DNA of 64,000 nucleotides, taken from contig CAYPYF010000003.1 of assembly GCA_964414675.1 (NCBI GenBank), forward strand, positions 11,696 to 75,695, written 5' to 3'. This document shows positions 1 through 64,000 of the stretch, one piece after another. The DNA is from an uncultured Dehalococcoidaceae bacterium (GTDB lineage Bacteria; Chloroflexota; Dehalococcoidia; UBA2979). Each line of letters begins with the position of its first letter. Within the stretch, counting starts at the first letter, position 1. The position numbers were made by a program, and so were the translations under genes. Below the pieces are notes generated by a model that had not been told where the DNA came from, made no database searches, and worked only from the letters and a program-made list of their open reading frames with translations.

Positions 1-1
1 G

Positions 2-388
2 ACGCGGCGCGTCTGGCGCCGTCGTACCCCTGTGGATGTGTCCGACCCAAGTCGCACCGTCGTTGACATCATGGATACTCCCGCAGCAGCGGGTGGGGCA
101 CTTCATGCCGTCGAGGTCCTGCGCGCCTACTTCGAGAGCGAATACGCAGACGAGCGCATGCTGCTGGAGTACGGCGATCGCCTGGGGCGTGGAACGATGT
201 TCAAGCGGCTCGGGTATCTCGTCGAGCATGAGCAACTCGGGACCGAGGCTCTCATCGAAGCCTGTCGCGCGCGGATCAGTAAGGGCATCAGCCGGCTTGA
301 TCCCGATGGTCCGGAGGCCGGCAGGATCGTCTCGCGGTGGAACCTCCGGATAAACGTGCCGCGACTCGCGCCGGCGGACGCGGCATGA
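2..388 (+). CDS. AbiEi-family antitoxin (type IV TA), C-terminal fragment; 5' end lies outside the window
   Basis: The C-terminal region resembles the AbiEi C-terminal domain. Its stop overlaps the downstream AbiEii start by ATGA (385-388), the classic AbiEi/AbiEii coupling. Confidence 0.6.
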   Translation, partial: TRRVWRRRTPVDVSDPSRTVVDIMDTPAAAGGALHAVEVLRAYFESEYADERMLLEYGDRLGRGTMFKRLGYLVEHEQLGTEALIEACRARISKGISRLDPDGPEAGRIVSRWNLRINVPRLAPADAA

Positions 389-1770
389 TCGGGCGGGCCG
401 ATCTCGACGACCGCGTGCGGCGGTGGGGACTCCGCGACGACGTGGTCGAGAAGGACTACGTCCTCGGCTGGATGCTGTGGGGCATCGGCTCCGATCCGCT
501 CCTCGGTTCGACATGGATCTTCAAGGGGGGCACCTGCCTCAAGAAGTGCTACCTCGAGACCTATCGGTTCTCCGAGGACCTGGACTTCACGGTCCTGGAG
601 GAAGGGCCGATCCAGCCGGACGAAGTGATTGCTGCGCTCATGCCGGTGCTCGATCGCATCGGTCAGGAGTCGGGGATCGACTTCACGGTCCGTGAGTCGA
701 CGCTGCGTACCCGCCCGACCGGCCGTTCCGCAGAGGGTCGCGTGTACTACCGCGGGCCGCGTGGCGCGCCGACAGCCGCGAGCATCAAGCTCGATCTCAC
801 GAAGGACGAGCTGCTGGTTCGGCCGCCGGTGCTGCGGCCGATCAACCACGACTACCCGGAGATCCTGCCCGCGCCCGCGCAGGTACGGTGCTACGGGTTC
901 GAGGAGGTCTTCGCTGAGAAGCTCCGCGCGATGGGCGAACGCGCACGGCCGCGTGACCTCTACGACATCGTGAACCTGTTCCGTCGACCTGATTTCCGCG
1001 AGCACGCGGCTCTCGTCCGCGACATCCTCGCGCAGAAGTGCGCCGTGAAGGGGATCGACGTCCCGTCGGTCGCCGCGATCAGCGCCTCGCCGATGTTCGG
1101 TGAGTTGCAGACCGAGTGGGCGAACATGCTGGCGCACCAGTTGCAGGCGCTTCCCGACTTCGACCAGTTCTGGGCGGAGATGCCACGGCTGTTCGCATGG
1201 CTGGAGGGCGCTGAGTTCGATGAGGGAGCGGAGTTGGCGCCGCTCGGCGCCGAAGACGAAGCATGGACGCCGCCTCCCACGTTCTGGACCTCCGGTTCTG
1301 GTAACCGCCTGGAGCCGATCCGGTTTGCCGCGGCGAATCACCTCCTCGTGGAACTCGGATACGACGGCCGTACTCGCTCGATCGAGCCGTACTCGTTGCG
1401 TCAGACCCAGAACCGGAACATCGTCCTGCACGCGCTCCGCGCGGACAGCGGCGAGCACCGTTCGTATCGTGTGGATCGTATTCAGTCGGTCGTGGCGACT
1501 ACGCGCCCATTCACACCGCGGTATCTCGTGGAGTTCGCGAGCGCGGGGCCGATTGCGGTCGCCCCCGCGCCGGCCCCTGCACCCCGCGCCACCCGGACAG
1601 TGCCACGCCGCGGCACAAGGCCGGCCGGTCCAACGTACATTGTTGTGTGCTCGACCTGTCGGAAGCGCTTCAGGCGAGTTCGGCGCAACACGAGGCTGCG
1701 CCCACACAAGGATCCCAGCGGTTCGTGGAACTGCTCCGGTCGGACCGGATACATCGACCGTATCGAGTAG
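385..1770 (+). CDS. AbiEii/DUF1814 nucleotidyltransferase toxin fused to a C-terminal WYL domain and a CxxC...CxxxxC zinc ribbon
   Basis: N-terminal motifs VEKDYVLGWMLWGI and FKGGTCLKKCYL are typical of the AbiEii/AbiGii NTase family. The C-terminus IEPYSLRQTQNRNIVLHALRADSGEHRSYRVDRI matches the WYL pattern, followed by a CSTCRK...CSGRTGY ribbon. Likely start is the internal Met at 385. Confidence 0.7.
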   Translation: MIGRADLDDRVRRWGLRDDVVEKDYVLGWMLWGIGSDPLLGSTWIFKGGTCLKKCYLETYRFSEDLDFTVLEEGPIQPDEVIAALMPVLDRIGQESGIDFTVRESTLRTRPTGRSAEGRVYYRGPRGAPTAASIKLDLTKDELLVRPPVLRPINHDYPEILPAPAQVRCYGFEEVFAEKLRAMGERARPRDLYDIVNLFRRPDFREHAALVRDILAQKCAVKGIDVPSVAAISASPMFGELQTEWANMLAHQLQALPDFDQFWAEMPRLFAWLEGAEFDEGAELAPLGAEDEAWTPPPTFWTSGSGNRLEPIRFAAANHLLVELGYDGRTRSIEPYSLRQTQNRNIVLHALRADSGEHRSYRVDRIQSVVATTRPFTPRYLVEFASAGPIAVAPAPAPAPRATRTVPRRGTRPAGPTYIVVCSTCRKRFRRVRRNTRLRPHKDPSGSWNCSGRTGYIDRIE

Positions 1771-1815
1771 GCATTCGCGAGCCGCACCGGAGCGTGGATC
1801 GACGGAGGGCTGTCT

Positions 1816-3981
1816 ATGCGAGCGATCATCTACTCGCGAGTCTCGACTGACGCGCAGGAGCGCGACGGGACCTCGCTCGAGACACAGGAACGCGCCTGCG
1901 AGGCGCTCATGAACGATCGCGGCTGGCGGGTCGTTCGCCGGATCCGTGACGCGGCCAGCGGCGCTTCGCTCGAACGCGACGGACTCGAAGAGCTCCGCGG
2001 CATGCTCCGGCGCGGCGAGGCCGACACGGTCGTCGCCTACGCCGTCGACCGCCTGTCCCGGAACCAGAACCACATCGGCATCCTCTTCGACGAGTTCCAG
2101 CGAGCGGAGGCGCAACTCGAATTCGTGACGGAGCGTTTCGAGGACACCGCGGTCGGGCGCTTCATCCTCGCGGCGCGTGCCTTCATTGCCGAGGTTGAGC
2201 GCGAGAAGATCCTGGAGCGCACCACGCGCGGCAAGACCGAGCGCGCCCTCAGCGGCAAGATCCCGCAGGCGTTCGGGAAAGGATGCTACGGGTACACCTA
2301 CAACCCGGAGACGGGACGGCGCGATGTTGAGCCCTACCAGGCCAGCGTCGTGCGCCGCATCTTCGAGCGGTATGCCGAGACCCGGAGCTTCTCCGCCGTC
2401 TGTAACGAACTGAACGACGCGGGTATCCCCGCGTTCTCGGGTGGCCAGTGGTACCCAATCACCGTGCGCCGCGTCCTCATGAACGAGGCCTACACCGGAC
2501 GCACCGTGTATCGGCGCACCAAGCGCGTCCCCGTCCGTGGGACCGGGGCGCGCCGACGGAGTCGGGTCATCGAACAGCCGGCAGCGGAATGGATCGACAT
2601 CCCGGGCGCGACCCCGGCGATCATCGACGACGCGCTCTGGAGTCGCATCCGAGCGATCATCGAGGATCCCGCGCGGACCGCTCGGCGATCCGTTGCTCGG
2701 CGCGACTACGCGCTGCGCGGTCGGCTGCGATGTGCGTTGTGCCTGAGCGCGATGGTAGGGCAGACGCTCAGCAACAAGGGCAGGAACTACGAGTACTACC
2801 GCTGCCGCCACGTGTATGCGCGCGTGTCAGGTCGGCAGTGTGAGGGGCGCTACGTCCCGGCAGCAATCTTGGAAGCGGGGGTGTGGTCGAAGATCCGCGA
2901 GGTGCTCACCGCACCGGGGCTGGTGCTTGCCGAGCAGCGTCGGGCCGCCCAGGTGGACGTGGACGAGGGCGCGATCCAGCGGATCGAGTCGCAGGTCGCG
3001 GTGCTCCAGAAGCGTGAGGAACGCCTGGTCCGCATGTTCGGGTTCGAGGAGGTCGAGGAGACAACCGTCCGCAATGAACTCCGCGATGTCCGCCGTCAGC
3101 GTGACGCGCTGACGGTCGACCTCGAGTCGCTCAAGAACGTCTCGGGGCATGGGATCGCCGTCGACGAGGTAGGACTTCGGGACGCATGCGCGAGCATCGC
3201 TGAGCATCTGGACGGCGCTAGTAGCAATCGGCAGGATCAGGTGCTCGAAGCGCTTCAGATTAGCGTGAGTGCGACGAGAGAGACCGCTACGGTCGAAGGA
3301 GTGCTCCCGATCGACGTCCCGGACTTTTTGATCAAAAAGTGGAGTTTATCACCACTGAACAAACATCGGCATGACGACGTGGATGAAGCGGTCGTCGCCG
3401 ACGGGGCGGAGGACGCCCGGGCTCGAGGGGGACGTCGTCTCGATGGCGACGCGGTCCGTGTCGATCACGTTGAGGACATCGGTCAGGTAGCGGCCGTTGA
3501 ACGCGATCTTCGACTCGCCGCCTTCGACGACGGCGTCGAGGATGCCCTCGTTGTCGCCGACTTCCTCCGCGCGTGCGGTGATGTGCAGGCTGCCGGGGTC
3601 GGAGCCCTCACCCGCCGAGGCGATGACGCGGACGATGCCGGAGCCGTCGCGCGCGAAGATCGAGGCGATGCGCGTCTCACGGACGAAGTCCGAGACCGTC
3701 ACTTCGGTGCGCGTTGTGTAGTTCGAGGGGATGAGCTGCTCGTAGTTCGGGAACGTCCCCTGGATCAGGTTCGCGATCAGGCGGGCGTGGCCCACGTCGA
3801 ACTGCACCTGCGTGCCGGTCGGGTTGAAGGTGATCGCCACGTCGCCGCTGCCCACCTCCTGCAGGAGGCGTCCCAGCTCGCCGAGGGCGCGCGCCGGCAC
3901 GATCGCCGTGCGGTCCACCTCGGCGGCGAGGGGCATCGTGTGGACCGAGAGACGGAAGCCGTCCGCGGCCGCCAGCCGTAG
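1816..3981 (+). CDS. Large serine recombinase (resolvase catalytic domain + recombinase domain + zinc ribbon + coiled coil). Recognisable domains end near 3340; the ORF has no stop until 3981 and runs antisense through dnaN
   Basis: N-terminus IIYSRVSTDAQ...DRLSR is the serine-recombinase catalytic motif. The zinc ribbon CALC...YYRCRH...QCEG and coiled-coil region are present. The C-terminal 200 codons are antisense to the dnaN CDS. Confidence 0.8.
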   Translation: MRAIIYSRVSTDAQERDGTSLETQERACEALMNDRGWRVVRRIRDAASGASLERDGLEELRGMLRRGEADTVVAYAVDRLSRNQNHIGILFDEFQRAEAQLEFVTERFEDTAVGRFILAARAFIAEVEREKILERTTRGKTERALSGKIPQAFGKGCYGYTYNPETGRRDVEPYQASVVRRIFERYAETRSFSAVCNELNDAGIPAFSGGQWYPITVRRVLMNEAYTGRTVYRRTKRVPVRGTGARRRSRVIEQPAAEWIDIPGATPAIIDDALWSRIRAIIEDPARTARRSVARRDYALRGRLRCALCLSAMVGQTLSNKGRNYEYYRCRHVYARVSGRQCEGRYVPAAILEAGVWSKIREVLTAPGLVLAEQRRAAQVDVDEGAIQRIESQVAVLQKREERLVRMFGFEEVEETTVRNELRDVRRQRDALTVDLESLKNVSGHGIAVDEVGLRDACASIAEHLDGASSNRQDQVLEALQISVSATRETATVEGVLPIDVPDFLIKKWSLSPLNKHRHDDVDEAVVADGAEDARARGGRRLDGDAVRVDHVEDIGQVAAVERDLRLAAFDDGVEDALVVADFLRACGDVQAAGVGALTRRGDDADDAGAVAREDRGDARLTDEVRDRHFGARCVVRGDELLVVRERPLDQVRDQAGVAHVELHLRAGRVEGDRHVAAAHLLQEASQLAEGARRHDRRAVHLGGEGHRVDRETEAVRGRQP
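3324..3339. repeat. Perfect 16-bp AT-rich palindrome CTTTTTGATCAAAAAG, 9 nt from the dnaN stop and inside the recombinase read-through
   Basis: Read directly; it is its own reverse complement. The local AT-rich stretch stands out in a 70% GC context. Confidence 0.8.
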
Positions 3982-4482
3982 CTCACCGGGCTTGAAGTGG
4001 AAGTGCACGCCCGTCAGCACCGGACGCGAGTCGTCCGTGGCGGCGGCGAAGACCGTCTGTCCGATCGCTGCACGGAGTCGCGACGCGTCGATGCGGATCT
4101 CTTCCGAGCCCGAGACCGAGGGGATCGGCGGGAAGTCGTCCGGGTCCATGCCGCCGATCGACGCCGTGTTGCGGGCGCATGAGAGGCTGACCTGCCGTGA
4201 GCGCTCCGCGAGCGTCATCGTGATCGGCTGGTGTGGGAGCGTGGCGACGAAGTCCGCGAGCAGTCGCGAGGGCATCGTGATCGCCCCTGCTTCGTCGATG
4301 TCCGCCTGGATGCGATAGGTGATCGCGATTGTCTCAGCGTCTGTCGCCGAGAGCGTGATCGAGGAATCGGCGGCCTCGACGAGGACGTGCTGAGTGATCG
4401 GGAGCGTGGAGCGCGCCGGGATGGCGCGTGACACCGCGGAAAGCCCGCGGTGCAGGTCTTCCTGTTGGCAGGACAGCCGCAT
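3349..4482 (-). CDS. dnaN: DNA polymerase III beta subunit (sliding clamp)
   Basis: Full-length three-domain beta-clamp similarity over 377 aa. It is not next to dnaA/recF/gyrB, so it may be a second clamp copy. Confidence 0.85.
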   Translation of the reverse strand: MRLSCQQEDLHRGLSAVSRAIPARSTLPITQHVLVEAADSSITLSATDAETIAITYRIQADIDEAGAITMPSRLLADFVATLPHQPITMTLAERSRQVSLSCARNTASIGGMDPDDFPPIPSVSGSEEIRIDASRLRAAIGQTVFAAATDDSRPVLTGVHFHFKPGELRLAAADGFRLSVHTMPLAAEVDRTAIVPARALGELGRLLQEVGSGDVAITFNPTGTQVQFDVGHARLIANLIQGTFPNYEQLIPSNYTTRTEVTVSDFVRETRIASIFARDGSGIVRVIASAGEGSDPGSLHITARAEEVGDNEGILDAVVEGGESKIAFNGRYLTDVLNVIDTDRVAIETTSPSSPGVLRPVGDDRFIHVVMPMFVQW

Positions 4483-4606
4483 CGATCATCCGATCACGCG
4501 CATGCGCGAATTATCGTGCTGAGTATACGTTCCGCGCGCACGAGCGGGCAATCCGTCCTGTCAACAGCGAGGAGGGTGGGGCGCGCGATCCACGGGGGCC
4601 GCCTGG

Positions 4607-5407
4607 CTACCTCGCAGGCAGCGCCTCAAGGAGCTCGGCGAGCGAGGTGAGCGCGAGGTCGGGCGGCGCGATGTGGTCCGGGAACGCCGCTTCCTCGCGT
4701 CGGATCCACGCGGTGCGGAGTCCGGCGTTCGTCGCCCCGGCGACGTCGGCGAAGGGCGAGTCGCCCACGTAGAGGATCTCCTCGGGGGCCACGCCGAAGC
4801 GCCCCGCGAGCGCGAGGAAGATCGTGCGGTGTGGCTTGTAGGCGCGCAGCGACTCGCTCGACTGGATCACGGAGAAGCGCAGGCGCGCCCGGGAGAGGGC
4901 GGCCTGGAGGAAATCTTCATCGGCGTTCGACAGGAGCCCAAGGAGGTATCCGCGGGCGGCGAGGCCCTCGACTGTGTCGTGTGCATCATCGAACGCGGGC
5001 GCGATTGAGAGCGCCGCGCGGAACCGGTCGGCGGCCGCTGCGGCTTCGCACTCGATCGTGTGGTGGTCGATGGCGGCCTGGAACTGCCGTCGCCAGATCT
5101 CCCATTGCGAGTGCCAGTCGGGGAGCGGGCCGTTGAGGGCGCGCTCGGTCGGCCAGCCCTTCGGACCCTGCTCGGTGCGGTCGCTCTGGTCCCACACGTC
5201 GCCGGCCCGGTAGGAGCGTTGCCACGTCAGGAAGAAGGCGTCGAAGTCCTCGACCTCCACGTGCTGTCCCGCAAGCTCGGCGGCGACGTCCACGCGGAAC
5301 TGCGGCATCCCGTAGTCGAACAGCGTCCCGTAGCCATCGAAGGCGACTGCGCGGATGACGGTGGGGTCGAAGGGCGGACGCGAGTCGGGGGCCACGGCGC
5401 TCCTCAT
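4607..5407 (-). CDS. HAD-superfamily hydrolase
   Basis: Motif I DGYGTLFD and a C-terminal VGDS motif. Confidence 0.7.
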   Translation of the reverse strand: MRSAVAPDSRPPFDPTVIRAVAFDGYGTLFDYGMPQFRVDVAAELAGQHVEVEDFDAFFLTWQRSYRAGDVWDQSDRTEQGPKGWPTERALNGPLPDWHSQWEIWRRQFQAAIDHHTIECEAAAAADRFRAALSIAPAFDDAHDTVEGLAARGYLLGLLSNADEDFLQAALSRARLRFSVIQSSESLRAYKPHRTIFLALAGRFGVAPEEILYVGDSPFADVAGATNAGLRTAWIRREEAAFPDHIAPPDLALTSLAELLEALPAR

Positions 5408-5502
5408 CCGTCGGCGGGCGCCACGAGGGATCCCCGCGGCGGCATCACCTTAGCCGCCCCATGGCCTGACCGTCACCGGGGGCGGCTCGTTCCGACGGCT
5501 CG

Positions 5503-6132
5503 CTAGATGTCGTAGACCGCGGTGAGGGCGAGGAGCACCCGGTCCGCGAGCCCGGCGATCTGCTCGCGCGCGGTCGCGGCCTCGTCGGGCGGCATGCGGT
5601 TGCGGTCCGCGAGCTGCTTGGCGGTCTCGTCGAGGGAGCGGCGGAAGAAGGTGAACGCCTGGATCGCCTGAGACAGCGGCATCCCGCGCCGCTGCAACTC
5701 GGCGCCGTACGCCTCGCCGATCGCGGAGACTTCCTCCTCGAGTTCGTTGCGGCGTCCGCGCTTCGCGATGTAGTCGTCGACGATCTCGAGGAGGCGCTGA
5801 CCCAGCGGACGGAGGGCGTCGCGTTCGTCGGCGTCCGTCTCTCGGTACCAGCGCGCGTCGGACTTGTTCGAGTGCAGCTGTCGGCGGATGCGGGAGAGCG
5901 CGGCCGTCTCCAGCGAGCGGTCGGGCCGCCGGCCGCCGGTGTCGACGAGTTCCTGGAGTTCCGCCTCGTCGAAGCGTCGGTGCCCGCCCGGCGTGCGGAA
6001 CACCTGGATCTCACCAGAGTCCGCCCAGCGTCGGACGGTGGACTCGTTCACCCCGAGGATCTCGCATGCCCGCGCCAGGCTGACCCAGCGGGAGCGGCGT
6101 CGCCCCGTCCGGGACTCATTAGGGGAGGTCAT
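5503..6132 (-). CDS. Excisionase/MerR-family HTH DNA-binding protein with C-terminal domain of unknown function
   Basis: N-terminal LARACEILGVNESTVRRWADSGEIQVFRTPGGHRRF is HTH_17/MerR-type. Confidence 0.65.
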   Translation of the reverse strand: MTSPNESRTGRRRSRWVSLARACEILGVNESTVRRWADSGEIQVFRTPGGHRRFDEAELQELVDTGGRRPDRSLETAALSRIRRQLHSNKSDARWYRETDADERDALRPLGQRLLEIVDDYIAKRGRRNELEEEVSAIGEAYGAELQRRGMPLSQAIQAFTFFRRSLDETAKQLADRNRMPPDEAATAREQIAGLADRVLLALTAVYDI

Positions 6133-6140
6133 AGGCAGCC

Positions 6141-6199
6141 TCCGAATCTCTCGATTCGGATCGAAGTCGTCGTAGATTTGACAGTCTAGAGTCTACGAC
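6141..6199. promoter_or_regulatory. Two inverted repeats in the HTH-gene promoter region: TCCGAATC-tctc-GATTCGGA at 6141-6160 and GTCGTAG...CTACGAC at 6169-6199
   Basis: Read directly. They lie immediately upstream of the regulator start codon at 6132 (minus strand). Confidence 0.45.
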
Positions 6200-6256
6200 T
6201 TACGACCCGCAAGCACGGCCCGCACGTCGAGCCACCGGCCTCACCCGCACTCCATG

Positions 6257-7492
6257 CTACAGCCCCCGGCTGACGGAGCCATCGCCAAACCGTGCACGGA
6301 TTTCGTCGATGGTGCGGTCGAGCTCCTCGACGCGCAGCACGCGCGGGGCGGCGCTCCGGCCGTCGAGGTCGTCGAGTGTCAGTTGCATCTCGTCCTCCAC
6401 GATATTCGTCACGGCGACGCCGATGAGCCGCACCGGGTGGGCGCCCTCGGTGCGGAACACCTCGTCGAGGAGGGCGATGGCGGTGGCGGCGATGTCGGCG
6501 GTCGCCTGCACCGGGCGGTCGACCGTCGCGCTACGGCTCAGCGTGGTGAAGTCCGGCCAGCGCACCTTGAGCGAGACCGTGCGGGCGCGCTTGCCCTGCC
6601 GCCGCAGGTCGGTGCCCACGCGGTCGGCATGACGCCGGATCACGTGACGCAGTTCCTCGAGGTCGCTGATGTCCTCGGAGAACGTGTTCTCGCGCGAGAT
6701 CTGTCGATGCGCGCGCCCGCCCGCGAGGACGGCGTTCGGGTCGATCCCGCGAGCGCGCTCGACGAGCGCCTCGCCGCCCTTCCCGAACTGGGCGGCCAGC
6801 CAGCGAGGGTCGAGGCGCGCCGCGTCGCCGATCGTGCGGACGCCGATCTTCGCGAGCGCCTCGCCGAACTTCGGCCCGACGAACGGAAGGTCGCGGATGC
6901 GCAGCGGCGCGAGGAACTCCGCGTCCCCGCCCACGGGGATCTCGAGGAGCCCGTCCGGCTTCGCGCGGTCAGAGCCCACCTTCGCCGTCGTCTTCGACCC
7001 GGCGATGCAGACCGAGACGGGCAGTCCGAGGTCCTCGCGGACGCGTCGCCTGACTTCGGTCGCGGCGTCGAACGCTCCCGTCTCCGCGCTCCCGATGCCG
7101 GTCAGGTCCACGTACGCCTCGTCAAGGCCCGCGGACTCCACCACCGGAGACGTGTCGTTCAGGACGGCGTGGAACCGCTCCGAGTATTCGCCGTACACGC
7201 CCTGCGAGGGCGGCACGATGATCGCCTGGGGGCAGAGGCGGAGCGCCTGGGACATCGGCTGGGCCGAGTGGCAGCCGAACACGCGCGCCTCATACGACGC
7301 GGTGGCGACGACCCCGCGCCCGCCGGGGTGCCCGACGAGCACCGGCTTCCCGATGAGATCCGGGTTCCGGAGTCGTTCCACGGCGACGAAGAACGAGTCG
7401 AGGTCGAAGTGGGCGATGCGTCTCGCGCGGCGAGGGGCGGGGTCGGGCGTGGTCATCGATGTCCCCGGACGCGGGCGTCCCCGGCACAGCAT
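6257..7492 (-). CDS. dinB: DNA polymerase IV (Y-family translesion polymerase)
   Basis: IAHFDLDSFFVAVE...VLVGHPGGRGVVATASYEARVFG...LDEAYVDLTG are Y-family signature motifs. Confidence 0.9.
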   Translation of the reverse strand: MLCRGRPRPGTSMTTPDPAPRRARRIAHFDLDSFFVAVERLRNPDLIGKPVLVGHPGGRGVVATASYEARVFGCHSAQPMSQALRLCPQAIIVPPSQGVYGEYSERFHAVLNDTSPVVESAGLDEAYVDLTGIGSAETGAFDAATEVRRRVREDLGLPVSVCIAGSKTTAKVGSDRAKPDGLLEIPVGGDAEFLAPLRIRDLPFVGPKFGEALAKIGVRTIGDAARLDPRWLAAQFGKGGEALVERARGIDPNAVLAGGRAHRQISRENTFSEDISDLEELRHVIRRHADRVGTDLRRQGKRARTVSLKVRWPDFTTLSRSATVDRPVQATADIAATAIALLDEVFRTEGAHPVRLIGVAVTNIVEDEMQLTLDDLDGRSAAPRVLRVEELDRTIDEIRARFGDGSVSRGL

Positions 7493-7559
7493 TCTCGGCG
7501 CTGCATTCTCGGCACTGGGGAGCCACGATCGGAGGATAGAGAGCGGACGGGGAGCGCGG

Positions 7560-7961
7560 CTAGGAGCCGGCGGCAGTCCCGTCGATCACGGGCGTGCCCG
7601 GGTCGTCGTCCGGTGTGGTCTCGGCGCCTGCGGGGACCTCGTCGGTCGTGGCGGCAGGTGTCGCGCCGTTCGGGCGGTAGGGTGACCGCTCCACGAGGCG
7701 CAGGCCCTCGATCTCATCTTCGGTGACGTCCCGGACGGCCTCGTGCGGCTTCGCGCCGGCGCGGATGCGCCGCGCGACGGCGACGCCGGCCGCGACGACG
7801 AGCGCCGAGGAGATCGCGGCGCCCCCGGCGAGGAACATGTGGCGCTTCTTCATCTCCGGGAAGCGCTCGATCGCCTCGTGCGCCAGTTTGATCGCGCCGT
7901 GCGCGAGGTCATCGAGCTGTTCGCCGCCGCTGGGGTGCATGAGATCGTCGGGAAGCTTCAT
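7560..7961 (-). CDS. Hypothetical small protein with one predicted TM helix
   Basis: ORF with the hydrophobic stretch FLAGGAAISSALVVAAGVAVA. No recognisable family. Confidence 0.4.
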   Translation of the reverse strand: MKLPDDLMHPSGGEQLDDLAHGAIKLAHEAIERFPEMKKRHMFLAGGAAISSALVVAAGVAVARRIRAGAKPHEAVRDVTEDEIEGLRLVERSPYRPNGATPAATTDEVPAGAETTPDDDPGTPVIDGTAAGS

Positions 7962-8018
7962 CAGCCTATCTTGCGCCTCACCAGCCCTACTGCGCCAGTC
8001 GAGTGCTCGCGGAACTCG

Positions 8019-8498
8019 CTAGTCGAGCGCGGCGAGTTCGCGCAGGACTGCGGCAGAGTGCAGCACGGCGAAGACCGCTTCGCTGCCCTTGTTCCCCACC
8101 GCGCCGCCGGCGCGCGCCTCGGCCTGCTCGAGGGTGTCTGTCGTCGTGACGCCGAGGGCGATCGGGACGCCGGACTCGAGGGTCGCCTGCATCAGCCCGC
8201 GGGCAGCCTCGCCCGCGACGAAGTCGAAGTGGGGCGTCTCGCCGCGGATGACGCAGCCGATCGCGGCGACGGCGTCGGCCCCATGGCCCTCGGCCAGCTC
8301 CTGCGCGACGAGGGCGAGCTCGAACGCGCCCGCGACCCAGCAGACGGTCACGTCGTCGTCAGCGATGCCCATCTCGTGCGCCGTCGCAAGGGCGCCGTCC
8401 AGCATCTTCTTCGTGATCTGGTCGTTGAACATCGAGACTACGATGCCCAGTTTCAGACCCGTCGCGTCGATCTCGTCCTGCCCGATGACACGCGCCAA
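8019..8498 (-). CDS. ribH: 6,7-dimethyl-8-ribityllumazine synthase
   Basis: Full-length lumazine synthase similarity (LGIVVSMFND...GAFELA...IALGV). Confidence 0.9.
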   Translation of the reverse strand: MARVIGQDEIDATGLKLGIVVSMFNDQITKKMLDGALATAHEMGIADDDVTVCWVAGAFELALVAQELAEGHGADAVAAIGCVIRGETPHFDFVAGEAARGLMQATLESGVPIALGVTTTDTLEQAEARAGGAVGNKGSEAVFAVLHSAAVLRELAALD

Positions 8499-8537
8499 CC
8501 TGACCTCCGACCCTTCGTCCTGTGCCTGGTGGTGCGC

Positions 8538-9881
8538 CTAGGCCTCGAGGCCAGGCATCGGCTGGTCGAGGATGTGCCCCATCTTGTCCCGCTTCGTCTG
8601 CAGGTAGCGGATGTTGTGGGCGTTCGCGGCGACCTCCAGCGGGACGCGCTCGACGACCCGCAGCCCGTAGCCGTCGAGGCCCGCGCCGCGCAGTTCACCG
8701 AACTCGTCCAGCTCCTGGATCTTGATCGGGTTGTTCGTCATCAGCCGCATCTGGCGGACACCGAGGTCCACGAGGATCTGCGCGCCCACGCCGTAGTCGC
8801 GGTTCTCCGCCGGCAGCCCCAGCGCCACGTTCGCCTCGACGGTGTCGAGGCCCTCCTCCTGGAGCTTGTAGGCGCGAAGCTTGTTGTGCAGGCCGATGCC
8901 GCGGCCCTCCTGGTCCATGTAGACCACGACGCCCCGGCCCTCCGCGGCGATGCGCTTCATCGCGGCCTCCAGTTGCTCGCCGCAGTCGCAGCGCAGCGAA
9001 CCGAAGACGTCGCCGGTCACGCACTTGTCGTGGACGCGCACCAGCGTCGGCTCGTCGCCGGAGACGTCGCCCATGACGAACGCCATGTGCTCCTTCTTGT
9101 CGAGGTAGGTCTTGTAGCCGATGGCGCGGAACTCGCCCCACTTCGTCGGCATCTGGGCTTCCTCGACGCGCTCGACGAGGCGCTCGTGCGCCACGCGGTA
9201 CGCGATGAGGTCGGCGACGGTGAGGATCTTCAGGCTGTGCTTGCGCGCGAACCTCTCCAGGTCGGGCATGCGTGCCATCGTGCCGTCGTCCTTGATGATC
9301 TCGCAGACCACCGCGACCGGCTCCAGGCCCGCCATCTCGCAGAGGTCCACGGATGCCTCGGTCTGACCGGCCCGCACGAGGACCCCGCCGGGCTTGGCGC
9401 GGAGCGGGAACACGTGGCCCGGACGCGTGAACGACCGCGGCTGCGACTCCGGGTTCGCCAGCATCTGGATCGTGGTCGCGCGGTCGGCGGCGGAGATGCC
9501 GGTCGTGACGCCTCGCGCGGCTTCGACCGAGATCGTGAATGCGGTGCCGAGGGGAGCCGTGTTCACGTCCGCCATCGGCATCAGGTTCAGCTCGTCAGCG
9601 CGAGCCTCCTGCAGCGGGACGCAGATCAGGCCACGCGCGTGCGTGGCCATGAAGTTCACGTGGTCCGGTGTGCAGAACTGCGCGGCGATGACGATGTCGC
9701 CTTCGTTCTCGCGGTCCTCATCGTCCGTGACGATCACCATCCGGCCGTTGCGGATCTCCTCCACGGCCTCCTCGACGGTCGCTCGCAGGGGCGAGCGCTT
9801 CGGGCGCACCGGCGTCCCCGAGGTCGCTCGGGTCGTCCGGGCGGGGGTGCCGCTCGTGGAGGAGGTCTTCTTCGTCGCCAT
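8538..9881 (-). CDS. ribBA: Bifunctional 3,4-dihydroxy-2-butanone-4-phosphate synthase / GTP cyclohydrolase II
   Basis: DHBP synthase region (RENEGDIV...) followed by GTP cyclohydrolase II region (CDCGEQL...GRGIGL). Confidence 0.9.
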
Positions 9882-9924
9882 CGTGTGCTCCCTGCTCGTC
9901 GACGCCTCGTCGGAGGTCGCCGCG

Positions 9925-10518
9925 CTACGCCCTCGCTGCCTCGCGGGCGTCGAGCAGCTGCTCGATGTAGCGCGCGAAGATATCCGTCTCCAGGTTGATG
10001 CTGTCGCCCGGCTTCCGGTGCCGCAGGTTCGTGTGCTCCTGCGTGTACTGCACCAGCGAGACCGAGAACGACTCCTCGTCCCGCCCCATGACCGTGAGCG
10101 AGATCCCGTCCACGCAGACGGGGCCCTTCATGACGATGTACTTCAGGTACTCCGGGTCGGCCTTGAACCGCGCGATGATCGCCTCGCCTTCGGGCGTCAT
10201 GCTGTCCAGCGTGCACGTCGTCTCCACAACGCCGCGCACGACGTGCCCGGACAGCCGGGTGGCGCCCGTCACGGACCGCTCGAGGTTCACGTGGTCGCCG
10301 GGACCGAACTCGACGAGGTTGGAGCGACGGAACGTCTCCGGCATGACGTCGAACGTCATCGACTCGCCGTCCATGGCGCGGACCGTCAGGTCGACGCCGT
10401 TCACCGCGATGGAGTCGCCGAGCTGCGAGCCCTCGAGGATGGTGTCGCACTCGATCACCAGTACGCCGCCATCGCGCGCGCGGACGCGCCCGACCTCTTC
10501 CACGATCCCCGTGAACAT
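9925..10518 (-). CDS. ribE: Riboflavin synthase alpha subunit
   Basis: [10 protein letters not shown]...[11 protein letters not shown] and the second lumazine-binding repeat. Confidence 0.9.
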
Positions 10519-10520
10519 GG

Positions 10521-11660
10521 CTACCCCCTCGTCGGACTCTCTGTGCTGGTGGCGTCCGGCCAGACCGGTACGCCCGAGATGAGAGTGTCCTCCCCGAGCC
10601 GCTCGACGGTCACGTCGCGCAGCCGGGGAGCATCCGCCATCACCTGTGCGCCGATCCCGCTCACCGGGGAGGGGGCGTCGGCTGCGCCAATGATGACGGG
10701 CGCAATAACAGCATACAGGCGGTCGACCCGTCGTTGATCGAACAGCGTGCCCAGCAGCGTCCCGCCACCCTCCACCAGCAGCGTGAGGATCCCACGCTCG
10801 CCGAGCGTATCGAGCAGGCCACCCAACGAGACATAACTCCCGTCCGAGGGCAGCGCGACCACGTCAGCGCCCGTCGCGACGATCGCCCTCGTCCACGCGG
10901 AGGTCGCGCCGCGCGTCGTCACCACCAGCGCGCCGGGGCCGAGGAGGCGGGCGGTGGCGGGCAGTCGCCCGCGCGAGTCGAGCACGATCCGGAGCGGCTG
11001 GTGGGGATCCTCGACGCCGCTCGGTCGGGCGGTCAGCTCCGGGTCATCGACGAGGGCGGTGCCTGAGCCCACCACGATCGCGTCCACCTTTGTCCGGAAT
11101 CCGTGCACCCACTCGCGTGCCTCCGGCCCGGAGACCCAGCGGGCGTCTCCGGATCCGGAGGCGATGCGTCCGTCCACGCTCGCGGCGTACTTCACCAGCA
11201 CCAGCGGCCGGCCGGTCGCGCGGTGGTGCAGGTAGCCCTCCATCACGCGGGCGGCCTCGGCCGCACCGTCGCCCGAGGTCACGTCCAGTCCCGCATTCCG
11301 GAGTCGAGCGGCGCCGCTACCGGCTACGAGGGGGTTCGGGTCGTCCGTCGCGTAGTGCACGGCGGCGACACCGGCTTCGATGATCGCCTCGGTGCAGGGT
11401 GGCGTGCGCCCCTGGTGGTTGTGCGGCTCCAGCGTGACGTACATCGTCGCGCCGCGCGCCGCCGGACCGGCCTCGCGCAGCGCCATCACCTCGGCGTGGG
11501 CGCCACCGGGCGGCTGCGTGTGACCACGCCCGACGATGCGTCCCTCCCGCACGAGGACGGCGCCCACGGCCGGGTTCGGCGAGGTCGTGCCGAGCGCGGC
11601 CTCCGCTTCGTCCAGGGCGGCGCGCATGAACTCGGACGGGGAGGAGAGGGGAGCGGTCAT
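10521..11660 (-). CDS. ribD: Bifunctional diaminohydroxyphosphoribosylaminopyrimidine deaminase / 5-amino-6-(5-phosphoribosylamino)uracil reductase
   Basis: Deaminase HAEV...PC motif plus a C-terminal reductase domain. Confidence 0.9.
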   Translation of the reverse strand: MTAPLSSPSEFMRAALDEAEAALGTTSPNPAVGAVLVREGRIVGRGHTQPPGGAHAEVMALREAGPAARGATMYVTLEPHNHQGRTPPCTEAIIEAGVAAVHYATDDPNPLVAGSGAARLRNAGLDVTSGDGAAEAARVMEGYLHHRATGRPLVLVKYAASVDGRIASGSGDARWVSGPEAREWVHGFRTKVDAIVVGSGTALVDDPELTARPSGVEDPHQPLRIVLDSRGRLPATARLLGPGALVVTTRGATSAWTRAIVATGADVVALPSDGSYVSLGGLLDTLGERGILTLLVEGGGTLLGTLFDQRRVDRLYAVIAPVIIGAADAPSPVSGIGAQVMADAPRLRDVTVERLGEDTLISGVPVWPDATSTESPTRG

Positions 11661-11676
11661 CGTGCCGCCACCTGGC

Positions 11677-12273
11677 CTAGCGGGCGCCGCTGCTTGGAGC
11701 GCCGCCGGGGCCTTGGTAGTCGCGGTAGATGCGGCTCGCCGTCGGCCGGTCCTGTCCCTGGTAGCGAGACTTCAGTTCCGGGTGCCCGTATGGGCGATCA
11801 GCAGCGGTCGTCAGGTTCTGGAACGACAGCTGGCCGATCTTCATGTCGTAGTACAGGCGGATCGGCAGCGTCGCGACGTTCGACAGCTCCATCGTCAGGT
11901 GGCCCTCGAACCCCGGGTCCACGAACCCGGCCGTCGCGTGCACGAGCAGACCGAGGCGTCCCAGTGACGACTTGCCCTCCACGCGCGCAACGAGGTCGTC
12001 GCCGAGCTTCACCCGCTCGACCGTCGAGCCCAGGACGAACTCACCGGGGTGCAGGATGAACGGCTCGTCGTCCGCGATCTCCTCGGGCTCGGTGAGCTCG
12101 GGCATCTCCTCGCGGATGTCGATGTACGGCTGGCGGTGGTTCCGGAAGACACGGAAGTACCGGTCCAGACGGATGTCCAGGGACGCCGGCTGCAGCGCGT
12201 TGTCGCCCAGGGGATCGACGATGAGGCGGCCCGACTCCAGGGCCTCACGGATCGAACGGTCGCTCAGTACCAA
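11677..12273 (-). CDS. dcd: dCTP deaminase
   Basis: Full-length Dcd similarity ([12 protein letters not shown]...LDIRL...). Confidence 0.85.
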
Positions 12274-12513
12274 CGGGAATCCTCATTCGGCGGGGAGGGA
12301 CGCCGGATCGTGCCGAGCGTACCACCGCCCCCGTATTCGGTCGCTCTAGCCGATGCCGCACCACGCGATGACGGCGTGGATCCCGGCCCCCGCCGCAGCA
12401 CTCGCCGGCATCACCGCGAGGGCCAGCGCGACCGCGTTGGCGGCCGCGACCCAGCCGACGAGCCGGAGCATCCGCCACGGACCAGGGTCGTCAGCCCGCG
12501 CCTCGGACCCCAC

Positions 12514-14172
12514 TCAGGCGACCCGGCGTTCCTGGTAGGCGATGGCGTCGCCAACGTGCCGCGTCTCCCACTCGTCCACCACGCGGACGAAGGCGTCCAC
12601 GCAGTCCGGATCAAAGTGCGAGCCGAGGCCGTCCAGGATGATCGGCACCGCGTTGTCCCGCGAGAACGCCGGCCGATACGACCGGTTCGACCGGAGCGCG
12701 TCGTAGACGTCCGCCACCGCTGCGATGCGCGCCTCGAGGGGGATCGAGGTGCCGCTGAGGCCCTCCGGGTAGCCGAGGCCGTCCCAGCGCTCGTGGTGGT
12801 AGCGGATCACGTTCGCCTCCACCTTCTGGTCGAAGTGGTTCCGGAGCATCTCGGAGCCCCGTGCGGGGTGCTCCTTGATCACGGCGTACTCGTCGTCTGA
12901 CAGCCCCGCCGGCTTGTGCAGCACGGCGTCCGGGATGCCGATCTTGCCGACGTCGTGCAGGAGGCTGCCCGCGGCGATCGCGCGCAACTGCCGAGGCGTG
13001 ACGCGCATCTCCTGGCCGATCAGGACCGCCAGCGCCGCGACGCGCTCGCCGTGGCCCAGCGTGTAGCCGTCACGCGCCTCCAGGGCTGCCGACAGCGCGA
13101 CCACGGGCTCCGCAAATCCGGAGCGCAGCTGCTGGAGGACGTCCGAGACCGTCAGCGACTCGAGCGACCGCACCGTGTGCCCTCGCGAGAACTCGATCAC
13201 CACACCCCAGAAGATCGCCGCGAAGCCAGCGAGCAACTGCACGTGGTACAGCCAGAACGTCCCACTCCACGTCGCGCCGAACTGGATCGAGAACTGGGCT
13301 TCCACGATCAGGACCGCGCCGATGGCGGCCGCACCGTGCAGCTGGATCCCGGAGAAGCGGTACGACATGCCGAAGCGGACAGCCGTGGTCAGGCCGAGCA
13401 CCGCGACGACCGAGGTGGACGTGAACGAGGCAGCACTGCTGCCCACGAGCACCGTCGGGACGAGCCACGGCGCGAGGAACGCGAGCGCCGCGTACCCGGC
13501 GACCGCGACGATGCCGGTCGTGAGCAGCAGGTGACGCCGCCGTGTCAGCCACCGCTCGACCGAGGTCGGCCACCGCATCGCGGCGATCGCGAGCAACGTG
13601 ATCGAGGACAGGATCGCGAGCCGGGAGGAGACACCGGTCACGTTGTAGAAGCGGCTCTGTGTCGCGGACGGCGTCGCCTCGACAGGCGTGGGGTTGTTTG
13701 CGTTCGGGAAGTACGAGTCCAGGTACGTCGACGCGGTCGATGCACTCGCCGAGGACTGCGCACCGCTGCCGTACTCGGAGGCGTCATATCCACCACCGGC
13801 GTCCGCCGCAACGCCCGACGTCGTGCCGGCCGCAGGTACCAGGGCCGGCCCTTGCGAGGTCGTAGCGGGGCTGCTGACGATGAATCCCGGTGTGGCGAGG
13901 CCATGCACCGAGAAGATGCCGGCCATCGCGATGAACGACAGCGAGATCAGCGTGACGCGCCAGTTGGCGGTCCGGCGGCCTGCGATCGCGGCGGCCAGCG
14001 CCAGCACGGCGCACAGGAGGGCGGCCGCGCTCACGATCCAGAAGTGCCCGGTCGGGCTGTTCCACGACCAGCCGACCCCGCCGTGTTCGCGGGACTGGAA
14101 CGTGATGAACGTGACCGTGGATGCTCCGACAAGGATCAGCCAGGGCATCACGTTAGGCAGTGCTCGGCGCAT
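12514..14172 (-). CDS. Membrane-bound HD-GYP domain protein (putative c-di-GMP phosphodiesterase). The longest ORF extends to 14349; Met at 14172 is the preferred start
   Basis: Multiple TM helices followed by HD...GYP motifs (LHDVGKIGIPD, HHERWDGLGYPEGL). Confidence 0.75.
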   Translation of the reverse strand: MRRALPNVMPWLILVGASTVTFITFQSREHGGVGWSWNSPTGHFWIVSAAALLCAVLALAAAIAGRRTANWRVTLISLSFIAMAGIFSVHGLATPGFIVSSPATTSQGPALVPAAGTTSGVAADAGGGYDASEYGSGAQSSASASTASTYLDSYFPNANNPTPVEATPSATQSRFYNVTGVSSRLAILSSITLLAIAAMRWPTSVERWLTRRRHLLLTTGIVAVAGYAALAFLAPWLVPTVLVGSSAASFTSTSVVAVLGLTTAVRFGMSYRFSGIQLHGAAAIGAVLIVEAQFSIQFGATWSGTFWLYHVQLLAGFAAIFWGVVIEFSRGHTVRSLESLTVSDVLQQLRSGFAEPVVALSAALEARDGYTLGHGERVAALAVLIGQEMRVTPRQLRAIAAGSLLHDVGKIGIPDAVLHKPAGLSDDEYAVIKEHPARGSEMLRNHFDQKVEANVIRYHHERWDGLGYPEGLSGTSIPLEARIAAVADVYDALRSNRSYRPAFSRDNAVPIILDGLGSHFDPDCVDAFVRVVDEWETRHVGDAIAYQERRVA

Positions 14173-14273
14173 TGAATCCCCCGTTGTGTCAGGGGAATCA
14201 TCGGCGAGTTTTCCGCGACCCTTAGGGGAGTCGCACCCATCTTCCGTAAGCGCGGAGATGTTCGGGAACCGAA

Positions 14274-14351
14274 GAGGCCGCCCCCGGACGCGTTGTGGCG
14301 TGGGGGCGGCCTCCGTCGTGTGGGCCGATGGGCGGGCGCCGAGGCCCACAC
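14274..14351. terminator. Two tandem GC-rich hairpins (12-bp and 9-bp stems) downstream of the SIMPL gene
   Basis: GAGGCCGCCCCC...GGGGGCGGCCTC and GTGTGGGCC...GGCCCACAC read from the sequence. Coordinates are approximate. Confidence 0.4.
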
Positions 14352-14363
14352 GGACTGCCGAGA

Positions 14364-15194
14364 CTACTCGGTGATGGCGAACACCACCGAGACGTAGACG
14401 CGCAGTTCCTGCTCGCCTGGGTTGACCGGGGTCGCGCCGCCGAGGCCGCCCTCCATGCGGGCGTCCGCGGCCGGGTAGTAGATGTCGCCGCCGAAGTTCG
14501 TGGACTCGTTGATGCTGATCGCCGTGCCCAGCTTCACGCCGGCCGCCTCCGCGAGGACCTCGGCCTTGGCACGGGCGTCCGTGACGGCCTCGCGGCGGGC
14601 GTCGCCCAGGAACTCGTCGGGGTCCTCCACCGTGAAGGTGATGCCGTTCACGCGGACCGCGTCGCCGCCCGCCTCGATCGAGGCGTCCAGCACCGCGGAG
14701 ACCGAGTCCAGGTTGCGGACCTTCACCTGCACCTGGTTCGAGACGACGTACCCGATGATCTGCGGGCCGCTGCTCTCGGAGTAGTTGTACTGCGGGTAGA
14801 TGTTGAAGTACTGGGTCTGGATGTCCTCGTCGGCGACGCCCTCGTCACCCATGGCGTCCTGCATCGCCTGCATCGCGTCCGCCGCCTCGTCGCGGGCGCC
14901 CGCGACCGTCTCCGCTGTCACCTCGATGCCGAGGTTGACGAGCGCGATGTCCGGCCGCACCGAGACGGTGCCTTCGCCGGAGACGGCGATGCCCTGCGCG
15001 GCCGTGCCGTCATTGCCGGCGACGGTGACCTCCGTGGTGGGGGTGCACGCCACGCCCAGCGCGAGGATCGCGCCGGCGCCGGCGAGGAGCGCGCCGCGTC
15101 TGACGCGACGACTCCACTGGATGGGGTTCAACTGGTCCGGGTTCACTCTGGTGCCTCTTTCGTACGAGCCGGGTCGGATGACCGGGCGAGGCAC
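14364..15194 (-). CDS. SIMPL-domain (DUF541) secreted protein
   Basis: Signal/TM N-terminus and SIMPL-type C-terminal region. Confidence 0.65.
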   Translation of the reverse strand: MPRPVIRPGSYERGTRVNPDQLNPIQWSRRVRRGALLAGAGAILALGVACTPTTEVTVAGNDGTAAQGIAVSGEGTVSVRPDIALVNLGIEVTAETVAGARDEAADAMQAMQDAMGDEGVADEDIQTQYFNIYPQYNYSESSGPQIIGYVVSNQVQVKVRNLDSVSAVLDASIEAGGDAVRVNGITFTVEDPDEFLGDARREAVTDARAKAEVLAEAAGVKLGTAISINESTNFGGDIYYPAADARMEGGLGGATPVNPGEQELRVYVSVVFAITE

Positions 15195-15202
15195 GCGCCC
15201 CG

Positions 15203-16096
15203 CTACCGGGTCTGGCTGGTCTGGCCGTCCGAGCGTCGAACCCAGGCCGTGAGTGCTGACAGGGCTGCCAGCAGTGCGGCGAGGGCTCCCAGCCCGAGGG
15301 CCATGCCTCCTGCACCCTGAGACGAATTCTCGAGAAGTTCGGTTCCCGTCGCGAGCGGCCGCAGCTCCTCGGTGTTCCGGGCGCCCTCCGCCTGCACCTC
15401 CGCGCCCTGGGGCTCGACTCCGCCGCCCATGCCGCCGCCGGCGCCCCCGCCGGGCGCGTCGGCACTCGGCGCCGGCGCTCCGCCCGGCTGGACGTCGTTC
15501 CCCGCGCCCCCGTCGGCGCCGTCATCGTCGGAGGTGTCCCCGTCGGCCGGGGCGGGTGCCGCGAGGCCGGTCGCACCGATCTCGGCGCCGCCGTCGCCCT
15601 TCTGCGTCTCCTCCGCTGCCGCCAGCGATGCGCCGCTCTCCGCTGCGCCCTGAGCGCTGCGGAGCGTCGTCGCCGCGGTGTCGAACGCGAGGTTCGAGGT
15701 GGGGTTCGAGGTGGGGTTCGACACCGGCGTGCCGCCGGGATCGTTCACCACCGCGACCAGGAAGAACAGCGCCGCGACCGCCGCCGAGGCGCGCATGAAC
15801 ATCTCCGTGCGGCGGAAGAGCGCCAGTGGCGTCCGCGCGGATCGCGCGGAGGGCTCGGCCGGGATCGCGAACGACCGCGGCGCGCGCACCTCGCCCAGCG
15901 CGCCGAAGGCGCTGCGCACCAGGCGCAGGTCGCCCAGGACCTCCGCGGCCGCAGCGTCGCGCGCGATCAGCGACTCGACCTCGGCCGCGTCGGCCTCGGT
16001 CAACTCGCCGTCGATGTACGCCGACAACTGCTCCAGCACGCGGTCTTGCGCCGTGCTCGCGTCGTCGTCTCGTCGTCTCCAGAACATCAGGTTCAC
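15203..16096 (-). CDS. Anti-sigma factor (zf-HC2-like N-terminus, single TM)
   Basis: N-terminal LSAYIDGELT motif, a TM helix, and a start overlapping the ECF sigma stop (ATGA). Confidence 0.65.
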   Translation of the reverse strand: MNLMFWRRRDDDASTAQDRVLEQLSAYIDGELTEADAAEVESLIARDAAAAEVLGDLRLVRSAFGALGEVRAPRSFAIPAEPSARSARTPLALFRRTEMFMRASAAVAALFFLVAVVNDPGGTPVSNPTSNPTSNLAFDTAATTLRSAQGAAESGASLAAAEETQKGDGGAEIGATGLAAPAPADGDTSDDDGADGGAGNDVQPGGAPAPSADAPGGGAGGGMGGGVEPQGAEVQAEGARNTEELRPLATGTELLENSSQGAGGMALGLGALAALLAALSALTAWVRRSDGQTSQTR

Positions 16097-16743
16097 CGCC
16101 TGACTCCTAGACGCTCCACGGCTTCGGAGAGTTCCCGCGACTCGATGATGACCTCGCGCAATCTCCCTCGCGCGCGGCTCAGCCGAGATTTCACCGTCCC
16201 CAGCGCCAGCCCTGTGGTCTCCGCGATCTCTCGATAGTCCAGGCCGTGGATGTCGGAGAGCACCACCAGCTCGCGCCAGTCATCCGGCAGCGTCATCAGC
16301 GCCTGCTCGAGCGCCACCCGCATCTCGCCGCGCTCCGCCTCGTCCTCCGGGGAGGGTTCGTCGCCCGGCGGGTCGAGGTCCGGGGGGTCCGGGTCGTCGC
16401 GGGCCTCGTCCAGGCTGCGCGCGGGGCGGCGGGCGCGTCGGCGCAACTCGTCGCGCGCCTGGTTCGCGGCGATGGTGAACACCCAGGACCGGAAGGAGCC
16501 TCCGCGGAACGTGTCGATGCGTTGCCACGCCTTGATGAAGGCGTCCTGCGTCGCATCCTCGGCGGCCTGGGACGATCCGAGCATGCGCAGGGTGAGGCTG
16601 TAGATGCCGTCCTGGAAGCGGGCGACCAGCGCGTTGAACGCCTGCAGCTCCCCCGCCCGGGCGCGTTCCACCAGCGCGTCGAGGACCTCGTCGCTGCCGG
16701 TGCCGGTGCCGGGTGATGGAGTGGGGGAGGCGCTGCTGGTCAT
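16093..16743 (-). CDS. ECF-family RNA polymerase sigma-70 factor
   Basis: Sigma-70 region 2 (DATQDAFIKAW) and region 4 (LDYREIAETTGLALGTVKSRL). Start assigned to the internal Met at 16743. Confidence 0.8.
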   Translation of the reverse strand: MTSSASPTPSPGTGTGSDEVLDALVERARAGELQAFNALVARFQDGIYSLTLRMLGSSQAAEDATQDAFIKAWQRIDTFRGGSFRSWVFTIAANQARDELRRRARRPARSLDEARDDPDPPDLDPPGDEPSPEDEAERGEMRVALEQALMTLPDDWRELVVLSDIHGLDYREIAETTGLALGTVKSRLSRARGRLREVIIESRELSEAVERLGVRR

Positions 16744-16886
16744 GTGCCGATCGGTGCCGCGAGGGCAGTGCGGTTCGCCCCCCAGCCGCAGGCCGAGCGT
16801 AGCATGCAGGTCGGCTACGTTCGGGGTGCGTGACGCACCCGTGGAGGGCGATCGCGAGCTCGCGCCCGAGGGCCAGAGGAGCACCG

Positions 16887-17717
16887 ATGCCGTTGTCCGG
16901 CGGACACGAGTTGCTGGCCGCCGCGGAGCGCGGCGGGTACGCCGTCCCCGGGTTCAACGTCTCCAACATCGAGATGATCCGAGGCGTCCTCGATGCCGCC
17001 GAGGCGAAGCGCGCCGGGATCTTCCTGCAGTTCAACCCCTCCAACCTGGACCACATGGGTGGGGTGGAGGTGGCCGCGGCCACGGCGCGCGCGTTCATCG
17101 CGACGGCCGGCGTCCCCGTTGCGCTCCACCTCGACCACGGCCCCAGCGTCGACCTCGTGCGTCACGCCATGCGCCAGGGGTTCACGTCCCTGATGTTCGA
17201 TGGCTCCACGTTTCCGCTGGAGCGGAACCGCCGCGAGACGATGCAGGCGTACGCCGTCGCGCAGGAGTTCCGCCTCGCGCTGGAGGCGGAACTGGGGCAC
17301 GTCGGCGGGCGCGAGCCCGGTGTCGCCACCTCGGAGCGCGTGCTCACCGATCCGGAGGCCGCCGCCCGGTTCGTGGAGGAGACCCGCGTCGACTCGCTCG
17401 CGGTCTCCGTGGGCACCGCGCACGGCCTCGCCGGTGAGGTGGACCTCGCGCTCCTCGACGAGATCCGGGCCGCCGTGCGGGGCCTCCCGCTCGTCCTCCA
17501 TGGGGGCTCCGGCGTCACCCCGGCCGACATGCGCCTCGCCGTCGCGCATGGGATCCGGAAGGTGAACATCAGCAGTGAGCTCCACGCCGCGTTTGCGCGC
17601 GCCCTGCAAGGAGCCTCCGGGAGCGACCCGCGCCCGGCCCTCCGCGCCGCCCGCGAAGCCGTCGCACAGGTCGCGGAGGACCGCATCGACCTGCTGGGAG
17701 CGGCCTACTCGGCATAG
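16887..17717 (+). CDS. Class II ketose/fructose-bisphosphate aldolase family protein
   Basis: GYAVPGFNV...LHLDHG... class II aldolase motifs. Confidence 0.75.
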   Translation: MPLSGGHELLAAAERGGYAVPGFNVSNIEMIRGVLDAAEAKRAGIFLQFNPSNLDHMGGVEVAAATARAFIATAGVPVALHLDHGPSVDLVRHAMRQGFTSLMFDGSTFPLERNRRETMQAYAVAQEFRLALEAELGHVGGREPGVATSERVLTDPEAAARFVEETRVDSLAVSVGTAHGLAGEVDLALLDEIRAAVRGLPLVLHGGSGVTPADMRLAVAHGIRKVNISSELHAAFARALQGASGSDPRPALRAAREAVAQVAEDRIDLLGAAYSA

Positions 17718-17734
17718 ATGCCCTCACCGGGCGG

Positions 17735-18631
17735 GTGCCTATACTCGGATCGATGTCCTTCCTCACACCTCCCCCGTCGGATGACGAGCCTTCGCACGAC
17801 GGCGAGACGAGCACCTCGGCAGGTTGGAGCACACCCCCCGCCTCGGACCGCGCCCCCGGCTCCGTCTCGCCGTGGGCCGCCTCGCCCGCGCCTGCCACCG
17901 CGCTGGAAGGCGAGCAGATCTCCCACGCCGGACTGACCTCGGTCGATCCGTGGTCGACACGCCAGCCCTGGCACCACGCGATCTGGCCGTGGGGCCTCGG
18001 CGGCGTCATCGAGACGCTCGACGTCGTGATCCTCGCCCTGATGATGTTCCTGTGCGTCCGCTTCGTTGCGCACAACTACATCGTCGACGGCGCCTCGATG
18101 GTCCCGACGTTCGAGGACAGTGACTTCCTCATCGTGAACCGCCTCGCGTACCGCTCGTTCGACTTCTCGTGGATCCCCGGCGTCGACGAGGACGAGTGGC
18201 GCCCGTTCGGCGGCCCCAGGCCAGGCGACGTGATCGTCTTCATCTACCAGGAGCAGCCGACGGAGCGCGACTTCATCAAGCGCGTCATCGCGCTGCCCGG
18301 TCAGACCGTCCAGGTCACCGGGGGGACCGTCTACGTGGACGACACACCCCTGGACGAGTCCTACATCGCACAGCCGCCGAACTACGAGTACCCGCTGACG
18401 GTCGTCGAGCCCGGGACGCTCTTCGTGCTGGGCGACAACCGCAACAACTCGTTCGACTCCCACGCGTTCGGCCCCATCCCTGCGGAGTCCGTCGTTGGTC
18501 GCGCAGACCTGCGGTACTGGCCCGTCTCGCGATGGGGGTTCATCGATCACGTCCTGGGTGATGGCAACGGCACCGGCGCCGCGGGTCGGCTCGGGCAGGC
18601 CGGAGAGGGGCTCGCGTCAGCATGGTGGTAG
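17735..18631 (+). CDS. lepB: Signal peptidase I
   Basis: S26 motifs GASMVPT and GDNRNNSFDSH. Confidence 0.85.
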   Translation: MPILGSMSFLTPPPSDDEPSHDGETSTSAGWSTPPASDRAPGSVSPWAASPAPATALEGEQISHAGLTSVDPWSTRQPWHHAIWPWGLGGVIETLDVVILALMMFLCVRFVAHNYIVDGASMVPTFEDSDFLIVNRLAYRSFDFSWIPGVDEDEWRPFGGPRPGDVIVFIYQEQPTERDFIKRVIALPGQTVQVTGGTVYVDDTPLDESYIAQPPNYEYPLTVVEPGTLFVLGDNRNNSFDSHAFGPIPAESVVGRADLRYWPVSRWGFIDHVLGDGNGTGAAGRLGQAGEGLASAWW

Positions 18632-19185
18632 ATACCGAGGTCATGGAGGCGCTGACTGCCTCCGGCGCATTCCTCAGCGGACACTTCCAGCTCTCGTCTG
18701 GCCGTCACTCGGACGCCTACGTGGAGAAGTTCAACCTCCTCCAGTGGCCGCACTACACCGAGCTCGTCTGCCGCAAGATGGCCGCATGGGGGCGCGAGTA
18801 TGCGCCGCGCACCGTCGCCGGCCCCACCACCGGTGGCGTCCTGCTGGCGTACGAGGTGGGCCGCCAGCTCGGCCTCCGCGGCATCTTCGCCGAGCGCGCG
18901 CCTGAGGGCGGGCGCTCCTTCCAGCGTGACTTCCGCCTCGAACCCGGCGAGCCGGTCATGGTCGTCGACGACATCACCTCGACCGGTGAGGCCGTCCTCG
19001 ACACCGTCGAGGCCGTGCGCAGGGCCGGCGGGACGCCGGTCTGCGCCGCCGTGATCGTGGACCGCTCCGGCGGCGCCATCGACGTCGGCGTGCCGCTCTA
19101 CTCGACGACGGAGATCACGATGCAGACGTGGGCGCCCGAGGACTGCCCGCTCTGCCCGCAGGGCGTCCCGCTCAAGATCACCTAG
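18622..19185 (+). CDS. pyrE: Orotate phosphoribosyltransferase
   Basis: PRPP-binding motif VMVVDDITSTGEA and full-length similarity. Confidence 0.85.
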   Translation: MVVDTEVMEALTASGAFLSGHFQLSSGRHSDAYVEKFNLLQWPHYTELVCRKMAAWGREYAPRTVAGPTTGGVLLAYEVGRQLGLRGIFAERAPEGGRSFQRDFRLEPGEPVMVVDDITSTGEAVLDTVEAVRRAGGTPVCAAVIVDRSGGAIDVGVPLYSTTEITMQTWAPEDCPLCPQGVPLKIT

Positions 19186-19205
19186 CCCCGTCGCTCGTTG
19201 GCTCG

Positions 19206-20009
19206 CTAGCCTCGCGTGATCGCAGGCACGATCACGGGCATCCCCGTGTCCGGGTGCGGTAGCACGCGCACGTGCGCGCCGTACACCGCCGCGACGTGCG
19301 AGGGCGCTAGCACCTCCTGCGGCGCGCCGGACGCCACGAGGCGTCCCCGGTGCATCAGCAACAGGCGGTCGCAGTAGGCCGCGGCAAACGTCAGGTCGTG
19401 CATCACGACGAGCACGCCGACGCCCGCCGTCGCGAGGTCGCGGAGCAGCTCCAGGATCTGCGCCTGCGCGTCGGCGTCGAGGTTGGCGGTGGGCTCGTCG
19501 AGGAGCAGCAGCCGCGGCTCCTGGGCCAGCGCCCGCGCGATGAACGCTCGCCGCCGCTCGCCGCCCGAGAGGGTCCCCAGCATCCGCTCGGCGAACGCGG
19601 CGCACCCCGTCCGCACCATCGCCGCGCGTACGATCTCGTGGTCGCGCTCGCTCTCACGGCGGAACAGGCCGAGGTGTGGGTAGCGCCCCAGCATCACGAG
19701 GTCGCCGACCGTCATGGAGAGCGGCGCCTCCGGCAGCTGCTGCACCACCGCAAGCGTCCGGTACAACTCGCCGCGCGGCACCTCGCTCAGCGCGCGCCCC
19801 TCGAGGCGCACCGTCCCGCTCGAGGCTCGGACGCCGGTTGCCGCGCGGAGCAGTGTGCTCTTCCCCGCCCCGTTCGGGCCCACCAGTCCGACGACCTCGC
19901 CTGCCTCGACGGTGACGTCGACATCCTCGACGAGCGTCCGGCCGTCGATCGTCACGGTGATGCCACGGACCTCGAGGAGTGGTGCGGCCACCGGCGTGAC
20001 GGCGGTCAC
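19206..20009 (-). CDS. ABC transporter ATP-binding protein (iron-siderophore/cobalamin FecE family)
   Basis: Walker A GPNGAGKST, signature LSGGERRR, Walker B LLLDEP. GTG start overlaps the permease stop (GTGA). Confidence 0.8.
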   Translation of the reverse strand: MTAVTPVAAPLLEVRGITVTIDGRTLVEDVDVTVEAGEVVGLVGPNGAGKSTLLRAATGVRASSGTVRLEGRALSEVPRGELYRTLAVVQQLPEAPLSMTVGDLVMLGRYPHLGLFRRESERDHEIVRAAMVRTGCAAFAERMLGTLSGGERRRAFIARALAQEPRLLLLDEPTANLDADAQAQILELLRDLATAGVGVLVVMHDLTFAAAYCDRLLLMHRGRLVASGAPQEVLAPSHVAAVYGAHVRVLPHPDTGMPVIVPAITRG

Positions 20010-21076
20010 AGGAACACCCGCCGTCCGCGCAGCAGCAGGATGAAGAACGGCCCGCCGAGGATCGCCGTGAGGACGCCCACCGGGATCTCCTGCGGCTGGA
20101 TCAGCGTCCGCGCCACCAGGTCCACGCCGATCAGCAGCGCCGCGCCGCCGAGGATCGTCACCGGTAGCGTCCGCCGGTAGTCCGTCCCGAACAGCAGCCG
20201 CGCGAGGTGCGGCACGATCAGCCCGAGGAACCCGATCACCCCGGCCACCGCCACGGCTGTCGCCGCCGCGAGTGATCCCGCCGCCAGCAGCACCAGCTTC
20301 GTCCGCAGCACGTTGATGCCCAGGTGGCTCGCCTGTTCCTCGTCCAGTTGCAGGACGTTCAGCGCCCGCGCATGCACGGCCACCACCGCGATCCCCACGG
20401 CCATGTACGGTGCGCCGAGGACCAGCTTCTGCCAGGAGACCGTGTTGAAGCCGCCGAAGAGGAAGGTGAGGATCGGCTGCGACACCGAACTCTCGCTGTT
20501 GATGATCACGAACGAGGTCACGCCACCCCAGACGGCGGAAAGCGCCACCCCGGCGAGGATCAGCGACCCGTTGTCCAGCGTCGCCGCCGTCCTCGCGGTC
20601 ATGTAGACGATCAACACCGTCCCCATCCCGCCGACGAACGCGAACAGCGGCAGCGCGACGAAGCCGGTGGACGAGACGGGGAACGGCGAGACGTACGCGA
20701 GGGCGACCGCGAGCCCGGCGCCCGCCGCCACACCGAGGAGGTACGGGTCCGCGAGGGGGTTCCGGAAGCAGCCCTGGTACGCCGACCCGGAGACCGCCAG
20801 CGCCGCGCCGACGAACCCGGCCGCGAGCACCCTCGGCAGCCGGATGTCGAAGACGATCCGCTCCCACGAGGCGACGTCCGCGCCGGTCGCGATGTCCACG
20901 AAGGGCAGCCGGTCCACCAGCATCCGGACGACCACCCCGAACGGGATGTCCGCTGCCCCCTGCGTGAGGGCGTAGAGCGCGACGAGCACGAGCGTGATCC
21001 CGAGGACGGCGATCCCCGGCACGGCGGGCACGCGGCGAGTCGGGGCGACGATGGCGGCAAGTTCGCGGGAGGCCAT
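20006..21076 (-). CDS. FecCD-family ABC transporter permease
   Basis: Multi-TM FecCD/BtuC-type sequence. Start assigned to the internal Met. Confidence 0.8.
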   Translation of the reverse strand: MASRELAAIVAPTRRVPAVPGIAVLGITLVLVALYALTQGAADIPFGVVVRMLVDRLPFVDIATGADVASWERIVFDIRLPRVLAAGFVGAALAVSGSAYQGCFRNPLADPYLLGVAAGAGLAVALAYVSPFPVSSTGFVALPLFAFVGGMGTVLIVYMTARTAATLDNGSLILAGVALSAVWGGVTSFVIINSESSVSQPILTFLFGGFNTVSWQKLVLGAPYMAVGIAVVAVHARALNVLQLDEEQASHLGINVLRTKLVLLAAGSLAAATAVAVAGVIGFLGLIVPHLARLLFGTDYRRTLPVTILGGAALLIGVDLVARTLIQPQEIPVGVLTAILGGPFFILLLRGRRVFL

Positions 21077-21366
21077 GGAGCCCTCGGAGCGCGGGACCAC
21101 CGAGGGCGAGCGTGTGCGCGACCGAGGCCGCGGACGCTTGCCGTCGCCTGTCCGCGCAGGGTCGACAAGGAGTTGCACGCCGGTCAGCGGTGCTCTGGCT
21201 CCCCGGTCGCGCCAAGGCGCGTGGGCCGGGTCACAGTTGCGGGACAGCGTCGGACTCACACCGACTTCCCCGATGACCGAACGCCGAGCAGTGTAGCACC
21301 GCCGCCGGGATGCCCCGGGGGATACTTTCTGGACAAGTAGTTACCCGAGAAGTAGCATCCCGCGCC

Positions 21367-21918
21367 ATGGACCAACGCGATCTACTGCCCGGCGAGTACG
21401 CGGCCCTGGGGCTCCTGGCCCTGGAGCCCGCCCACGGTTACGAGCTGCACCGCCGCTGGCAGGCGTCCCCGCTCGCCGAGGTGCTCCCGCTCGAGCAGAG
21501 CGTCCTCTACGGCTACCTCCGCACGCTCGACCGTCGAGGTCTCCTCGACTGGGAGGAGCACCGCGTCGGGAACCGGCCGCTTCGGAAGATCTACCGTCCA
21601 AGCGAACTCGGCGAGGAGTTCCTCCGCGCGTGGTTGCGCGCGCCGGTCCACCATCTCCGCGACGTCCGACTGGACTTCCTCCTCAAGTTGCACGTGGTGG
21701 GCCAGCTCGACCCGCGCTCCAAGACGTCGCTCCTCGATCGGCAGATCACGATCTGCGGACGCCTTCTCGAGGAAGCGACCGCGGCGCTCCGCGCCATCGA
21801 AGACGAGACCGACTTCACCGCGTTGTTTCAGCAATCTCGGATGTCCGCTGCTGGCGCGGCGTTGGTGTGGCTGCGGGGATACCGCGACCGCGAGAACAGG
21901 AAGGCGAACGCTTCATGA
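21367..21918 (+). CDS. PadR-family transcriptional regulator
   Basis: Winged-helix PadR motif (HGYELHRRW...SVLYGYLRTLDRRGLL). Confidence 0.75.
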   Translation: MDQRDLLPGEYAALGLLALEPAHGYELHRRWQASPLAEVLPLEQSVLYGYLRTLDRRGLLDWEEHRVGNRPLRKIYRPSELGEEFLRAWLRAPVHHLRDVRLDFLLKLHVVGQLDPRSKTSLLDRQITICGRLLEEATAALRAIEDETDFTALFQQSRMSAAGAALVWLRGYRDRENRKANAS

Positions 21919-22787
21919 CCACGGTCCGACGGTTCATTACCCTACTTGCCGTGCTGGCGCTGGTATTGCTGGGCGCATGCTCCGATGGGGACACGGCCAG
22001 CACGCCCACGGCCGAGGGTACGGCGTCGACCCCCGAGGCGACTGCTTCGTCAGTTGCCTCGGCGACTGAGACTGCCGCGCCGGCCGAACTGACCGGTCGG
22101 ATCGTGGTCTCCGCGGCATCGTCATTGACGGATGTCTTCACCGAACTGGCCGAGGCGTTCAGGGCTCAGCACAGCGGCGTCCAGGTTGACCTGAACTTCG
22201 CCAGTTCGTCCGCGCTCGCCGTCCAGATCGTGGAGGGCGCCCCGGCCGATGTCTTCGCCTCGGCGAACGCTGCGCAGATGCAGGTGGTGGTCGACGACGG
22301 AAAGGCGGAGGCGTCCGACATCTTCGCCCAGAACGAGATCGTCGTCGTGACCCCGCGGGGGCGCGGCCTCATCGCCGGGTTCGAGGACCTTGCGAGCGAC
22401 GGGATCCGCCTCGTCCTCGCCGGGCCGGAGGTGCCGGTCGGCGTCTACGCCCGCGAGGCGATCGCCGCGGCGGACGCGAGCATCGGCGGCGGGTTCGCGG
22501 ACGCGGTGCTCGCGAATGTCGTGAGCGAGGAGGCCAATGTCCGCGCCGTCCTCGCGAAGGTCGAGCTCGGCGAGGCGGACGCGGGGATCGTCTACGCGAC
22601 GGACGCGGCGGTCGCCGGGGACGCTGTCGAGATGTACCGCTTCCCCTCGGAGTTCGCGCCCCCTGCCGAGTATGTGATCGCCGCGCTCACCAATACCCCC
22701 GAGGCTGCGGCCGCGTTCGTCGAGTTCGTGCTGTCCGAGGCCGGCCAGGCGATCCTCGAGCGGCACGGGTTCAGCCGGGCGGGTTGA
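21915..22787 (+). CDS. modA: Molybdate ABC transporter substrate-binding lipoprotein
   Basis: Lipobox LLGACS and ModA-type binding protein. It precedes modB and modC. Confidence 0.8.
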   Translation: MTTVRRFITLLAVLALVLLGACSDGDTASTPTAEGTASTPEATASSVASATETAAPAELTGRIVVSAASSLTDVFTELAEAFRAQHSGVQVDLNFASSSALAVQIVEGAPADVFASANAAQMQVVVDDGKAEASDIFAQNEIVVVTPRGRGLIAGFEDLASDGIRLVLAGPEVPVGVYAREAIAAADASIGGGFADAVLANVVSEEANVRAVLAKVELGEADAGIVYATDAAVAGDAVEMYRFPSEFAPPAEYVIAALTNTPEAAAAFVEFVLSEAGQAILERHGFSRAG

Positions 22788-23608
22788 TGACGCTCCGCTC
22801 GCCGCGCGCGGACCTCGTCGGCCTCGCGTTGCTCCTGGTGCTCGGGTTGGTGTTCGCCCTGATCTTCGCGCTCCCCCTGGTGGGGCTGAGCGTGCGCGCC
22901 GCCTCCGACGGTCGTGTCTGGGAGCTCGCCACGTCTGGCCCCGTCAGGAGCGCGCTCGTCCTCTCGCTGTGGACCGCGACGCTGTCGACGGTCCTCGCCG
23001 TCGTCCTCGGGACGCCGGTCGCCTACTGGCTGGCACGCACCCGCGTCCGCGCGCGCGCGGCGCTCGATGCGCTCGTCGACCTGCCGATCGTGCTGCCACC
23101 GACCGTCGCTGGCGTCGCCCTGCTCACCGCCTTCGGGTCGCAGGGGTTGGTCGGTAAACCGCTCGCGGACCTCACCGGGATCCGCCTCACGTTCACCGCA
23201 ACGGCCGTCGTCATGGCGCAACTGCTCGTCGCCGCGCCGTTCTACGTCCGCGCGGCACGCAGCGGCTTCGCCGCCGTCGACCCGCAGCTCGAGCGCGTCG
23301 CCTACACGCTGGGCGCGTCGCGCATCGAGACGTTCGTCCGCATCACCGTGCCCCAGGCACGCGGCGCGATCCTCGCCGGCGTCGTCCTCTGCTGGGCGCG
23401 CGCCCTCGGCGAGCTCGGCGCGACGCTGATCTTCGCCGGCAGCCTCGAGGGCCGCACGCGCACGATGCCCCTCGCGATCATCGACGCGTTCGAGCGCTCC
23501 ACGCTCGGCCTCTCCGGCGCGGTGAGCATGTCCCTCGTGCTGCTCGCCGTCGCGTTCGTCGTGCTGGTGGTGTTCCGCCTCGCCACGCCCGGAGCGCCTA
23601 ACCGATGA
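22784..23608 (+). CDS. modB: Molybdate ABC transporter permease
   Basis: ABC-type inner-membrane permease signature region (...FAGSLE... context). Confidence 0.8.
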   Translation: MMTLRSPRADLVGLALLLVLGLVFALIFALPLVGLSVRAASDGRVWELATSGPVRSALVLSLWTATLSTVLAVVLGTPVAYWLARTRVRARAALDALVDLPIVLPPTVAGVALLTAFGSQGLVGKPLADLTGIRLTFTATAVVMAQLLVAAPFYVRAARSGFAAVDPQLERVAYTLGASRIETFVRITVPQARGAILAGVVLCWARALGELGATLIFAGSLEGRTRTMPLAIIDAFERSTLGLSGAVSMSLVLLAVAFVVLVVFRLATPGAPNR

Positions 23609-24714
23609 GCGCGCTCCGCTACGAAGCGAGCCTGCGCCTCGGCGCGTTCCAGTACGACGCGGCCTTCGAGGCGGACGGCGAGGTCGTCGTCCTCTTCGGC
23701 CACTCCGGCGCAGGCAAGAGCCTGACGCTGCAGGCGTCGGCCGGGCTGCTCACCCCCAACTCCGGCCACATCGAGATCGCAGGCCGCACGGTCTTCGACA
23801 GCGCTGCCGGAGTCGATGTCCCACCGCAGGGCCGCAATGTCGGCTATGTCGTCCAGGAACTGGCGCTCTTCCCCCACATGACCGTGCTGGAGAACGTCGC
23901 CTTCGGCGTGAGCGGGGCTCGCGCCGAACGCACCCGGACCGCGCGCGGGCTGCTGCATCGACTGGGCCTCGAGGGCTACGACGACCGCAGTCCCGGATCG
24001 CTCTCCGGGGGGCAGCGCCAGCGCGTCGCCCTTGCCCGGGCGCTGGCGCGCGACGTGCCGCTGCTGCTCCTCGACGAGCCGTTCTCAGCCCTTGACTCAT
24101 CGCTGCGCCGCACCCTGCGCGCCGAGCTGCTGCGGCTGCGCGCCGAACTCGGCCTGACCGTCGTCTTCGTGACGCACGACCTTCGCGAGGCCCACCTGCT
24201 CGCCGACCGGCTCGCGGTGTTCGACCAGGGACGCATCCTCCAGTTCGACCGGCGCGAGGAGGTGTTCCGCCGTCCCGCCTCCCGGCGCGTCGCCGAGTTG
24301 ACCGGTGTGAGCAACGTGATGGAGGCGCGCGTCCTCGATCGGTTCGACGGCGGACTCCACGTCGATGTCGACGGCCTGGTGCTGCGCGTCGCCGACCCGG
24401 GGTGGCGTCCGTCGCCTGGGGAGCGGGTGGAACTGGCGCTCCGCGCGGAGCGCGTGAACCTGCGCCGCGTGGCGTCCGAGGAACAGGGAGCGACGAACCT
24501 CCTTGCCGCCGAGGTCATCGAGGAGCACGCGTACGGCGCGGGCCACACGCTGCGCTTCCGCCCGCTGGGCGTCGGGCCGCACCTGGAGGTCGATCTGCCC
24601 TCGCGGCCGTACGAGGTGCTCGGCGTCCAGGACCGGCGACGGTGGACGCTGGAGCTACCGCCGGAGGATCTGCACGTCATGCGTCCGGACGAGGGCGCCG
24701 GCGCGACGTCCTAG
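23605..24714 (+). CDS. modC: Molybdate ABC transporter ATP-binding protein with C-terminal TOBE/MOP domain
   Basis: Walker A GHSGAGKS, LSGGQRQR, LLLDEP, plus a C-terminal Mo-binding TOBE region. Confidence 0.8.
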   Translation: MSALRYEASLRLGAFQYDAAFEADGEVVVLFGHSGAGKSLTLQASAGLLTPNSGHIEIAGRTVFDSAAGVDVPPQGRNVGYVVQELALFPHMTVLENVAFGVSGARAERTRTARGLLHRLGLEGYDDRSPGSLSGGQRQRVALARALARDVPLLLLDEPFSALDSSLRRTLRAELLRLRAELGLTVVFVTHDLREAHLLADRLAVFDQGRILQFDRREEVFRRPASRRVAELTGVSNVMEARVLDRFDGGLHVDVDGLVLRVADPGWRPSPGERVELALRAERVNLRRVASEEQGATNLLAAEVIEEHAYGAGHTLRFRPLGVGPHLEVDLPSRPYEVLGVQDRRRWTLELPPEDLHVMRPDEGAGATS

Positions 24715-26141
24715 CCGAACGCGCCGCCGTTCTGCTCGAAGAGGTACTGGACGCACAGCTGGTAGAACTCGTCCCGTGGCTGGCGGCGGCGCGCCTCCTC
24801 CATCTCGCCAAGGGCCTCCGACCAGTCCTCGGGGTTCTGCACCAGCAGCCCGAACGCCCGCACGGCGTGCGCGGCGGCGAGGTCGGGTGCGAGGGCGAGT
24901 GCACGCTCGCTGTAGTCCAGCGTCCACGCGGCCGTGGCGTCGGCCCAGCTGCCCTCGGCGACGGTGCCCGCGATCAGCGGCCCGTTCGGGTCGAGCGCGA
25001 CGGCTGGCTCGTACGGCCGCATGAGGTCTACCGCGGCCTCGTACTCACCGGCCAGGATGTTGGTCATGAACGGCTGCTGGTCGGCGCCGGCATCCGCGAG
25101 GCGTGGCTCCGCGACGCGCTCGATCAGCGTGTACAGCCAGAACACGTCCATGTTCTTCGGGTCCGCGTTCCGCGCCTCCGTCACGGTCCTCAGGGCGTGT
25201 GCCCAGAGGTCGGCCTGGGCGAGGAGGGCGGCGGCCTCGGTGAGGTCCGTGATGAGCTGGTCGTTGGCCGCCACCCCGGCCAGCGGAACCTCCACGAGCT
25301 GGCCCTCGACCCAGCGGTAGATGACCTCGTGCCAGGCGCGGACGCCGCACGCGTAGCAGTAGACATAAGGGTCCGTCGCGTTGAGGACGATCTCGGGCGG
25401 GTCGACGCCGTCGAGGTCGACGATCGTCGCGGCGCCGGGCATGGAGCTGAACCACCAGACCGAGGACGTCAGGTCGACGCCGTCGAACTGCAGCAGCTCG
25501 AACGTACCGCTGTGGGCGCCGGTGAACCCGTGGACCGCGATCCAGGACGAGCCCTCGTACTCGTCCGCGACGACCTCGACCTCGGCCACGGTCGGGCCGG
25601 ACTCCAGCGTGAGGTTGGACAGCTCCACCCAGTCGTCGCCGCTCTGCTCGTAGATCGCGGCGACGTGCTCGCGCGCCTCCGGGAGGTCGTAGATCCCGGC
25701 GCCCGAGGTGACCGCGACACGGAGCGTCCGGCCCTCCGCCTCGATCGGCGCTGTCACGACCTCGATCCCCTGGAGCGCCTGGCGCGTCTCGTCCGGGGCG
25801 AGCCCGGTCGTCAGGCTGCTCAGCAGGCTGCGGCGCAGCGCGGCCTCGGGATCGCCGGGCGCGCTGGTGGCGGTGAGGCTCGCGGTCGCGGTCTCGGTGG
25901 TGCCGCCGGGGACGGTACCCGTGGACGAAGGCGTATTGGGAGGCTCCGTCGCCGTGCTTGAGCTCGTGCCCGTGCTGGTCGCGGTGCCGGAGGCGTCCCC
26001 CGCCGTCGGATCGATGTCCGGGTTGGCACACGCCACCGCACCCAGTGCGACAACGGCGATCGCCGTCGCGGCTGCGAGGCGGACGCCGAAGCGTCCCAGG
26101 CGGCCAATATGGCCAGTACGGGGGGTGAGGTGCGTGATCAT
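24711..26141 (-). CDS. Hypothetical lipoprotein with Ser/Thr-rich linker
   Basis: Signal peptide with lipobox LGAVAC and an S/T-rich low-complexity stretch. No recognised family. Confidence 0.5.
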   Translation of the reverse strand: MITHLTPRTGHIGRLGRFGVRLAAATAIAVVALGAVACANPDIDPTAGDASGTATSTGTSSSTATEPPNTPSSTGTVPGGTTETATASLTATSAPGDPEAALRRSLLSSLTTGLAPDETRQALQGIEVVTAPIEAEGRTLRVAVTSGAGIYDLPEAREHVAAIYEQSGDDWVELSNLTLESGPTVAEVEVVADEYEGSSWIAVHGFTGAHSGTFELLQFDGVDLTSSVWWFSSMPGAATIVDLDGVDPPEIVLNATDPYVYCYACGVRAWHEVIYRWVEGQLVEVPLAGVAANDQLITDLTEAAALLAQADLWAHALRTVTEARNADPKNMDVFWLYTLIERVAEPRLADAGADQQPFMTNILAGEYEAAVDLMRPYEPAVALDPNGPLIAGTVAEGSWADATAAWTLDYSERALALAPDLAAAHAVRAFGLLVQNPEDWSEALGEMEEARRRQPRDEFYQLCVQYLFEQNGGAFG

Positions 26142-26223
26142 GAACTTCTATGGTCGCGCCCGCGCGGCTACGCGCCATAGTCCACGTGCCTCGGTAGCGA
26201 CGTGTCCGTTAGGGGCAGGGATG

Positions 26224-27225
26224 CTAGTGGGCGAGGAGCAGCGCGCGCTCCTCGGGCGTGAGCGGGGGCGCCGAGTGCAGCTCGCGGAGGCGGTCGATCC
26301 GGTCGGGGAGGGCTGGATGGGTCGCCCAGATCGAGGTCGCGCGCTCCTCGAACTTCCGGATGGGGTTCACGATGTACAGGTGTTGGGTGGAGCGGTTCGC
26401 GACCTCCAGCACCTCGCGGTCGGCCCCCAGCTTCCACAGCGCGTTCTCGATCCCTACGGGGTTGCGCGTCAGCTCCACCGCCGTCGCGTCGGCAAGGTAC
26501 TCCCGCTGCCGGCTCACCGACATCTGTACGAGGCGTGCCGCGATGGGTGCGAGGATCGCGAGGACGATCGCGAGCACGAACATCACGATCTGGATCGCCC
26601 CGCCCCCGCTGTCCCGGGAGCCGCCTCGGCGTCCGCGGCCGAAGAACAGGCTGTACCGCAGGAACATGTCGGCCACCAGGGCGACACCGCCCACCAGCAC
26701 GCCGATCAGCAGCATGAAGCGGATGTCGTAGTTCCGGACGTGTCCGAGCTCGTGCGCGATCACGCCCTGGAGTTCCTCGCGGTCGAGACGGTCGAGGAGC
26801 CCCTCGGTCACGGCGATCGACGCGTGTTCAGGGTCGCGGCCCGTGGCAAAGGCGTTCAGGGCGGTATCCGGGATCGTGTAGACCTTCGGCATCGGCAGGT
26901 TCGCCGCCAGGCACATCTCCTGCACCACGTTCATCAGCACCGGGTGGGACGCCTCGGTCACCGGTTGCGCCCTTGAGGCGGCGAGCACGGCGCGGTCGCC
27001 GCCGTAGTACGAGCCCATCCCGAGGACGACGGCGAGGATCACGGCGATCACGGTGAAGCCGAGTCCGCCGAACGGGTCGCCGGTGGTCCCGAACCCGATC
27101 GCGAACCCGAAGACGCCGAGGAGCAGGCCGACGCTCAGCAGCAGCAGGATCGACTTCCGTCGGTTCGCCGCCTGCTGGGCGAAGAAGGTGCTACGGCCGG
27201 CCATGGGGCGCTCGCGCGGCGGCAC
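26224..27225 (-). CDS. htpX: Zinc metalloprotease HtpX (M48 peptidase)
   Basis: HELGH zinc motif with TM helices. Confidence 0.85.
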   Translation of the reverse strand: MPPRERPMAGRSTFFAQQAANRRKSILLLLSVGLLLGVFGFAIGFGTTGDPFGGLGFTVIAVILAVVLGMGSYYGGDRAVLAASRAQPVTEASHPVLMNVVQEMCLAANLPMPKVYTIPDTALNAFATGRDPEHASIAVTEGLLDRLDREELQGVIAHELGHVRNYDIRFMLLIGVLVGGVALVADMFLRYSLFFGRGRRGGSRDSGGGAIQIVMFVLAIVLAILAPIAARLVQMSVSRQREYLADATAVELTRNPVGIENALWKLGADREVLEVANRSTQHLYIVNPIRKFEERATSIWATHPALPDRIDRLRELHSAPPLTPEERALLLAH

Positions 27226-27240
27226 TCCCGAGGGAGCGCG

Positions 27241-27807
27241 CTAGCGGAGCTGGACCTCCGGGACCTCGCGCGCGGCGTCCTCAGCCTCGAAGAAGTCGCG
27301 CTTGGTGAAGCCGAACACACCCGCGATGAAGACCGCGGGCACGGTGGCGATCGCCGTGTTGTAGTCCCGGACGGTCGCGTTGTAGTGCTGGCGCGAGAAC
27401 GAGATCTGGTTCTCGGTGGTGCTCAGCTCTTCCTGCAGGCTCATGACGTTCTGGCTGGCCTTCAGGTCCGGGTAGTTCTCCATCACCGCGAACAGCGAGC
27501 GCAGCGTGCCGGTCAGGGCGTTCTCCGCGTCCGCCTGGTCGGCCGGCCCTCGGGCCCCTGCCGCAACGGCGTCCGCGCGGGCCTGGGTCACCCTCGTGAG
27601 GGTCTCCTCTTCGAACTCCATGTAGCCGCGGACGGCGTTCACGAGGTTCGGGATCAGGTCATGACGTCGCTTCAGTTGCACGTCGATCTGCGACCAGGCT
27701 TCGTCCACGCGCAGCCGGCGCTGGACGAGCCCGTTGTAGAGCGCGACCACGAAGAGGGCGATGAGCACCACGATGCCCAGCACCACGAGCAGGACGATGA
27801 CTTCCAT
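27241..27807 (-). CDS. LemA family protein
   Basis: N-terminal TM helix followed by LemA-type sequence. Confidence 0.75.
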   Translation of the reverse strand: MEVIVLLVVLGIVVLIALFVVALYNGLVQRRLRVDEAWSQIDVQLKRRHDLIPNLVNAVRGYMEFEEETLTRVTQARADAVAAGARGPADQADAENALTGTLRSLFAVMENYPDLKASQNVMSLQEELSTTENQISFSRQHYNATVRDYNTAIATVPAVFIAGVFGFTKRDFFEAEDAAREVPEVQLR

Positions 27808-27951
27808 GCCGACTCCCGTACGAGCGGACGCACCTGAGCGTCACACCGAGGATAGCGCGCGGCCCGGCCGGCGCGTCTCTCTTGAGGAGGATTCACCTTA
27901 CCGGAGGCGATCCTGGCATGCGTAGAATCGGCCGATGCTGGTGAGCGCTCG

Positions 27952-29160
27952 GTGAATGCCCCACGGTTGGTGGTCGAGGAACGCGGCTCACCGCTCGAGG
28001 TCTTCCTCGTCGCGCTACGCCTGGGCCTGACCTCCTTTGGCGGTCCCGTCGCCCACCTCGGCTACTTCCACCACGAGTACGTCGTCCGCCGTGCCTGGCT
28101 CGATGAGCGTCGCTATGCCGACCTGCTCGCGCTCTGCCAGTTCCTGCCCGGCCCCGCCAGCAGCCAGGTCGGGATCGCCGTCGGGACGGTGCGCGCCGGG
28201 TACCTCGGCGGGTTCCTCGCGTGGCTCGGGTTCACGCTCCCCTCCGCCGCGGCGCTGATCGCCTTCGCGCTGCTCGTCGGCTCCGTGGACGTCGAGGACG
28301 CCGGCTGGCTGCACGGCCTGAAGCTGGCCGCGGTCGCCGTCGTCGCCCAGGCCGTCTGGGGCATGGCTCGCACCCTCGCGATCGGGCGCGCTCGCGCCAC
28401 CATCGCCATCCTCGCGGCCGTCGTCGTCCTCGTCGCGGCGAACGCCCTCGCCCAGGTGGTCGTGATCGTCGCGGGGGGCCTCGTCGGCGTCGTGCTGTTC
28501 CGAGACGATGTCGCCACCGGCGGTGACGCGGTGGAGCCATCCACCCGTCGAGGGCACGGCGTCGCGTGGCTCGCGCTCTTCCTCGTCGGGTTCGTTGGGC
28601 TGCCGGTGCTCGCCGCGACGCTCGACCTCCGCGCCGTGGAGGTCGTCGACGCCTTCTACCGCGCAGGCTCGCTCGTCTTCGGTGGTGGGCACGTGGTGCT
28701 TCCGCTGATCGAGCAGGAGGTCGTCCCGCCGGGATGGCTGGACGCGGACACCTTCATCGCCGGGTACGGCGCCGCGCAGGCCGTGCCGGGCCCGCTGTTC
28801 ACGTTCGCCGCGTACCTCGGCGCGGCGTTCGAGGTGGAGCCGAACGGCCTCGCCGGAGGTCTCCTCGCGCTCGGCGCGATCTTCCTGCCCTCGTTCTTCC
28901 TCGTCTGGGGAGTGCTGCCGTTCTGGGACCGCCTGCGGGGTGTCCCGTCCGTGCGGTCGGCGCTCGTCGGTGTTGGCGCCGCCGTCGTCGGGATCCTCGC
29001 GGCGGCGCTCTACGACCCGGTGTGGACCAGCGCGGTGTTCGATGCGCGTGACCTCGCGCTCGTGCTCGTCGCATTCGGGCTGCTCGTCGCGTGGAAGGCG
29101 CCACCGTGGCTGGTCGTGCTCTTCGCGGCTGCGGGCGGGGAGGTCTTAACGCGACTTTGA
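27952..29160 (+). CDS. chrA: Chromate transporter
   Basis: Duplicated CHR domain (LGLTSFGGP... repeated). Confidence 0.8.
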   Translation: MNAPRLVVEERGSPLEVFLVALRLGLTSFGGPVAHLGYFHHEYVVRRAWLDERRYADLLALCQFLPGPASSQVGIAVGTVRAGYLGGFLAWLGFTLPSAAALIAFALLVGSVDVEDAGWLHGLKLAAVAVVAQAVWGMARTLAIGRARATIAILAAVVVLVAANALAQVVVIVAGGLVGVVLFRDDVATGGDAVEPSTRRGHGVAWLALFLVGFVGLPVLAATLDLRAVEVVDAFYRAGSLVFGGGHVVLPLIEQEVVPPGWLDADTFIAGYGAAQAVPGPLFTFAAYLGAAFEVEPNGLAGGLLALGAIFLPSFFLVWGVLPFWDRLRGVPSVRSALVGVGAAVVGILAAALYDPVWTSAVFDARDLALVLVAFGLLVAWKAPPWLVVLFAAAGGEVLTRL

Positions 29161-29289
29161 CGGGCGGAATTGCTCAAGGGCGTTATCATCCGCACGTCTA
29201 GAAGCGAGGACACACTGACCATCCACACCGACGCCTCGGTGTCTCGCTATGACCTCTCGTTGGCGCGGCTCGGTGACGACCGTGCGAGG

Positions 29290-30798
29290 ATGTTCGGCAT
29301 GGCCGGTCGTCGTGTCGCCGTCATCGACATCGGGTCCAACTCCGGGCGCGTCGTCGTCCTGCAGATCGCGGAGCGCGGGGCGCTCGAGGTGATCGACGAG
29401 TTGCGCGCCCCCCTGCGCCTCGCCCGCACCCTCGACCACGACGGTCGCCTCACGAACCAGGCCTTCGAGACCACCCTCGACGCGATGGGCGATTTCGTTG
29501 CGCTCGCGCGCGGACAGGGCGCCGAGGAGATCCGCGCCGTCGGCACCTTCGCGATGCGCGAGGCGAAGAACGGCGGCGTGCTGGCCGAGCTGATCCGCGA
29601 GCGGTTCGGCGTCACGGTGGAGATCGTGGACGGCTACCGCGAGGCCCGCTTCGGGTTCGTCGGCGCCGCCTACGGGATCGACGTGAATGACGGCCTCAGC
29701 GTGGACATCGGCGGCGGCTCGTTGCAGATCGTCCGCTTCCGCGACCGCGCGCCGGACTACGCATGGACGTTCCCCTTCGGCGCGCTGCGCCTGACGGACG
29801 GCTTCCTTCCCAACGACCCACCGAAGAACGGCGAGGTCCGCGCCCTCCGCAAGCACGTCCGCGAAGCACTGCGCGAGGCGGGCGTCCCCACCCTCGGCGC
29901 GGGCGAGGCGCTAGTCGGGACGGGCGGCACGATCCGCAACCTCGCGAAGATCGACCTGCGTCGCGAGCAGTACCCGCTCACCCGTCTCCACGGGTACGAG
30001 GTGACGCGCGACGGCGTCCGACGGCTCGCGCGCCTCCTCGCCCGTCTCGACTCGCCGCGCCGTGCCGCCGTCCCGGGCTTGAACAGCAGCCGCGCCGACT
30101 CGATCGTCGCGGGCGCGGTGGCCGTGGACGAGGTGATGGAGTTCACAGGCGCGTCTCGCCTCCACGTCTCCGGCCAGGGACTGCGCGAGGGCGTCATCCG
30201 CGGCATGGTCTCCGAGGCGCTACCGGCGCCGGAGGTCGTCCGTGCCGCCTCGATCCGTGCGCTGTGTCGCGCCTTCTCGCGCTGGAACCAGCCGCACGCC
30301 GACCGCCGCGCCCGGCTCGCTGTCTCGCTGTTCGACACGCTCATCCCGGGTGGCGAGCCCATCCTGCGCGAGTCACTCGAGCATGCCGCGCAGGTGATCG
30401 ACGTCGGCGCGACGATCGATGTCTACAACCGGCACGCCCGCGCCGCGGACGTCGTGGTGGACTCGGACCTCCAGGGGTTCTCCCACACCATGCTCGTCGC
30501 GGTCGCGTCGCTCCTCCTGCTCGCCGAGCGCCCCAGTACGAGCCTCAAGGCCTACCGCCCGATCTCGGATGCACTGCCGGCCGAGGACCTCGCGGCCGCC
30601 GCCGCCATCCTCGACCTCGCGGACCAGGTCGAGCGGCGCTCGCCTCCGGACGCCCTCGGCGAGACGCGTGTCGTACTGAACGACGATGTACTGGAGGTCC
30701 ACGCGCCGGTCTCACGCTGGTGGCGGGGCCAGGAATGCGGCGCGCGGTTCCAGTCCGCCTTCGGGCGGGAACTGCGGATCGTCTCGACCCAGGAGTGA
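29290..30798 (+). CDS. ppx: Exopolyphosphatase / guanosine pentaphosphate phosphohydrolase (Ppx/GppA)
   Basis: RVAVIDIGSNSGRVVV N-terminal actin-like ATPase motif. The longest ORF starts at 29170. Confidence 0.8.
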   Translation: MFGMAGRRVAVIDIGSNSGRVVVLQIAERGALEVIDELRAPLRLARTLDHDGRLTNQAFETTLDAMGDFVALARGQGAEEIRAVGTFAMREAKNGGVLAELIRERFGVTVEIVDGYREARFGFVGAAYGIDVNDGLSVDIGGGSLQIVRFRDRAPDYAWTFPFGALRLTDGFLPNDPPKNGEVRALRKHVREALREAGVPTLGAGEALVGTGGTIRNLAKIDLRREQYPLTRLHGYEVTRDGVRRLARLLARLDSPRRAAVPGLNSSRADSIVAGAVAVDEVMEFTGASRLHVSGQGLREGVIRGMVSEALPAPEVVRAASIRALCRAFSRWNQPHADRRARLAVSLFDTLIPGGEPILRESLEHAAQVIDVGATIDVYNRHARAADVVVDSDLQGFSHTMLVAVASLLLLAERPSTSLKAYRPISDALPAEDLAAAAAILDLADQVERRSPPDALGETRVVLNDDVLEVHAPVSRWWRGQECGARFQSAFGRELRIVSTQE

Positions 30799-31130
30799 CC
30801 GCCCCCGTCGGCGTTCGTCCCTCTGCTCTCAATCCCTAATCGACAGTTAACGCACATCCGGCACGATGACTCCGTGGTCATCTACGTAAACCGCATCGTG
30901 CATGACCGGACTACCTCGCGGGTGTCCCGCGACCCCTCTGATGGACGGCGCCGGCTCACCCCGGCGCCGCTCCATTTCTGCGGCATCACCGGCGTCCCCG
31001 CCGACGTGGCGCGACGCACCCACATCCAACGCTGTCCACGCTCGGGCATCCGGGCGTCCAGGCCACGCGACGGGGTGTTCCCGCCGCGTCATCCCTCGCC
31101 ACACACGGCATGTCATGGAGAAGAGAGAGC

Positions 31131-32033
31131 ATGAGTCACAACATCACCCACCCCACCCCCACCGCACACATCGAGGAGTCCCTCCCCGCCGCCGTCACGC
31201 GGCGCTCTGTCGCGACCCTCGGGATCCCGAGCGTCTTCGAGATGCTGGAGGAGACCGCTTACGACCTCGCGGTCCTCGCCGGTGAGCACCTGATCGACGC
31301 GCTCGGCCGCCCGATCTCGGTCCGCTACAAGGACCAGCGTCGAGGCATCATGGCGCCGCACGACGTGGCGTCCGACGTCGACGAGGAGATCGAGTCGCTG
31401 CTCCGCCGCCGGCTCTCCGTCCGCCACCCGGACCACGCGGTCCTCGGTGAGGAGGGCGGCCTCGGCGGCGCGGTTGGGTCGCCGTTCACCTGGACCATCG
31501 ACCCCATCGACGGCACCGCGAACTTCGTGAACGGCCTTCCGTTCTACGCCTCGGCCATCGGTGTGCTGTTCCACGGCGTGCCGGTCGCGGGTGCGGTGTG
31601 GTGCTCTGCTACCCACGCGCTGCGTCCCGGCGTCTACCACGCGCGCGAGGGCGGCTCGTTCCGCTTCGAGGGCCGCGTCGCCTCGGGCGGCCTGCGCGCC
31701 GTCGGCCGCGAGCGCCTGCTCAGCACGACCCCCGCCCCGTACAAGCAGCGTGAGCCCGGCTGGGACCATCGCCACTTCGGCGCCATCGCGCTGGAGTCGG
31801 CGCTGGTCGCCGCCGGCGTCCTCGCCTCCGCCCGTACCGCGAACTCCCGTGTCTGGGACGTCGCCCCGGGCATCGTCCTCGCGCGGTCCGCGGGGCACGA
31901 GGTCTGGACGCAGGGTGCGGAGCGGTGGGAGCCGTTCGAGCGGTTCGAGGACCCCGAGACGTGGGTGCAGCCGCTGCTCTTCGCGGACGCGGATGCCGTG
32001 ACCGCACTTCGCGTCGGCGCCCTCGCGCTCTAG
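31131..32033 (+). CDS. Inositol monophosphatase family protein
   Basis: IMPase motifs (WTIDPIDGTANF). Start assigned to the internal Met. Confidence 0.75.
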   Translation: MSHNITHPTPTAHIEESLPAAVTRRSVATLGIPSVFEMLEETAYDLAVLAGEHLIDALGRPISVRYKDQRRGIMAPHDVASDVDEEIESLLRRRLSVRHPDHAVLGEEGGLGGAVGSPFTWTIDPIDGTANFVNGLPFYASAIGVLFHGVPVAGAVWCSATHALRPGVYHAREGGSFRFEGRVASGGLRAVGRERLLSTTPAPYKQREPGWDHRHFGAIALESALVAAGVLASARTANSRVWDVAPGIVLARSAGHEVWTQGAERWEPFERFEDPETWVQPLLFADADAVTALRVGALAL

Positions 32034-32152
32034 GGCGACGCACCGCGCGTCCACCTCGCGTCCACCTCGGCCTACCGGCCGAGCCCGCCAGCCCCGCGCG
32101 ATCGCGCGGGGCTGCTACGTCCCCGCACCGATCTCCCGTGCGTTGTAGCGCG

Positions 32153-33523
32153 CTAGTCGGCCTCGTCCGGCAGCGGTGGGTAGACGCGGCGCAGGACGAG
32201 GAACCCGACGATCCCCGCGAGCGCCGAGGCGAACAGGATCCCGAGTTTTGCATCGGTCAGCAGTTGCGCGTCGGTGAACGACAGCTCGGTGATGAGCAGG
32301 GAGACGGTGAACCCGATGCCGCCGAGGATCCCCATACCGATCACACCTGCCCAGCCGACGCCCGCAGGCAACCTCGCCCCCAGCCGTACGGTCATCCACA
32401 CCGCGAGGAAGATGCCCAGCGGTTTGCCGATCAGCAGCCCGAAGAACACTCCGAGGGCGACCGGCGCCGTCGCCGCGACCTGGAGCGTGTCGAGGCTCAT
32501 CGAGACGCCCGCGTTCGCGAACGCGAAGATCGGCACGATCACGAAGGCGACCAGCGGCTGCAGTTCGTGCTCGATCCGGTCGAGTGGCGCGATGCTGCGG
32601 TCGGTCAGGAACCGCAGTTGGTGCAGGGCGTGGCTCTTCTGCTCATGCGCAAACTCTTCGTCGTGTGAGCGGGATGCCTCGTCGAACCGTTGGAGCTCAT
32701 CCCGCGCCAGCGCGGTGAACCCGACCTCGGAGTACCAGGCCTTCCACGGTGCGAGGATGCCGAGCAGCACACCCACGATCGTCGGGTGGATGCCGGACGA
32801 CACGGTGGCGGCCCACGCGACCACCCCGAGGGCGACATAGATCGGGAGGTACCAGATCCCGTTCTGCCGGAGTACGAGGGCGAGGACCAGCAGCACCCCG
32901 GTGAGCGCCAGCGGCATGAACGCCAGCTCGCTCGTGTAGAAGACCGCGATCACGATGATCCCGCCGATGTCGTCGACGATCGCGAGCGCCAGCAGCATCA
33001 CGCGCAGGCCGAACGGCACCCGCTTCCCCACCACCGAGAGCACGCCGAGCGCTAACGCGATGTCCGTGGCCAGCGGGATGCCCCAGCCGCTCGCGCCGTC
33101 GCCGCCGCGCAGGACGGCCGTGAAGATCACCGCGGGCGCGATCATCCCGCCCAGCGCGCCCATGATCGGGACCACCACCTGGCGCGCGTCGGAGAGTTCG
33201 CCGATGACGACCTCGCGCTTGATCTCCAGCCCGACGACGAAGAAGAACACCACCATCGCGGCGTCGTTGACCCAGAAGTGGACGGGCTTGTCCAGCGCCC
33301 AGAACCCGAGGTCGATCGCGAAGTGGTGCTCCAGCAACTCGTGGTATGTGTGGCTCCACGGCGAGTTCGCCCAGATGAGGGCGATCACCGCCGCGACGAG
33401 CAGCACGACGCCGCCCGCGATCTCCGTCGCGATGAACTGCTGGACCGGGCGGGTGAAACGCTCGACGCGCTGTCGTCGTTCCGCCGCCCTTGGATCCTGG
33501 GCGTGGACCACGGGTTCCGGCAC
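32153..33523 (-). CDS. nhaA: Na+/H+ antiporter NhaA
   Basis: Full-length NhaA similarity with about 12 TM helices. Confidence 0.85.
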   Translation of the reverse strand: MPEPVVHAQDPRAAERRQRVERFTRPVQQFIATEIAGGVVLLVAAVIALIWANSPWSHTYHELLEHHFAIDLGFWALDKPVHFWVNDAAMVVFFFVVGLEIKREVVIGELSDARQVVVPIMGALGGMIAPAVIFTAVLRGGDGASGWGIPLATDIALALGVLSVVGKRVPFGLRVMLLALAIVDDIGGIIVIAVFYTSELAFMPLALTGVLLVLALVLRQNGIWYLPIYVALGVVAWAATVSSGIHPTIVGVLLGILAPWKAWYSEVGFTALARDELQRFDEASRSHDEEFAHEQKSHALHQLRFLTDRSIAPLDRIEHELQPLVAFVIVPIFAFANAGVSMSLDTLQVAATAPVALGVFFGLLIGKPLGIFLAVWMTVRLGARLPAGVGWAGVIGMGILGGIGFTVSLLITELSFTDAQLLTDAKLGILFASALAGIVGFLVLRRVYPPLPDEAD

Positions 33524-33578
33524 GGTGGCTCCGATTACTAAGACCGGATGCTAGAGGTTTCTGGAACGGGACGCTGGG

Positions 33579-35018
33579 TCAGCCGGTTGGCCGCTGAGAC
33601 GCCTCGGCCGGCGCGTCGTCGTCCTCGGCCATGCGTGGTTGTACCGGACGGCGGGGCTCGTCGTCTCGTGCATCGTCCCCGTAGGCCTCGCCGTGTGCGT
33701 AGTAGTAGCCGGCCTCCCGGTTCGCGATGCGGTTGAGGATCACACCCGCGATCGGCCGGCCGGACTGAGCCAGCTCCTCGATCGTCGCCTTGAGGGCTCC
33801 GCGCCGCGTCTTTCCGGCGCGCGCCACCACCACCAGGCCGTCCACCAGCGTGGAGAGCACCGAGGCATCTGTCACCACAAGGGCAGGCGGCGAGTCCAGC
33901 AGCACGATGTCGAAGCGGCCGCGGAGGCGCTCCAGCACTTCCTGCATGCGCGCCGACCCGAGCAGTTCGGACGGGTTCGGTGGCAGCGGCCCGGCTGTGA
34001 CGACGGACACGTTCGTATAGATCGAGCGCTGGACAGCGCGGTCGATGTCGGGCTCGCGGGCGAGGAGCAGCGTGGTCAGGCCCTCGCCGTTCTCGAGCCC
34101 GTACACGCGGTGCAGCGTGGGGCGGCGCAGGTCCGTGTCGATGACGCAGACGCGGTGGCCCGCCAGCCCGAAGACCACCGCGAGGTTGGCAGCAGTGGTC
34201 GTCTTGCCCTCACCCGGCCCGGGCGAGGTGACCAGCACGAGCTTCCGCTCCCGGCCGAGGTCGAGGGCGTACGTGAGGTTGGTGCGGGCCGCGCGGTAGG
34301 CCTCTGCCACGGTGCTGCGAGGCTTGGTCGCCGATTGAAGCTGCTCGCGCGGAGACCGCATCCCCTCGAACCGCTCGATGCGCCCCAGCGTCGGCAGCCC
34401 GGTGATCTCCTGGGCCTGCTCGGGCCCCTTCACCGTGTCGTCCAGGTACTCGACGAGGAGGACGATGGCGCCGGCGGCGCCGATCGCGAGCATCGCCGCG
34501 AGGACGGCGTTGAGGTGTGTGCGCGGCGAGACCGGGAAGTCGGACGCGATCGCGTCTTCGACGACGGAGACCGTGCCCGGCCGGGCGGTACGCTCCGCCT
34601 CGTTGGAGGAGATGAAGGCCGCGGCGACGGCGTTCGCCATGCGGGCTGCCAGCTCTGCGTCGTCGGCGCGCGCCGACACCTCCAGCAGCTGGGTGCCGGC
34701 CGGGTTCGCCACCGTGATCCGTTCATCGAGCGCGTTGACAGAGAACGGCAGCGCTCCCTCGCCAATCGCCTGATCGAGGACCGGCCGGAGCGTCACCAGG
34801 CGCGAGAACGTGTTCGCCAGGCGCTCCGCCGTCTGGATGTCGTTGAGCTGCACGACGCCCTCGGTCTCGCGCTGCGTGACGAGGAGCGTGGTAGTGGATT
34901 CATAGGTCGGGGTGATCTGGAGGGAAAGCCCGTATCCGAGTGCGCCACCCACCACCGTGGCGGCAATCAGCGCCCACCACCACCTGCGGATCATGCGCCA
35001 GGCAAGTGTCACATCCAT
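33579..35018 (-). CDS. Polysaccharide chain-length determinant / BY-kinase (Wzz domain + tyrosine autokinase)
   Basis: N-terminal Wzz TM domain. Walker A SPGPGEGKTT, followed by ...DTDLRRP... and ...LLDSPP.... Confidence 0.8.
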   Translation of the reverse strand: MDVTLAWRMIRRWWWALIAATVVGGALGYGLSLQITPTYESTTTLLVTQRETEGVVQLNDIQTAERLANTFSRLVTLRPVLDQAIGEGALPFSVNALDERITVANPAGTQLLEVSARADDAELAARMANAVAAAFISSNEAERTARPGTVSVVEDAIASDFPVSPRTHLNAVLAAMLAIGAAGAIVLLVEYLDDTVKGPEQAQEITGLPTLGRIERFEGMRSPREQLQSATKPRSTVAEAYRAARTNLTYALDLGRERKLVLVTSPGPGEGKTTTAANLAVVFGLAGHRVCVIDTDLRRPTLHRVYGLENGEGLTTLLLAREPDIDRAVQRSIYTNVSVVTAGPLPPNPSELLGSARMQEVLERLRGRFDIVLLDSPPALVVTDASVLSTLVDGLVVVARAGKTRRGALKATIEELAQSGRPIAGVILNRIANREAGYYYAHGEAYGDDARDDEPRRPVQPRMAEDDDAPAEASQRPTG

Positions 35019-35089
35019 CTCGCGAAGTCTCGCACCACGTGGGGTTTACGTCACCAGCGGACTATTCTGGCGGAGTTCGGGGAGGCGCT

Positions 35090-35797
35090 ATGACCCTGGT
35101 CCTCGTCGTGGAAGATGACACGACGATTCGCGAGACGATTGCATACAACCTGCAGCGCGATGGACACGAGGTCGTGACCGCCAGCGACGGGGTGACCGGG
35201 CTTGAGGTCGCCCGGGATCGCCAGCCTGACCTGATCGTGCTGGACGTCATGCTGCCACGCATGTCCGGCCTCGATGTCTGTCGGGTCATCCGCACGGAGA
35301 CCCCCGTCCCCATCCTCCTGCTCACCGCTCGCGACTCCGAGGCAGACGTGGTCCAGGGCCTCGAGATGGGTGCCGACGAGTACGTCTCGAAGCCGTTCTC
35401 CATGCGCGAGCTCCGCGCCCGTGTTGCCTCGATGCTTCGGCGCGACCGGCTCTCCCGCGACGCGGGGCCTGCGAGCGCGGAGCGCGACGGCGGGTCGGAG
35501 ATGCTGACCGCGGGCGACCTGGTGCTGTCACCCACCGCGCACGAGCTCACCCGCCGAGGCATCCCGGTGAAGCTCCGGCCACGCGAGTTCGCCCTGCTGG
35601 AGTTCTTGATGCGGAACCCGGGCCAGGTCTTCACGCGGGACGTCATCCTGGAGCAGGTCTGGGGGCTCACCTACCCCGGCGAGACCCGCACGGTGGACGT
35701 CCACGTCCGATGGCTCCGGGAGAAGATCGAGGACGACCCGTCCGATCCCCGCCATATCCAGACCGTGAGGTCGGTGGGGTACAAGTTCCAGGCATGA
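35090..35797 (+). CDS. OmpR/PhoB-family response regulator (RegX3/PhoP-like)
   Basis: Receiver domain (LVVEDD...D...) plus winged-helix. RBS GGAGG sits 5 nt upstream. Confidence 0.8.
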   Translation: MTLVLVVEDDTTIRETIAYNLQRDGHEVVTASDGVTGLEVARDRQPDLIVLDVMLPRMSGLDVCRVIRTETPVPILLLTARDSEADVVQGLEMGADEYVSKPFSMRELRARVASMLRRDRLSRDAGPASAERDGGSEMLTAGDLVLSPTAHELTRRGIPVKLRPREFALLEFLMRNPGQVFTRDVILEQVWGLTYPGETRTVDVHVRWLREKIEDDPSDPRHIQTVRSVGYKFQA

Positions 35798-36987
35798 ACG
35801 CCAATCGCACCGCCGGCTGGTTCGCCGTCGCGGGACTCGTCGCCCTCATCGTCCTGCTCGTGCCGACCGGGGTCGCCGCCGCCTGTGCCGCGGCGGTCGT
35901 CGTCGTCGCCGGGCTCGCGACGGCGGCGCGGCACGCACGCGAGGCGCCGCCGTCGTCTCCGCTGCCCGAGGCCGTGCCCGCGCACGAGCCGGAGCACGAC
36001 CAGATCGCCGCACTGCTCGACCTCTTCTCGGAGGGCGTCCTGTTGCTCGATGCCGAGAACACCGTCATCGCCGCGAACACCGCCGCCGCCACGCTGCTGG
36101 CACGTCCGAGGAACACGATGACCGGCGTCTCGCTCATCCGGGCGGCGCGCGACCACGTCTTCCTGGAGGTCCTCCGTGAGTCAGCAGCGGAACCCCGCCA
36201 GGTCGAGCTGGGCGAGGGGCGCGTGATCTTCGCCACGGCCACGCCCGTGGAGTCCGACGACATCCGCACCGTCCTCACGCTGCAGGACATGACCGCACTC
36301 CGCCGTGCGGAACGCGCCCGCCAGGACCTCATCGCGAACGTCTCGCACGAGCTCCGGACGCCGATCGCGGCGGCCCTCGCCCTCGCCGAGACGCTCGAGT
36401 CGGGCGTCGAGGAGCCGGACCAGCGCGCCCGCTTCTCGCGCCAGCTGACCTCCGAGATCGAGCGGCTCGGGCGCATCGTCGACCGGCTCCTCCGCCTGTC
36501 GCGCCTCGAATCGCGCGCCGAGGAGTTCCACCTCGAACCCGTCGATGTCGCCGACCTGCTGGCGGAGGCCCAGCGCCGCATCGCGCCGGTCGCCGAGCAA
36601 CGGCGCGTCGTCATCGACCACTTCGTCGCCGACGAGATCCCCCCGATGAACGCGGACCGCGAGCGCGTGCTGGAGGTGCTGTCGAACCTGGTCGACAACG
36701 CCATCCGCCACTCCCCCGAGGGCGGGCAGGTGATGCTCCGAGGCGCGGTGCACCGGGACGGCGTGCAGATCGACGTCTGCGACGAAGGCCCCGGGATCGT
36801 CCCCCAGGACCGGCTCCGTATCTTCGAGCGCTTTTACACCGGGGACCGTTCCCGAGGCGACGGGCTCGGCACCGGGCTCGGGCTCGCGATCGCGCGGCAC
36901 ATTGTCACGCGCCACGGCGGTGAGATCTGGGTCGGGGATGCGGGCGAAGGCGCGACGCTCTCGTTCACGCTCCCGCGGGCGGGCTAG
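35794..36987 (+). CDS. Sensor histidine kinase (SenX3/PhoR-like; TM, PAS-like, HisKA, HATPase)
   Basis: H-box VSHELRTP and a G-box. Start overlaps the response-regulator stop (ATGA). Confidence 0.8.
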   Translation: MNANRTAGWFAVAGLVALIVLLVPTGVAAACAAAVVVVAGLATAARHAREAPPSSPLPEAVPAHEPEHDQIAALLDLFSEGVLLLDAENTVIAANTAAATLLARPRNTMTGVSLIRAARDHVFLEVLRESAAEPRQVELGEGRVIFATATPVESDDIRTVLTLQDMTALRRAERARQDLIANVSHELRTPIAAALALAETLESGVEEPDQRARFSRQLTSEIERLGRIVDRLLRLSRLESRAEEFHLEPVDVADLLAEAQRRIAPVAEQRRVVIDHFVADEIPPMNADRERVLEVLSNLVDNAIRHSPEGGQVMLRGAVHRDGVQIDVCDEGPGIVPQDRLRIFERFYTGDRSRGDGLGTGLGLAIARHIVTRHGGEIWVGDAGEGATLSFTLPRAG

Positions 36988-37670
36988 GCAGTCCCGGGCG
37001 AGTCCCCGCGGTCGAACGTGTTTGCCGCGATGCGCTGCCCCGTGAGCATGAAGATCAGGGACTCGCAGACGTTCGTCGCCCGGTCGCCCACGCGCTCCAG
37101 GTTGTGCGCGACCCACAGCACGTAGGTCTGCTCCTCGACGCGGGAGGGGTCCTCGATCATCGCGCGGAAGGCATCGGTGTAGACGCGGTCCTGGAGGCGG
37201 TCCAGGTCGTCGTCCGCCACCAGCACGTGCCGCGCGCGCTCCGGTTCGTCGTCGCGGAGGGCGCGGAGGGCGTCGTCGAGCATGGCGAGCGCCTTGTCGG
37301 CCATCGAGGGGATGAACCCGAGCCGGCGTGGCGGGCTCGCGGTACCCATCAGCTGGTTGATCTCGCAGATCCCGCGCGCGTAGTCGCCGATGCGGGCCAG
37401 GTCCGCCAGCATCTCCAGGAACCCCACCAGCTGTCGGCAGTCCCTCGCGACCGGCTGCTGCTCCGCGACGGCGATGATCGTGCGCTCCTCGATGTCCCAG
37501 CGCACGCTCGCCACGTTCGCGAGGCGGTCCATCAGCCCTCGGGACCGGCGGATGTCCGCCTGGCGCAGGGCCAGCACGCTCTCGTCCACCGCGTCACGGA
37601 CGCGGGCGCCCAGGGCGATGACGTCGTTGCGGAGTTCGTCGAGCTCGGCCTGAAAGGTGTCTCGCGGCAT
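36984..37670 (-). CDS. phoU: Phosphate signalling complex protein PhoU (copy 1)
   Basis: Two PhoU repeats. Start assigned to the internal Met at 37670. Confidence 0.8.
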   Translation of the reverse strand: MPRDTFQAELDELRNDVIALGARVRDAVDESVLALRQADIRRSRGLMDRLANVASVRWDIEERTIIAVAEQQPVARDCRQLVGFLEMLADLARIGDYARGICEINQLMGTASPPRRLGFIPSMADKALAMLDDALRALRDDEPERARHVLVADDDLDRLQDRVYTDAFRAMIEDPSRVEEQTYVLWVAHNLERVGDRATNVCESLIFMLTGQRIAANTFDRGDSPGTA

Positions 37671-37808
37671 GGCGAGGATCGTAGGCGGCGCCTGCCTCCC
37701 GCCATTTAAACGAGCATTAACCCGCCACCCAGACCATCCATCCTGGACAGAGGGAAAGACCGCCGCACGGGATGGTCCCGACCGCGGCACCAGACTGAAG
37801 GAGCCTGA

Positions 37809-38786
37809 ATGGTGTTCAAGCAAGTATTCGGCAAGCGCACGCTGCTGCTGGCCCTCATGGTCGGCATGCTCGGCGTGCTGCTCGTCGCCTGTAGCGAGGA
37901 CAAGGACCCCGGCAACGGCACCGCCGCCGCGACCACGGCGTCCGGTGGCACCGCCACCGCGGCGGGCGCGGAAGCGCTCTCCGGTTCACTCAACATCGAG
38001 GGTTCGTCCACGGTTGCGCCGTACACCCGGCTCGCGATCGAAGCGTTCGAGGCCCTGCACTCCGGCGTGACCGTCACGACGGGCGAACTCGGCTCGGGTG
38101 GTGGCATCACCGCCTTCATCAACAAGGAAGTCCCGATCGCCGCAGCTTCGCGCGAGATCAGCGCCGAAGAGATCACCCAGGCGAAGGCCGCCGGCCTTGA
38201 CCCCTTCGAGACCACGATCTTCCGTGACGCCCTCGCGATCGTCGTGCACCCCTCGAACACGGCCGTCGAGCGCCTGACGTTCGAGCAGGTCGCGATGATC
38301 TTCGCCGGCCAGATCTCCAACTGGTCTGAGGTTGGCGGTGCGGACGCTGAGATCGTCCTCTACACCCGCAACGAAGAGTCCGGGACGTTCGCGTACCTCG
38401 AAGAGGAAGTCATCCAGGAGGCCCTGGGCGACGACGCCGAGTACTCGCCGGACATCAACAAGCAGGCGAGCGCGCCGGCTGGCCTGACCGCCGTGGCTGG
38501 TGACCCGAACGGCATCTTCTACGCCGGCCTCGGTAACCTCGCCGACATCCCCGCGGGCTCCGTCCGCGTGGTGCCGGTGGCCAAGGACGACGCGTCGGAC
38601 GCCTTCGAGCCGTCCGAGGCGACGGTGGCGTCGGGCGACTACCCGATCGCCCGTGGCCTCTACTACTACACCGACGGCGACCCGGCTGCGTCCGCGGACC
38701 CGCTGGTGAAGGCCTACATCGCCTTCGTCCTGAGCCCGGAGGGCCAGGCGCTCGGCGAGGAGATTGGCTTCCTCCCGGTCAACTAA
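37809..38786 (+). CDS. pstS: Phosphate ABC transporter substrate-binding protein
   Basis: Lipoprotein signal (LLVACS) with PstS similarity. Confidence 0.85.
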   Translation: MVFKQVFGKRTLLLALMVGMLGVLLVACSEDKDPGNGTAAATTASGGTATAAGAEALSGSLNIEGSSTVAPYTRLAIEAFEALHSGVTVTTGELGSGGGITAFINKEVPIAAASREISAEEITQAKAAGLDPFETTIFRDALAIVVHPSNTAVERLTFEQVAMIFAGQISNWSEVGGADAEIVLYTRNEESGTFAYLEEEVIQEALGDDAEYSPDINKQASAPAGLTAVAGDPNGIFYAGLGNLADIPAGSVRVVPVAKDDASDAFEPSEATVASGDYPIARGLYYYTDGDPAASADPLVKAYIAFVLSPEGQALGEEIGFLPVN

Positions 38787-38845
38787 CGGGACGAGATGAG
38801 CAAGAGGAGAGGGGTGGGCCCCCGTGCCCGCCCCTCTCCCTGTCC

Positions 38846-38886
38846 CGAGGCCGGCTGTCGGATGTCCTGGTGGACAGCCGGCCTCG
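38846..38886. promoter_or_regulatory. Perfect 14-bp stem hairpin in the pstS-pstC intergenic region (attenuator/terminator-like)
   Basis: CGAGGCCGGCTGTC-13 nt-GACAGCCGGCCTCG read from the sequence. Confidence 0.55.
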
Positions 38887-38903
38887 AGACAGCGACGAAC
38901 GCG

Positions 38904-39884
38904 ATGGAGGTTCAGGTGGCGGTAGCCCAACCTACGGGTGATGTCCCCCGCGCGACGCTGGCCGAGTCCGTGAAGCGGCGGCGTGTCGGTGCGTTCTGGG
39001 AGTCGGTGGTCGAGGCCGTCATCTACGGGACAGGGTTGTTCACCATCGTCCTGCTGATCGGGATCCTCCTCCTGCTTGGCCAGCAGGGACTCCGGCTCTT
39101 CGTCGAGATGGACTACTCCTTCTCGCGGTTCCTCACGTTTAACAACGCGATCACGGAGAACACCTCCGACCCGGAGAAGTTTCGCTTCGGCATCCTCGCG
39201 CCGCTGGTCGCCAGCCTCTGGGTGACCCTGGTCACCATGGTCATCGCCGTCCCGCTGGGACTCGCGACCGCGGTCTACATCTCCGAGCTGGCGCCCCCGC
39301 GCCTGCGCCTCTTCATCAAGTCTGGCGCGGAACTGCTGGCGGGCGTCCCCACTGTGCTGTTCGGGTTCGTCGGCCTGTTCCTCCTCGTGCCGTTTGTGCG
39401 GGATCAGTTCGGCTGGGGCGCCGGCGGCATGTCCGGGATGACGGCCGGTATCGTGGTCGCGTTCATCGCCGTGCCGTTGATCATCTCGATCGCGGACGAC
39501 GCGCTGCAGGCCGTGCCCCTGGACTTCAAGGAGAACGCCTACGCCCTGGGGTGCAACAAGCTCCAGGCCATCTGGTTTGTGATCATGCCGGCGGCCATCT
39601 CCGGGATCACCGCCGCGGTCATGCTCGGCATGGCGCGTGCCATCGGCGAGACGATGACAGTCCTGATCCTCGCCGGGGGTAACTCATCGGTGCCCGAGGG
39701 GCCAACGGAGTCGATGCGGACGATGACCGCGACGATCGCATCCGGCTTCGGGAACGCCTCGAACTTCTCGCTGCTCCGCCCGGCGCTCTTCATGACCGGC
39801 GCGGTGCTCTTCCTGATCACGCTGGCCACCACCATGATCGCGGACCTGGTCCTGGACAAGCAGCGGAAGCGGTTCGCCCGATGA
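38904..39884 (+). CDS. pstC: Phosphate ABC transporter permease PstC
   Basis: PstC-type permease. Start placed after the hairpin at Met 38904; the longest ORF begins at 38796. Confidence 0.75.
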   Translation: MEVQVAVAQPTGDVPRATLAESVKRRRVGAFWESVVEAVIYGTGLFTIVLLIGILLLLGQQGLRLFVEMDYSFSRFLTFNNAITENTSDPEKFRFGILAPLVASLWVTLVTMVIAVPLGLATAVYISELAPPRLRLFIKSGAELLAGVPTVLFGFVGLFLLVPFVRDQFGWGAGGMSGMTAGIVVAFIAVPLIISIADDALQAVPLDFKENAYALGCNKLQAIWFVIMPAAISGITAAVMLGMARAIGETMTVLILAGGNSSVPEGPTESMRTMTATIASGFGNASNFSLLRPALFMTGAVLFLITLATTMIADLVLDKQRKRFAR

Positions 39885-40792
39885 CCAGCGCACCTACCGA
39901 CAGCTGGCTGCAGACCACCCCGGAGGGCCGGCGGAAGAACCTGGTCCAGAACCTGGTGTTCGCGATGACGATCGTCGCGACGATCATCGTGCTCACCCCG
40001 ATCGTCATCGTCACCGGCTACGTCCTCCGTGAGGGCTTCAGCGCCATCACCCCGGAGTTCCTCTTCGAAGGCCCCCGCCGCGATGGCGCGGAGGGCGGCA
40101 TCCTGCCGGTCATCGTCCTCACCGGTTACACGCTCATCCTCGTCGTGATCCTCGCGGTGCCGTTCGGCGTCGGGTCGGCGGTCTTCCTGTCGGAGTACGC
40201 GCGGCCGGGTAAGTTGCTGCGCTTCATCAACCTCACGATCATCAACCTCGCCGGCGTGCCCTCGATCGTCTACGGGCTGTTCGGCGCTGCCTTCTTCCTC
40301 GACCTCCTCGGTGGCTCGAAGAGCCTGTGGGTGGTCTCTGCCACGCTCGCGCTCCAGGCGCTGGCGATCATCATCACGAGTTCCCGCGAGTCGCTGATCG
40401 CGGTCAGCCGAGGCATCCGCGAGGGCTCGCTCGCGCTCGGTGTCTCGCGACTGCGGACCACCACGTTCATTACGCTGCCGCAGGCGCTTCCCGGCATCAT
40501 CACCGGCGTGCTCCTCGCCATCAGCCGCGCCGCCGGCGAGACGGCGCCGGTCATCGTGGTGGGCGCCATCATCGCGAAGAACGTGAACCTCTCTCCCACG
40601 GCCGTCATCAACGAGCGCGCGCAGGCGCTCTCGTTCGAACTCTACGGACGCATTGTCGAAGGCATCGGGTACCCCGAGGAGCGAAAGTGGGGCATCGCCC
40701 TCGTGCTCCTCACCCTGGTGCTGATGTTCAACGTGGCCGCGCTGATCCTCCGCTGGAGGATCTCGCAACTCGGCTCCGTCAGGAGGAACTAA
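39881..40792 (+). CDS. pstA: Phosphate ABC transporter permease PstA
   Basis: PstA-type permease, overlapping pstC and pstB. Confidence 0.8.
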
Positions 40793-41685
40793 TGACCAAC
40801 GAGACTTCCACCGACCCGATCGTGGAGCAGGTCCGCATGCACGGCGGTGGGGTGGACGTGAAGACCACCGTTGCGGCGGCCCACGCCGCCTCCCCCAAGA
40901 AGGGGACCGCAGGGGACGTTGCGCTCCGTCTCGAGGGCGTCGGCGTCTGGTACGGCGCCCACCAGGCGGTCGCCGATGTCTCCTTTGACATCTACGCGAA
41001 GGCCACCACGGCGCTCATCGGACCCTCGGGCTGCGGCAAGAGCACGCTCCTGCGTTCGTTCAACCGCATGAACGACCTGATCCCCGGCGCGCGCGTCACG
41101 GGCAAGATCAGCATCGAAGGCACGGACATCTACTCAAGGGAAGTCGACGCGGTGCAGTTGCGCCGTCACGTCGGCATGGTCTTCCAGAAGCCGAACCCGT
41201 TCCCCATGTCGATCCGGGAGAACATCGCGTTCGGCCCCAAGCGGCTGGGCCTGGTCTCCTCCAAGGCCCAGATGACCGAACTCATCGAGCAGTCGCTCCG
41301 CGAGGCGGCGCTCTGGGACGAGGTGAAGGACAAGCTGGATGAGCCGGGCACCTCGCTCTCCGGCGGCCAGCAGCAGCGCCTCTGCATCGCACGCGTCCTC
41401 GCCGTCCGGCCGGACGTGATCCTGATGGACGAGCCGTGTTCCGCCCTCGACCCGATCGCGACGCTGAAGATCGAAGACCTGATGCGGACCCTCGCGCGGG
41501 ACTACACCATCGTCGTCGTCACCCACAACATGCAGCAGGCTGCGCGCGTCTCGGACTGGACGGCCTTCCTGCTCGCGGGCGAGGAGCGGACCGGCAAGCT
41601 CATCGAGTACAGCCCCACCGAGGAGCTCTTCACCAACCCGAGCGACAAGCGCACCGAGGACTACATCACCGGCCGCTTCGGCTAG
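40792..41685 (+). CDS. pstB: Phosphate ABC transporter ATP-binding protein
   Basis: Walker [33 protein letters not shown] precedes the start. Confidence 0.85.
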
Positions 41686-41802
41686 CCGGCGCCTCGCGGA
41701 TCCCCGGGGCGGCTGTCCCCAGCGAGCACCTTGGGGTCAAGCGTGCAAGCCGTTATCATCCATAGTCATTCTTCCCGGCGGGGGAGATGAGATGGGGCTC
41801 GC

Positions 41803-42468
41803 ATGGCGCGGGAGGCCTTCACAAAACAACTGTCCCATCTACAGGATCTCGTCCTGGAGATGGGGTCGATGGTCGACCGCGCGGTCGACCGGTCGATGAC
41901 GGCGCTCCTCGATCGCGATGCCGAGCTCGCTCGCTCCGTCGTGGAGGGCGACAAGGTCGTCAACTCCAAGAACTTCGAGTGCCAGAACGAGGTGATCTCC
42001 CTGATCACCCAGCAGGCCCCCATGGCCCGCGACCTGCGCCTCGTCGTCTCCGTCGCCGCGATCATGACCGACCTCGAGCGCATGGGAGACCACGCCGAGG
42101 GCATCGCCCGCATCGTGATCATGATGCAGGACGAACCCCTCGTGAAGCCGCTCATCGACATCCCGATCATGGCTGGCCACGCCCGCGAGATGCTCCGCGA
42201 CTCGATCCAGGCGTTCGTCGACCAGGATGTGGACGCGGCCTACCGCGTCGGCAACCGGGACGACGAGGTGGACAGCCTGTACGACCGCATCTACCAGGAC
42301 CTCATCCAGATCATGATCGGCGACCCCTCGACCATCGAGCCGTCGACGCACCTGCTCTGGGTCGCCCACAACCTGGAGCGCATCGCGGACCGCGCGACGA
42401 ACATCGCGGAGCGCACGGTGTACTCCGCCACCGGCAACCTCCCGCAGATGGACGTCTCCTCGTACTAG
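41803..42468 (+). CDS. phoU: PhoU family protein (copy 2)
   Basis: Two PhoU repeats; paralogous to copy 1. Confidence 0.8.
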   Translation: MAREAFTKQLSHLQDLVLEMGSMVDRAVDRSMTALLDRDAELARSVVEGDKVVNSKNFECQNEVISLITQQAPMARDLRLVVSVAAIMTDLERMGDHAEGIARIVIMMQDEPLVKPLIDIPIMAGHAREMLRDSIQAFVDQDVDAAYRVGNRDDEVDSLYDRIYQDLIQIMIGDPSTIEPSTHLLWVAHNLERIADRATNIAERTVYSATGNLPQMDVSSY

Positions 42469-42562
42469 CCCCCTCCGAGGGCTGCGCATCGTGACGACGC
42501 CTGCCGGGGCGTCCCGCTGTGTCGTATCCTGTGACTCCGCTCCCGGGGTCGGGAAACACCAC

Positions 42563-43576
42563 ATGCGCTCATCCTCCAGGACGTACTCGCGCCGCCGCTT
42601 CCTCGGCGTCGCCGCTGGCGGCAGCGTTGCTGCGGCCGCCGGCGCGCTTCTCGCTGGCTGCACCGCCGAGGACGATCCCGCCGTCGACGCACGCGCGGCG
42701 AGTCCGACCGGGGTCGCTCCTACCGCCGAGGCCACCGCGCTCGCGGCACGCGCGACCGCCTCGCCGACATCCACGCCCACACCTACGCCGTCACCCCGTC
42801 CGCGCGGCCGCGAGGATGTCGTGCTCATGGCCGGGACCGAGTGGGAGGCGACCGGCACCATCCACCACTCCGGCCTGGACGGCCCGCGCGTGATGGTGCT
42901 TGGCGGTGTGCACGGCAACGAGCCCGGCGGCTGGATGGGCGCTGAGGCCGTCGCCGACTGGGACGTCCAGCGCGGCTCGATCATCGTCCTGCCGCGACTG
43001 AACTGGCGCTCGGCCGCGGCCTTCGAGCGCACCCTCGACGGCTTCGGTGACCTCAACCGCCTCTACCCGGGCCACCCCGAGGGCCTGCCGATGGCGCGCA
43101 TGGCCGCCGAGGTGACCGCCCTCGCCGAGTACTGGCGCCCGCTCTTCCTCTGGGACATGCACGAGTCATGGGGCTTCTTCAACGAGCGTGGTGCGAACGG
43201 CGGCACGGCATTCATCGGTCAGACCGTCACCACCGCCGACACTCCCGGCGGCGCCGTCGTCCAGCAGGTCGTCGGGCGCGTCAACGCCGCGATCTCCGAG
43301 CGCGAGGCGTTCTCGATGCGCTCGCGACCCGGTGGGGTCTTCGGCGCTGGCGGCCCGGACCCCGTCCCGAACCGCACGCCGACGCCCGAGGAGCTCGCGC
43401 AGCGCACGCTGCCGGACGGGACACGAGGATCGTCGTCGCTCAGCATGGGCCGCTTCGTCTCCGGGGTGAGCCCCGTGCTCGTCGAGATGGGCCAGATGGA
43501 CCAGCCGGAGACGCGCCGCTCCGAGCTTCATCAGCTCCTGATGCGCGAACTGCTCACGGACCTGAGGATGCTCTAG
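42563..43576 (+). CDS. Tat-secreted succinylglutamate desuccinylase/aspartoacylase (AstE/AspA) family zinc hydrolase
   Basis: Tat motif SRRRFLGVAAGG and GGVHGNEP zinc-binding motif. Confidence 0.65.
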   Translation: MRSSSRTYSRRRFLGVAAGGSVAAAAGALLAGCTAEDDPAVDARAASPTGVAPTAEATALAARATASPTSTPTPTPSPRPRGREDVVLMAGTEWEATGTIHHSGLDGPRVMVLGGVHGNEPGGWMGAEAVADWDVQRGSIIVLPRLNWRSAAAFERTLDGFGDLNRLYPGHPEGLPMARMAAEVTALAEYWRPLFLWDMHESWGFFNERGANGGTAFIGQTVTTADTPGGAVVQQVVGRVNAAISEREAFSMRSRPGGVFGAGGPDPVPNRTPTPEELAQRTLPDGTRGSSSLSMGRFVSGVSPVLVEMGQMDQPETRRSELHQLLMRELLTDLRML

Positions 43577-43669
43577 GCCCGCTGCGGGCGGCGCAAAGTC
43601 CGCGCAAGGGTCGCGTGCTACCGTGCCGTTCCTGACTCTGGACTGCGGATCTGCTGGAAGGTGCCTGAC

Positions 43670-44563
43670 ATGAAGTTCGCCGCGTGGCTCAATCTCTCGA
43701 CCCCGTGGGAGGCCGTCCTCGACCAGGCGAAGCATGTCGAGGCGACCGGCTGGGACGGCATCTACCTCGCGGACCACTTCATGCCCAACCAGGAGGACAC
43801 CAGCGGCCCCACGCAGGAGTGCTGGACGTCCATGGCCGCCGTCGCTGCTTCCACCTCGCGGGTGCGCATCGGCTCGCTCGTCACCGGCAACACCTACCGG
43901 CACCCGGCCGTCCTCGCGAAGATGGCGGCGCAGGTGGACATCATCTCCGGCGGCCGCGTCGTCCTCGGCCTCGGCGCCGGCTGGCAGCGCAACGAGCACG
44001 AGGCGTACGGCATCGACTTCCTCACCCTTGGCGGGCGCATGCGCCGCCTGGAGGAGAGCGCGCAGGTCATCAAGTCGCTGTTCCAGAACGATGTCACCAA
44101 CTTCGAGGGCCGTGCCTACACGCTGACCAACGCCCCGCTCGCCCCGAAGCCAGTCCAGGCCGGTGGGCCGCCGCTGCTCATCGGCGGCGGCGGCGAGCAG
44201 CGGACCCTGAGGATCGCCGCGCTCTACGCGGACGAGTGGAACGTCTGGGGCTCGCCCGAGACGCTGGCGCACAAGGGCTCCGTCCTCGAACGACACTGCG
44301 AGGAGGTCGGCCGCGACCCGAAGAGCATCCGGCACTCCGCGCAGGCGATGGTGACGATCTCGGACGACCCGAAGGTCGTCGAGGCGGCGCGCCAGCCGGG
44401 CCGCCCCGTCCTCGCCGGGAACGCCGCCGAGCTCGTGGACACGCTCGGACGCTACGCCGAGGCCGGTGTGGACGAGTTCATCGTCCCCAACTTCAACTTC
44501 GGACGCGGCTCCAAGGACACCTACGACCGCCTGATGTCAGACGTCATCCCGCAGCTCCGCTAG
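43670..44563 (+). CDS. LLM-class (luciferase-like) F420/flavin-dependent oxidoreductase
   Basis: LLM fold similarity (GLGAGW...). Confidence 0.7.
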   Translation: MKFAAWLNLSTPWEAVLDQAKHVEATGWDGIYLADHFMPNQEDTSGPTQECWTSMAAVAASTSRVRIGSLVTGNTYRHPAVLAKMAAQVDIISGGRVVLGLGAGWQRNEHEAYGIDFLTLGGRMRRLEESAQVIKSLFQNDVTNFEGRAYTLTNAPLAPKPVQAGGPPLLIGGGGEQRTLRIAALYADEWNVWGSPETLAHKGSVLERHCEEVGRDPKSIRHSAQAMVTISDDPKVVEAARQPGRPVLAGNAAELVDTLGRYAEAGVDEFIVPNFNFGRGSKDTYDRLMSDVIPQLR

Positions 44564-44603
44564 CGCCAGTCCCCATCGAGGAGTCCCCGTTCCAGGAGGT
44601 CCA

Positions 44604-45419
44604 GTGACCGCTCCCTCGGACCGCTACACCCACGGCCACCACGCCTCCGTCGTCGGGCAGCACGCCCGGCGCACCGCGGAACGTGAGGCGGCGTACCTCC
44701 TCCCGAGGCTGGCGCCCGGGATGCGCTTGCTCGATGTCGGCTGCGGCCCCGGCACCATCACCACCGGCCTCGCCCGCGCCGTTGCGCCCGGCGAGACGAT
44801 CGGCATCGAGGTCGTCCCGAATGTCCTCGACCAGGCGCGCGACCACGCCGCGTCCGAGGGCGTCACGAACGTGCGGTTCGAGGAGGCGAGCGTCTACGCG
44901 CTGCCGTATGCCGACGCCACCTTCGACGTCGCGCACGCGCACCAGGTGCTCCAGCACCTCACCCAGCCCGAGGACGCCGCGCGGGAGGTGCTCCGGATCC
45001 TGAGGCCGGGCGGCCTCTTCGCCGTCCGCGACGCGGACTACGCGACGATGGTCGCGTGGCCTCGGTCGCCGCTCATCGACCGCTGGCTGGAGGTCTACCA
45101 CCAGGTCGCGACCCGCAACGAGGCGGACGCCGACGCCGGTCGCCGCCTCGGCGCGTGGCTCAAGCACGCCGGCTTCACGGACCTGGTGACGACCGGCACC
45201 GCGATGGTGTTCTCGCAGCCCGCCGACACCCAGAACTGGGGCTACTCCTGGGCAGACCGCACGGTGCACTCGGCGTTCGGCAAGCAGGCCGTCGAGTACG
45301 GTTTTGCCTCCGCCGCGGAGCTCGAGGAGATTGCCGCCGCGTGGCGCGCCTGGGCGGACCACCCCGACGCCTTCTTCTCGTACACGAACATCGAGGTCAT
45401 CGGCGTGAAGCCGGCCTAG
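44604..45419 (+). CDS. Class I SAM-dependent methyltransferase
   Basis: Motif I LLDVGCGPG. Confidence 0.75.
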   Translation: MTAPSDRYTHGHHASVVGQHARRTAEREAAYLLPRLAPGMRLLDVGCGPGTITTGLARAVAPGETIGIEVVPNVLDQARDHAASEGVTNVRFEEASVYALPYADATFDVAHAHQVLQHLTQPEDAAREVLRILRPGGLFAVRDADYATMVAWPRSPLIDRWLEVYHQVATRNEADADAGRRLGAWLKHAGFTDLVTTGTAMVFSQPADTQNWGYSWADRTVHSAFGKQAVEYGFASAAELEEIAAAWRAWADHPDAFFSYTNIEVIGVKPA

Positions 45420-45431
45420 CCGGCATCCCGG

Positions 45432-46772
45432 TCAGCGCGCGCAGAAGCGCCGCACCACCTCGAACATCACTTCGAGGCCGAGGTTGAAGTTCTCCACGGT
45501 CAGGTACTCGTCGTTCGCGTGGAAGCGATCCCGCTCTTCCTGGCTCAGCAGGCACGGGATGAACCCGTAGGACGGGATGCCCAGCGGCCTCAGGAAGCGG
45601 TTGTCCGTCCCCACGATCGCCGTCGAGGGCACCACGACGGCATCCTCGAACGCCTCGCGCAGCACGCTCTCGATGAGGCCGGACATCTCCGTGTCCCACG
45701 CCGACACCGCCGGTTCCGGCTCATGCTCGTAGATGAACGACACTTCGACGCGCGGGTCGCCGATCCGCTCGACCACCTGGCGACGCCAGTCCTCCGGGTC
45801 GGTCCCGGCGAGGAGGCGGCAGTCCACCTCGGCCTCCGCGACTGCGGGGATCACGTTGTTCTTCATCCCGGCGCGGATGATCGTCGCGTTCAGCGTGTTC
45901 GTGAACGCGGCCTCCGTGTCCGGGCTCGTCTTCACGTCCGCCTCGATCGCCCCAACGTCCGAGGCGTCCGCGATGATCCCGCCGGCCTGCAGCCGCTCGA
46001 GGTAGGCGCGGGTGGCGGAAGTCAGCTCGACGTGCCGCTCCCACGAGGCGAGGCGTTCGAGGGCGGCGATCAGTGGCAGGATCGGGTTTCCGGGGGCCGG
46101 CTTGCTGCCGTGCCCGGGCGTCCCGACCACGCGCAGGCGGAGTGGCGCCATCGCCTTCTCGGACACCGCGATCTCGAAGAGGTGTGCGTCCCGCCCGCCG
46201 AAGTCCGGCATCCCGCTCGCGCCCTCGTTCAACGAGCACTCGATGTCGAAGAGGTCGCGCCGGTGTTCCACCAGCCATGCCATCCCGAGCGCGCTCCCCG
46301 TCTCCTCGTCCGGCGCGGCGAGGAACACCACGTCCCGTGCGAGCGGCAGCCCGAGGCGCTTGAGGAGCACCATCGCGACGAGGTGCATCACTCCGACGCT
46401 CTTCATATCGATCGCGCCGCGCCCGTAGATGCGCCCGTCGCGGACCTCCGCGCCGAACGGGTCGACGCTCCAGAACTCGCGTTGCACGGGCACCACGTCC
46501 AGGTGGTTCGAGAGCATCAGCGCCCGCCGTGACCCGTCACCCGCGAGGCGCGCGACCAGCGCGACGCGCTCCGGCGCGATCTCGATGTACTCGGTGGGGA
46601 TGCCCTCGGCCTCCAGCAGCCCGCCGAGGTAACGCGCGGCCGCCTCCTCGCGCCCCGGTGGGTTCGACGTGTCGATCCGCAGGTAGGCGCGCAGGACCTC
46701 CAGCGCCTCCGCTCGCACGGAGGCCCAGTCGACCGCGGGAGTCGAGGATGGCGTGGGCTGATCGGCTGGCAT
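45432..46772 (-). CDS. M20-family metallopeptidase (dipeptidase/ArgE/DapE-like)
   Basis: Metal-binding motifs (HLDVVP..., ...GRGAIDMK...). Confidence 0.75.
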   Translation of the reverse strand: MPADQPTPSSTPAVDWASVRAEALEVLRAYLRIDTSNPPGREEAAARYLGGLLEAEGIPTEYIEIAPERVALVARLAGDGSRRALMLSNHLDVVPVQREFWSVDPFGAEVRDGRIYGRGAIDMKSVGVMHLVAMVLLKRLGLPLARDVVFLAAPDEETGSALGMAWLVEHRRDLFDIECSLNEGASGMPDFGGRDAHLFEIAVSEKAMAPLRLRVVGTPGHGSKPAPGNPILPLIAALERLASWERHVELTSATRAYLERLQAGGIIADASDVGAIEADVKTSPDTEAAFTNTLNATIIRAGMKNNVIPAVAEAEVDCRLLAGTDPEDWRRQVVERIGDPRVEVSFIYEHEPEPAVSAWDTEMSGLIESVLREAFEDAVVVPSTAIVGTDNRFLRPLGIPSYGFIPCLLSQEERDRFHANDEYLTVENFNLGLEVMFEVVRRFCAR

Positions 46773-46811
46773 TGCGCCACATCATAGGATGCGAAGCGGA
46801 GGGCAGGGCCT

Positions 46812-47303
46812 GTGACCGATCGATCAGCAGCCGAACGCGCCACCGTCGAGGTGATCCGTAGCGCCGCACAGATGCAGGACGCCTTCGGCATCCGCTTCCG
46901 CGTCTTCGTCGAGGAGCAACATGTCCCCATCGAGGAGGAAGTCGACGCCTTCGACGACCGTCCCGGCGACCGCGAGGACGTGGTGCAGGTGCTCGTCCGC
47001 CTCGACGGCGCTCCCGCGGCTACCGCCCGCCTGCTCCTCGGCCACCGTGACCCGACTGCGGACGCCTACCCCCACGTCGGCCGCGTCGCCGTCCTCGCCG
47101 ATCACCGCGGCACCGGCCTCGGTCGGGTCGTGATGGACGCCCTCCACCGCGAAGCGCGCACCCGCGGCGAGCGAGGCATCACCCTCTCCGCCCAGCTCCA
47201 CGCCATCCCGTTCTACGAGCGCCTCGGCTACGTCGCCCGTGGCCCCGTCTACCTTGACGCCGGCATCGAGCACCGCGACATGGACTACGTGTTCGAGGAC
47301 TGA
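46812..47303 (+). CDS. GNAT-family N-acetyltransferase
   Basis: Acetyl-CoA binding motif (RGTGLGRVVM). Confidence 0.7.
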   Translation: MTDRSAAERATVEVIRSAAQMQDAFGIRFRVFVEEQHVPIEEEVDAFDDRPGDREDVVQVLVRLDGAPAATARLLLGHRDPTADAYPHVGRVAVLADHRGTGLGRVVMDALHREARTRGERGITLSAQLHAIPFYERLGYVARGPVYLDAGIEHRDMDYVFED

Positions 47304-47382
47304 CCGGCGAGGCGAGCGACCTGCGGGGCTTTGCAGTTCGGCGCGACGCCGCCCGATGCGCGCGATGCCGCGGTATGCCGTC

Positions 47383-48876
47383 CTACGCGAGCCAGGCGCG
47401 CAGCCGCTCGACCGAGCCCGGGTGGCGCACGAGCGCCTGGTGCGAGACCGCGTCCGCGGGCTGGAAGACGTGGCGGTCCTGGATCGGGAAGTTCTTGCTG
47501 CCCTCGACCTCGTACACGCTGGCGGTGGGTACCATCAGGTCGTTCTTTCCACGCAGGATCAGGTCCTGGAGCGTGTCCGCGGCGTACGAGGCAAGTCCAC
47601 TGTCGGGCGCCGGCTCGAAGTCCGCGGCCAGCGCCCGATACGTCGCCTCGGCCTTCGGCGCGCCGTTCAGCGCCTTGAGGAACGCGCTGTCGGGCGCCAT
47701 CGCGGTCAGGCCCGGGAGGCCGCCTGCCGCGCCGACCGCGAGTTGCTTCACCACCGTGATCACCGTAGCCAGCACGTCCGACGCGCCCGCGTCCGGGAAC
47801 AGGTTGGCGATCGTCGTCGCCGTGTCGATGAGGTCCCCGAGGTGCTTCGGGTCAGCGAGGCGCGTGCCCGCATTCGGCGTGCCGAGGAACACGACGCGGT
47901 TCACGCGTACGCTCCCCGCCCCATCACTGCCGCCCGCGACGCCCTCGATCGTCGGCGGCTGCTCCGCCAGTACACGCGCCACCAGTCCCCCTCGAGAGTG
48001 CGCAATGACATCGAGGTCGAGCGTGACGCCGGCCGGTGCCTGCCGGAGCAACCACTCTGCATTCTCGCTCGGGTCCGCGGAGAGCGTCGGGTGGTCGAGC
48101 GCGATCACGCGACCCTCGTACCGTTCGTGGAGCCACTGGACGAAGTCCGGCGGGAGCGCACCGAACGCCGAGTGCGTCCGGCCGAGCGGCCCGTGGATCA
48201 GAAGCAGCGCGCGTCCCGCCGCGAGGCCTGCCCACGCCCCTGCCTCGATCGGTGTGACCTCGGACGAGGTGTAGTCGTCGGGCGTGAAGGTGCGCAGGCG
48301 GTACGGGCGCTTCGAGGCCTCCCAGCGGGACGCCAGCGCGTCACCCACCCGTCCCGCGATCGGATCGAGCCGCGGAAACACCAGCACCTTCAACACCCGG
48401 ATCGCGGCGGCGCCGAGGAGTCCCCGCGTCTCCGCCGGCCCCGCTGGAGGCGGGACATGGCGCGGCACCAGGTAGGTGCGCGACGCCCCGCCCCGTGTGG
48501 CCTCACCCGGTGCGCCAGCAGCCGCGATGCTCCACGATGCGACTCCCGACTCATCGACGGCGAGCAGCACTTGCTCCCAGTCAGGCCCGGGATCCGGGAC
48601 GGTGATCTCGATGGCGGGCTGTCCGAGGGCGGTGCTCCGCGTCACCCCGGCCCCGACCGGCACCTCGCGCGCCCCGACGATCTCGATCGTCTCCTGCGTC
48701 TGCATCGACTCGCCGGCGAGCACCGACTCGAGGACATCGCTCTCGCTGCTGGTGGAGCGCGTCCCGCCCGGACCGGCAGCACGCATCGTCACGCTTCCGG
48801 CCAGGCCCGGCGTGCGCAGGGTGGTACGTCCGATCTGCAGCGGCGTCCCGTTCGAGATCAGGTCAGGCATCGTCAA
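47383..48876 (-). CDS. PGAP1-like/DUF676 alpha/beta hydrolase (putative lipase/esterase) with roughly 200-aa N-terminal extension of unknown function
   Basis: Nucleophile elbow AHSRGGLVARV resembles the GHSMGG motif of PGAP1-like lipases. No signal peptide. It overlaps the upstream CHAT gene by 14 nt. Confidence 0.55.
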   Translation of the reverse strand: MTMPDLISNGTPLQIGRTTLRTPGLAGSVTMRAAGPGGTRSTSSESDVLESVLAGESMQTQETIEIVGAREVPVGAGVTRSTALGQPAIEITVPDPGPDWEQVLLAVDESGVASWSIAAAGAPGEATRGGASRTYLVPRHVPPPAGPAETRGLLGAAAIRVLKVLVFPRLDPIAGRVGDALASRWEASKRPYRLRTFTPDDYTSSEVTPIEAGAWAGLAAGRALLLIHGPLGRTHSAFGALPPDFVQWLHERYEGRVIALDHPTLSADPSENAEWLLRQAPAGVTLDLDVIAHSRGGLVARVLAEQPPTIEGVAGGSDGAGSVRVNRVVFLGTPNAGTRLADPKHLGDLIDTATTIANLFPDAGASDVLATVITVVKQLAVGAAGGLPGLTAMAPDSAFLKALNGAPKAEATYRALAADFEPAPDSGLASYAADTLQDLILRGKNDLMVPTASVYEVEGSKNFPIQDRHVFQPADAVSHQALVRHPGSVERLRAWLA

Positions 48877-51538
48877 TCCCTCCGTTCCTCTTCAGGCGCA
48901 AGGATGGGTGTCCATAGAAGAGGTACGCGAGGCTCGTCGCTGAGACGACATCCACGCCGTCCCCGAATGCCCCACGTTCACGCCTGAGGATCTCGGCAGG
49001 CGGGACGCCGGCGAAGCTCTGCTCGTAGAACCGCAGCGCGATCTCGTGGGCGACCGTGTCCTTGATCGACCACAGCGGGGCCAGCACGCCGGCCGCGCCC
49101 GAGAACAGGAACGCCTCGGCCATGCCCGCATAGTCGCCCAGGATGCGCTGGGCGCTGCCCACCTGGCAGGCGTTCAGGAACACGAACGGGGCTCGGGTGA
49201 ACGTGTGGCCGCGGATCTGCAGCGGATCGATCGTCTGCCCATCGGCGAGCACGAGGCCATGGAGCGTCGAGTTCGGGTCGTAGATCCCGTGCATCGCGAA
49301 GTGCAGCAGCTCCGCCGCCGGCTCACCGCCGAGGCAGGACAGCACGTCCGTCGCCAGTGCGTTGACCGCGACCGCGCCGTATCGCTCCTGGAGCGCCTCC
49401 GCCTCCGCCTCGGCCTCCAGAAGAGGGCTCCAGCCCGGCAGCGCGTACTGACCGCTGATCACCGCGATCGACGAGATCACCACCTCCGCCGGCGGCGGCA
49501 GCTTCGGACGGCGCGTACCCAGCACCCAGCGTCCCACGCACGTTTGCGCGCCGAGGAAGGGCGGCGCTTGCGGGTCGAGCCTGGGCTCCACGGTGGCGAG
49601 CTCCCACGGGACGTACGGCTCCTCCGACAGCAGGAAGATCGTCGGTGCGCGCCCTTCCGCACGGGCGTGGGCCGCGACCGAATCGAGCATCGACCAGAAC
49701 TGCGGTGGCAGTTGCTCGGCGACGGTGTGTCCAACCCCGAGGAGGTACGAGGCGAGGCCCGGCGTACCCTCGCGCGAGCCGACGCCGTCGACGAGCTGAC
49801 GCGCGAACTGGCCCGGCGCATCGCCGATGTCCGTCACCTCCAGCGCCCCGGGCGGCAGCGCCACATGCGGCGAGGTCATCGTCCAGCGGAGGCGGCCCCG
49901 CGACTCCTCGTCCTCCTCGATGACGACGGTCAGGTCCGCCACCGTGCGCTGCTGCGGGATCGCCACCATGCCGCGCTCGCCCTGCGCGGGTTCGTCCGCG
50001 GCGTCAAGGTCCGCCTCGGTCGCGACGGTCGTCACGTACCGCTTCGCGTAGCCGATCACAGCCCCCTCGAGGACGAAGAGCGCGCGGATGCTGCGGACAT
50101 CCGGGCCTTCGCCACGCAGCGCCAGCGGCACCAGCCGCACGTCCACCGTCGGGAAGCGCTGCCCCTCCGAGATCGTCAGGGAGCGGCGGAGTGCTGCTCC
50201 ATCGCTGACGACGAAGCCCGGCGTGTCCAGCTCGACGAGGAGTTCGTACGACTCGACGGCCGGCGAAGGCAGCTCAAACGCCTCGCCGGTCACGCCCGTG
50301 ACCTGCTCGGGTGACAGCCCGACCTCGAGTGTGAACTCTCGTCCCACGACGACCACCGGCGGGCAGTCCAGTAGCCCGTGCGCGCTGTACGTCGCCTCGC
50401 GTGACTCGCCCATGCCCGCGCTGGCGCCGGGCATGGGCGCGAGGGATGGCGTCGCACCGTTCGGCGTTACGGTTCCCACCGAGGTGGGGACGCCTGGCGT
50501 CGTCGTCGTCGGGGCTGGCGCTGGGGTGGAGACTGGCGCTGGCTGCGGTGCCGGCACGGGAGCAGACGGCGGCGTCGAGGATGGCGGGAGGGCGGTCGGT
50601 GCCGGGGCCTCGGGCGCATTGGCCCCACCACCATTCGGCGATGCCTCATCCCGGATGTCCTCGAGCCCGGGAGCCGATCCATGCCCGGCGGTCCGCCTCC
50701 GTCCGAGGAGTCCCGCGCCGGCGTTCACCACCGCGCCGATGCCCACGGGCGGAGTGCTCCAGCGCGCCCACGAGTTCCATGTGAGCGGCTCCCAGCCGAA
50801 CTGCTGGGCCAACACGCACCCGGAGAGCCCCACCATCAGGCCGCACAGCACCGCCATCATGATCCCGAACACCAGCCCGCGGCCAGCGTTCAGCACGCGC
50901 AACGCGATGAACAGCATGCCGGCGATGCCGGCGACCCCCACGAGCGCCGCGATCGCCCCGACTGGCGTCGTCAGTGGGTGAGCGCCGCCGACCTTCACCC
51001 ACCCGCTGATCGGCTCGCAGTCACCTGCGCTCACGACCACCCGGTACAGCCCGATGACCTGGAGGTGATCCCCGACGCGGATCGGCGGCTCGGCCACCCA
51101 TCGCCCATCCCGCGCCTCGAAGGACACGACATCCGTCGAGATCGGCCCGACAGACACGGTGACGGTCCCCGGAACCTTGGACGTACGGCCCACGCCCTGG
51201 ATCTCGAAGGCGACGGCCAGGCTGTCGTCCGCACGGATCGGGAGCGCGTTGTCGTAGTCCCCGAACGTATCGAGGGGGACGCCATCGATCGAGGCCTGGC
51301 ATTGCCACGGCGCACCCTGGGCGACCGCCTCGTGCGGGGCGGGAAGGGCCAGGGAGGCGAGGACCGCGCCAGCCAGTACGAAGGCCAGGGCGACGACCGG
51401 GGTGAGGCGGCGCACCACTCCGAGCACCGCGTCGGGCGCCCGGTGAGGCACAGGCGACGCAGGCGGCACTAGCCAGCGCATCAGTCGCTCCTCAGCGGGG
51501 CGCCCAGCGGCCGATCTGCCACGGCGGGGCGTACGCAT
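48863..51538 (-). CDS. Membrane-anchored CHAT-domain (caspase-like) protease: signal peptide, about 130-aa extracytoplasmic domain, two TM helices, Pro/Thr-rich linker, middle domain, C-terminal CHAT
   Basis: C-terminal LHFAMHG...FVFLNACQVGS carries the CHAT His/Cys dyad. N-terminal hydrophobic segments and a PAPTALPPSSTPPSAPVPAPQPAP linker are present. A possible alternative start is at 51481. Confidence 0.65.
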   Translation of the reverse strand: MRTPRRGRSAAGRPAEERLMRWLVPPASPVPHRAPDAVLGVVRRLTPVVALAFVLAGAVLASLALPAPHEAVAQGAPWQCQASIDGVPLDTFGDYDNALPIRADDSLAVAFEIQGVGRTSKVPGTVTVSVGPISTDVVSFEARDGRWVAEPPIRVGDHLQVIGLYRVVVSAGDCEPISGWVKVGGAHPLTTPVGAIAALVGVAGIAGMLFIALRVLNAGRGLVFGIMMAVLCGLMVGLSGCVLAQQFGWEPLTWNSWARWSTPPVGIGAVVNAGAGLLGRRRTAGHGSAPGLEDIRDEASPNGGGANAPEAPAPTALPPSSTPPSAPVPAPQPAPVSTPAPAPTTTTPGVPTSVGTVTPNGATPSLAPMPGASAGMGESREATYSAHGLLDCPPVVVVGREFTLEVGLSPEQVTGVTGEAFELPSPAVESYELLVELDTPGFVVSDGAALRRSLTISEGQRFPTVDVRLVPLALRGEGPDVRSIRALFVLEGAVIGYAKRYVTTVATEADLDAADEPAQGERGMVAIPQQRTVADLTVVIEEDEESRGRLRWTMTSPHVALPPGALEVTDIGDAPGQFARQLVDGVGSREGTPGLASYLLGVGHTVAEQLPPQFWSMLDSVAAHARAEGRAPTIFLLSEEPYVPWELATVEPRLDPQAPPFLGAQTCVGRWVLGTRRPKLPPPAEVVISSIAVISGQYALPGWSPLLEAEAEAEALQERYGAVAVNALATDVLSCLGGEPAAELLHFAMHGIYDPNSTLHGLVLADGQTIDPLQIRGHTFTRAPFVFLNACQVGSAQRILGDYAGMAEAFLFSGAAGVLAPLWSIKDTVAHEIALRFYEQSFAGVPPAEILRRERGAFGDGVDVVSATSLAYLFYGHPSLRLKRNGGIDDA

Positions 51539-51539
51539 G

Positions 51540-52493
51540 TCAGCGGGGGATCACCAGGATCTGGCCCACCCGGATCACATTGATGTCCACGATCTGGTTC
51601 GCTGCCGCGATTGCCGCGACGGTGACGCCGAATCGCACCGCGATGGACCCGAGGGTGTCGCGCGGGCGCACCTCGTAGTGCTGTCCGGGCACGGTGAGTA
51701 CCTGGCCGGTCTCGATGAGGTCCGGGTTCGCGTCCACCAGTGCCGGGAGCGCGACGCCCAGGCGCTGCGCGACCTCCACCAGCCGGTCGCCTGCCTGTAC
51801 GGTGTACTGGCTGATCGAGGTCGCAGGCGCCTCCACCTCCCGCGTTCCGATCGTGGTCGCAGTGACCGTGGCGCGGTCAATCGTCGAACTGCGTTCGCCC
51901 TCGACCCCGGCGAGCACGAACGATGCGGCGACGGTCCCCTTTTCGACGCGATCCCCCCGGACGGCGAGCGCCGTGGAGCCGAAGCCCTCCAGGTGGAGGT
52001 GGGAGTGGCAGGCGCAGCTGGAGTGATACTCGTGTCGCCGAGGATCCCCGGCCCCGTGCTGCTGGCCGCATCGCCCCGTGGGCCAGTGCTGGGGCTCCGC
52101 CGGGCCGAGCGCCCCGATCTGCACGCGCCCGGCTCCCAGCACGGATCCTGGCCCCACCAGGACGGGGTCGAGGTGGCCGTAGAGGATGCGCAGGCCGGTC
52201 TCGATCCAGCGGTCCGAGCCCTCGCGGCGCTGCAATGTCAACTGCACCACCAGTCCGCCTTCCTCGATCCGCCCGCTCCGGCAGGCCGGACGTACTGACT
52301 CGACGACCGCGCGCACCGGCGGGCCGTCGGTGCGCGCCTCGAAGAACACCGGTGTACCCCGGCTGTCCGCGAGCACGTCCATGTCGCACGACCGGTTGCC
52401 GCCGTAGGGACGGTGGTGCCCATGCGAGGACGAGGTCGTCACTACCGCCGGGATGTCGAAGGGAGAAAGGATCGAGAGTGTCGGCATGTTCAA
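51540..52493 (-). CDS. M23 (LytM-type) metallopeptidase with two C-terminal LysM domains; no obvious signal peptide
   Basis: YGHL...HLHLEG M23 motifs. Two LysM repeats (YTVQAGDRLVEVAQRLGV and YEVRPRDTLGSIAVRFGV). Confidence 0.7.
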   Translation of the reverse strand: MNMPTLSILSPFDIPAVVTTSSSHGHHRPYGGNRSCDMDVLADSRGTPVFFEARTDGPPVRAVVESVRPACRSGRIEEGGLVVQLTLQRREGSDRWIETGLRILYGHLDPVLVGPGSVLGAGRVQIGALGPAEPQHWPTGRCGQQHGAGDPRRHEYHSSCACHSHLHLEGFGSTALAVRGDRVEKGTVAASFVLAGVEGERSSTIDRATVTATTIGTREVEAPATSISQYTVQAGDRLVEVAQRLGVALPALVDANPDLIETGQVLTVPGQHYEVRPRDTLGSIAVRFGVTVAAIAAANQIVDINVIRVGQILVIPR

Positions 52494-52601
52494 CCCCTAT
52501 CGGTGCTGTGGATCGGGCTTGCGGGTGCGCGCGGTTCCGTTCAGCGCACAGGCCGCGCCCGGTCGCCTAGACTCGCCCCGGGCGGCGCGAGACGAGGCAA
52601 C

Positions 52602-53000
52602 ATGACCGAGACTCCGGCCGTGACTCGGCCGCCGAGGCTGTCCGAGGCGACGATTCAGTCGCTGCTCACGTACGTCGACGAGGAGTCCCTGCGCACCACG
52701 AGGCCTCGCACGTCGGCGCCATGGACCTGGGCGCCTCGGACGCTGCGCGTCGGGGCCGTCACCCTGGGCCGCGATATCTGCTTTCGCCCCGGCGCGTTCC
52801 GCGAAGCGGACGTGCGAGGCCTCGCGCTGATCGCGCACGAGTGCACGCATGTCCGGCAGTACCGCGAACTCGGCGCGGCGCGATTCCTGCTCCGCTATCT
52901 CTGGGGGGCGATCCGCGTGCGTTTCGTTCATGATCTCCATCCGCTCGAACTCGAACCGCAGGCGGTGCAGGTCCGTGCCCGCACCAGCCTCACCCTCTGA
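52602..53000 (+). CDS. DUF4157-like zincin-type putative metallopeptidase domain protein
   Basis: IAHECTHVRQY matches the HExxHxxQ signature of DUF4157. Divergently transcribed from the CHAT operon. Confidence 0.5.
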   Translation: MTETPAVTRPPRLSEATIQSLLTYVDEESLRTTRPRTSAPWTWAPRTLRVGAVTLGRDICFRPGAFREADVRGLALIAHECTHVRQYRELGAARFLLRYLWGAIRVRFVHDLHPLELEPQAVQVRARTSLTL

Positions 53001-53016
53001 GCGCCGCCGCCCGCCG

Positions 53017-54048
53017 TTAGTCGTCCAGCTCCCGCAGGATCAGCGGGAAGACATCCTCGGACGCCCGTTCGCCCATGAAGATGTCCAGGTGGCCGTACCC
53101 CGGGATCACGTGCAGCGACGAGGCGATGCCCTGCGACTGGAGGTAGTAGTGCGTCCGCGCCTGCGAGGCAGGCAGGAAGCACCGGTTCTGCTCGCCGGCG
53201 ATCAGCGCGAAGCGCGCGTCCGTCCGAGGGCGCTCTGCGACGAACGAGTCCGGGAGCCCCTCCACCTTGCCGGTGGAGACCAGCGCGCCCGCGCGGACGC
53301 TGGACAGCATCTGCTCGAAGAACGTGCGCGGCACCGCCGCGAACTCGTTCGTCAGCCAGTCATGTGTCGCGTCGTTCAGGTTCTCGTGGCGCCAGAGCGT
53401 CGGGAACCCGACGCCGTACGTGAACGAGGCCCAGCGGCAGACGTTGTTTCGGCACTCGTGATGCGTGGCCATGACCATGGCGTGCATGGCCTTCTGCTTC
53501 AGCCCGGGCTGGCGCTGTCCCCACTGGGGATCGAGGTACATCAGCCAGCGCCGGCTCAACGGGAGCATCATGCGGATCTTCAGCCGCGCGACGGACGGCA
53601 ACACCGGATGCAGCGACACCGCGTTGCTCACGATCGTCCGCACCTGCGGGACCAGCCCGGCAACCGCCGACATCATGAAGGAGGTGGATCCCTGGCAGTG
53701 GATCACCGCCTGCATCGAGTCCGTCCCCGTCTCACGGACGATCGTCTCGATCGCACTCGGATGGTCGTATCGCGCGGCCTGGTCGAGATCCCACAGGTTC
53801 GGCGCCACATCGATGCTCGCGCGCCAGTTCTCGAGCCACACGTCGTAGCCCGCCTCGACGAGGGCGTCGACGAGCGTCTGCCGGATCGGTGCGCGAAAGA
53901 TCTCCGCGCGCACACCGGCGCCATGCACCAGCACCACCGGCCCGCGCGTCGGCTCCGTGTCGCCGCGCACGTTGATCAGCGTGTTCTGCAACCCGTCGCC
54001 CGCCGTGTAGGGCACCACGCGGTCGTGGGTCATCGATGATGTGGTCAT
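53017..54048 (-). CDS. Alpha/beta hydrolase (putative lipase/esterase)
   Basis: Oxyanion-hole VLVHGAG and nucleophile elbow HCQGS. Confidence 0.65.
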   Translation of the reverse strand: MTTSSMTHDRVVPYTAGDGLQNTLINVRGDTEPTRGPVVLVHGAGVRAEIFRAPIRQTLVDALVEAGYDVWLENWRASIDVAPNLWDLDQAARYDHPSAIETIVRETGTDSMQAVIHCQGSTSFMMSAVAGLVPQVRTIVSNAVSLHPVLPSVARLKIRMMLPLSRRWLMYLDPQWGQRQPGLKQKAMHAMVMATHHECRNNVCRWASFTYGVGFPTLWRHENLNDATHDWLTNEFAAVPRTFFEQMLSSVRAGALVSTGKVEGLPDSFVAERPRTDARFALIAGEQNRCFLPASQARTHYYLQSQGIASSLHVIPGYGHLDIFMGERASEDVFPLILRELDD

Positions 54049-55208
54049 CGTCCGCGGGTCGCCTTCGCCCGGCCGCGCTCCAGCAGCTCCATCGCTTCGT
54101 CCGCGACGCGCTCCACGAGGTTCTCCTCGTGCTTCTTCTCAAGCTTGCACGTCTCCATCCACCGCAGCGGCTCGCGCCAGCGGAGGTCACGGGACGAGGT
54201 GCTTGCCCACGGCCCGATGACCCCGACACTGCCCAGCAGCCGTGGGCGCGTCGAACCCCAGAACCCGCGGTACCGCATCCACCAGAGGTCCGAGTCGGGT
54301 GTCGGATCGCCCTCGATCATCTCGATGACCTCGGGATGGACGCGGACACCCACCTTCTCGCTCGGCGCGGTCGTGTCAAAGGCCGGGTCGGCGGGGGGGT
54401 TGTCGCGGAACAGGCGGATGCCCGGCACGCGCTGGAGCCACTTGATGAAGACGTTGGCGATCCGCCGCGCGTAGATCACGAAGAACAGCGCGGCCGGCAG
54501 CCTCCCGGCGCTCAGCTCTCCGATGAGCGGATGCCCTCCGGAGGCGAACCGGAAGTACCCGGCGTGGGACCCGCGCGCCACGTAGACCAGCGGGCTCTCA
54601 CCCACCCGCGGAACGTCCTCCCACCTCCGTCGCACGCCGCCGTGGTGGTTGGAGTACGCGACCTCCACCGGCCGGTCATCCGTGCCGAGGGAGATCGAGA
54701 CCATCTCCCAGTCGCCCTCGTGGTGGTTCAGGAAGTCGTTGTAGATGTACAGGTACCAGTACTGGAGCACCTTCCCCTGCGGCGTGGCCACCTCGCGCGC
54801 GTAGGTCACGCAGCGGAATGGCGTGGCCTCGGATTCGGGCGTGCTCAGGTACCGCTTGTTCACCTCCCACGCCTCCGAGGGGCGTTGAGAAGCGATCTCA
54901 CAGACGTCGAGTTCCCACGCCGTGCTCTGCTCCGGCCGAGTCACGCCGATGAACGTCCGCGTGGCGAGTAGGCCGTCCGGTGTCAGCCGCCGCGATGAGT
55001 CACCACGGAAGCGACTGAGGATGCCGGCAACGAAGTCGTAGTTCTCCGGACAGTCACGACGGACTGCACGGTCGATAAAGAAGTCGACTGTGCAGGGGTG
55101 GTAGTCGCCCCAACCCTGTCGAGGACGGAATCCTCCGGGCCGGTCCCGTGAGGGATCCTGGGGGTACATAACCAGCGTGGGGTTATAGCGAGATAGGAGA
55201 GCGGACAT
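54045..55208 (-). CDS. Hypothetical protein; weak resemblance to Vps62/DUF946-type proteins
   Basis: Long ORF with NHHEGDWEMV. Start overlaps the upstream hydrolase stop. Family assignment is unsure. Confidence 0.35.
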   Translation of the reverse strand: MSALLSRYNPTLVMYPQDPSRDRPGGFRPRQGWGDYHPCTVDFFIDRAVRRDCPENYDFVAGILSRFRGDSSRRLTPDGLLATRTFIGVTRPEQSTAWELDVCEIASQRPSEAWEVNKRYLSTPESEATPFRCVTYAREVATPQGKVLQYWYLYIYNDFLNHHEGDWEMVSISLGTDDRPVEVAYSNHHGGVRRRWEDVPRVGESPLVYVARGSHAGYFRFASGGHPLIGELSAGRLPAALFFVIYARRIANVFIKWLQRVPGIRLFRDNPPADPAFDTTAPSEKVGVRVHPEVIEMIEGDPTPDSDLWWMRYRGFWGSTRPRLLGSVGVIGPWASTSSRDLRWREPLRWMETCKLEKKHEENLVERVADEAMELLERGRAKATRGR

Positions 55209-55480
55209 AGATGGCGCAGGAACCTTTCCTGCCGCCCGATAGGGATTCTACTCACACTCGAGATGATTTTGGGAAGAGGTGGCGGAACATTCGAGTGGTC
55301 GAAGTAGTTGCCTCCCGGGCGACAGATGTGCATGATGCGTGCGGGCGGCACCCAGCGTTGCACCACACGAGCTGATGCTCGGTAGTGAGGGAGCCCACGG
55401 ATGCCCGCCCACTCCTCCTCGTCGGCGTCACCCTCGTCGGCCCACCGTGCCACTGCCTGCCCTCCTTCCCGTACCCGAAG

Positions 55481-57130
55481 ATGGCACTCGTGACCGTCGC
55501 GGCCGAGGGCATCCCGGCGCCCCCGCCTGCGCACGGCGACGCCACCGACTACGACGCCATCGTGATCGGCTCCGGCTTCGGTGGCGCCGTCACCGCCTGC
55601 CGCCTCGCCGAGCACGGCTACCGCGTGCTCATCCTCGAACGCGGACGGCGGTGGCATCCCCGCGACTATCCGAGGCGTCCGGGCGATGCCTGGTTCTGGG
55701 ACTCCAACCATCCCGAGCGCGCGAACGGCTGGATCGACCTGCGCCTCTTCCCCCGTATGGCGGTGGCGCAGGGGGCCGGCGTCGGCGGTGGTTCGCTCAT
55801 CTACGCCAACATCTCGATCGATGCGAAGGAGGAGCTCTTCGAGCGCGGTTGGCCTCCCGAGGTCACCTTCGAGGAATTGAAGCCGTACTACGCCGAAGTC
55901 GGTCGCATGCTGAACGTGGCGCCGGTGCCGGAACGACAGCGCACCGCGCGCGCCCGGCTGGTCGAGGAGGCGGCGAACGCGATCGGCCACGGCGCGCGGT
56001 ACCGGAACCTCGACCTCGCCGTCACGTTCGACCCGGACTGGACGTATGAACAGGAACGCCCCTACGACCCTGACCGATCGAAGACGTTCACCAACGAGCA
56101 CGGCCGGGAGCAGGGGACCTGCATCCACCTGGGCAACTGCGACATCGGCTGCGACGTCCTCGCCAAGAACACGCTCGACCTCAACTACCTCGCCCGGGCG
56201 GAGAACCTCGGCACGGAGATCCGCCCGCTGCACCTCGTCAGCAAGATCGAGCCTGGCGACCGCTCCTACACCGTCCGCTATGACCGGCTGGAGGGCGGGC
56301 GTCGCATCCCTGGCCAGGTGTCGGGGCGCATCATCGTGCTCGCCGCCGGCTCACTCGGATCGACCGAGCTCTTGCTGCGCTGTCGCGACGAGTTCCACAC
56401 GCTGCCGGACCTCAGCCCCGCGCTCGGCCGGGGCTGGTGCAGCAACGGCGACTTCCTGACGCCGGCGCTCCACGCGGACCGCGACGTCAGCCCCACTCGC
56501 GGCCCGACGATCTCCTCGGGCATCGACTTCCTCGACGGCTCGGAGGGAGGCCAGCACTTCCTCATCGAGGACGGCGGGTTTCCCGCCGTCCTCGAGAACG
56601 CGCTCCGCGACGGGCTGATCGAGACGAACGGCTTCCTGAAGGGCCGCGCCCTCAACCTTTCGATTCAGCGCGCCCTCCAGGGACACGACTCGATGAGCGG
56701 CGTGATGCCGTGGTTCGCCCAGGGACGCGATATGTCGGACGGGTCGTTCCGGTTGCGGCGGCGCTGGTTCGGCCTGTTCGGCCGGAAGCGTCTGCACCTC
56801 GACTGGGAGGTCGGCCGCTCCGGACTGGTGATGGAGGCAATCGTGGACATGCATCAGCGCCTCGCGAGGGCGACCGGCGGCACCCCGCTGGTCCCCGCGA
56901 CGTGGACCTTCGCCCGCGCCCTCGTCACCCCTCACCCACTGGGGGGCGCGGTCCTCGGAGCGTCGTCCGCGGACGGCGTCGTGGACCACCGGGGCGAGGT
57001 CTTCGGATACCCGAACCTCTATGTCGCCGACGGCGCGATCGTCCCCGAGGCGATCGGCGCGAACCCATCGAAGACCATCGCCGCGCTCGCCGAGCGCATC
57101 GCGGGCGAGATTGTGGACGGACACCGCTAA
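55481..57130 (+). CDS. GMC-family FAD-dependent oxidoreductase (cholesterol-oxidase-like)
   Basis: N-terminal FAD fingerprint YDAIVIGSGFGGAV...RVLILERG with a C-terminal GMC region. The longest ORF starts at 55385. Confidence 0.75.
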   Translation: MALVTVAAEGIPAPPPAHGDATDYDAIVIGSGFGGAVTACRLAEHGYRVLILERGRRWHPRDYPRRPGDAWFWDSNHPERANGWIDLRLFPRMAVAQGAGVGGGSLIYANISIDAKEELFERGWPPEVTFEELKPYYAEVGRMLNVAPVPERQRTARARLVEEAANAIGHGARYRNLDLAVTFDPDWTYEQERPYDPDRSKTFTNEHGREQGTCIHLGNCDIGCDVLAKNTLDLNYLARAENLGTEIRPLHLVSKIEPGDRSYTVRYDRLEGGRRIPGQVSGRIIVLAAGSLGSTELLLRCRDEFHTLPDLSPALGRGWCSNGDFLTPALHADRDVSPTRGPTISSGIDFLDGSEGGQHFLIEDGGFPAVLENALRDGLIETNGFLKGRALNLSIQRALQGHDSMSGVMPWFAQGRDMSDGSFRLRRRWFGLFGRKRLHLDWEVGRSGLVMEAIVDMHQRLARATGGTPLVPATWTFARALVTPHPLGGAVLGASSADGVVDHRGEVFGYPNLYVADGAIVPEAIGANPSKTIAALAERIAGEIVDGHR

Positions 57131-57996
57131 TGGCCATCCCCAGGCGATCGCGGAGACAGGAAGGCATGCACGCCGTGGTGGACGGCATCCACTTCCCGAT
57201 GCCGATCGAGACCAGCGAGTCCAGCGCGTTCCTCGCGGCGTTCACGGTGGACGCCGCGAAGGTCCAGGAGCTGCTGCCCGGTAACGAGCTGCACGCGCTG
57301 CGGCTCTGGGGCGGCCGTGGGTTGCTGATGGTGACGGTCGTCGACTACCAGAAGACGGACATCGGCAAGTACATCGAGTTCAGCGTCGGGCTCGCCTGCA
57401 CCTTCGGCGAACGGCCCGCGCCGCCGCTGCTGCCGCTGCTGCTGCGCGGGCGGTATGGCTTCGGCCAGTACGTCCTCGACCTCCCCGTGAGCACGGAGGT
57501 GTCCGTGAAGGGCGGCAAGGGCATCTGGGGGATGCCGAAGCATCAAGCCAGCCTGGACTTCCTCGTGGACGACCGATCTGTCAGCAGCCAGTACGACCTC
57601 GATGGGCAGATGGCGCTGCGCATCGACATCGGCCGTCCGAAGCGGCGCATGCTGCCGCTCGGGTTCAGCTCCGCGAACTACTCCTACTTCCGCGGCATGA
57701 TCGTCAAGTCGTACGTGGCGTTCGAAGGCAGCCCGAAACTGGGGCTCATCCGCCCCAGCGCCACGCTTGAGGTCGGCCCGTCCCCCCGGCTCGCCGTGCT
57801 TCGCGATCTCGACATCAGCCGCCGTCCCATCGCCACGGTCTTCTACCCGGAGTTCGGGGGTGTCCTGGACGACTACATGGAATCCTGGTTCGCGGTCTGG
57901 CCGGAGCCGCCCGGCGCGGTCGAGGGCCTCGAGTCAGTCGTCGGCCTCGGGCAGGGCCAGGAGTGGCCGGCTCCGCCGGTAAGGACGCGACCATGA
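57130..57996 (+). CDS. Acetoacetate decarboxylase (ADC)-like fold protein
   Basis: ADC-family similarity. The 57130 start overlaps the GMC stop; an alternative Met is at 57166. Confidence 0.55.
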   Translation: MAIPRRSRRQEGMHAVVDGIHFPMPIETSESSAFLAAFTVDAAKVQELLPGNELHALRLWGGRGLLMVTVVDYQKTDIGKYIEFSVGLACTFGERPAPPLLPLLLRGRYGFGQYVLDLPVSTEVSVKGGKGIWGMPKHQASLDFLVDDRSVSSQYDLDGQMALRIDIGRPKRRMLPLGFSSANYSYFRGMIVKSYVAFEGSPKLGLIRPSATLEVGPSPRLAVLRDLDISRRPIATVFYPEFGGVLDDYMESWFAVWPEPPGAVEGLESVVGLGQGQEWPAPPVRTRP

Positions 57997-58547
57997 CGAC
58001 GCAAGCATCCACGCGACGAGGGGGGTTGCGGGGCCGGGTGGAGGGCGCTCTCGACTGGCTGGCGGTACGGCACCTGCTCACCGCGAACCACGCCGTCCTG
58101 TTCCTCTGCGCATCGATCTACCTGGGCACCGGCATCTCGTTGACGCTGTTCCAGTTCCCGTCGTTCGACGACCTCACGGTGGGCAACTACTCGATCATCG
58201 TCGTGCCACCGATCGAGCGCGCGACGAACTTCTTCACGTACATGACCCAGGTGATGTTCGTCACCGGCGTCGTCATGCTGCTGGCGGAATGGCGCACCAG
58301 GATGCGCTGGGTCCCCATCGTCGTGCTGCTCGCCCTCATCGCGACCACCGCGCTCACCGTCCTGTTCATCTTCGACTACAACGAGGAACTGAATGCCGGC
58401 ATCACCGACCCGGCCCGGCTGGTCGAGGTGATGGACCAGTGGATGCGCCTCAACTGGATCCGCGTCGGGATCTGGGTCGTCATGTGGGCGGCGATGATCG
58501 CCTACTTCGCCGTCCGAGCGGCGGAGTCGATCCAGGCCCGACGATGA
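57993..58547 (+). CDS. Small integral membrane protein (4 TM)
   Basis: Hydrophobic profile. Start overlaps the ADC-like stop (ATGA). Confidence 0.5.
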   Translation: MTTQASTRRGGLRGRVEGALDWLAVRHLLTANHAVLFLCASIYLGTGISLTLFQFPSFDDLTVGNYSIIVVPPIERATNFFTYMTQVMFVTGVVMLLAEWRTRMRWVPIVVLLALIATTALTVLFIFDYNEELNAGITDPARLVEVMDQWMRLNWIRVGIWVVMWAAMIAYFAVRAAESIQARR

Positions 58548-58924
58548 TCAGCACGAGCCTGCTGCGCCGCCTCTCCTGGGCGATCGCCGCCATCACCGTC
58601 GCCAGCGGCACCGTTCAGGTGGTGTTCACGGGGTGGGAGCTGGACTTCCTGGACGCGGAGAACACCGCCACCACCCGGCATTTCTTCGCCATCGTCGGGA
58701 TGTTCATGGTGCTGTTCGGCGGACTCGTCCTGCACGTGCTCCGCGACCCATCGAGGGCGCAGACGCCGATGCTCTGGGCCTCGCTCCAGAAGTTTGGAGC
58801 CGCCGCCGCGGTCGGGCTGGGAGTGGCCGGCGAGGTCTTCTCCGCGCTCGCGCTTGGCGTCGCTGCGTTCGACCTCGCCTCGGCAGTCGTGTATCTGCTC
58901 TATCGGCGCAGGGTGGCTTCATGA
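58544..58924 (+). CDS. Small integral membrane protein
   Basis: Hydrophobic profile with ATGA overlap to the previous gene. Confidence 0.5.
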   Translation: MISTSLLRRLSWAIAAITVASGTVQVVFTGWELDFLDAENTATTRHFFAIVGMFMVLFGGLVLHVLRDPSRAQTPMLWASLQKFGAAAAVGLGVAGEVFSALALGVAAFDLASAVVYLLYRRRVAS

Positions 58925-59352
58925 TCCGCTGGGCCGCGTTGCTGCTGTTCTACGGCTACGTGCTGCTGCTGATCGTCGCCGGCGCATGGGGTCTGCTGTT
59001 CGGCGATGTTGACCAGTGGTGGCTCCTCGGGATGGACCTCAGCCTCGTGGAGGACGAGCAGGTCCAGGCGAACGTCCTCACGCAATACCGCTTCCTGAGG
59101 GCTATCGAGCTCGGCTTCGGACTCTGCGCGTTTCGATACCGCCACGAGGTCTTCGAGGCCGTGGGCTTCTACCGGCTGTTCCTGCCGGTCATGATCTTCG
59201 GCGTCGTCGCCCGCCTGGTCTCCATCCTCGTCGATGGGTGGCCGCATCCGATCTTCCTCGCGTTCATGGGGCTCGAGGCGGCAGGCGTCGTCGCGATCTA
59301 CGCAGCGACCGCGCCCCAGCGCGAACTCCACGCCCAGGGCCAGCCCGCGTGA
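58921..59352 (+). CDS. Small integral membrane protein
   Basis: Hydrophobic profile with ATGA overlap to the previous gene. Confidence 0.5.
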   Translation: MIRWAALLLFYGYVLLLIVAGAWGLLFGDVDQWWLLGMDLSLVEDEQVQANVLTQYRFLRAIELGFGLCAFRYRHEVFEAVGFYRLFLPVMIFGVVARLVSILVDGWPHPIFLAFMGLEAAGVVAIYAATAPQRELHAQGQPA

Positions 59353-60980
59353 CTGCCCTCGGCGCGCACCGCCCGGCGCTGACGGCGCCCCCCGCCGAGG
59401 CGACACCGTCGATCGACGCGACGCCGAACCGCGCGCTCATCCTCGCGGGGGGTGGGATGCGTGTCGCCTATCAGGCGGGTGTCCTCCGCGCGGTCGAGGA
59501 GGCGGGCATCACCTTCCACCACTTCGACGGCACCTCGGGCGGCATCATCAACCTCGGGATGCTGTTCTCCGGCGTTGCGCCGGAGGAGATGTGCCGCCGC
59601 TGGCGCTCCCTGAACGTTCGGAAGTTCGTCTCCCTGCCCCCCGCACGGAGGTTCTTGCGCGCCACTCGCATGGCCGCCGTCGGCGACGCCCGCGGCATCG
59701 TCCAGCAGGTGTTCCCTCACCTCGGCATCGACCCGTCGAGGATCAATGCGGCCGCCGGCGGAACGGCCACGTTCAACGTCTGCAACTTCACCGACAAGAC
59801 CATCGAGGCCATCCCGCACGATCGGGTGACGCGTGACCTCCTCGTCGCCGGGATATCGCTCCCCGTGTTGATGCCCGCGGTGCGCGTCGGGGACGTTACG
59901 TACACCGATGCGGTGTGGATCAAGGACGCCAACCTCCTGGAGGCCGTCCGTCGTGGCGCCGAGGAGCTCTGGCTGGTCTGGTGCATCGGCAACACACCGG
60001 CGTTCCGGGACGGCGCGCTCAACCAGTACGTGCACATGATCGAGATGAGCGCGAACGGCTCGCTGTTCGACGAGTTCGCGCAGATCCAGGTCCTGAACGA
60101 AGAGATCGAGGCCGGCCGGTCACGCTACGGTCAGAGGCGCCCGGTCCGGCTCCACGTCATCAAGCCGGCCCTCCCGCTGCCGCTCGACCCGGATCTCTAC
60201 CTCGGCCACATCGACAACGCGACGCTGATCGACATGGGGTACCGGGACGCCTCGACGTACCTGCGCACCCGATCAGAAGCAGGGGTGCGATTCACCCCGG
60301 AGGCCACGAAGATGACCGAACCGCAGCTCGGGATCACGTTCCGCGAGACCATGTCCGGCCCGTTCGCCCTCGGCGAGACCGACCCGCGCGCCGGCGCCGA
60401 AGCAGGCAAGCGCGCCGGCACCAACCTCGCGATGCATGCCGCTGTCGAGATCGACTCGATACGCGCGTTCGTCGACGACCCCGAGCACCCCGGCAGCCTC
60501 GCCGGCCGCATCGACTTCACCCCCTGGGGCGAGGCCATCCCCGCTGCCAGCGGCGTCTTCAACCTGTTCGCCCCCACCGCGCAGCCAGACCTGAAGCACA
60601 TGGTGTACGAGTTGCAGTTCCAACATGCCGGTCAGGCGTACTACCTTGCCGGCCGCAAGGAGGTGAAGAGCGACAGCCACGGCCTTGACCTCTGGTCAGA
60701 CACCACCACCCTGCTGACGACGCTGCACGAGGGTGACGACGCCTCCGGCCCGGTCGTCGGTGCAGGTGTCCTCTCACTCGGCCCGGACGACCTCGCGCGC
60801 CTCATCAAGACCGTGCGCGTCACCGGAGACCCGTCCGCCCTCGACCGCGCGCGCACCATCGCCACGTTTGGCTCGTTCTTCATGGGCGAACTGTGGGATA
60901 CCTACGCCACTCCAATCCTCCAACCGGCCTCGTGGTGGAAGCGCCCGTTCCGATGGCTGCGCGGCCTGGCCCGTCAGTAG
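59349..60980 (+). CDS. Patatin-like phospholipase with roughly 290-aa C-terminal extension
   Basis: Oxyanion GGGMR, nucleophile DGTSGG, catalytic Asp in DGA. GTG start overlaps the previous stop (GTGA). Confidence 0.75.
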   Translation: MTALGAHRPALTAPPAEATPSIDATPNRALILAGGGMRVAYQAGVLRAVEEAGITFHHFDGTSGGIINLGMLFSGVAPEEMCRRWRSLNVRKFVSLPPARRFLRATRMAAVGDARGIVQQVFPHLGIDPSRINAAAGGTATFNVCNFTDKTIEAIPHDRVTRDLLVAGISLPVLMPAVRVGDVTYTDAVWIKDANLLEAVRRGAEELWLVWCIGNTPAFRDGALNQYVHMIEMSANGSLFDEFAQIQVLNEEIEAGRSRYGQRRPVRLHVIKPALPLPLDPDLYLGHIDNATLIDMGYRDASTYLRTRSEAGVRFTPEATKMTEPQLGITFRETMSGPFALGETDPRAGAEAGKRAGTNLAMHAAVEIDSIRAFVDDPEHPGSLAGRIDFTPWGEAIPAASGVFNLFAPTAQPDLKHMVYELQFQHAGQAYYLAGRKEVKSDSHGLDLWSDTTTLLTTLHEGDDASGPVVGAGVLSLGPDDLARLIKTVRVTGDPSALDRARTIATFGSFFMGELWDTYATPILQPASWWKRPFRWLRGLARQ

Positions 60981-60986
60981 CGGAGC

Positions 60987-61063
60987 TGGCGCCCTCCGGG
61001 AGGACTCGAACCTCGGACCAGCGGATGAGAAGGCCGCTGCTCTATCCCCTGAGCTACGAGGGC
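60987..61063 (-). pseudogene. Degenerate tRNA-Arg(TCT)-like copy (77 nt; extra C disrupts T/acceptor stems; pyrimidine at position 37)
   Basis: About 95% identical to the intact tRNA at 63790-63865, including 8 nt beyond the 5' end. Its cloverleaf is imperfect. Confidence 0.55.
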
Positions 61064-61259
61064 GTACGTCCCTCTACTCAACTGGCGAGTGGAGCCGGGA
61101 GACGCTCGGCCAGTGTCCCGGATGGTGCGAGTCCGTGGACCGCATTGGCCTGTGCACAGCAGCGGCCGACAGAAGATCGGAGGTCGGTGCGCCTCCGGCC
61201 TCCGCACCTCCGGCCTGCGCACCCCTCGTTCGCCGTCGAGCCTCAGACACCCTTCGTGA

Positions 61260-63695
61260 CTAGTCCGAAGCAACGACTCCCGTCCCGAGGGCGAGTCCGA
61301 ATGGGTTGTCCTGGATCCACGCCTCGAACTGCGCGGCCGGCATCGGTCGGGCGAAGTAGTACCCCTGCGCGACATCGCATCCGAGCTCGGTCAGCAGGTC
61401 CGCGACCTCCTGAGTCTCGACGCCCTCGGCGATCGACCTCACGCCGAGGCGGCTCGCCATCGCGATCGTGCTTTCGACGATGTCGCGAGATCGCGGGTTC
61501 GACATCAGGTCCCGCACGAACGACTGATCGATCTTGATCGTCGAGATCGGCAGGCGGTGGAGGTACACGAACGGTGAGTAGCCCGTCCCGAAGTCGTCGA
61601 TGGAGAGGTCGAGGCCAGCGCGACGGAGGTTCTCGCAGACGGAGACCGCCTCATCCATGTCGGAGAGGATCGCCGTTTCGGTGATCTCGATGTCCAGTGC
61701 CCCCTCCGGCAGTGCCCACTCCGCGACGATGTCCGTGATGCGCGCCGCGAGCTGTGTGTCCTCGAAGTCGGCTGCCGACACGTTCACGCCGATCGGCACG
61801 GGGCGCCCAGCCTCCTGCCAGGTGTGCGCCTGCTGGCTGGCCGTCTTGACGGCCCACGTCGTGAGGTGCCGGACGTAGCCGGTCTGCTCCGCCAGCCCGA
61901 TGAACTGTGCCGGCGGGACGAACGTGCCGTCCTCCCGCTGCCAGCGCATGAGCGCTTCGACCCCGACGATCCGGTTTCGCTGGAGGTCGACCTGCGGTTG
62001 GTAGTAGAACTCCAGGTCGCCATCGCTGAGGGCGCCCCGAAGCGCGGTCAGCAGTTTCAACTGGTCCGCCCGAGGTTCATCGCGGGCGGCGTCGTACATC
62101 GCCAACCCGTGATGCCCGAGCTTCGTCCGGCGGAGCGCGAGGCTGGCCCGCCTCGCGAGCGCCGCCGCAGTCGTGCCGTTCTCGGGGTAGCGCGCGAGGC
62201 TCGCACGGCTGCCCAGGTAGACCGGCTCCCCGTTCATCTGGAACGGCCGCTCGAATGCGTGTTCCAGCGTCGTCGAGACATCGAACGCGCTCCCGAACGA
62301 TGCGTCATCCTCGATCGTCGGGGTCAGCAGCGCCATGAACTCGTCGCCACCCGTGCGCCCTACCAGCGTCTCGCTGCCGAAGACCTCGACGAGTCGCGGG
62401 CCAATCTGGCGGAGGAGCTCGTCGCCGCCGTCGAACCCGAACGTGGCGTTGACCGCGCCGAACTGTCGGAGTTGGACCTCCAGGAGGAGTAGTGGAGTCT
62501 CCGGCGACTGCTGGATGCGCTCATCAATGAGGCGCTCCATCTCCATCCGGTTCGGGAGCGACGTCAGCATGTCCGTCGTCGCGTTTCGCCGCAGCGTGAC
62601 GTGTGCCTCGCCGACCGCGTCCGCCATCGACTCGAAGGCGCCGGCGAGCGACGCCATCTCGCTGCTCGAGGTCCGTGTAAGCCCGACGCGCGCTCCGAAG
62701 TCGCCACTCGAGTACCGCTGCGCCGTGCGCAGGAGTCTCTGCACCGGGTGAAGCACGCTCACCGTGCTGATCCCCCATGACCACGTGAGTCCTACCACGG
62801 TCATCACCCCGAGCACGCCGAGGGCCTGTTGGAAGGTGCGGTTGGCTCCGGCGAGGGCGCGGCTCTTGGGCGAAGTCACCACCACGTATCCCGGGATCGA
62901 ACCGGCGTGGCTGTCCAGCGGGACGACAGCGCCCAGCACCGGTTCCTCCCCCGGCGTCGCGATCTCCAGGACGGAGGGCTTCGTCGTGCGGACCGCGCTG
63001 CCCGACCACGGGAGGAGACCGGCGCCGCCGACAGGCGTCGCGGTTGCCCGTGGCACCTGGAGGAGCACGAACCCGTTTGGGCCCAGGACGGTCGTCTGGA
63101 TGTCGGCGCGGGTACTGAGTGATTCGAAGAGCATCTCGAGCCACGCGAGGTTGACCGAAAGCTGGACCACCCCCACGGGCACCCCGTCACCGTCCAGGAG
63201 CGGCATGGCGAAGAGGGACACCGGCCGGTTCGAGATACGCCCGAACAGGTACCCACTCGATGCGAGGTCGCGCGTCCGGAGTGTCTCCTGGAAGTATGGG
63301 CGGTCGCCGACGAACGCCCCCATCCCGTCGGGGTTCGCCGAGCAGACCACCACCCCGTTCCGCCCGACGACCGCAGTGTTTGAGTACGCGGAATGCGCCG
63401 ACGTCACCCGACGGAGCACCTCGTTACAGGAGTCAGCGCCGAACACGCGCAGCGCCGGGTCGATCGACAGTTCCCGCAGGAGGTCTGCGACGACATCGAT
63501 CAGCTGGTTATGGGTGGTGGCCACGAGGCGCGCCTGCGCCAGGAGGTCGCCTTCCACCTGAGTGATCGCGCTCTCCCGTTCGCTGTTGCTCTTCCAGAGC
63601 AACAGCGCCCCCATCGCAACGATCAGGACGAGGATCATCGTCATCAGTCGCCATCGGATGCCGAACAAGAAGACAGGCACGGAGAACTCCGTCAT
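61260..63695 (-). CDS. Membrane sensor diguanylate cyclase/phosphodiesterase (periplasmic Cache-like domain, HAMP, GGDEF, EAL)
   Basis: GGDEF motif RTGGDEF and EAL motifs (EALMRW, ...DDFGTGYS...). Confidence 0.85.
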   Translation of the reverse strand: MTEFSVPVFLFGIRWRLMTMILVLIVAMGALLLWKSNSERESAITQVEGDLLAQARLVATTHNQLIDVVADLLRELSIDPALRVFGADSCNEVLRRVTSAHSAYSNTAVVGRNGVVVCSANPDGMGAFVGDRPYFQETLRTRDLASSGYLFGRISNRPVSLFAMPLLDGDGVPVGVVQLSVNLAWLEMLFESLSTRADIQTTVLGPNGFVLLQVPRATATPVGGAGLLPWSGSAVRTTKPSVLEIATPGEEPVLGAVVPLDSHAGSIPGYVVVTSPKSRALAGANRTFQQALGVLGVMTVVGLTWSWGISTVSVLHPVQRLLRTAQRYSSGDFGARVGLTRTSSSEMASLAGAFESMADAVGEAHVTLRRNATTDMLTSLPNRMEMERLIDERIQQSPETPLLLLEVQLRQFGAVNATFGFDGGDELLRQIGPRLVEVFGSETLVGRTGGDEFMALLTPTIEDDASFGSAFDVSTTLEHAFERPFQMNGEPVYLGSRASLARYPENGTTAAALARRASLALRRTKLGHHGLAMYDAARDEPRADQLKLLTALRGALSDGDLEFYYQPQVDLQRNRIVGVEALMRWQREDGTFVPPAQFIGLAEQTGYVRHLTTWAVKTASQQAHTWQEAGRPVPIGVNVSAADFEDTQLAARITDIVAEWALPEGALDIEITETAILSDMDEAVSVCENLRRAGLDLSIDDFGTGYSPFVYLHRLPISTIKIDQSFVRDLMSNPRSRDIVESTIAMASRLGVRSIAEGVETQEVADLLTELGCDVAQGYYFARPMPAAQFEAWIQDNPFGLALGTGVVASD

Positions 63696-63789
63696 GACGA
63701 GGGCTTCGTGTCTCGAATATAGCGTCGCTCATGACGATTTGGGCGGCTCGCACATCGCGCATCTCAAGCGGCGCCTGTGAGTGGACGAG

Positions 63790-63865
63790 TGGCGCCCTCG
63801 GGAGGACTCGAACCTCCGACAAGCGGATTAGAAGGCCGCTGCTCTATCCCCTGAGCTACGAGGGC
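63790..63865 (-). tRNA. tRNA-Arg (anticodon TCT)
   Basis: Perfect cloverleaf folded by hand: acceptor GCCCTCG/CGAGGGC, D-arm GCTC/GAGC, anticodon loop CTTCTAA, T-arm GGAGG-TTCGAGT-CCTCC, discriminator G. The 3' CCA is encoded in the genome. Confidence 0.85.
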
Positions 63866-64000
63866 GTACGTCCAGTTTACCCGCCCGGCGGGCGGAGGCG
63901 ATGAGCCCGCGCCGCTATGGCGGGCATGGCGCAGGGACTTCGCGGCGGCTTGCGGGCACGTCGTGGGCGGCACTGAGACGGTCCGGATTTGCGACTCGAG

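Follow-up and report, generated by a model that had tools for sequence, protein, structure and literature searches.

The AbiE pair and its mobile element

The window analysed here, a stretch of 64,000 nucleotides, opens with an antitoxin gene and a toxin gene of the AbiE type, followed by a recombinase gene and dnaN:

2–388, plus strand: 3′ part of the abiEi antitoxin gene, truncated by the window start; its TGA stop (386–388) overlaps the toxin ATG (385–387) in an ATGA
385–1770, plus strand: abiEii-WYL-Zn toxin gene, 461 amino acids plus stop codon; a continuous open reading frame with a PADLOC AbiEii match
1816–3430, plus strand: large serine recombinase of the AbiE-carrying mobile element, with Pfam Resolvase, Recombinase and Zn_ribbon_recom matches; 3′ end uncertain
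3349–4482, minus strand: dnaN, abutted by the serine recombinase

The toxin frame runs uninterrupted from the ATG at 385 to the stop codon at 1768–1770. A GTG at 337, which would give a protein of 477 residues, was rejected as the start, since nearly all homologues begin with MI(G/T/S)R; this corresponds to the ATG at 385 and yields the ATGA overlap. The upstream product matches PADLOC AbiEi model PDLC02271 over window positions 2–385 (E 6e-36) and, weakly, the Pfam AbiEi_1 C-terminal domain. An ATGA-coupled AbiEi gene upstream of the toxin had been proposed from the sequence alone, and the 4-nt overlap and the PADLOC match bear this out. At a syntenic locus the antitoxin is complete, with 299 residues, and the gene order is coupling-protein-like ATPase, Replic_Relax, AbiEi, toxin, recombinase and dnaN. 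More widely, an AbiEi-like frame lies directly upstream of the toxin in 76 of 77 related loci, 49 of which have the 4-nt overlap. The AbiE pair belongs to a small integrative mobilisable element that adjoins dnaN. At another related locus, a gene nearby weakly matches a SMODS domain.

This organization is that of the AbiEi–AbiEii systems of S. agalactiae and L. lactis, which likewise form a bicistronic antitoxin–toxin operon with overlapping genes. Their toxins, like the present one, are DUF1814 nucleotidyltransferases (NTases) with four NTase motifs and a Ser or Thr at the phospho-acceptor position, and their antitoxins share the COG5340-type AbiEi C-terminal domain; here, matches to the N-terminal helix-turn-helix (HTH) fall below the Pfam threshold. 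AbiEi here has about 290–300 residues. Compared with the S. agalactiae and L. lactis AbiEii, the toxin is longer by ~170 residues, which make up the WYL domain, the basic linker and the CCHC module. [quoted passage not shown] When placed in E. coli, the S. agalactiae system gave no protection against 32 phages, indicating that whether AbiE acts in defence depends on the context.

Domains of the toxin

The toxin divides into five segments, all on the plus strand:

385–1209, plus strand: AbiEii/DUF1814 NTase domain, residues 1–275, defined by Pfam PF08843, Foldseek and invariant motifs
1210–1308, plus strand: acidic connector, residues 276–308, with invariant W294, P296 and P297; pLDDT 68–69, net charge −6
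1309–1542, plus strand: WYL domain, residues 309–386, two short helices and then a five-stranded beta-barrel; PF13280 and Foldseek
1543–1623, plus strand: disordered Pro/Ala/Arg-rich basic linker, residues 387–413; pLDDT <50, net charge +5, pI 12
1624–1767, plus strand: basic CCHC zinc module, residues 414–461, putative ligands C422, C425, H441 and C450; net charge +9

PF08843 matches residues 36–264 of the toxin at 139.8 bits (cut-off 22.5; E 1.8e-40), and 35 PADLOC AbiEii models match it. The best of these, PDLC02317 (396 positions, 443 bits), covers residues 1–392 in one stretch; the end of the linker and the CCHC tail lie beyond it. NCBIfam has no family for either the toxin or AbiEi. Four NTase motifs have been defined as GG[ST], [ST]xDxD, a catalytic Lys and DxxD (PMC11375011), and all four are present in the toxin as KGGT (47–50), S63-E-D65-L-D67, K179 and D191/D194; these motifs, the latter two within EK179LRA and RPRD191LYD194, are invariant in 59 aligned homologues. 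In Foldseek searches with an AlphaFold2 model (mean pLDDT 82.9), the N-terminus matched MenT4 (6y56, E 3.8e-7) and MenT3/TglT with its variants (E 4e-6 to 2e-5), with target TM scores of 0.58–0.65. Thus, the closest solved structures are MenT3 (Rv1045/TglT) and MenT4 (Rv2826c) of M. tuberculosis, whose GG and S-x-D-x-D motifs align with those of the toxin, but which are single-domain proteins of ~290 residues with only 14–24% sequence identity to it. Pfam, PADLOC and the MenT fold together confirm the AbiEii identity given in the sequence-only reading. Invariant S63-E64-D65 has the same spacing as T39/D41 of MenT1, and the mapped phospho-sites S78 of MenT3 and T65 of AbiEii are equivalents of S63. 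A Ser at the phospho-acceptor position, two residues before the first catalytic Asp, is the feature looked for in Type VII NTase toxins and, judged from sequence, would place the present toxin among them.

The connector is followed by the WYL domain, which passes the Pfam threshold marginally: PF13280 matches residues 309–369 (E 5.7e-5) with 23.5 bits, where the cut-off is 21.8. Relatives score 22–34 bits, and precomputed PF13280 matches exist for many homologues. In the structural model, the five strands (320–326, 329–341, 346–352, 358–362 and 366–375) have pLDDT values of 85–94. Foldseek superimposes the toxin C-terminus on the C-domain of DriD (7tzv_A) over 77 columns with an rmsd of 1.7 Å and 28% identity, and further WYL matches were to PafBC, ssDNA-bound CapW and BrxR. 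The earlier assignment of a WYL domain therefore holds, and the segment quoted for it is the WYL core. In the alignment with DriD, R331, R359, Y361 and R362 occupy the positions of the ssDNA contacts R178, R204, W206 and R207; three of the four are invariant and R362 is found in at least 90% of homologues, while R329, aligned with DriD R176, varies. Conservation does not extend to the canonical W-Y-L tripeptide: the toxin has I-V-L opposite NYL of DriD, so that DriD Tyr192 is without an aromatic counterpart. No Pfam match to an HTH or WCX domain was found in the toxin, in which WYL is preceded by the NTase domain and a disordered linker then follows. The protein thus falls outside the wHTH-WYL-WCX regulator family of the BrxR/CapW/PafBC/DriD type and has the WYL domain alone in common with it. 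Relative to DriD, PafBC and CapW, the beta-barrel fold is retained, as are the Arg and aromatic positions that contact ssDNA in DriD, but the tripeptide is degenerate, the wHTH, WCX and dimerisation domains are absent, and the WYL domain is attached to an enzyme.

The linker that follows varies among homologues in length and sequence. The tail beyond it had been described as a zinc ribbon with a CxxC...CxxxxC pattern. Zinc binding remains the prediction, but the pattern does not hold: there are three cysteines and no CxxxxC, and the motif is CCHC, in the form C-x2-C-x15-H-x8-C. Its putative ligands, encoded at 1648–1650 (C422), 1657–1659 (C425), 1705–1707 (H441) and 1732–1734 (C450), show no variation across 30 diverse tails. 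Modelled by itself, the tail is all-beta with a pLDDT of 90.1. No Pfam zinc-ribbon family matched it above threshold and Foldseek returned no significant match (best E 0.6, to MCM zinc motifs); 'zinc ribbon' is therefore a description of shape rather than of family membership. The tail profile weakly resembles a C2H2 finger (the single finger of Gfi-1, 23 bits) through a 'CxxCGKxFxR...H' knuckle. A classical C2H2 finger was rejected, because only a single His is conserved, F and H lie three residues further apart, and no helix is predicted. A conserved CCHC tail with such a C2H2-like knuckle was not found described in the literature. We regard the identity of the three parts, AbiEii NTase, WYL domain and zinc tail, as very nearly certain.

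Distribution, phylogeny and integrity of the fusion

Although a look-up of the exact toxin sequence returned no record, homologues are numerous (7229), and the WYL-bearing architecture occurs in hundreds of them from many phyla. WYL lies in the same reading frame as AbiEii at 57 of 80 loci, which nearly all belong to different species, and at 30 of them the zinc tail is present as well. The extension of about 170 residues past the canonical toxin that this reading had noted is real: the short AbiEii relatives among the scanned loci have 265–296 residues against 461 here. The full architecture is also found on RefSeq plasmids, including those of cultured Rhizobium and Thiodictyon, and on three IMG/VR contigs; a tblastn search of a phage genome collection gave no match to the toxin. 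RefSeq labels the full-length homologues as AbiEii/AbiGii family toxins. When the C-terminal 177 residues were compared with 1.84 billion cluster representatives, 727 matched at E <= 1e-3; the best 150 of these are mostly fragments of the AbiEii-WYL architecture, with one oddity (P0154) that has a Phage_int_SAM N-terminus. A search with the tail profile against 5.8 billion proteins revealed no new host architectures, which, the search being a word-index one, is weak evidence of absence. It returned five short frames, two of which (L085 and L087) are split or remnant tails by their genomic context.

In a tree of the NTase domain, the WYL-bearing toxins form one large clade with a few WYL-less members nested inside, suggesting that the appendage is not essential to the activity of the core enzyme, as one would expect if it were a regulatory add-on. 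Repeated losses have removed the zinc tail but left the WYL domain in place, and sister pairs with and without the tail occur; this recurrent loss indicates that the tail is dispensable.

The sequence-only reading had allowed that a frameshift or sequencing error might have fused two genes, so that an AbiEii gene and a separate downstream WYL/zinc-finger gene would appear as one. Splits do occur, as contig L087 shows with its zinc module encoded as a separate 47-residue frame after a 423-residue AbiEii. Here, however, the frame is continuous, a 95%-identical protein of the same 461 residues comes from an independent sample, and the best 120 of the 7229 homologues are all 386–478 residues long. 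The recurrence of the single-frame fusion across the surveyed loci, the unbroken PDLC02317 match and the full-length proteins encoded on the plasmids of cultured bacteria point the same way. We consider such an artefact excluded for practical purposes.

The fusion itself is not new, and the novelty implied by the sequence-only reading was overstated. A WYL-DUF1814 fusion, with DUF1814 as an AbiGII-like nucleotidyltransferase, was published in 2014 together with the idea of Abi regulation (Makarova, Anantharaman, Grishin, Koonin & Aravind, Front Genet 5:102; PMC4012209). The domain architecture is the same as here, as is the proposed role, ligand sensing that regulates AbiG/AbiE. That paper gives the fusion one sentence, leaves the family unanalysed and does not mention the basic linker or the CCHC tail. 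With its WYL domain spanned by a PADLOC model and its homologues annotated as plain AbiEii/AbiGii, the toxin is an ordinary member of a widespread, already-catalogued AbiE toxin family with WYL and zinc tail, and a single locus adds little.

Possible roles of the C-terminal module

We propose that the locus would act as a two-gene AbiE toxin–antitoxin or abortive-infection module on its integrative mobilisable element. By analogy with MenT1/3 and the S. agalactiae AbiEii, the MenT/AbiEii-type NTase domain would add pyrimidine nucleotides onto tRNA 3′ ends and thereby stop translation; AbiEii and MenT enzymes act on tRNA with pyrimidines, and their tRNA preferences differ (preprint 10.64898/2026.01.19.700257). 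Co-translated AbiEi would keep the toxin off, probably by inducing auto-phosphorylation of S63. The WYL barrel, the flexible basic linker and the basic CCHC module may together form an appendage that binds single-stranded nucleic acid, a role that we consider likely and for which the net charges of linker and tail count. DriD, PafBC and CapW have been shown to bind ssDNA, and DriD takes ssRNA too, though less strongly; the fold of WYL domains is Sm-like, and single strands are bound without base specificity. In the preferred reading, this binding would couple toxin activity to ssDNA or ssRNA arising from phage replication, DNA damage or conjugative entry, and the appendage would be a built-in sensor or gate on top of control by AbiEi. 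We put the probability of this whole explanation, an AbiE module with a tRNA NTase toxin and a C-terminal single-strand-binding sensor or gate, at about one half. That the module is a gate rather than a handle for the substrate can be proposed only tentatively. Direct ligand gating, in which invader ssDNA or ssRNA either switches on tRNA nucleotidylation or shields the toxin from AbiEi-induced phosphorylation, appears unlikely.

The sequence-only reading took the fusion to imply ligand-gated control. The fusion alone does not imply it: the sensor precedents DriD, PafBC and CapW are all transcription factors, which counts against gating, and auxiliary binding of substrate nucleic acid would fit equally well. 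WYL, linker and zinc module may hold the RNA or DNA on which the NTase acts, gripping certain tRNAs by their single-stranded 3′ end or variable arm, for instance, and so set target specificity or processivity, while control rests wholly with AbiEi. A barrel that takes up single strands irrespective of base, ssRNA among them in the case of DriD, would suit this purpose, as would a linker and tail that are extremely basic and flexibly tethered, as is typical of RNA-binding extensions. The WYL domains of PIF1 helicase and of WYL1, the accessory protein of Cas13d, bind substrate-type nucleic acid rather than a signal, which favours a handle over a sensor. Retention of AbiEi at all but one of the related loci makes a second control layer unnecessary, and the differing tRNA preferences of AbiEii and MenT make specificity modules plausible. 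Set against a handle, the short AbiEii and MenT enzymes lack an extension of this kind and yet modify tRNA (preprint 10.64898/2026.01.19.700257), the nested WYL-less toxins suggest that catalysis does not need the appendage, and among WYL ligands the one best characterised is ssDNA rather than structured RNA. We consider such a substrate handle somewhat less likely than not.

It is improbable that the module leaves catalysis unaffected and serves instead, for instance, to form oligomers, to dock AbiEi or to help bind the operator and autoregulate the abiE operon. The WYL domain does adjoin a dimerisation domain in WYL regulators, the invariant W294-x-P-P motif of the connector resembles a docking element, and AbiEi-type antitoxins are reported to autoregulate their own operon. 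However, the invariant WYL residues are those at the Arg and aromatic positions through which DriD contacts nucleic acid, the toxin has neither wHTH nor WCX, and AbiEi already has a DNA-binding wHTH, its HTH matches lying below the Pfam threshold.

Literature searches for experiments on WYL-bearing AbiEii found none, only the 2014 listing of the fusion (PMC4012209). What the present analysis adds is a residue-level case, made from the alignment, for a putatively intact WYL ligand site, a definition of the CCHC tail and basic linker, and the observation that this tail, unlike WYL, is recurrently lost. Were direct ligand gating correct, the CCHC tail would represent a new type of zinc module for nucleic-acid binding in bacteria. 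AbiE is counted among the most abundant anti-phage systems (PMC11375011), and the AbiE/MenT literature examined identifies no infection signal that releases the toxin. A large subfamily that spans phyla and carries on the toxin itself a domain that senses ssDNA in all regulators characterised so far is thus a natural place to test whether AbiE senses infection directly. Were ligand gating true, this would be, to our knowledge, the first WYL domain to control an enzyme allosterically rather than a transcription factor, and what triggers AbiE would have an explanation that is concrete and can be tested.

Domain architecture of the toxin

The toxin is encoded at window positions 385-1770 (plus strand) by one unbroken ORF of 461 codons plus stop, whose ATG (385-387) shares bases with the TGA (386-388) of the preceding ORF in an ATGA junction. 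A longer reading from GTG 337 was set aside, as homologues start at 'MI(G/T/S)R', that is, at ATG 385. The preceding ORF, which also weakly matches the C-terminal domain of Pfam AbiEi_1, bears out the coupled antitoxin proposed by the sequence-only reading:

crossing the left window edge: 3' part of abiEi, 128 residues readable (PADLOC PDLC02271, E 6e-36)

The AbiEii-WYL fusion proposed in the same reading is likewise correct, given concordant Pfam, PADLOC, fold and sequence matches. Both Pfam families exceed threshold in one protein: AbiEii (PF08843) at residues 36-264 with E 1.8e-40, and WYL (PF13280) at residues 309-369 with 23.5 bits, just over the 21.8-bit gathering score and within the 22-34 bits seen among family members. 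The PADLOC AbiEii model PDLC02317 (396 positions) covers residues 1-392 in one stretch with 443 bits. In an AlphaFold2 model built from 59 homologues (mean pLDDT 82.9, pTM 0.73), Foldseek matched the N-terminal domain best to Mycobacterium tuberculosis MenT4 (6y56, E 3.8e-7) and MenT3/TglT. The C-terminal barrel superposes on the DriD WYL domain (7tzv_A) with an rmsd of 1.7 Å over 77 columns at 28% identity, and also matches the WYL domains of PafBC, ssDNA-bound CapW and BrxR; a PDB sequence search with the 56-residue WYL core returned DriD chains only, at E of about 0.09. Very small stand-alone WYL proteins (about 55-120 aa) from many phages also superpose on this barrel (BFVD matches). In the acidic connector between nucleotidyltransferase (NTase) and WYL domains, otherwise variable and modelled at lower confidence, W294, P296 and P297 (W-x-P-P, window 1264-1275) are invariant and may form a docking or hinge motif.

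The catalytic NTase motifs (KGGT 47-50, S63-E-D65-L-D67, K179 and D191/D194) are invariant among homologues. MenT toxins and Streptococcus agalactiae AbiEii, which add pyrimidine nucleotides to tRNAs with a suggested class II preference (preprint 10.64898/2026.01.19.700257), are silenced by antitoxin-induced auto-phosphorylation. The acceptor in MenT1, T39, lies two residues ahead of catalytic D41 (PMC11375011); its equivalents are S78 in MenT3 and T65 in the S. agalactiae toxin, where the modification abolishes activity. In the alignment S63 occupies this position, and by analogy Type VII control of the window toxin is plausible.

DriD residues that contact ssDNA were mapped onto the toxin by HMMER alignment, with numbering set by DriD NYL 191-193.

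DriD ssDNA contacts and their toxin counterparts
R176: R329, variable in family
R178: R331, invariant in family
Y192: V347, aromatic absent
K202: E357, variable in family
R204: R359, invariant in family
W206: Y361, invariant in family
R207: R362, at least 90% in family

Conservation of R331, R359, Y361 and R362 suggests that the core Arg/aromatic platform is retained; the eponymous tripeptide is not. In DriD, PafBC and CapW, the WYL domain binds ssDNA as an activating or derepressing signal; DriD also binds ssRNA, more weakly.

Beyond the barrel, residues 387-413 form a Pro/Ala/Arg-rich linker (net charge +5) predicted to be disordered (pLDDT <50), and residues 414-461 are predicted to fold into a small all-beta module (net charge +9; pLDDT >90 in context and alone). 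The sequence-only reading had assigned a CxxC...CxxxxC ribbon here. 'CxxxxC' is absent: a fourth cysteine is lacking, and the three that are present belong to the motif C-x2-C-x15-H-x8-C; C422, C425, F429, R431, H441, C450 and G455 are invariant in 30 diverse tails. Its profile matches classical C2H2 fingers through a 'Y-x-C-x2-C-G-K-x-F-x-R...H' knuckle (a single Gfi-1 finger, 23 bits), but one His, longer spacing and no predicted helix speak against such a finger. Foldseek with the tail gave no significant match (best E 0.6, to zinc motifs of MCM, aRF1 and ribosomal proteins). We regard the tail as a putative CCHC zinc module of ribbon-like shape, outside all curated families.

Distribution and evolution of the extension

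A word-indexed search yielded 7229 homologues, the best 120 of which span 386-478 aa and separate by length: those of about 446-478 aa bear the zinc tail, and those of about 386-428 aa stop behind the WYL domain or a short basic stub. A scan in which each GTDB species was represented by one genome confirmed 319 relatives; architectures were classified in the 80 loci with a toxin ORF found (76 from the scan plus look-up loci L001-L004), 57 of which encode WYL in the toxin ORF.

Toxin architectures in 80 loci
NTase + WYL + Zn: 30
NTase + WYL: 27
NTase only: 23 (ORFs of 244-296 aa, including some with truncations or frameshifts)

Toxins with all three parts are spread over Chloroflexota, Planctomycetota, Verrucomicrobiota, Nitrospirota, Acidobacteriota, several classes of proteobacteria and further groups; Actinomycetota loci carry WYL without the tail. 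Full-length copies reside on plasmids of cultured Rhizobium strains and 'Ca. Thiodictyon syntrophicum', named in RefSeq merely 'nucleotidyl transferase AbiEii/AbiGii toxin family protein', and in three IMG/VR contigs; a phage genome collection did not contain the toxin. This recurrence of a single ORF across phyla and cultured-strain plasmids rules out a frameshift or fusion artefact. With the C-terminal 177 residues as query, 727 clusters (50% identity) were found at E <= 1e-3; the best 150 comprise 13 full-length AbiEii-WYL proteins, 92 fragments aligning from their own first residues and 45, mostly unassigned, with unaligned N-terminal residues.

In a neighbour-joining tree computed from only the NTase domain, indicative only as it lacks bootstrap support, WYL-bearing toxins form one large clade apart from a clade of short, mainly Bacteroidota-type AbiEii. 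Nested within the WYL clade are three WYL-less sequences, one of which (locus L059) seems to be frameshifted, as its tblastn match still extends over residues 1-461. The zinc tail occurs here and there in the WYL clade, several sister pairs differ in it (L005/L004, L020/L053, L018/L041), and no detached zinc module lies within 500 nt downstream in any of the 27 WYL-only loci, a pattern suggestive of repeated loss or gain of the tail and a stable WYL domain.

Two related loci show variants. At L087 (2742-4144) a 423-aa AbiEii gene overlaps, at its downstream end, a separate ORF of 47 aa consisting of the zinc module, apparently a split (or frameshifted) form of the NTase-WYL-Zn architecture. 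At L085 (2153-4285) an AbiEi_4-type gene precedes two small TIR-domain genes and a 94-aa ORF comprising only the last WYL strand, basic linker and CCHC tail, apparently what is left of an AbiEii-WYL-Zn toxin whose NTase-WYL part gave way to a TIR cassette.

Genomic setting

Downstream of the toxin, a large serine recombinase (Pfam Resolvase, Recombinase and Zn_ribbon_recom) converges on dnaN:

3349-4482, minus strand: dnaN

On the syntenic contig L001, whose toxin is 85% identical, the order is TraD/FtsK-like ATPase, Replic_Relax protein, 64-aa ORF, AbiEi (299 aa), toxin and recombinase; beyond lie, as in the window, dnaN, a HAD hydrolase, a MerR regulator and a DinB-type polymerase. This whole-element gene order indicates that the AbiE pair is carried by a small integrative mobilisable element that inserted directly beyond dnaN, a setting that fits an addiction or a defence role alike. 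Elsewhere the pair has ordinary chromosomal genes around it (L003) or lies close to a gene that weakly matches a SMODS domain (L004).

The recombinase ORF (window 1816-3981) reaches its first stop at 3981 after 721 aa, running about 630 nt antisense through dnaN; the L001 homologue ends at 537 aa with a TGA absent from the window. Either the stop was lost or the real C-terminus lies earlier, and high GC content permits long spurious antisense frames. Inside the 3' end of this ORF, directly 3' of the dnaN stop (3349-3351, minus), lies a perfect 14-bp palindrome, TTTTTGATCAAAAA (3326-3339), nearly conserved in L001 (columns 326-339 of alignment A4); it may serve as dnaN terminator or form the core of the site at which the element attaches.

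Other features of the window are:

21169-21296, minus strand: cobalamin riboswitch (Rfam RF00174, 46 bits)
59016-60980, plus strand: 654-aa ORF with patatin-like phospholipase domain, adjoining the degenerate tRNA-Arg copy
60991-61063, minus strand: tRNA-Arg(TCT)-like copy 1, degenerate, with changes in the anticodon loop and at the 3' end (Rfam 32 bits)
61263-63695, minus strand: dCache-HAMP-GGDEF-EAL gene, 811 aa, the sole gene between the tRNA-Arg copies
63790-63865, minus strand: tRNA-Arg(TCT)-like copy 2

The tRNA-Arg copies, 2.7 kb apart with two mismatches over about 70 nt, look like a tRNA-end duplication from an integration event.

Possible roles of the C-terminal module

We propose that the N-terminal domain would be active as a tRNA-type nucleotidyltransferase that AbiEi keeps in check, and that the WYL domain, basic linker and zinc module would together bind single-stranded nucleic acid. 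Such strands, arising in infection, damage or conjugation, might then turn the toxin on or shield it from phosphorylation; we give this gating role a probability of about 0.4, and two points count in its favour: the precedents among WYL regulators, and a core enzyme that can apparently do without the appendage. A second possibility, to which we give a slightly lower probability, is that the module brings in or orients the RNA that is modified and so determines specificity. A very basic, flexibly tethered tail would suit that task, and enzyme-associated WYL domains, as in PIF1 helicase and the Cas13d accessory protein WYL1, handle substrate-type strands. The retention of AbiEi as regulator also favours substrate recruitment. 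The toxin start coincides with the end of an AbiEi-like ORF in 76 of the 77 related loci with enough upstream sequence (overlap exactly 4 nt in 49), independently of whether the toxin carries WYL or Zn, which suggests that the extension supplements AbiEi control rather than replacing it.

Ligand-gated control, taken by the sequence-only reading to follow from the fusion, is a reasonable reading, but the data do not imply it, and it was already suggested by Makarova et al. 2014 (PMC4012209), who noted WYL domains combined with 'AbiGII-like nucleotidyltransferase (DUF1814)'. The existing PADLOC AbiEii model already covers the WYL region. A full-text literature search found no experimental work on any WYL-bearing AbiEii, neither the basic linker nor the CCHC tail was found described, and the term 'WYL' is absent from the recent MenT paper (PMC11375011) and the AbiEii preprint. 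The locus therefore belongs to a known, uncharacterised subfamily. If host WYL domains sense ssDNA, the small phage WYL proteins could be decoys. By itself the locus is ordinary; its subfamily would make a good entry point to how AbiE toxins are triggered.

Follow-up and report, generated by a model that had tools for sequence, protein, structure and literature searches.

Gene content and architecture of the locus

The locus consists of three open reading frames, all on the minus strand, lying within the 64-kb stretch of DNA analysed here (hereafter, the window). Taken as longest ORFs, genes 1, 2 and 3 extend over 52493..51540 (317 aa), 51538..48863 (891 aa) and 48876..47383 (497 aa), and their products and domains are listed in Table 1. 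The GC3 of all three is 0.86-0.87 in a window whose GC content is 70%, as is typical of genuine genes, and the ORFs, GC3 and domain matches together support the reality of the three-gene minus-strand operon described in the first-pass annotation.

The spacing described there, a 1-nt gap between genes 1 and 2 and a 14-nt overlap between genes 2 and 3, is true of the longest ORFs but changes when starts are taken from homologues. Homologues and database gene calls place the start of gene 1 at ATG 52487 (315 aa) and that of gene 3 at ATG 48870 (495 aa), and database proteins identical to both products exist (P0009, 315 aa, and P0032, 495 aa). From ATG 48870, gene 3 overlaps the CHAT stop codon by 8 nt (ATGCCTGA start/stop overlap), an arrangement that is identical in relatives; aligned CHAT relatives begin at the equivalent of Met20 (ATG 51481), so the gap between genes 1 and 2 measures either 1 or 58 nt.

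We found no sigma-70 consensus in the region upstream of gene 1, such a consensus being of little use in a high-GC organism, and a scan for sigma-70 promoters and intrinsic terminators returned nothing beyond shuffled expectation. A 147-aa minus-strand ORF just upstream of gene 1 (52497-52940) was rejected as a gene because it is Arg-rich, has no Pfam match and no counterpart in the related locus L002, and overlaps a better plus-strand gene.

Table 1. Features of the operon, with window coordinates and the evidence for each.
Feature	Coordinates	Strand	Evidence and details
Gene 1, signal-less M23/LytM-fold protein with two LysM domains, 315 aa	51540..52487	-	ORF, homologue start, P0009; longest ORF starts at TTG 52493
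Gene 2, membrane-anchored CHAT (caspase-fold) protease, 891 aa	48863..51538	-	ORF, Pfam CHAT, alignment; alternative start ATG 51481
Gene 3, DUF7379 lipase-fold alpha/beta hydrolase, putative zymogen, 495 aa	47383..48870	-	Pfam PF24096 (E 1e-52), P0032, junction sequence
Divergent intergenic region 5' of gene 1 (114 nt), presumed promoter region	52488..52601	.	Sequence
Gene 1: M23/LytM-fold catalytic domain, residues 1-195	51903..52487	-	Candidate metal/catalytic residues H25, D37, H105, H163, H165
Gene 1: two LysM peptidoglycan-binding domains, overall span	51546..51809	-	51681-51809 and 51546-51677; Pfam E 9e-22, PDB LysM matches
Gene 2: first hydrophobic segment, residues 47-67, followed by A-V-A-Q; signal-peptide-like or anchor	51338..51400	-	Hydropathy
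Gene 2: predicted extracytoplasmic domain, residues ~74-190 (~120 aa), candidate sensor	50969..51319	-	Lies between hydrophobic segments
Gene 2: membrane-helix cluster, residues 191-280, three hydrophobic segments, the last followed by RRR	50699..50968	-	Hydropathy and alignment
Gene 2: Pro/Ala/Thr-rich low-complexity linker, residues 281-382	50393..50698	-	Sequence; length and sequence variable among relatives
Gene 2: conserved middle domain, residues 383-640, common to soluble TCAD7-CHAT relatives	49619..50392	-	HMM, alignment
Gene 2: CHAT protease domain, residues 641-891	48866..49618	-	His750 codon 49289-49291, Cys791 codon 49166-49168
Gene 3: three T-R-[S/G] motifs, candidate CHAT cleavage sites	48424..48639	-	R78-S79 (48637-48639), R126-G127 (48493-48495), R149-G150 (48424-48426)
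Gene 3: alpha/beta-hydrolase core, residues 190-495	47386..48303	-	Ser292 in H-S-R-G-G (47995-47997), Asp444 (47539-47541), His477 (47440-47442)

A CHAT protease with a predicted outside domain

Gene 2 encodes a CHAT protease, as had been proposed: PF12770 matches residues 702-856 (E 2e-19), and H746, H750, G751, N789, A790 and C791 are invariant among 39 CHAT homologues, so that the canonical His/Cys dyad is secure at His750 and Cys791. The middle domain that precedes the protease has no Pfam family, and HMM positions from ~270 onwards find matches in about 60 loci. Five close CHAT homologues of the window protein were found.

The N-terminal part of the protein sets its clade apart. Alignment and hydropathy restrict the outside domain and membrane helices to the window protein and its relatives at L001, L002, L011 and L013, in which a signal-like segment, an outside domain and three helices are predicted to replace the usual soluble TCAD7 domain. 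The first hydrophobic segment, after which an A-x-A-like motif is kept in 5 relatives, may serve as a signal-peptide-like or membrane-anchor element, and the outside domain carries two invariant cysteines, C80 and C174. Within residues 191-280 hydropathy detects two strong segments; the third (263-279) is weak and was judged by hand from the alignment. With three helices, the positive-inside rule would put the C-terminus in the cytoplasm; without the third helix, the CHAT domain would lie outside the cell, as it does in DdvA.

A DUF7379 hydrolase with conserved arginine motifs ahead of its core

Gene 3 had been described as PGAP1-like, but it belongs to DUF7379 (PF24096; 179 bits against a cut-off of 33, with the full 191-position model covered), a family that returned at least about 400 matches in one search. 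The PGAP1-like profile PF07819 stays below its gathering threshold (13.2 bits against 24.3, E 0.076), so the similarity to PGAP1 is that of a generic lipase elbow only. The catalytic triad of S292, D444 and H477 is invariant.

Three T-R-[S/G] motifs stand N-terminal to the lipase-fold core, after the N-terminal beta domain of the protein. The arginines of the R78, R126 and R149 motifs are kept in 118, 114 and 118 of 119 DUF7379 members, respectively; the R126 and R149 loops have pLDDT values below 50, and the block containing R78 averages 67. The one caspase-less orphan, L009, has lost all three arginines and kept the triad. The motifs are candidate sites of cleavage by the CHAT protease. By structure, gene 3 is closest to the inhibited propeptide form of a lipase (BlEst2, PDB 6wpx). 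A tblastn search of phage genomes with the hydrolase gave no match, and its matches in plasmids were partial and lay inside CHAT fusion proteins.

A LytM-fold protein with two LysM domains

The earlier description of gene 1 as an M23 peptidase with two LysM domains is upheld by Pfam for the LysM part (PF01476, two copies, 77 bits against a cut-off of 20.9, E 9e-22), and for the M23 part by fold and remote homology but not by sequence profile. Neither Pfam nor NCBIfam reports Peptidase_M23 (PF01551 or another profile) in gene 1, and no M23 chain was found in the PDB with either the single sequence or an N-domain profile. The N-terminal domain nevertheless has the LytM (duplicated-hybrid-motif) fold in an AF2 model of mean pLDDT 80, in which a disordered linker (residues 196-223) precedes the LysM domains. 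An exhaustive profile search with this domain recovered 81 clusters among 1.84 billion representatives, and 22 of the 69 clusters scanned are Pfam Peptidase_M23 (best E 7e-20), which links gene 1 remotely to recognised M23 proteins. NCBIfam gave sub-threshold LysM-region matches for gene 1 and nothing for genes 2 and 3, and the PHROG matches of gene 1 arise via its LysM domains.

D37, H105, H163 and H165 are invariant in the gene 1 family. The histidine position of the canonical M23 HxxxD motif is taken by an invariant Ser33, which makes catalytic competence uncertain; an invariant H24-H25 stands 12 residues before D37, and the His and Asp of M23A enzymes such as LasA are spaced similarly far apart. 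Non-catalytic LytM domains, namely SpoIIQ, EnvC and DipM, are among the best fold matches, and searching the PDB with the remote relative P0202 to map the first zinc ligand returned unrelated repeats only. Reading the sequences by eye, we saw no signal peptide or membrane helix in genes 1 and 3, in keeping with the signal-less state originally noted for gene 1.

Genomic linkage and conservation of the three genes

The census covers 74 informative, non-redundant DUF7379 loci. In 65 of them the upstream gene is a CHAT protease from one and the same subfamily that ends no more than about 130 nt away, in 8 a Peptidase_C14 caspase is fused or adjacent, and in one there is no caspase-fold protease. 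DUF7379 therefore almost always adjoins or is fused to a caspase-fold protease (73/74). TCAD7 occurs in 16 of 39 partner CHATs, and DUF7379 neighbourhoods are rich in extra CHAT and C14 proteases, AAA_16/STAND-type ATPases, WD40 and TPR repeats, and EAD1. A 370-aa protein downstream of a CHAT relative at L003 was ruled out as a DUF7379 member (hhalign probability 0.2).

The trio itself is co-conserved in three further independent contigs whose flanks are unlike the window's, which answers in the affirmative whether the arrangement persists in other genomes. An M23/LysM gene lies directly upstream of CHAT in 4/5 members of the membrane-type clade (window, L002, L011 and L013), and the window, L002, L011 and L013-15 all retain the gene order M23/LysM, CHAT, DUF7379, with no more than 58 nt between neighbouring genes. 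Identity across the trio loci falls to 51-70% for CHAT and 60-77% for the M23 domain and the full-length protein. Flanking genes are unrelated among the window, L002 and L011/L013; L011 and L013 share some. The M23/LysM partner is restricted to the membrane-anchored CHAT clade and is absent from 70 of the 74 DUF7379 loci; in MAG GCA_009379925.1, a membrane-type CHAT-DUF7379 pair and an M23/LysM homologue reside on separate contigs. M23/LysM homologues at greater distance show translational coupling to a Tle1-like phospholipase gene, and a lipase is thus a recurrent partner of the wall hydrolase; some family members instead accompany an uncharacterised ~180-aa gene. The closest homologues with a name belong to a 'Dehalococcoidia' MAG, so the actinobacterial setting assumed in the first-pass annotation is conjectural.

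Neighbourhood and searches for known defence systems

The operon is neighboured by GNAT, M20 peptidase, methyltransferase, abhydrolase and eCIS_core genes, the last of these (formerly DUF4157) lying divergently upstream. It had been placed in an accessory block beside a tRNA, and we ruled out this tRNA/genomic-island idea: GC is flat across the region and the nearest tRNA is 8.5 kb away. A vWA-MoxR ternary system was likewise rejected, as no such genes adjoin the operon and none occur among the best 25 recurrent families in either neighbour census. The suggested check against PADLOC (PADLOC-DB 2.0) assigned none of the three proteins to a system: CHAT has a partial, marginal match to BovA (E 0.0026, 14 bits, about 75 residues of the CHAT core), and genes 1 and 3 have none. 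There is no repeat array (CRISPR) in the 64-kb window, no CRISPR-associated family among the genes domain-scanned from 41.8 to 57.1 kb, and no gasdermin family in Pfam scans of the trio and its neighbouring genes, the divergent eCIS_core gene excepted. Literature searches for DUF7379 and TCAD7 returned nothing.

Interpretation and alternative explanations

On balance, we think that the locus probably encodes a membrane-anchored caspase/alpha-beta-hydrolase protease-effector module to which a peptidoglycan hydrolase has been added, forming an outside-sensing, caspase-gated lysis cassette. The CHAT protein would display its ~120-aa domain outside the cell, with the three helices and the long flexible linker joining it to the cytoplasmic middle domain and the active protease. 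An envelope cue, which might be phage attachment, damage to wall or membrane, or a neighbour-derived signal, would activate the protease, probably via oligomerisation. The protease would then cut the co-translated DUF7379 protein at the T-R|G/S loops R126 and R149, and perhaps R78, freeing a lipase/esterase activity that would damage the cytoplasmic membrane, presumably through its lipids. Having no export signal, the M23/LysM enzyme could reach peptidoglycan only after such a breach, through which it would pass to complete lysis; relative to a phage endolysin, the lipase would take the role of the holin. That a caspase-like protease can switch on envelope-damaging effectors, the idea with which the locus was first put forward, gains support from the near-universal caspase linkage of DUF7379 (73/74 loci), from its conflict-type neighbours, and from the lethality of a representative caspase/hydrolase pair tested elsewhere. 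A narrower version, possible though distinctly more doubtful, is that a caspase-type death switch reads an outside signal, namely phage adsorption or envelope injury, and triggers a holin-free lysis by two enzymes, a protease-activated lipase followed by a signal-less M23/LysM endopeptidase; any anti-phage function of the locus is putative.

Alternatively, the CHAT-DUF7379 pair might be functional alone, with the M23/LysM gene an unrelated cell-wall gene captured in one lineage, as its absence from 70/74 DUF7379 loci, its separate contig in MAG GCA_009379925.1 and the association of its family with a Tle1-like gene or the ~180-aa gene would suggest. We judge this unlikely given that the trio keeps its order and spacing (at most 58 nt) despite CHAT identities of 51-70% and unrelated flanks, that the M23/LysM partner is found only with the membrane-anchored CHAT clade, and that this rare wall hydrolase has two known partners, each of them a lipase-type enzyme. 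Classic antibacterial effectors include M23 peptidases and Tle1-type lipases, and the locus could accordingly be an interbacterial weapon, in which the lipase-fold and M23/LysM enzymes are exported toxins directed at competitor envelopes and CHAT processes or releases them at the membrane. The pairing of gene 1 relatives with a Tle1-like gene and the divergent eCIS_core gene fit this scenario, which we nonetheless hold to be improbable: a signal peptide is lacking, no secretion-system or immunity gene can be recognised next to the operon, the eCIS_core gene is not seen beside the trio in L002, L011 or L013, and soluble relatives pair a cytoplasmic CHAT with the same hydrolase, some of them as caspase fusions, an arrangement more in line with a zymogen inside the cell than with a secreted toxin.

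We give equally little credence to a housekeeping or developmental role in envelope remodelling (cell separation, filament formation or spore-like differentiation), with the LytM protein regulating or hydrolysing septal wall, the protease and lipase processing the envelope, and no killing. The resemblance of gene 1 to SpoIIQ, EnvC and DipM, which regulate wall remodelling, its lack of the canonical first zinc ligand of M23, and the anchoring of the protease in the membrane with an outside domain all point in this direction; the rarity of the family (81 M23-like clusters in 1.84 billion representatives and 5 close CHAT homologues), its non-conserved genomic context, the missing export signal of the wall hydrolase, the family-wide tie of DUF7379 to caspases in conflict-type neighbourhoods and the lethality of a tested caspase/hydrolase pair (PMC12642450) point away from it.

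Death effectors licensed by a protease increasingly look like a widespread principle of prokaryotic immunity, one that parallels animal caspase pathways, and the sensors known so far are intracellular (STAND ATPases, vWA-MoxR switches and CRISPR complexes). If the lysis-cassette reading is true, this clade wires the caspase/hydrolase output to an envelope-facing sensor and has recruited a wall hydrolase as a further effector, one that depends on the first for access to its target. No protease-effector defence module before it would have combined outside-in sensing with a membrane-gated peptidoglycan hydrolase. The rare M23 subfamily would then always work with a lipase, DUF7379 here and Tle1-like elsewhere, and its recurrent association with lipases of two unrelated families points to a general 'lipase plus lysin' mode of autolysis that needs no holin. 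The conserved T-R|G/S motifs also provide directly testable candidate cleavage sites for the large DUF7379 family.

Comparison with known systems

Gene 3 resembles BlEst2 of Bacillus licheniformis in its logic and does not belong to its family: BlEst2 is secreted and has its inhibitory domains at the C-terminus, and the two sequences are only 18% identical. With phage holin-endolysin cassettes the locus would share a signal-less peptidoglycan hydrolase with LysM domains that needs a membrane lesion made by a partner, and M23 and LysM domains are both common in phage endolysins. The locus has no holin, however, the proposed membrane breaker being a protease-activated lipase, and the hydrolase has no phage match.

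DdvA (PDB 8rot), a transmembrane anti-sigma factor of Myxococcus xanthus with a TPR-CHAT architecture, is the closest solved structure by sequence to the CHAT domain (E 2e-10) and is likewise a membrane-spanning CHAT protein linking an envelope signal to a defence response (PMC11506125). Its CHAT domain is periplasmic, its dyad is incomplete and it releases an ECF sigma factor (PMC11506125), whereas the window protein has a complete dyad, a predicted cytoplasmic CHAT domain, a hydrolase partner and no adjacent sigma-factor gene. Bacterial gasdermin systems, in which a caspase-like or CHAT protease cuts a gasdermin that then forms pores in the membrane, similarly couple a protease to membrane attack by the effector of an adjacent gene, although the candidate membrane damager in the window is an enzyme and not a pore former. 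In type III-E Craspase (gRAMP with the TPR-CHAT protein Csx29, which cleaves Csx30), a CHAT switch also cuts a partner protein; the window, by contrast, has no repeat array, and no TPR occurs in the three proteins or in the genes scanned nearby, and the input would be an envelope signal rather than RNA.

Kaur, Burroughs, Iyer and Aravind (2020) predicted the pairing of a caspase with a hydrolase within 'ternary' conflict systems of the vWA-MoxR-VMAP type (PMC7159879). Evans et al. (2025, preprint) found that LcCaspase cuts the LcHydrolase zymogen at two conserved R|G sites and that the resulting fragments kill E. coli, making it a protease-activated death effector (PMC12642450). The first-pass annotation did not recognise the trio as a described system; this does not hold for the protease and alpha/beta-hydrolase core, predicted in the one study and tested in the other, and does hold for the membrane/outside-sensor protease and the added M23/LysM gene. 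The CHAT-DUF7379 pair is thus already known, and only these two additions are absent from the searchable literature. The operon and its scanned neighbours lack a TCAD7, VMAP, MoxR, vWA or STAND sensor, and the CHAT protein has no NTPase; the protease instead has predicted membrane and outside domains, and the operon includes the extra M23/LysM gene. Compared by description only, LcHydrolase measures about 300 aa and the cuts fall in its core, whereas the DUF7379 protein is about 490 aa and has three motifs ahead of its core. In these published modules, as in the window, a gene for a caspase-fold Cys protease adjoins one for a Ser hydrolase of lipase-like fold; relatives of the window genes carry TCAD7, a domain of the ternary complexes, and sit among CHAT, C14, STAND and EAD1 genes, and the Arg-Gly/Ser motifs of DUF7379 match, in motif presence, the mapped R|G sites of LcHydrolase.

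Organisation of the three-gene unit

Three minus-strand ORFs, of 317, 891 and 497 aa when read as longest ORFs, encode the M23/LysM protein (gene 1), the CHAT protease (gene 2) and the DUF7379 hydrolase (gene 3), and their third-position GC content of 0.86-0.87, in a window of 70% GC, indicates that all three are real genes. With these ORFs we reproduced the 1-nt gap and 14-nt overlap described in the first-pass annotation, whose account of three packed genes stands, although its gene starts and family names needed correcting. Homologues place the start of gene 1 at an ATG that yields a 315-aa protein (beginning MPTLSILSPF; identical to database protein P0009) and that of gene 3 at an ATG that yields 495 aa (identical to P0032). 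With the corrected start, gene 3 begins inside the end of the CHAT gene, the two sharing 8 nt (ATGCCTGA), a junction also present in relatives. CHAT relatives start at the equivalent of Met20, and the spacing between genes 1 and 2 is either 1 or 58 nt; whichever gene 2 start holds, the trio is a single tightly packed unit.

Positions of features in the window and in the compared loci
Locus	Position	Strand	Feature
Window	47383-52493	-	Trio
Window	52487	-	Gene 1 start, ATG
Window	48870	-	Gene 3 start, ATG
Window	52602-53000	+	eCIS_core gene, 132 aa
Window	53017-55208	-	Weak alpha/beta-hydrolase gene and 387-aa gene
Window	60991-61063 and 63790-63865	-	tRNA-Arg(TCT) genes
Window	61260-63728		dCache-HAMP-GGDEF-EAL gene
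L003	2061-6454		CHAT relative preceded by Peptidase_C14 gene
L009 (Yinghuangia soli, NZ_JAKFHA010000005.1)	7668-9362		DUF7379 gene without caspase-fold neighbour
L099 (Ruegeria pomeroyi DSS-3 megaplasmid, NC_006569.1)	5365-12169		SPO_RS20450-20460
L016	5935-7939		Tle1-like and M23/LysM pair
L017	5950-8017		Tle1-like and M23/LysM pair
L102	5938-7966		Tle1-like and M23/LysM pair
L012	6413-6979		~180-aa protein gene
L100	6450-6989		~180-aa protein gene
L101	3-506		~180-aa protein gene

The hydrolase and its conserved arginine motifs

Gene 3 encodes a full-length member of DUF7379 (Pfam, 179 bits), a family assignment that replaces the earlier "PGAP1-like" label, the PGAP1 match being sub-threshold (E = 0.076). 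Its catalytic triad of Ser292 (in an H-S-R-G-G motif), Asp444 and His477 is invariant across 40 sequences. In the AlphaFold2 model (mean pLDDT 77), a beta domain at the N-terminus (residues 1-136) is joined by a disordered loop to a long helix (151-187), beyond which lies an alpha/beta-hydrolase core (190-495); the structural matches below the top one include secreted lipases, palmitoyl-protein thioesterases, PlaB and RavL.

Three T-R-S/G motifs lie between the N-terminal beta domain and the hydrolase core. Counted over 119 DUF7379 proteins, the arginine of R78-S79 is conserved in 118 and followed by Ser in 105, that of R126-G127 in 114 (Gly next in 109), and that of R149-G150 in 118 (Gly next in 106). 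Model confidence is low (pLDDT below 50) over the segments that contain R126 (120-127) and R149 (144-150); R78 sits in a loop, with an average of 67 over its block of ten residues. We regard these motifs as candidate caspase cut sites. They are mostly retained in proteins where a Peptidase_C14 caspase is fused to DUF7379, and all three arginines are lost, with the catalytic triad retained, in the caspase-less orphan L009, which is the pattern expected of cut sites, seen here in one observation only. L009 alone among the DUF7379 genes found has no caspase-fold neighbour, and an anthrone-oxygenase-like protein is encoded upstream of it.

A tblastn search of phage genomes with the hydrolase gave no match. 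In alphaproteobacteria, plasmids encode the hydrolase domain as a fused part of "CHAT domain-containing proteins", with an AAA ATPase gene downstream. On the Ruegeria megaplasmid (L099), such a protein of 966 aa matches the gene 3 core at 30% identity over one region and is followed by genes for a 986-aa AAA ATPase and a hypothetical protein; Paracoccus plasmids and a Burkholderia replicon carry shorter matches to this domain (residues 225-303), in Paracoccus again within "CHAT domain-containing proteins".

Linkage to caspase-fold proteases and conservation of the trio

Sampling by DUF7379 recovered 6 loci from genomes and 80 from metagenomes, which were scored with custom HMMs and Pfam and reduced to 74 informative, non-redundant loci. 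A CHAT protease of the same subfamily, on the same strand and ending about 130 nt or less upstream, accompanies DUF7379 in 65 of the 74; in a further 8 a Peptidase_C14 caspase is fused to it or lies just upstream, and the Yinghuangia soli locus is the only one (1/74) with neither. Same-strand neighbours are enriched in additional CHAT and C14 proteases, AAA_16, WD40/TPR and EAD1, and Pfam TCAD7 ("ternary complex associated domain 7") is found in 16 of 39 partner CHATs.

L031, L039, L040/L041, L043, L050, L055 and L089 contain single ORFs of 1009-1242 codons with an N-terminal Peptidase_C14 and a complete C-terminal DUF7379, which, as the ORFs read, are candidate protease-zymogen fusions; those of L055 and L031 also contain DUF4384. 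Second CHAT paralogues adjoin the CHAT-DUF7379 pair in L008 (there next to a TPR protein), L033, L044, L052, L060, L068, L075 and L083. The CHAT relative in L003 is 48% identical over the core. The 370-aa protein encoded downstream of it was considered as a DUF7379 member and rejected (hhalign probability 0.2; no Pfam match), and may be a different effector of the same protease clade.

The membrane-type CHAT of the window is rare, a search of 5.8 billion proteins returning only five close homologues; a DUF7379 gene follows the CHAT in three of the four placed on contigs. An M23/LysM gene lies directly upstream of the membrane-type CHAT in four of five clade loci, always in the order M23/LysM, CHAT, DUF7379. 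Co-conservation of the trio holds for these four; the fifth clade member comes from a "Dehalococcoidia" MAG, where the CHAT-DUF7379 pair (L001) and an M23/LysM homologue (L012) occupy separate contigs. Flanking genes are unrelated among the window (abhydrolase/GNAT), L002 (patatin and ADC/COX15) and L011/L013, the last two sharing upstream genes (DUF421; on the other side a pectate lyase in L011 and a gene without Pfam match in L013). One locus in the census of upstream neighbours encodes a multi-LysM protein (E = 2e-60).

A CHAT protease predicted to be membrane-anchored

The CHAT domain of gene 2 is recognised by Pfam (E = 2e-19), and H746, H750 and G751 (HFAMHG) as well as N789, A790 and C791 (LNACQ) are invariant across 39 aligned partner proteins, which confirms the caspase-type His/Cys dyad proposed at first reading. 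Hydropathy and a five-sequence alignment outline a signal-peptide-like hydrophobic segment ending in A-x-A-Q, then a domain, some 120 residues long, that contains two invariant cysteines, and then three hydrophobic segments, of which the third is weak but has RRR after it. A Pro-rich linker (about 100 residues) leads on to a conserved middle domain and finally to the CHAT domain. The CHAT end is predicted to be cytoplasmic on the basis of the positive-inside rule, of partner proteins without export signals, and of soluble relatives with the same hydrolase. Of the partners scanned, those of the window, L001, L002, L011 and L013 alone combine predicted membrane helices with a predicted outside domain, the remainder being soluble.

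The M23/LysM protein

Pfam identifies two clear C-terminal LysM domains in gene 1. For residues 1-195 no M23 call was made by Pfam, NCBIfam, or single-sequence or N-domain profile searches of PDB sequences. When 1.84 billion representatives were searched exhaustively with a profile of the N-domain, only 81 clusters came up; 69 of them were scanned, and 22 of these carry Pfam Peptidase_M23, which supports an M23 assignment. The family motif is HH-x-PYGG-x(2,3)-S-x-D-x-D ... YAHL ... C-x(2)-H-S-H-x-H-x-E, with D37, H105, H163 and H165 invariant; the HxxxD histidine position is an invariant serine, and an invariant His-His lies 12 residues before D37. A long His-Asp spacing is likewise a feature of M23A enzymes such as LasA. 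We thus assign the region to the M23 fold and superfamily as a putative peptidase, and the original description of an M23 domain with two LysM domains and no signal peptide was essentially right.

The family is tiny (22 proteins in a k-mer-seeded search). Distant homologues in L016, L017 and L102, 52-56% identical to gene 1 across the M23-like N-domain, overlap by 14 nt an upstream gene for a Tle1-like phospholipase (PF09994, E = 4e-85); a gene for a DedA/VTT membrane protein follows closely, directly adjoining in L016 and L017 and separated by an acetyltransferase gene in L102. This pair looks like a second "lipase plus M23/LysM" cassette, without a protease. In a third group a gene for a conserved protein of about 180 aa lies 11-21 nt upstream; its two full copies are 62% identical and share a D-C-D-G-F-A motif, and it has no match in Pfam or PHROG. 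With DUF7379 here and the Tle1-like enzyme in L016, L017 and L102, two of the three contexts of the family include a lipase-type enzyme.

Genes around the trio

Divergent from gene 1 and 114 nt from it is a gene missed by both the first-pass annotation and our GC3 filter, with an eCIS_core match (PF13699, formerly DUF4157; E = 8e-11) and an HECTH (HExxH) motif; no such gene was seen beside the trio in L002, L011 or L013. The "other lipid-active genes" reported next to the operon lie directly past this eCIS_core gene and consist of a weak alpha/beta-hydrolase gene, with a sub-threshold Abhydrolase_1 match (E = 2e-4), and a 387-aa gene without match in Pfam and NCBIfam; no operon link was found for them. 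The two tRNA-Arg(TCT) genes, which differ at a few positions and enclose the dCache-HAMP-GGDEF-EAL gene, have flanks that showed no match past the tRNAs themselves when aligned.

Proposed mechanism and alternatives

The anatomy, conserved residues and motifs, folds and co-occurrence statistics come from this analysis, and activation of a hydrolase death effector by caspase cleavage between Arg and Gly has been shown elsewhere; we infer a trigger, a topology, a lipid substrate, cleavage sites in gene 3 and a role for gene 1. An envelope-level cue would act on the outside domain of gene 2 and switch on the cytoplasmic CHAT protease, which would cleave the DUF7379 zymogen after Arg in the T-R-G/S loops. 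The freed lipase-fold enzyme would harm the membrane, and the signal-less M23/LysM enzyme would then gain access to the wall and finish lysis, the two standing to each other as holin to phage endolysin.

Gene 1 could instead be a passenger outside a functional CHAT-DUF7379 unit, which we consider unlikely. That the trio is a developmental module for wall remodelling seems to us quite improbable, and we give equally little credence to an exported antibacterial toxin set. None of these three readings accounts as well as a caspase-switched lysis module for the linkage to caspases throughout the DUF7379 family, for the lack of export signals, and for a cassette that is rare and mobile.

Comparison with known systems

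Pfam scans of the trio and neighbouring genes (the divergent eCIS_core gene excepted) found no gasdermin, the 64-kb window contains no CRISPR array, and PADLOC assigned the trio to no catalogued defence system. The protease-hydrolase core is of a known kind, having been predicted by Kaur et al. in 2020 (PMC7159879) and tested experimentally by Evans et al. in 2025; a 2021 paper from the former group lists the hydrolase as a membrane-lipid effector. In the 2025 preprint (PMC12642450), LcCaspase cuts LcHydrolase at Arg73 and Arg117, both sites between Arg and Gly and conserved in 161 homologues, and co-expression of the fragments kills E. coli. DUF7379 may be the family tested there or a larger, related one working on the same principle, LcHydrolase being compared by description only. 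The interpretation of the operon as a conflict system is partly supported, as regards a caspase-switched module, but its core cannot be called undescribed.

Among solved CHAT structures, the one nearest to gene 2 in sequence belongs to DdvA from Myxococcus xanthus (8rot; E = 2e-10). This transmembrane anti-sigma factor, whose TPR-CHAT is periplasmic and has an incomplete dyad, controls a CBASS/CRISPR island (PMC11506125). DdvA is a precedent for a membrane-spanning CHAT in defence, although its orientation and output are unlike those predicted for the window locus. On balance we lean slightly towards regarding the locus as a rare variant, in which a candidate outside-facing membrane sensor and a wall hydrolase have been added to the known core.

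Follow-up and report, generated by a model that had tools for sequence, protein, structure and literature searches.

In a 64,000-nucleotide stretch of the genome of an uncultured Dehalococcoidaceae bacterium (hereafter the window), a gene on the reverse strand encodes a CHAT protease fused to a membrane module, the parts following one another in what we take to be the order signal peptide, Ig-like ectodomain, three-helix bundle (running out-in, in-out and out-in), a flexible Pro-rich tether some 90 aa long, a second Ig-like domain and, last, the CHAT domain. The best explanation of the whole, to which we assign a probability of about 0.55, is that of an N-out/C-in membrane CHAT protease working with the DUF7379 hydrolase encoded by the next gene, as an effector pair of the conflict type. 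The initial annotation had proposed a sensor-like topology, and its outline of signal peptide, extracytoplasmic domain, helices and tethered CHAT domain stands, while its helix count and its reading of the linker do not. Since the same layout of signal peptide, ectodomain, helices, linker and CHAT domain is found in P0001, P0003, P0004 and about 25 further cluster representatives, these features are conserved and not due to chance.

The CHAT gene and its amino-terminal region

The longest open reading frame of the CHAT gene (48863-51538 (-), 891 codons) shows a coding-type GC3 of about 0.86 across its full length. The true start is likely, on sequence grounds, the ATG at 51481 (M20), which has a GAGGAG Shine-Dalgarno sequence 6 nt upstream and would yield a product of 872 aa; in L002 GAGGAG lies five nt ahead of the ATG of its MRWL opening, and no other ATG occurs between the upstream stop codon and this one. 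The Arg-rich opening of 19 codons, which had been described as part of the N-terminus, is probably untranslated, whereas the hydrophobic core and the AVA-QG site described with it are present; with the start moved to M20 the signal peptide is still intact, so that translation would still begin ahead of the hydrophobic segment.

The signal peptide, M20-A73 (51320-51481 (-)), comprises an n-region with RR, an h-region PVVALAFVLAGAVLASLAL and a c-region PAPHEAVA-QG, its core forming a Kyte-Doolittle peak at aa 47-65 (KD 2.45) just ahead of the AVA-QG site. It appears to be of the Sec type and cleavable, the AxA-Q cleavage motif is kept in P0001, P0003 and P0004, and a signal-like hydrophobic segment is present in 114 of the 119 complete N-termini of the module family. 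The domain that follows, a predicted extracytoplasmic Ig-like beta-sandwich at aa 74-190 (50969-51319 (-)) ending in a PLTTP motif, is about 115 aa long and not, as first estimated, about 130; it carries two near-invariant cysteines, C80 and C174, from which a capacity for disulfide formation is predicted.

The likeness of this ectodomain to known folds is generically Ig-like only, and no recognisable ligand site was seen in it. Both points favour a reading in which the Ig-like-3TM module is a general membrane protein that senses nothing and serves only to keep the protease and its lipase-like partner at the membrane. Control would then lie with substrate availability, with expression or with some other input from the cytoplasm; alternatively, the pair would have a housekeeping part in the processing of membrane proteins or lipoproteins, and none in conflict. 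We consider such pure anchoring unlikely.

Membrane helices and orientation

The ectodomain is followed by helix A (aa 192-217; 50888-50965 (-)), predicted to run from out to in and leading into the basic loop RVLNAGRG, and by helix B (aa 222-246; 50801-50875 (-)), predicted to run from in to out and ending in a conserved QQFG motif, the QQ of which is near-invariant in the family. The two hydrophobic helices of the initial annotation are exactly the Kyte-Doolittle peaks at aa 195-213 (KD 2.51) and aa 226-244 (KD 2.35); missed was a weakly hydrophobic third, helix C (aa 254-284; 50687-50779 (-)), with a Trp-rich start, a VGIGAVVNAGAGLLG core and an RRR inner end. By hydropathy this helix is weak (KD 1.26; simple 15-residue Hessa-scale sum +3.45) and no better than the CHAT domain's own buried segments, and hydropathy alone therefore leads to a two-helix model. 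The choice is consequential, since with a cleaved signal peptide and only two further helices the protease would come to lie outside the cell, whereas three would make the linker, the second Ig-like domain and the CHAT domain cytoplasmic. If only A and B spanned the membrane, the third segment would be an interfacial or soluble helix, and the targets would be envelope or secreted proteins, as for the secreted clan-CD gingipains or for DdvA, a TPR-CHAT protein that provides a periplasmic precedent (PMC11506125).

The count of three rests on family comparison, charge bias and an AlphaFold model, all of which argue against the two-helix reading. Helix C is homologous to plainly hydrophobic third helices of relatives (KD up to 3.5), and stand-alone members of the module family show, past QQFG, an unmistakable TM helix with R/K clusters behind it, as in P0041, where VVVVVIAAVVLAVVGVV precedes GRKKRSED, and in P0060, with APRREDPGEERRRR; over 72 members the mean KD is 1.79 for helix C as against 1.77 for helix B. 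In 23 CHAT-fused members the K/R content is 3.0 for loop A-B, 0.22 for loop B-C and 2.22 for the first 15 aa beyond helix C, a tenfold excess after the third segment over that before it, and loop A-B in the family holds 0.09 D/E against its 3.0 K/R. The AlphaFold model (41 sequences; pLDDT 91, pTM 0.80), suggested at the outset as a check of the N-terminal region, contains the two quoted helices and adds the third, with lengths of 26, 25 and 31 residues at the positions given above and joining loops of 4 and 7 residues; the 31-residue helix thus begins just 7 residues past helix B, and the pLDDT across its region (aa about 251-290, in 10-residue blocks) is 95, 93, 87 and 73. The loop lengths suggest that helix C packs against A and B in the model. 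On this evidence the orientation is probably N-out/C-in with a cytoplasmic CHAT protease, and an extracytoplasmic one is improbable.

The tether and the protease cassette

Beyond the helices lies a low-complexity linker rich in Pro, Thr and Ala (aa about 285-375; 50414-50686 (-)), which varies in length among homologues and at which pLDDT drops at both model edges. Its Pro/Thr-rich stretch, at about aa 305-350, had been correctly recognised, but the description of it as typical of extracytoplasmic actinobacterial proteins is uninformative: read directly, the linker of the membrane-free TCAD7 relative P0005 is equally Pro-rich, and since membrane-free relatives also have such a linker it tells nothing on location. 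The closest relatives of the CHAT protein are, moreover, Chloroflexota MAGs and not Actinobacteria. That Ig-like domains and Pro/Thr linkers are frequent among surface proteins counts for an external protease; the uncoupling of protease from ectodomain by a disordered tether of some 90 aa counts for anchoring without sensing.

The "middle domain" of about 250 aa in the initial annotation resolves into a second Ig-like beta-sandwich (aa about 383-505; 50024-50392 (-)), which forms its first part, and the N-terminal lobe of a two-lobed CHAT protease fold of the separase/Csx29 type (aa about 536-884; 48887-49933 (-)). The C-terminal CHAT domain itself was rightly assigned (Pfam match at aa 702-856, E 2.3e-19). 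Its catalytic dyad, His750 in HFAMHG (codon 49289-49291 (-)) and Cys791 in LNACQVG (codon 49166-49168 (-)), is invariant, and the protease appears complete and catalytically competent.

The cassette of second Ig-like and CHAT domains occurs without the module in about 25 of 50 genomic loci, nearly all of which, L013 and L032 excepted, have no TM-grade segment upstream of it. A Pfam scan of ten N-termini gave three matches, to a protein kinase (L023), HEAT (L040) and TCAD7 (L026), the last being also recorded for P0005/L004. The joining of the cassette to such N-termini speaks against an external protease, and the interchange of module, kinase, HEAT and TCAD7, which recalls conflict systems, where sensor or adaptor positions vary in this way, speaks against a mere anchor. 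So do the further CHAT or caspase paralogues grouped around many loci and the patchy distribution of the family across phyla, nearly all of its members being from MAGs.

The DUF7379 partner

The downstream gene (47383-48870 (-)) begins ahead of the CHAT stop codon, its ATG at 48870 giving an overlap of 8 nt, and the same overlap recurs in L001 and L002. Its product combines an N-domain of about 215 aa with a lipase-like alpha/beta-hydrolase (Pfam DUF7379, E 1.3e-52), the profile of which matches PDB 7x2p_A, a "putative lipase" (E 3.4e-8); with the invariant residues HG, S292 (HSRGG), D444 and H477, it is predicted to be a lipase-like Ser-Asp-His hydrolase. Neither signal peptide nor TM segment was found among 26 orthologues. 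In about 28 of some 50 loci the gene directly follows the protease cassette; 6 of these loci are module-bearing and about 22 module-free, and in L039 it appears fused. As about 18 of about 25 module-bearing CHAT loci are without it directly downstream, DUF7379 is not obligatory for the membrane form. Its frequency as cassette neighbour, its missing signal peptide and the 8-nt overlap nevertheless make it a candidate for the neighbour cleaved by the CHAT protease. The pairing of a caspase with a hydrolase, otherwise a trait of conflict systems, is a further argument against anchoring alone.

A conserved membrane module

With a cut-off of E <= 1e-3, a profile of the ectodomain and three helices retrieves at least 309 cluster representatives, 103 of which also pass E <= 1e-10. 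The module has no Pfam match, neither its three-helix bundle nor its ectodomain fold matches described sensor families, and it is apparently conserved yet uncatalogued. FecR domains are fused N-terminal to it in some relatives, and in P0097 a lipobox-like N-terminus was seen by eye ahead of it. C-terminal to it are found TIR_2 in P0091 (E 9e-16), a zinc ribbon in P0090 and, in P0148, an FTP propeptide with M4 thermolysin; other members are fused to divergent CHAT domains. M4 thermolysin is normally a secreted type of enzyme, and P0148 is thus a point for the two-helix reading, against which the TIR fusion has to be set; the fusions to TIR and divergent CHAT domains likewise oppose the view of the module as anchor only. 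That view draws support from the stand-alone module genes, which lie in conserved housekeeping synteny (trmD-rplS-lepB / cofH), so that the module in itself is no defence marker.

The upstream LysM gene and the neighbourhood

Upstream in the operon a gene (51540-52487 (-)) encodes a 215-aa domain and two LysM domains (Pfam E 8.8e-22) and ends with its stop codon 1 nt short of the ATG at 51538 of the longest CHAT frame. PDB matches are confined to the LysM part, the 215-aa N-domain matches no hydrolase family or any other entry in Pfam and PDB sequence searches, and the protein has no signal peptide. Motifs resembling M23 were noticed in it, by eye only.

The operon's coding for a peptidoglycan-binding LysM protein is a point in favour of an external protease, while the lack of signal peptides in both the LysM and the DUF7379 protein is a point against. 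The gene also invites a reading as a regulated autolysis unit of LysM protein, three-helix protein and lipase-like hydrolase, in which the membrane module would help to free a wall-active LysM protein, taken to be an endolysin-like enzyme that binds the wall, with the CHAT protease as the trigger. Canonical endolysins are without signal peptide, as is this protein, and the 1-nt spacing fits as well, as do the co-orientation and tight packing of the three genes and the recurrence of the trio in L002 and L010. The LysM gene is, however, found only in these two loci and the window (3 of about 50), its N-domain lacks a hydrolase match and there is no sign of pore formation by the module; we regard a lysis cassette as very improbable.

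The surrounding genes of the window are metabolic (M20 peptidase, GNAT, methyltransferase, luciferase-like, GMC oxidoreductase), and PADLOC gave no defence-system match, both of which would suit a simple anchor. Among the nine neighbouring genes scanned there was no MoxR or vWA gene and no ECF sigma factor; the missing MoxR and vWA genes and the negative PADLOC result count against the effector reading.

Relation to known systems and a possible mechanism

FecR-type anti-sigma factors are an example of membrane-bound sensors in which a small domain outside the cytoplasm is joined to a tethered output inside. The CHAT protein resembles them in its outside domain, membrane helices and cytoplasmic output, a likeness underlined by the FecR domains fused to the module in relatives, and differs in that its output is a caspase-fold protease (TIR in relatives) and not a kinase or sigma-binding domain. 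DdvA is likewise a membrane-anchored CHAT-fold protein with a long flexible linker to its membrane segment, for which trans-acting proteolysis between adjacent protomers has been proposed; it crosses the membrane once, keeps its zinc anti-sigma domain in the cytoplasm and its TPR repeats and CHAT outside, and has an incomplete active site. The CHAT protein, by contrast, combines a signal peptide, Ig-like ectodomain and three helices with an intact dyad and a CHAT domain that is most likely inside, and it gives no Pfam match to TPR or anti-sigma domains. Compared with Csx29 (the TPR-CHAT of type III-E Craspase) and eukaryotic separase, an Ig-like sandwich replaces the TPR or helical N-terminal region; there is no CRISPR context at the CHAT gene, and with 11.7 bits the protein stays below the cut-off of 300 set for the NCBIfam model of Csx29.

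The nearest parallel is with the MoxR-vWA VMAP ternary conflict systems, in which a caspase-superfamily domain is always accompanied by a neighbouring alpha/beta-hydrolase gene (Kaur et al., eLife 2020; PMC7159879). Both have a CHAT/caspase-fold protease beside such a gene and a similar phyletic range (Chloroflexota, Actinomycetota), and relatives of the CHAT cassette carry TCAD7, a ternary-complex-associated domain. The differences are that the neighbouring genes scanned include no MoxR, vWA or VMAP-C component, that CHAT is fused to signal peptide, Ig-like ectodomain and 3TM module and not to VMAP, and that the CHAT/DUF7379 pair stands alone, as an operon of two or three genes.

By analogy, the pair may be an effector module of the conflict or cell-suicide type, taking its input from the membrane module in place of MoxR/vWA/VMAP. 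The ectodomain would face the cell envelope, with the protease suspended on the cytoplasmic side of the membrane and acting jointly with the cytoplasmic, translationally coupled DUF7379 hydrolase. Because a long disordered tether would be unable to relay a conformational change, activation would be expected when membrane modules cluster or dimerise, perhaps in response to a cue from the envelope or from outside the cell; clustering would gather the tethered CHAT domains (induced proximity), which could then cut the DUF7379 partner, their own linker, or both, and so free lipase activity at the membrane. Sensing, substrate and biological role are in this scheme speculative. What the CHAT/DUF7379 pair resembles is the caspase/hydrolase pairing of the VMAP systems, and what sets it apart is the membrane module fused to the protease.

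Translation start and export signal

The CHAT gene is the middle member of a co-oriented three-gene unit. Its open reading frame (48863-51538, minus strand) alone shows coding-type composition at this place, the third-position GC content being about 0.86 over its entire length. The longest version, of 891 residues, starts 1 nt beyond the stop of the upstream gene; this start was dropped, as it has no ribosome-binding site, whereas GAGGAG with a 6-nt spacer precedes the ATG at 51481 (M20, MRWL...). Likewise, in the closest full-length relative (locus L002, 65% identity) GAGGAG lies five nt ahead of the ATG of an MRWL start, and not one ATG occurs between the upstream stop and this start. Given the GAGGAG ahead of M20 and the start context in L002, the gene product is most likely a protein of 872 aa beginning at M20.

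This start lies N-terminal of the first hydrophobic segment and leaves the signal peptide unaffected. The initial annotation had described an Arg-rich n-region, a hydrophobic core and a cleavage site; the RR, the core and the site, all downstream of M20, are retained, while the first 19 codons, a strongly Arg-rich stretch, probably lie outside the translated part and drop out. The features of a Sec signal peptide of the SPase I type are thus RR, PVVALAFVLAGAVLASLAL and AVA-QG, at which cleavage is predicted. An AxA-Q site occupies the same position in all close homologues, including that at locus L010, and an AxA-like motif is found in 115 of the 119 family N-termini. Tat export, considered for the RR in the n-region, was set aside, since two relatives, P0001 and P0004, do not keep the twin-arginine context. 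The hydropathy peaks at aa 47-65, 195-213 and 226-244 fall exactly where the initial annotation had placed them and the Pro/Thr-rich stretch is confirmed in the translated frame, so that its raw observation was correct; the interpretation of these elements is taken up below.

The membrane module and its relatives

A profile of the membrane module, built from four mature N-terminal regions, one from the window protein and the others from homologues, and searched exhaustively against 1.84 billion representatives, matched 309 proteins at E <= 1e-3, 103 of them at E <= 1e-10. A word-indexed homologue search returned only 7 matches each for the full protein and for the 41-sequence module alignment, low-complexity words dominating its candidates; it took the exhaustive search to bring the family to light. 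The full architecture of the window protein recurs in about 25 of the 150 matches listed, and many others are proteins of 220-450 aa comprising hardly more than the module alone. In the 41-sequence alignment the module is marked by the motif Cys...GVGLY...C...W-x-K/R-V-x-G-R-S-P-L/F-T-T, followed by helix A, a basic loop, helix B with a terminal QQFG, a third hydrophobic stretch and an Arg/Lys cluster; the window sequence, itself among the profile seeds, follows the same order.

Pfam scans of the family covered subsets of 148 representatives. Seven stand-alone members of 225-255 aa gave no credible Pfam match, the sole listing being a sub-threshold FlgE_3rd (P0035, E 0.043). In other relatives FecR domains lie N-terminal to the module (P0097, with a lipobox-like N-terminus as judged by eye, and P0102), and TIR_2 (P0091, E 9e-16), a zinc ribbon (P0090) or other CHAT domains (P0089) lie C-terminal to it. 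The ectodomain profile also gave 12-13 tandem matches in two large surface proteins, P0034 (1682 aa), which carries a Por_Secre_tail match, and P0140 (1087 aa), which carries the CHU_C type IX secretion signal domain. The ectodomain therefore falls into a wide group of Ig-like domains that occur as repeats in surface proteins.

Stand-alone modules of about 340 aa, forming a QQFGRLQLSY subgroup, occur as single genes (L055 6001-7023, L057 6001-7005, L058 2170-3174), flanked in several metagenome-assembled genomes (MAGs) by trmD-rplS-lepB on one side and radical-SAM CofH-like genes on the other, which suggests for them a core membrane function and not one in defence. The housekeeping synteny of these stand-alone genes calls for caution, since the module may simply be an anchor.

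A probable third membrane helix and the likely orientation of the protease

The initial annotation counted two transmembrane helices after the ectodomain; family hydropathy, the distribution of Lys and Arg and the predicted helices all indicate three. In P0041, as in other stand-alone members, the third stretch is an unmistakable membrane helix, VVVVVIAAVVLAVVGVV...GRKKRSED, and across 72 anchored members the mean 17-residue hydropathy is 2.15 for helix A, 1.77 for helix B and 1.79 for helix C. Helix C is weaker in the 23 CHAT-fused members (mean 1.41), the window protein having 1.26. Their charge pattern is sharp all the same: these 23 proteins average 3.0 Lys/Arg in the loop between A and B, 0.22 in that between B and C, and 2.22 in the 15 residues past helix C. 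An AlphaFold2 model of aa 71-300 of the window protein, built on the 41-sequence alignment (pLDDT 91, pTM 0.80), consists of a beta-sandwich and then helices at aa 192-217, 222-246 and 254-284, joined by loops of 4 and 7 residues. In this model helix C looks like a third membrane span, being 31 residues long, starting 7 residues past helix B, and having a Trp-rich belt first and RRR last; it would pack against A and B.

Three spans after signal-peptide cleavage put the ectodomain outside and the C-terminus inside the cell. We give this orientation a probability of about 0.8, and it is provisionally supported by the family hydropathy, the Lys/Arg bias, the AlphaFold helices and the types of fused domain. 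Against it, helix C of the window protein is no more hydrophobic than some buried segments of CHAT. A second counter-argument comes from P0148, a metagenomic representative of 823 aa in which the module is followed by a C-terminal FTP propeptide and M4 thermolysin-type metalloprotease; enzymes of this type are normally secreted, and P0148 might either have another number of spans or be an intracellular M4 effector. A third is the precedent of a periplasmic CHAT domain in DdvA (PMC11506125). The Pro/Thr-rich linker, which had been taken as a sign of an extracytoplasmic protein, is uninformative on the compartment, because the linker of the membrane-free relative P0005 is equally Pro-rich. To the question of whether the protease acts inside or outside the cell the provisional answer is inside; if there are indeed three helices and not two, the targets of the protease would be cytoplasmic or on the inner face of the membrane.

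The protease domain and its candidate hydrolase partner

Pfam finds a single domain in the CHAT frame, CHAT itself (PF12770, aa 702-856, 70.4 bits against a cut-off of 24, E 2.3e-19). The catalytic dyad, H750 in HFAMHG and C791 in LNACQVG, shows no substitution in the alignment of 41 relatives or in the 26 relatives taken from the database. An AlphaFold2 model of aa 370-891 from 26 sequences (pLDDT 84, pTM 0.86) comprises a second Ig-like sandwich at aa ~383-505, then a strand-plus-helix lobe and then a caspase-like lobe; so modelled, CHAT is a complete two-lobed separase-type caspase-hemoglobinase fold that extends beyond the 155 residues covered by Pfam.

The downstream gene encodes a DUF7379 protein (PF24096) of 495 aa from a probable ATG at 48870 on the minus strand (47383..48870), matched by Pfam with 179 bits against a cut-off of 33 (E 1.3e-52). 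This ATG overlaps the CHAT stop by 8 nt in the window (48863-48870) and also in L001 (10531-10538) and L002 (10549-10556), of the full-length relatives examined the two closest, and the shared overlap suggests translational coupling and a fixed stoichiometry. Among 50 genomic and four metagenomic loci, DUF7379 lies directly downstream of CHAT in 6 module-bearing and about 22 module-free ones. No signal peptide and no membrane segment was found in 26 DUF7379 orthologues. The HG, S292 in HSRGG, D444 and H477 are invariant across 19 aligned orthologues, giving the GxSxG nucleophile elbow and Asp/His triad of an alpha/beta-hydrolase, and the family profile matches a 'putative lipase' in the PDB (7x2p_A, E 3.4e-8). 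At the level of sequence, then, the active sites of both CHAT and DUF7379 are intact. A literature search returned no paper mentioning DUF7379.

At their extreme N-terminus, directly following the start codon, the DUF7379 proteins conserve TLRTPGLAG, which is a candidate for the site that the paired CHAT recognises or cleaves; in the form (G)x(T/V)(L)R(T/S)PGL(A/E)G the motif is present in the window (48795-48870) and in 25 orthologues from loci L001-L053. At L039 (5812-9261) the second Ig-like domain, CHAT and DUF7379 share one uninterrupted frame of 1149 codons, which is either a natural protease-hydrolase fusion or an assembly frameshift; if real, it would be strong evidence that both proteins act in one complex.

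Distribution of the cassette

The cassette formed by the second Ig-like domain and CHAT occurs in about 50 genomes, and in about half of them the module is absent. Nearly all module-free cassettes are without a segment of transmembrane grade upstream, the exceptions being those at L013 and L032, and this lends the C-terminus-inside orientation independent support. Pfam matched three of ten module-free N-termini, to a protein kinase (L023), HEAT repeats (L040) and TCAD7 (L026), the last also being recorded for P0005 at L004; the N-terminal domains of the cassette are thus interchangeable. The distribution is wide but thin: almost all carriers are uncultured members of Chloroflexota and Actinomycetota, and a few belong to other soil phyla. 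The one cultured carrier of a cassette relative in the genome scan is Rhizocola hellebori NBRC 109834 (L053), which has the module-free form.

Six loci from Chloroflexia MAGs (L019, L020, L021, L027, L045 and L050) have CHAT-like paralogues 1-6 kb upstream of the module-CHAT gene and are devoid of DUF7379. At L019, the one locus scanned with Pfam, these paralogues combine CHAT with PD40 beta-propeller repeats, and TCAD7 with DUF7363 and CHAT. At L034 and L003 a Peptidase_C14 caspase gene adjoins in place of the CHAT-like paralogues. Such sets of paralogues look like protease clusters or cascades.

The upstream LysM gene and the neighbourhood

Upstream lies a gene (51540-52487 on the minus strand) for a protein of 315 aa, with a 215-aa N-domain and two C-terminal LysM domains. 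Only three loci, those of the window, L002 and L010, have this gene together with the CHAT gene. No signal peptide was found in this protein, which is odd for a peptidoglycan-binding LysM protein. Its N-domain had no match in Pfam or PDB sequence searches. To the eye it is His-rich (SSSHGHH, YGHLD, SHLHLE) and reminiscent of M23/LytM peptidases; identity as an M23 peptidase, resting on these eye-read motifs, was set aside, as neither search was supportive.

The nine flanking genes between 43.6 and 57.1 kb encode, by Pfam, the LysM and DUF7379 proteins, an M20 peptidase, GNAT, methyltransferase, luciferase-like, alpha/beta hydrolase and GMC oxidoreductase proteins, and apart from the first two are metabolic. 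A gap of about 520 nt (52494-53016) upstream of the LysM-CHAT-DUF7379 operon contains no frame that passes the composition filter. Scanning the operon for promoters and terminators gave nothing informative, a sigma-70 consensus scan of 52494-53016 yielding no promoter-like site.

Comparison with known systems

The MoxR-vWA 'VMAP' ternary conflict systems (Kaur et al., eLife 2020; PMC7159879) resemble the present locus in having a caspase-fold peptidase beside an alpha/beta-hydrolase gene, here that of DUF7379, and TCAD7 (PF19973), found on cassette relatives, is the family that bears the 'ternary complex associated' name. By analogy, the CHAT/DUF7379 pair would work like the VMAP effector pair. 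VMAP systems have adjacent MoxR AAA+ and vWA genes together with VMAP-C in a fixed order, whereas Pfam detects no MoxR, vWA or VMAP component among the nine flanking genes, and the pair is for this reason not a VMAP member.

DdvA (Sci Adv 2024; PMC11506125) shows that CHAT proteins can be anchored in the membrane; it crosses the membrane once, with its anti-sigma domain in the cytoplasm and its TPR repeats and CHAT domain in the periplasm. Transmembrane anti-sigma proteins of this kind have a zinc anti-sigma N-terminus, a single transmembrane helix, TPR repeats and a cognate ECF sigma gene; the window protein, in contrast, begins with a signal peptide and an Ig-like domain and has three helices, Pfam finding no TPR or anti-sigma match in it and no sigma factor among the nine flanking genes. 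Nor is it a type III-E Csx29 (NF041237), since it scores 11.7 bits against an NCBIfam cut-off of 300. PADLOC, which has no model for the system, gave no meaningful match for any of the three operon proteins, and a literature search on three transmembrane helices combined with a caspase returned nothing relevant. The system is a caspase/hydrolase pair that stands on its own and is joined to a membrane module absent from Pfam.

Possible mechanism and implications

We strongly infer that the protease encounters the hydrolase at the membrane, on its cytoplasmic side. One may speculate that the ectodomain reports an envelope or extracellular event. Because the tether consists of about 90 low-complexity residues, CHAT might be activated by clustering or dimerisation, that is, by induced proximity, the usual route by which caspase-fold enzymes are switched on. 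Active CHAT could then cut DUF7379, its own linker or both, the hydrolase perhaps losing its N-domain or being cut at its N-terminal motif, and the outcome might be lipase-type membrane damage with a result of the abortive-infection or programmed-death type.

A bolder proposal, which we regard as unlikely, is that the module is an unrecognised bacterial surface receptor that clusters on its ligand to engage tethered cytoplasmic death effectors, as a prokaryotic counterpart of the route from death receptor to caspase. It is similarly doubtful that its cues would be, for example, phage adsorption, wall damage or a signal from a neighbouring cell, and we would give low odds to its effectors being CHAT and the lipase-like partner here and TIR in relatives. 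Trans-membrane signalling independent of a nucleotide second messenger or NTPase, as the proposal entails, is an equally long shot.

If the C-terminus does lie inside the cell, the lipase-like hydrolase, being conserved and apparently coupled to CHAT in translation, is the obvious candidate for its substrate or partner. Formerly described only within MoxR-vWA ternary systems, the caspase/hydrolase pair here also occurs as a cassette of its own, with the membrane module, a kinase, HEAT repeats or TCAD7 alternating at the N-terminal position. The module of Ig-like domain and three transmembrane helices, with at least 309 cluster representatives, no Pfam entry, and CHAT, TIR, M4 protease, SH3-like and FecR domains as fusion partners, merits its own family definition. 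If the ectodomain truly gates the protease, bacteria would have here a simple means of signalling through the membrane, from the cell surface to an effector of the caspase type.
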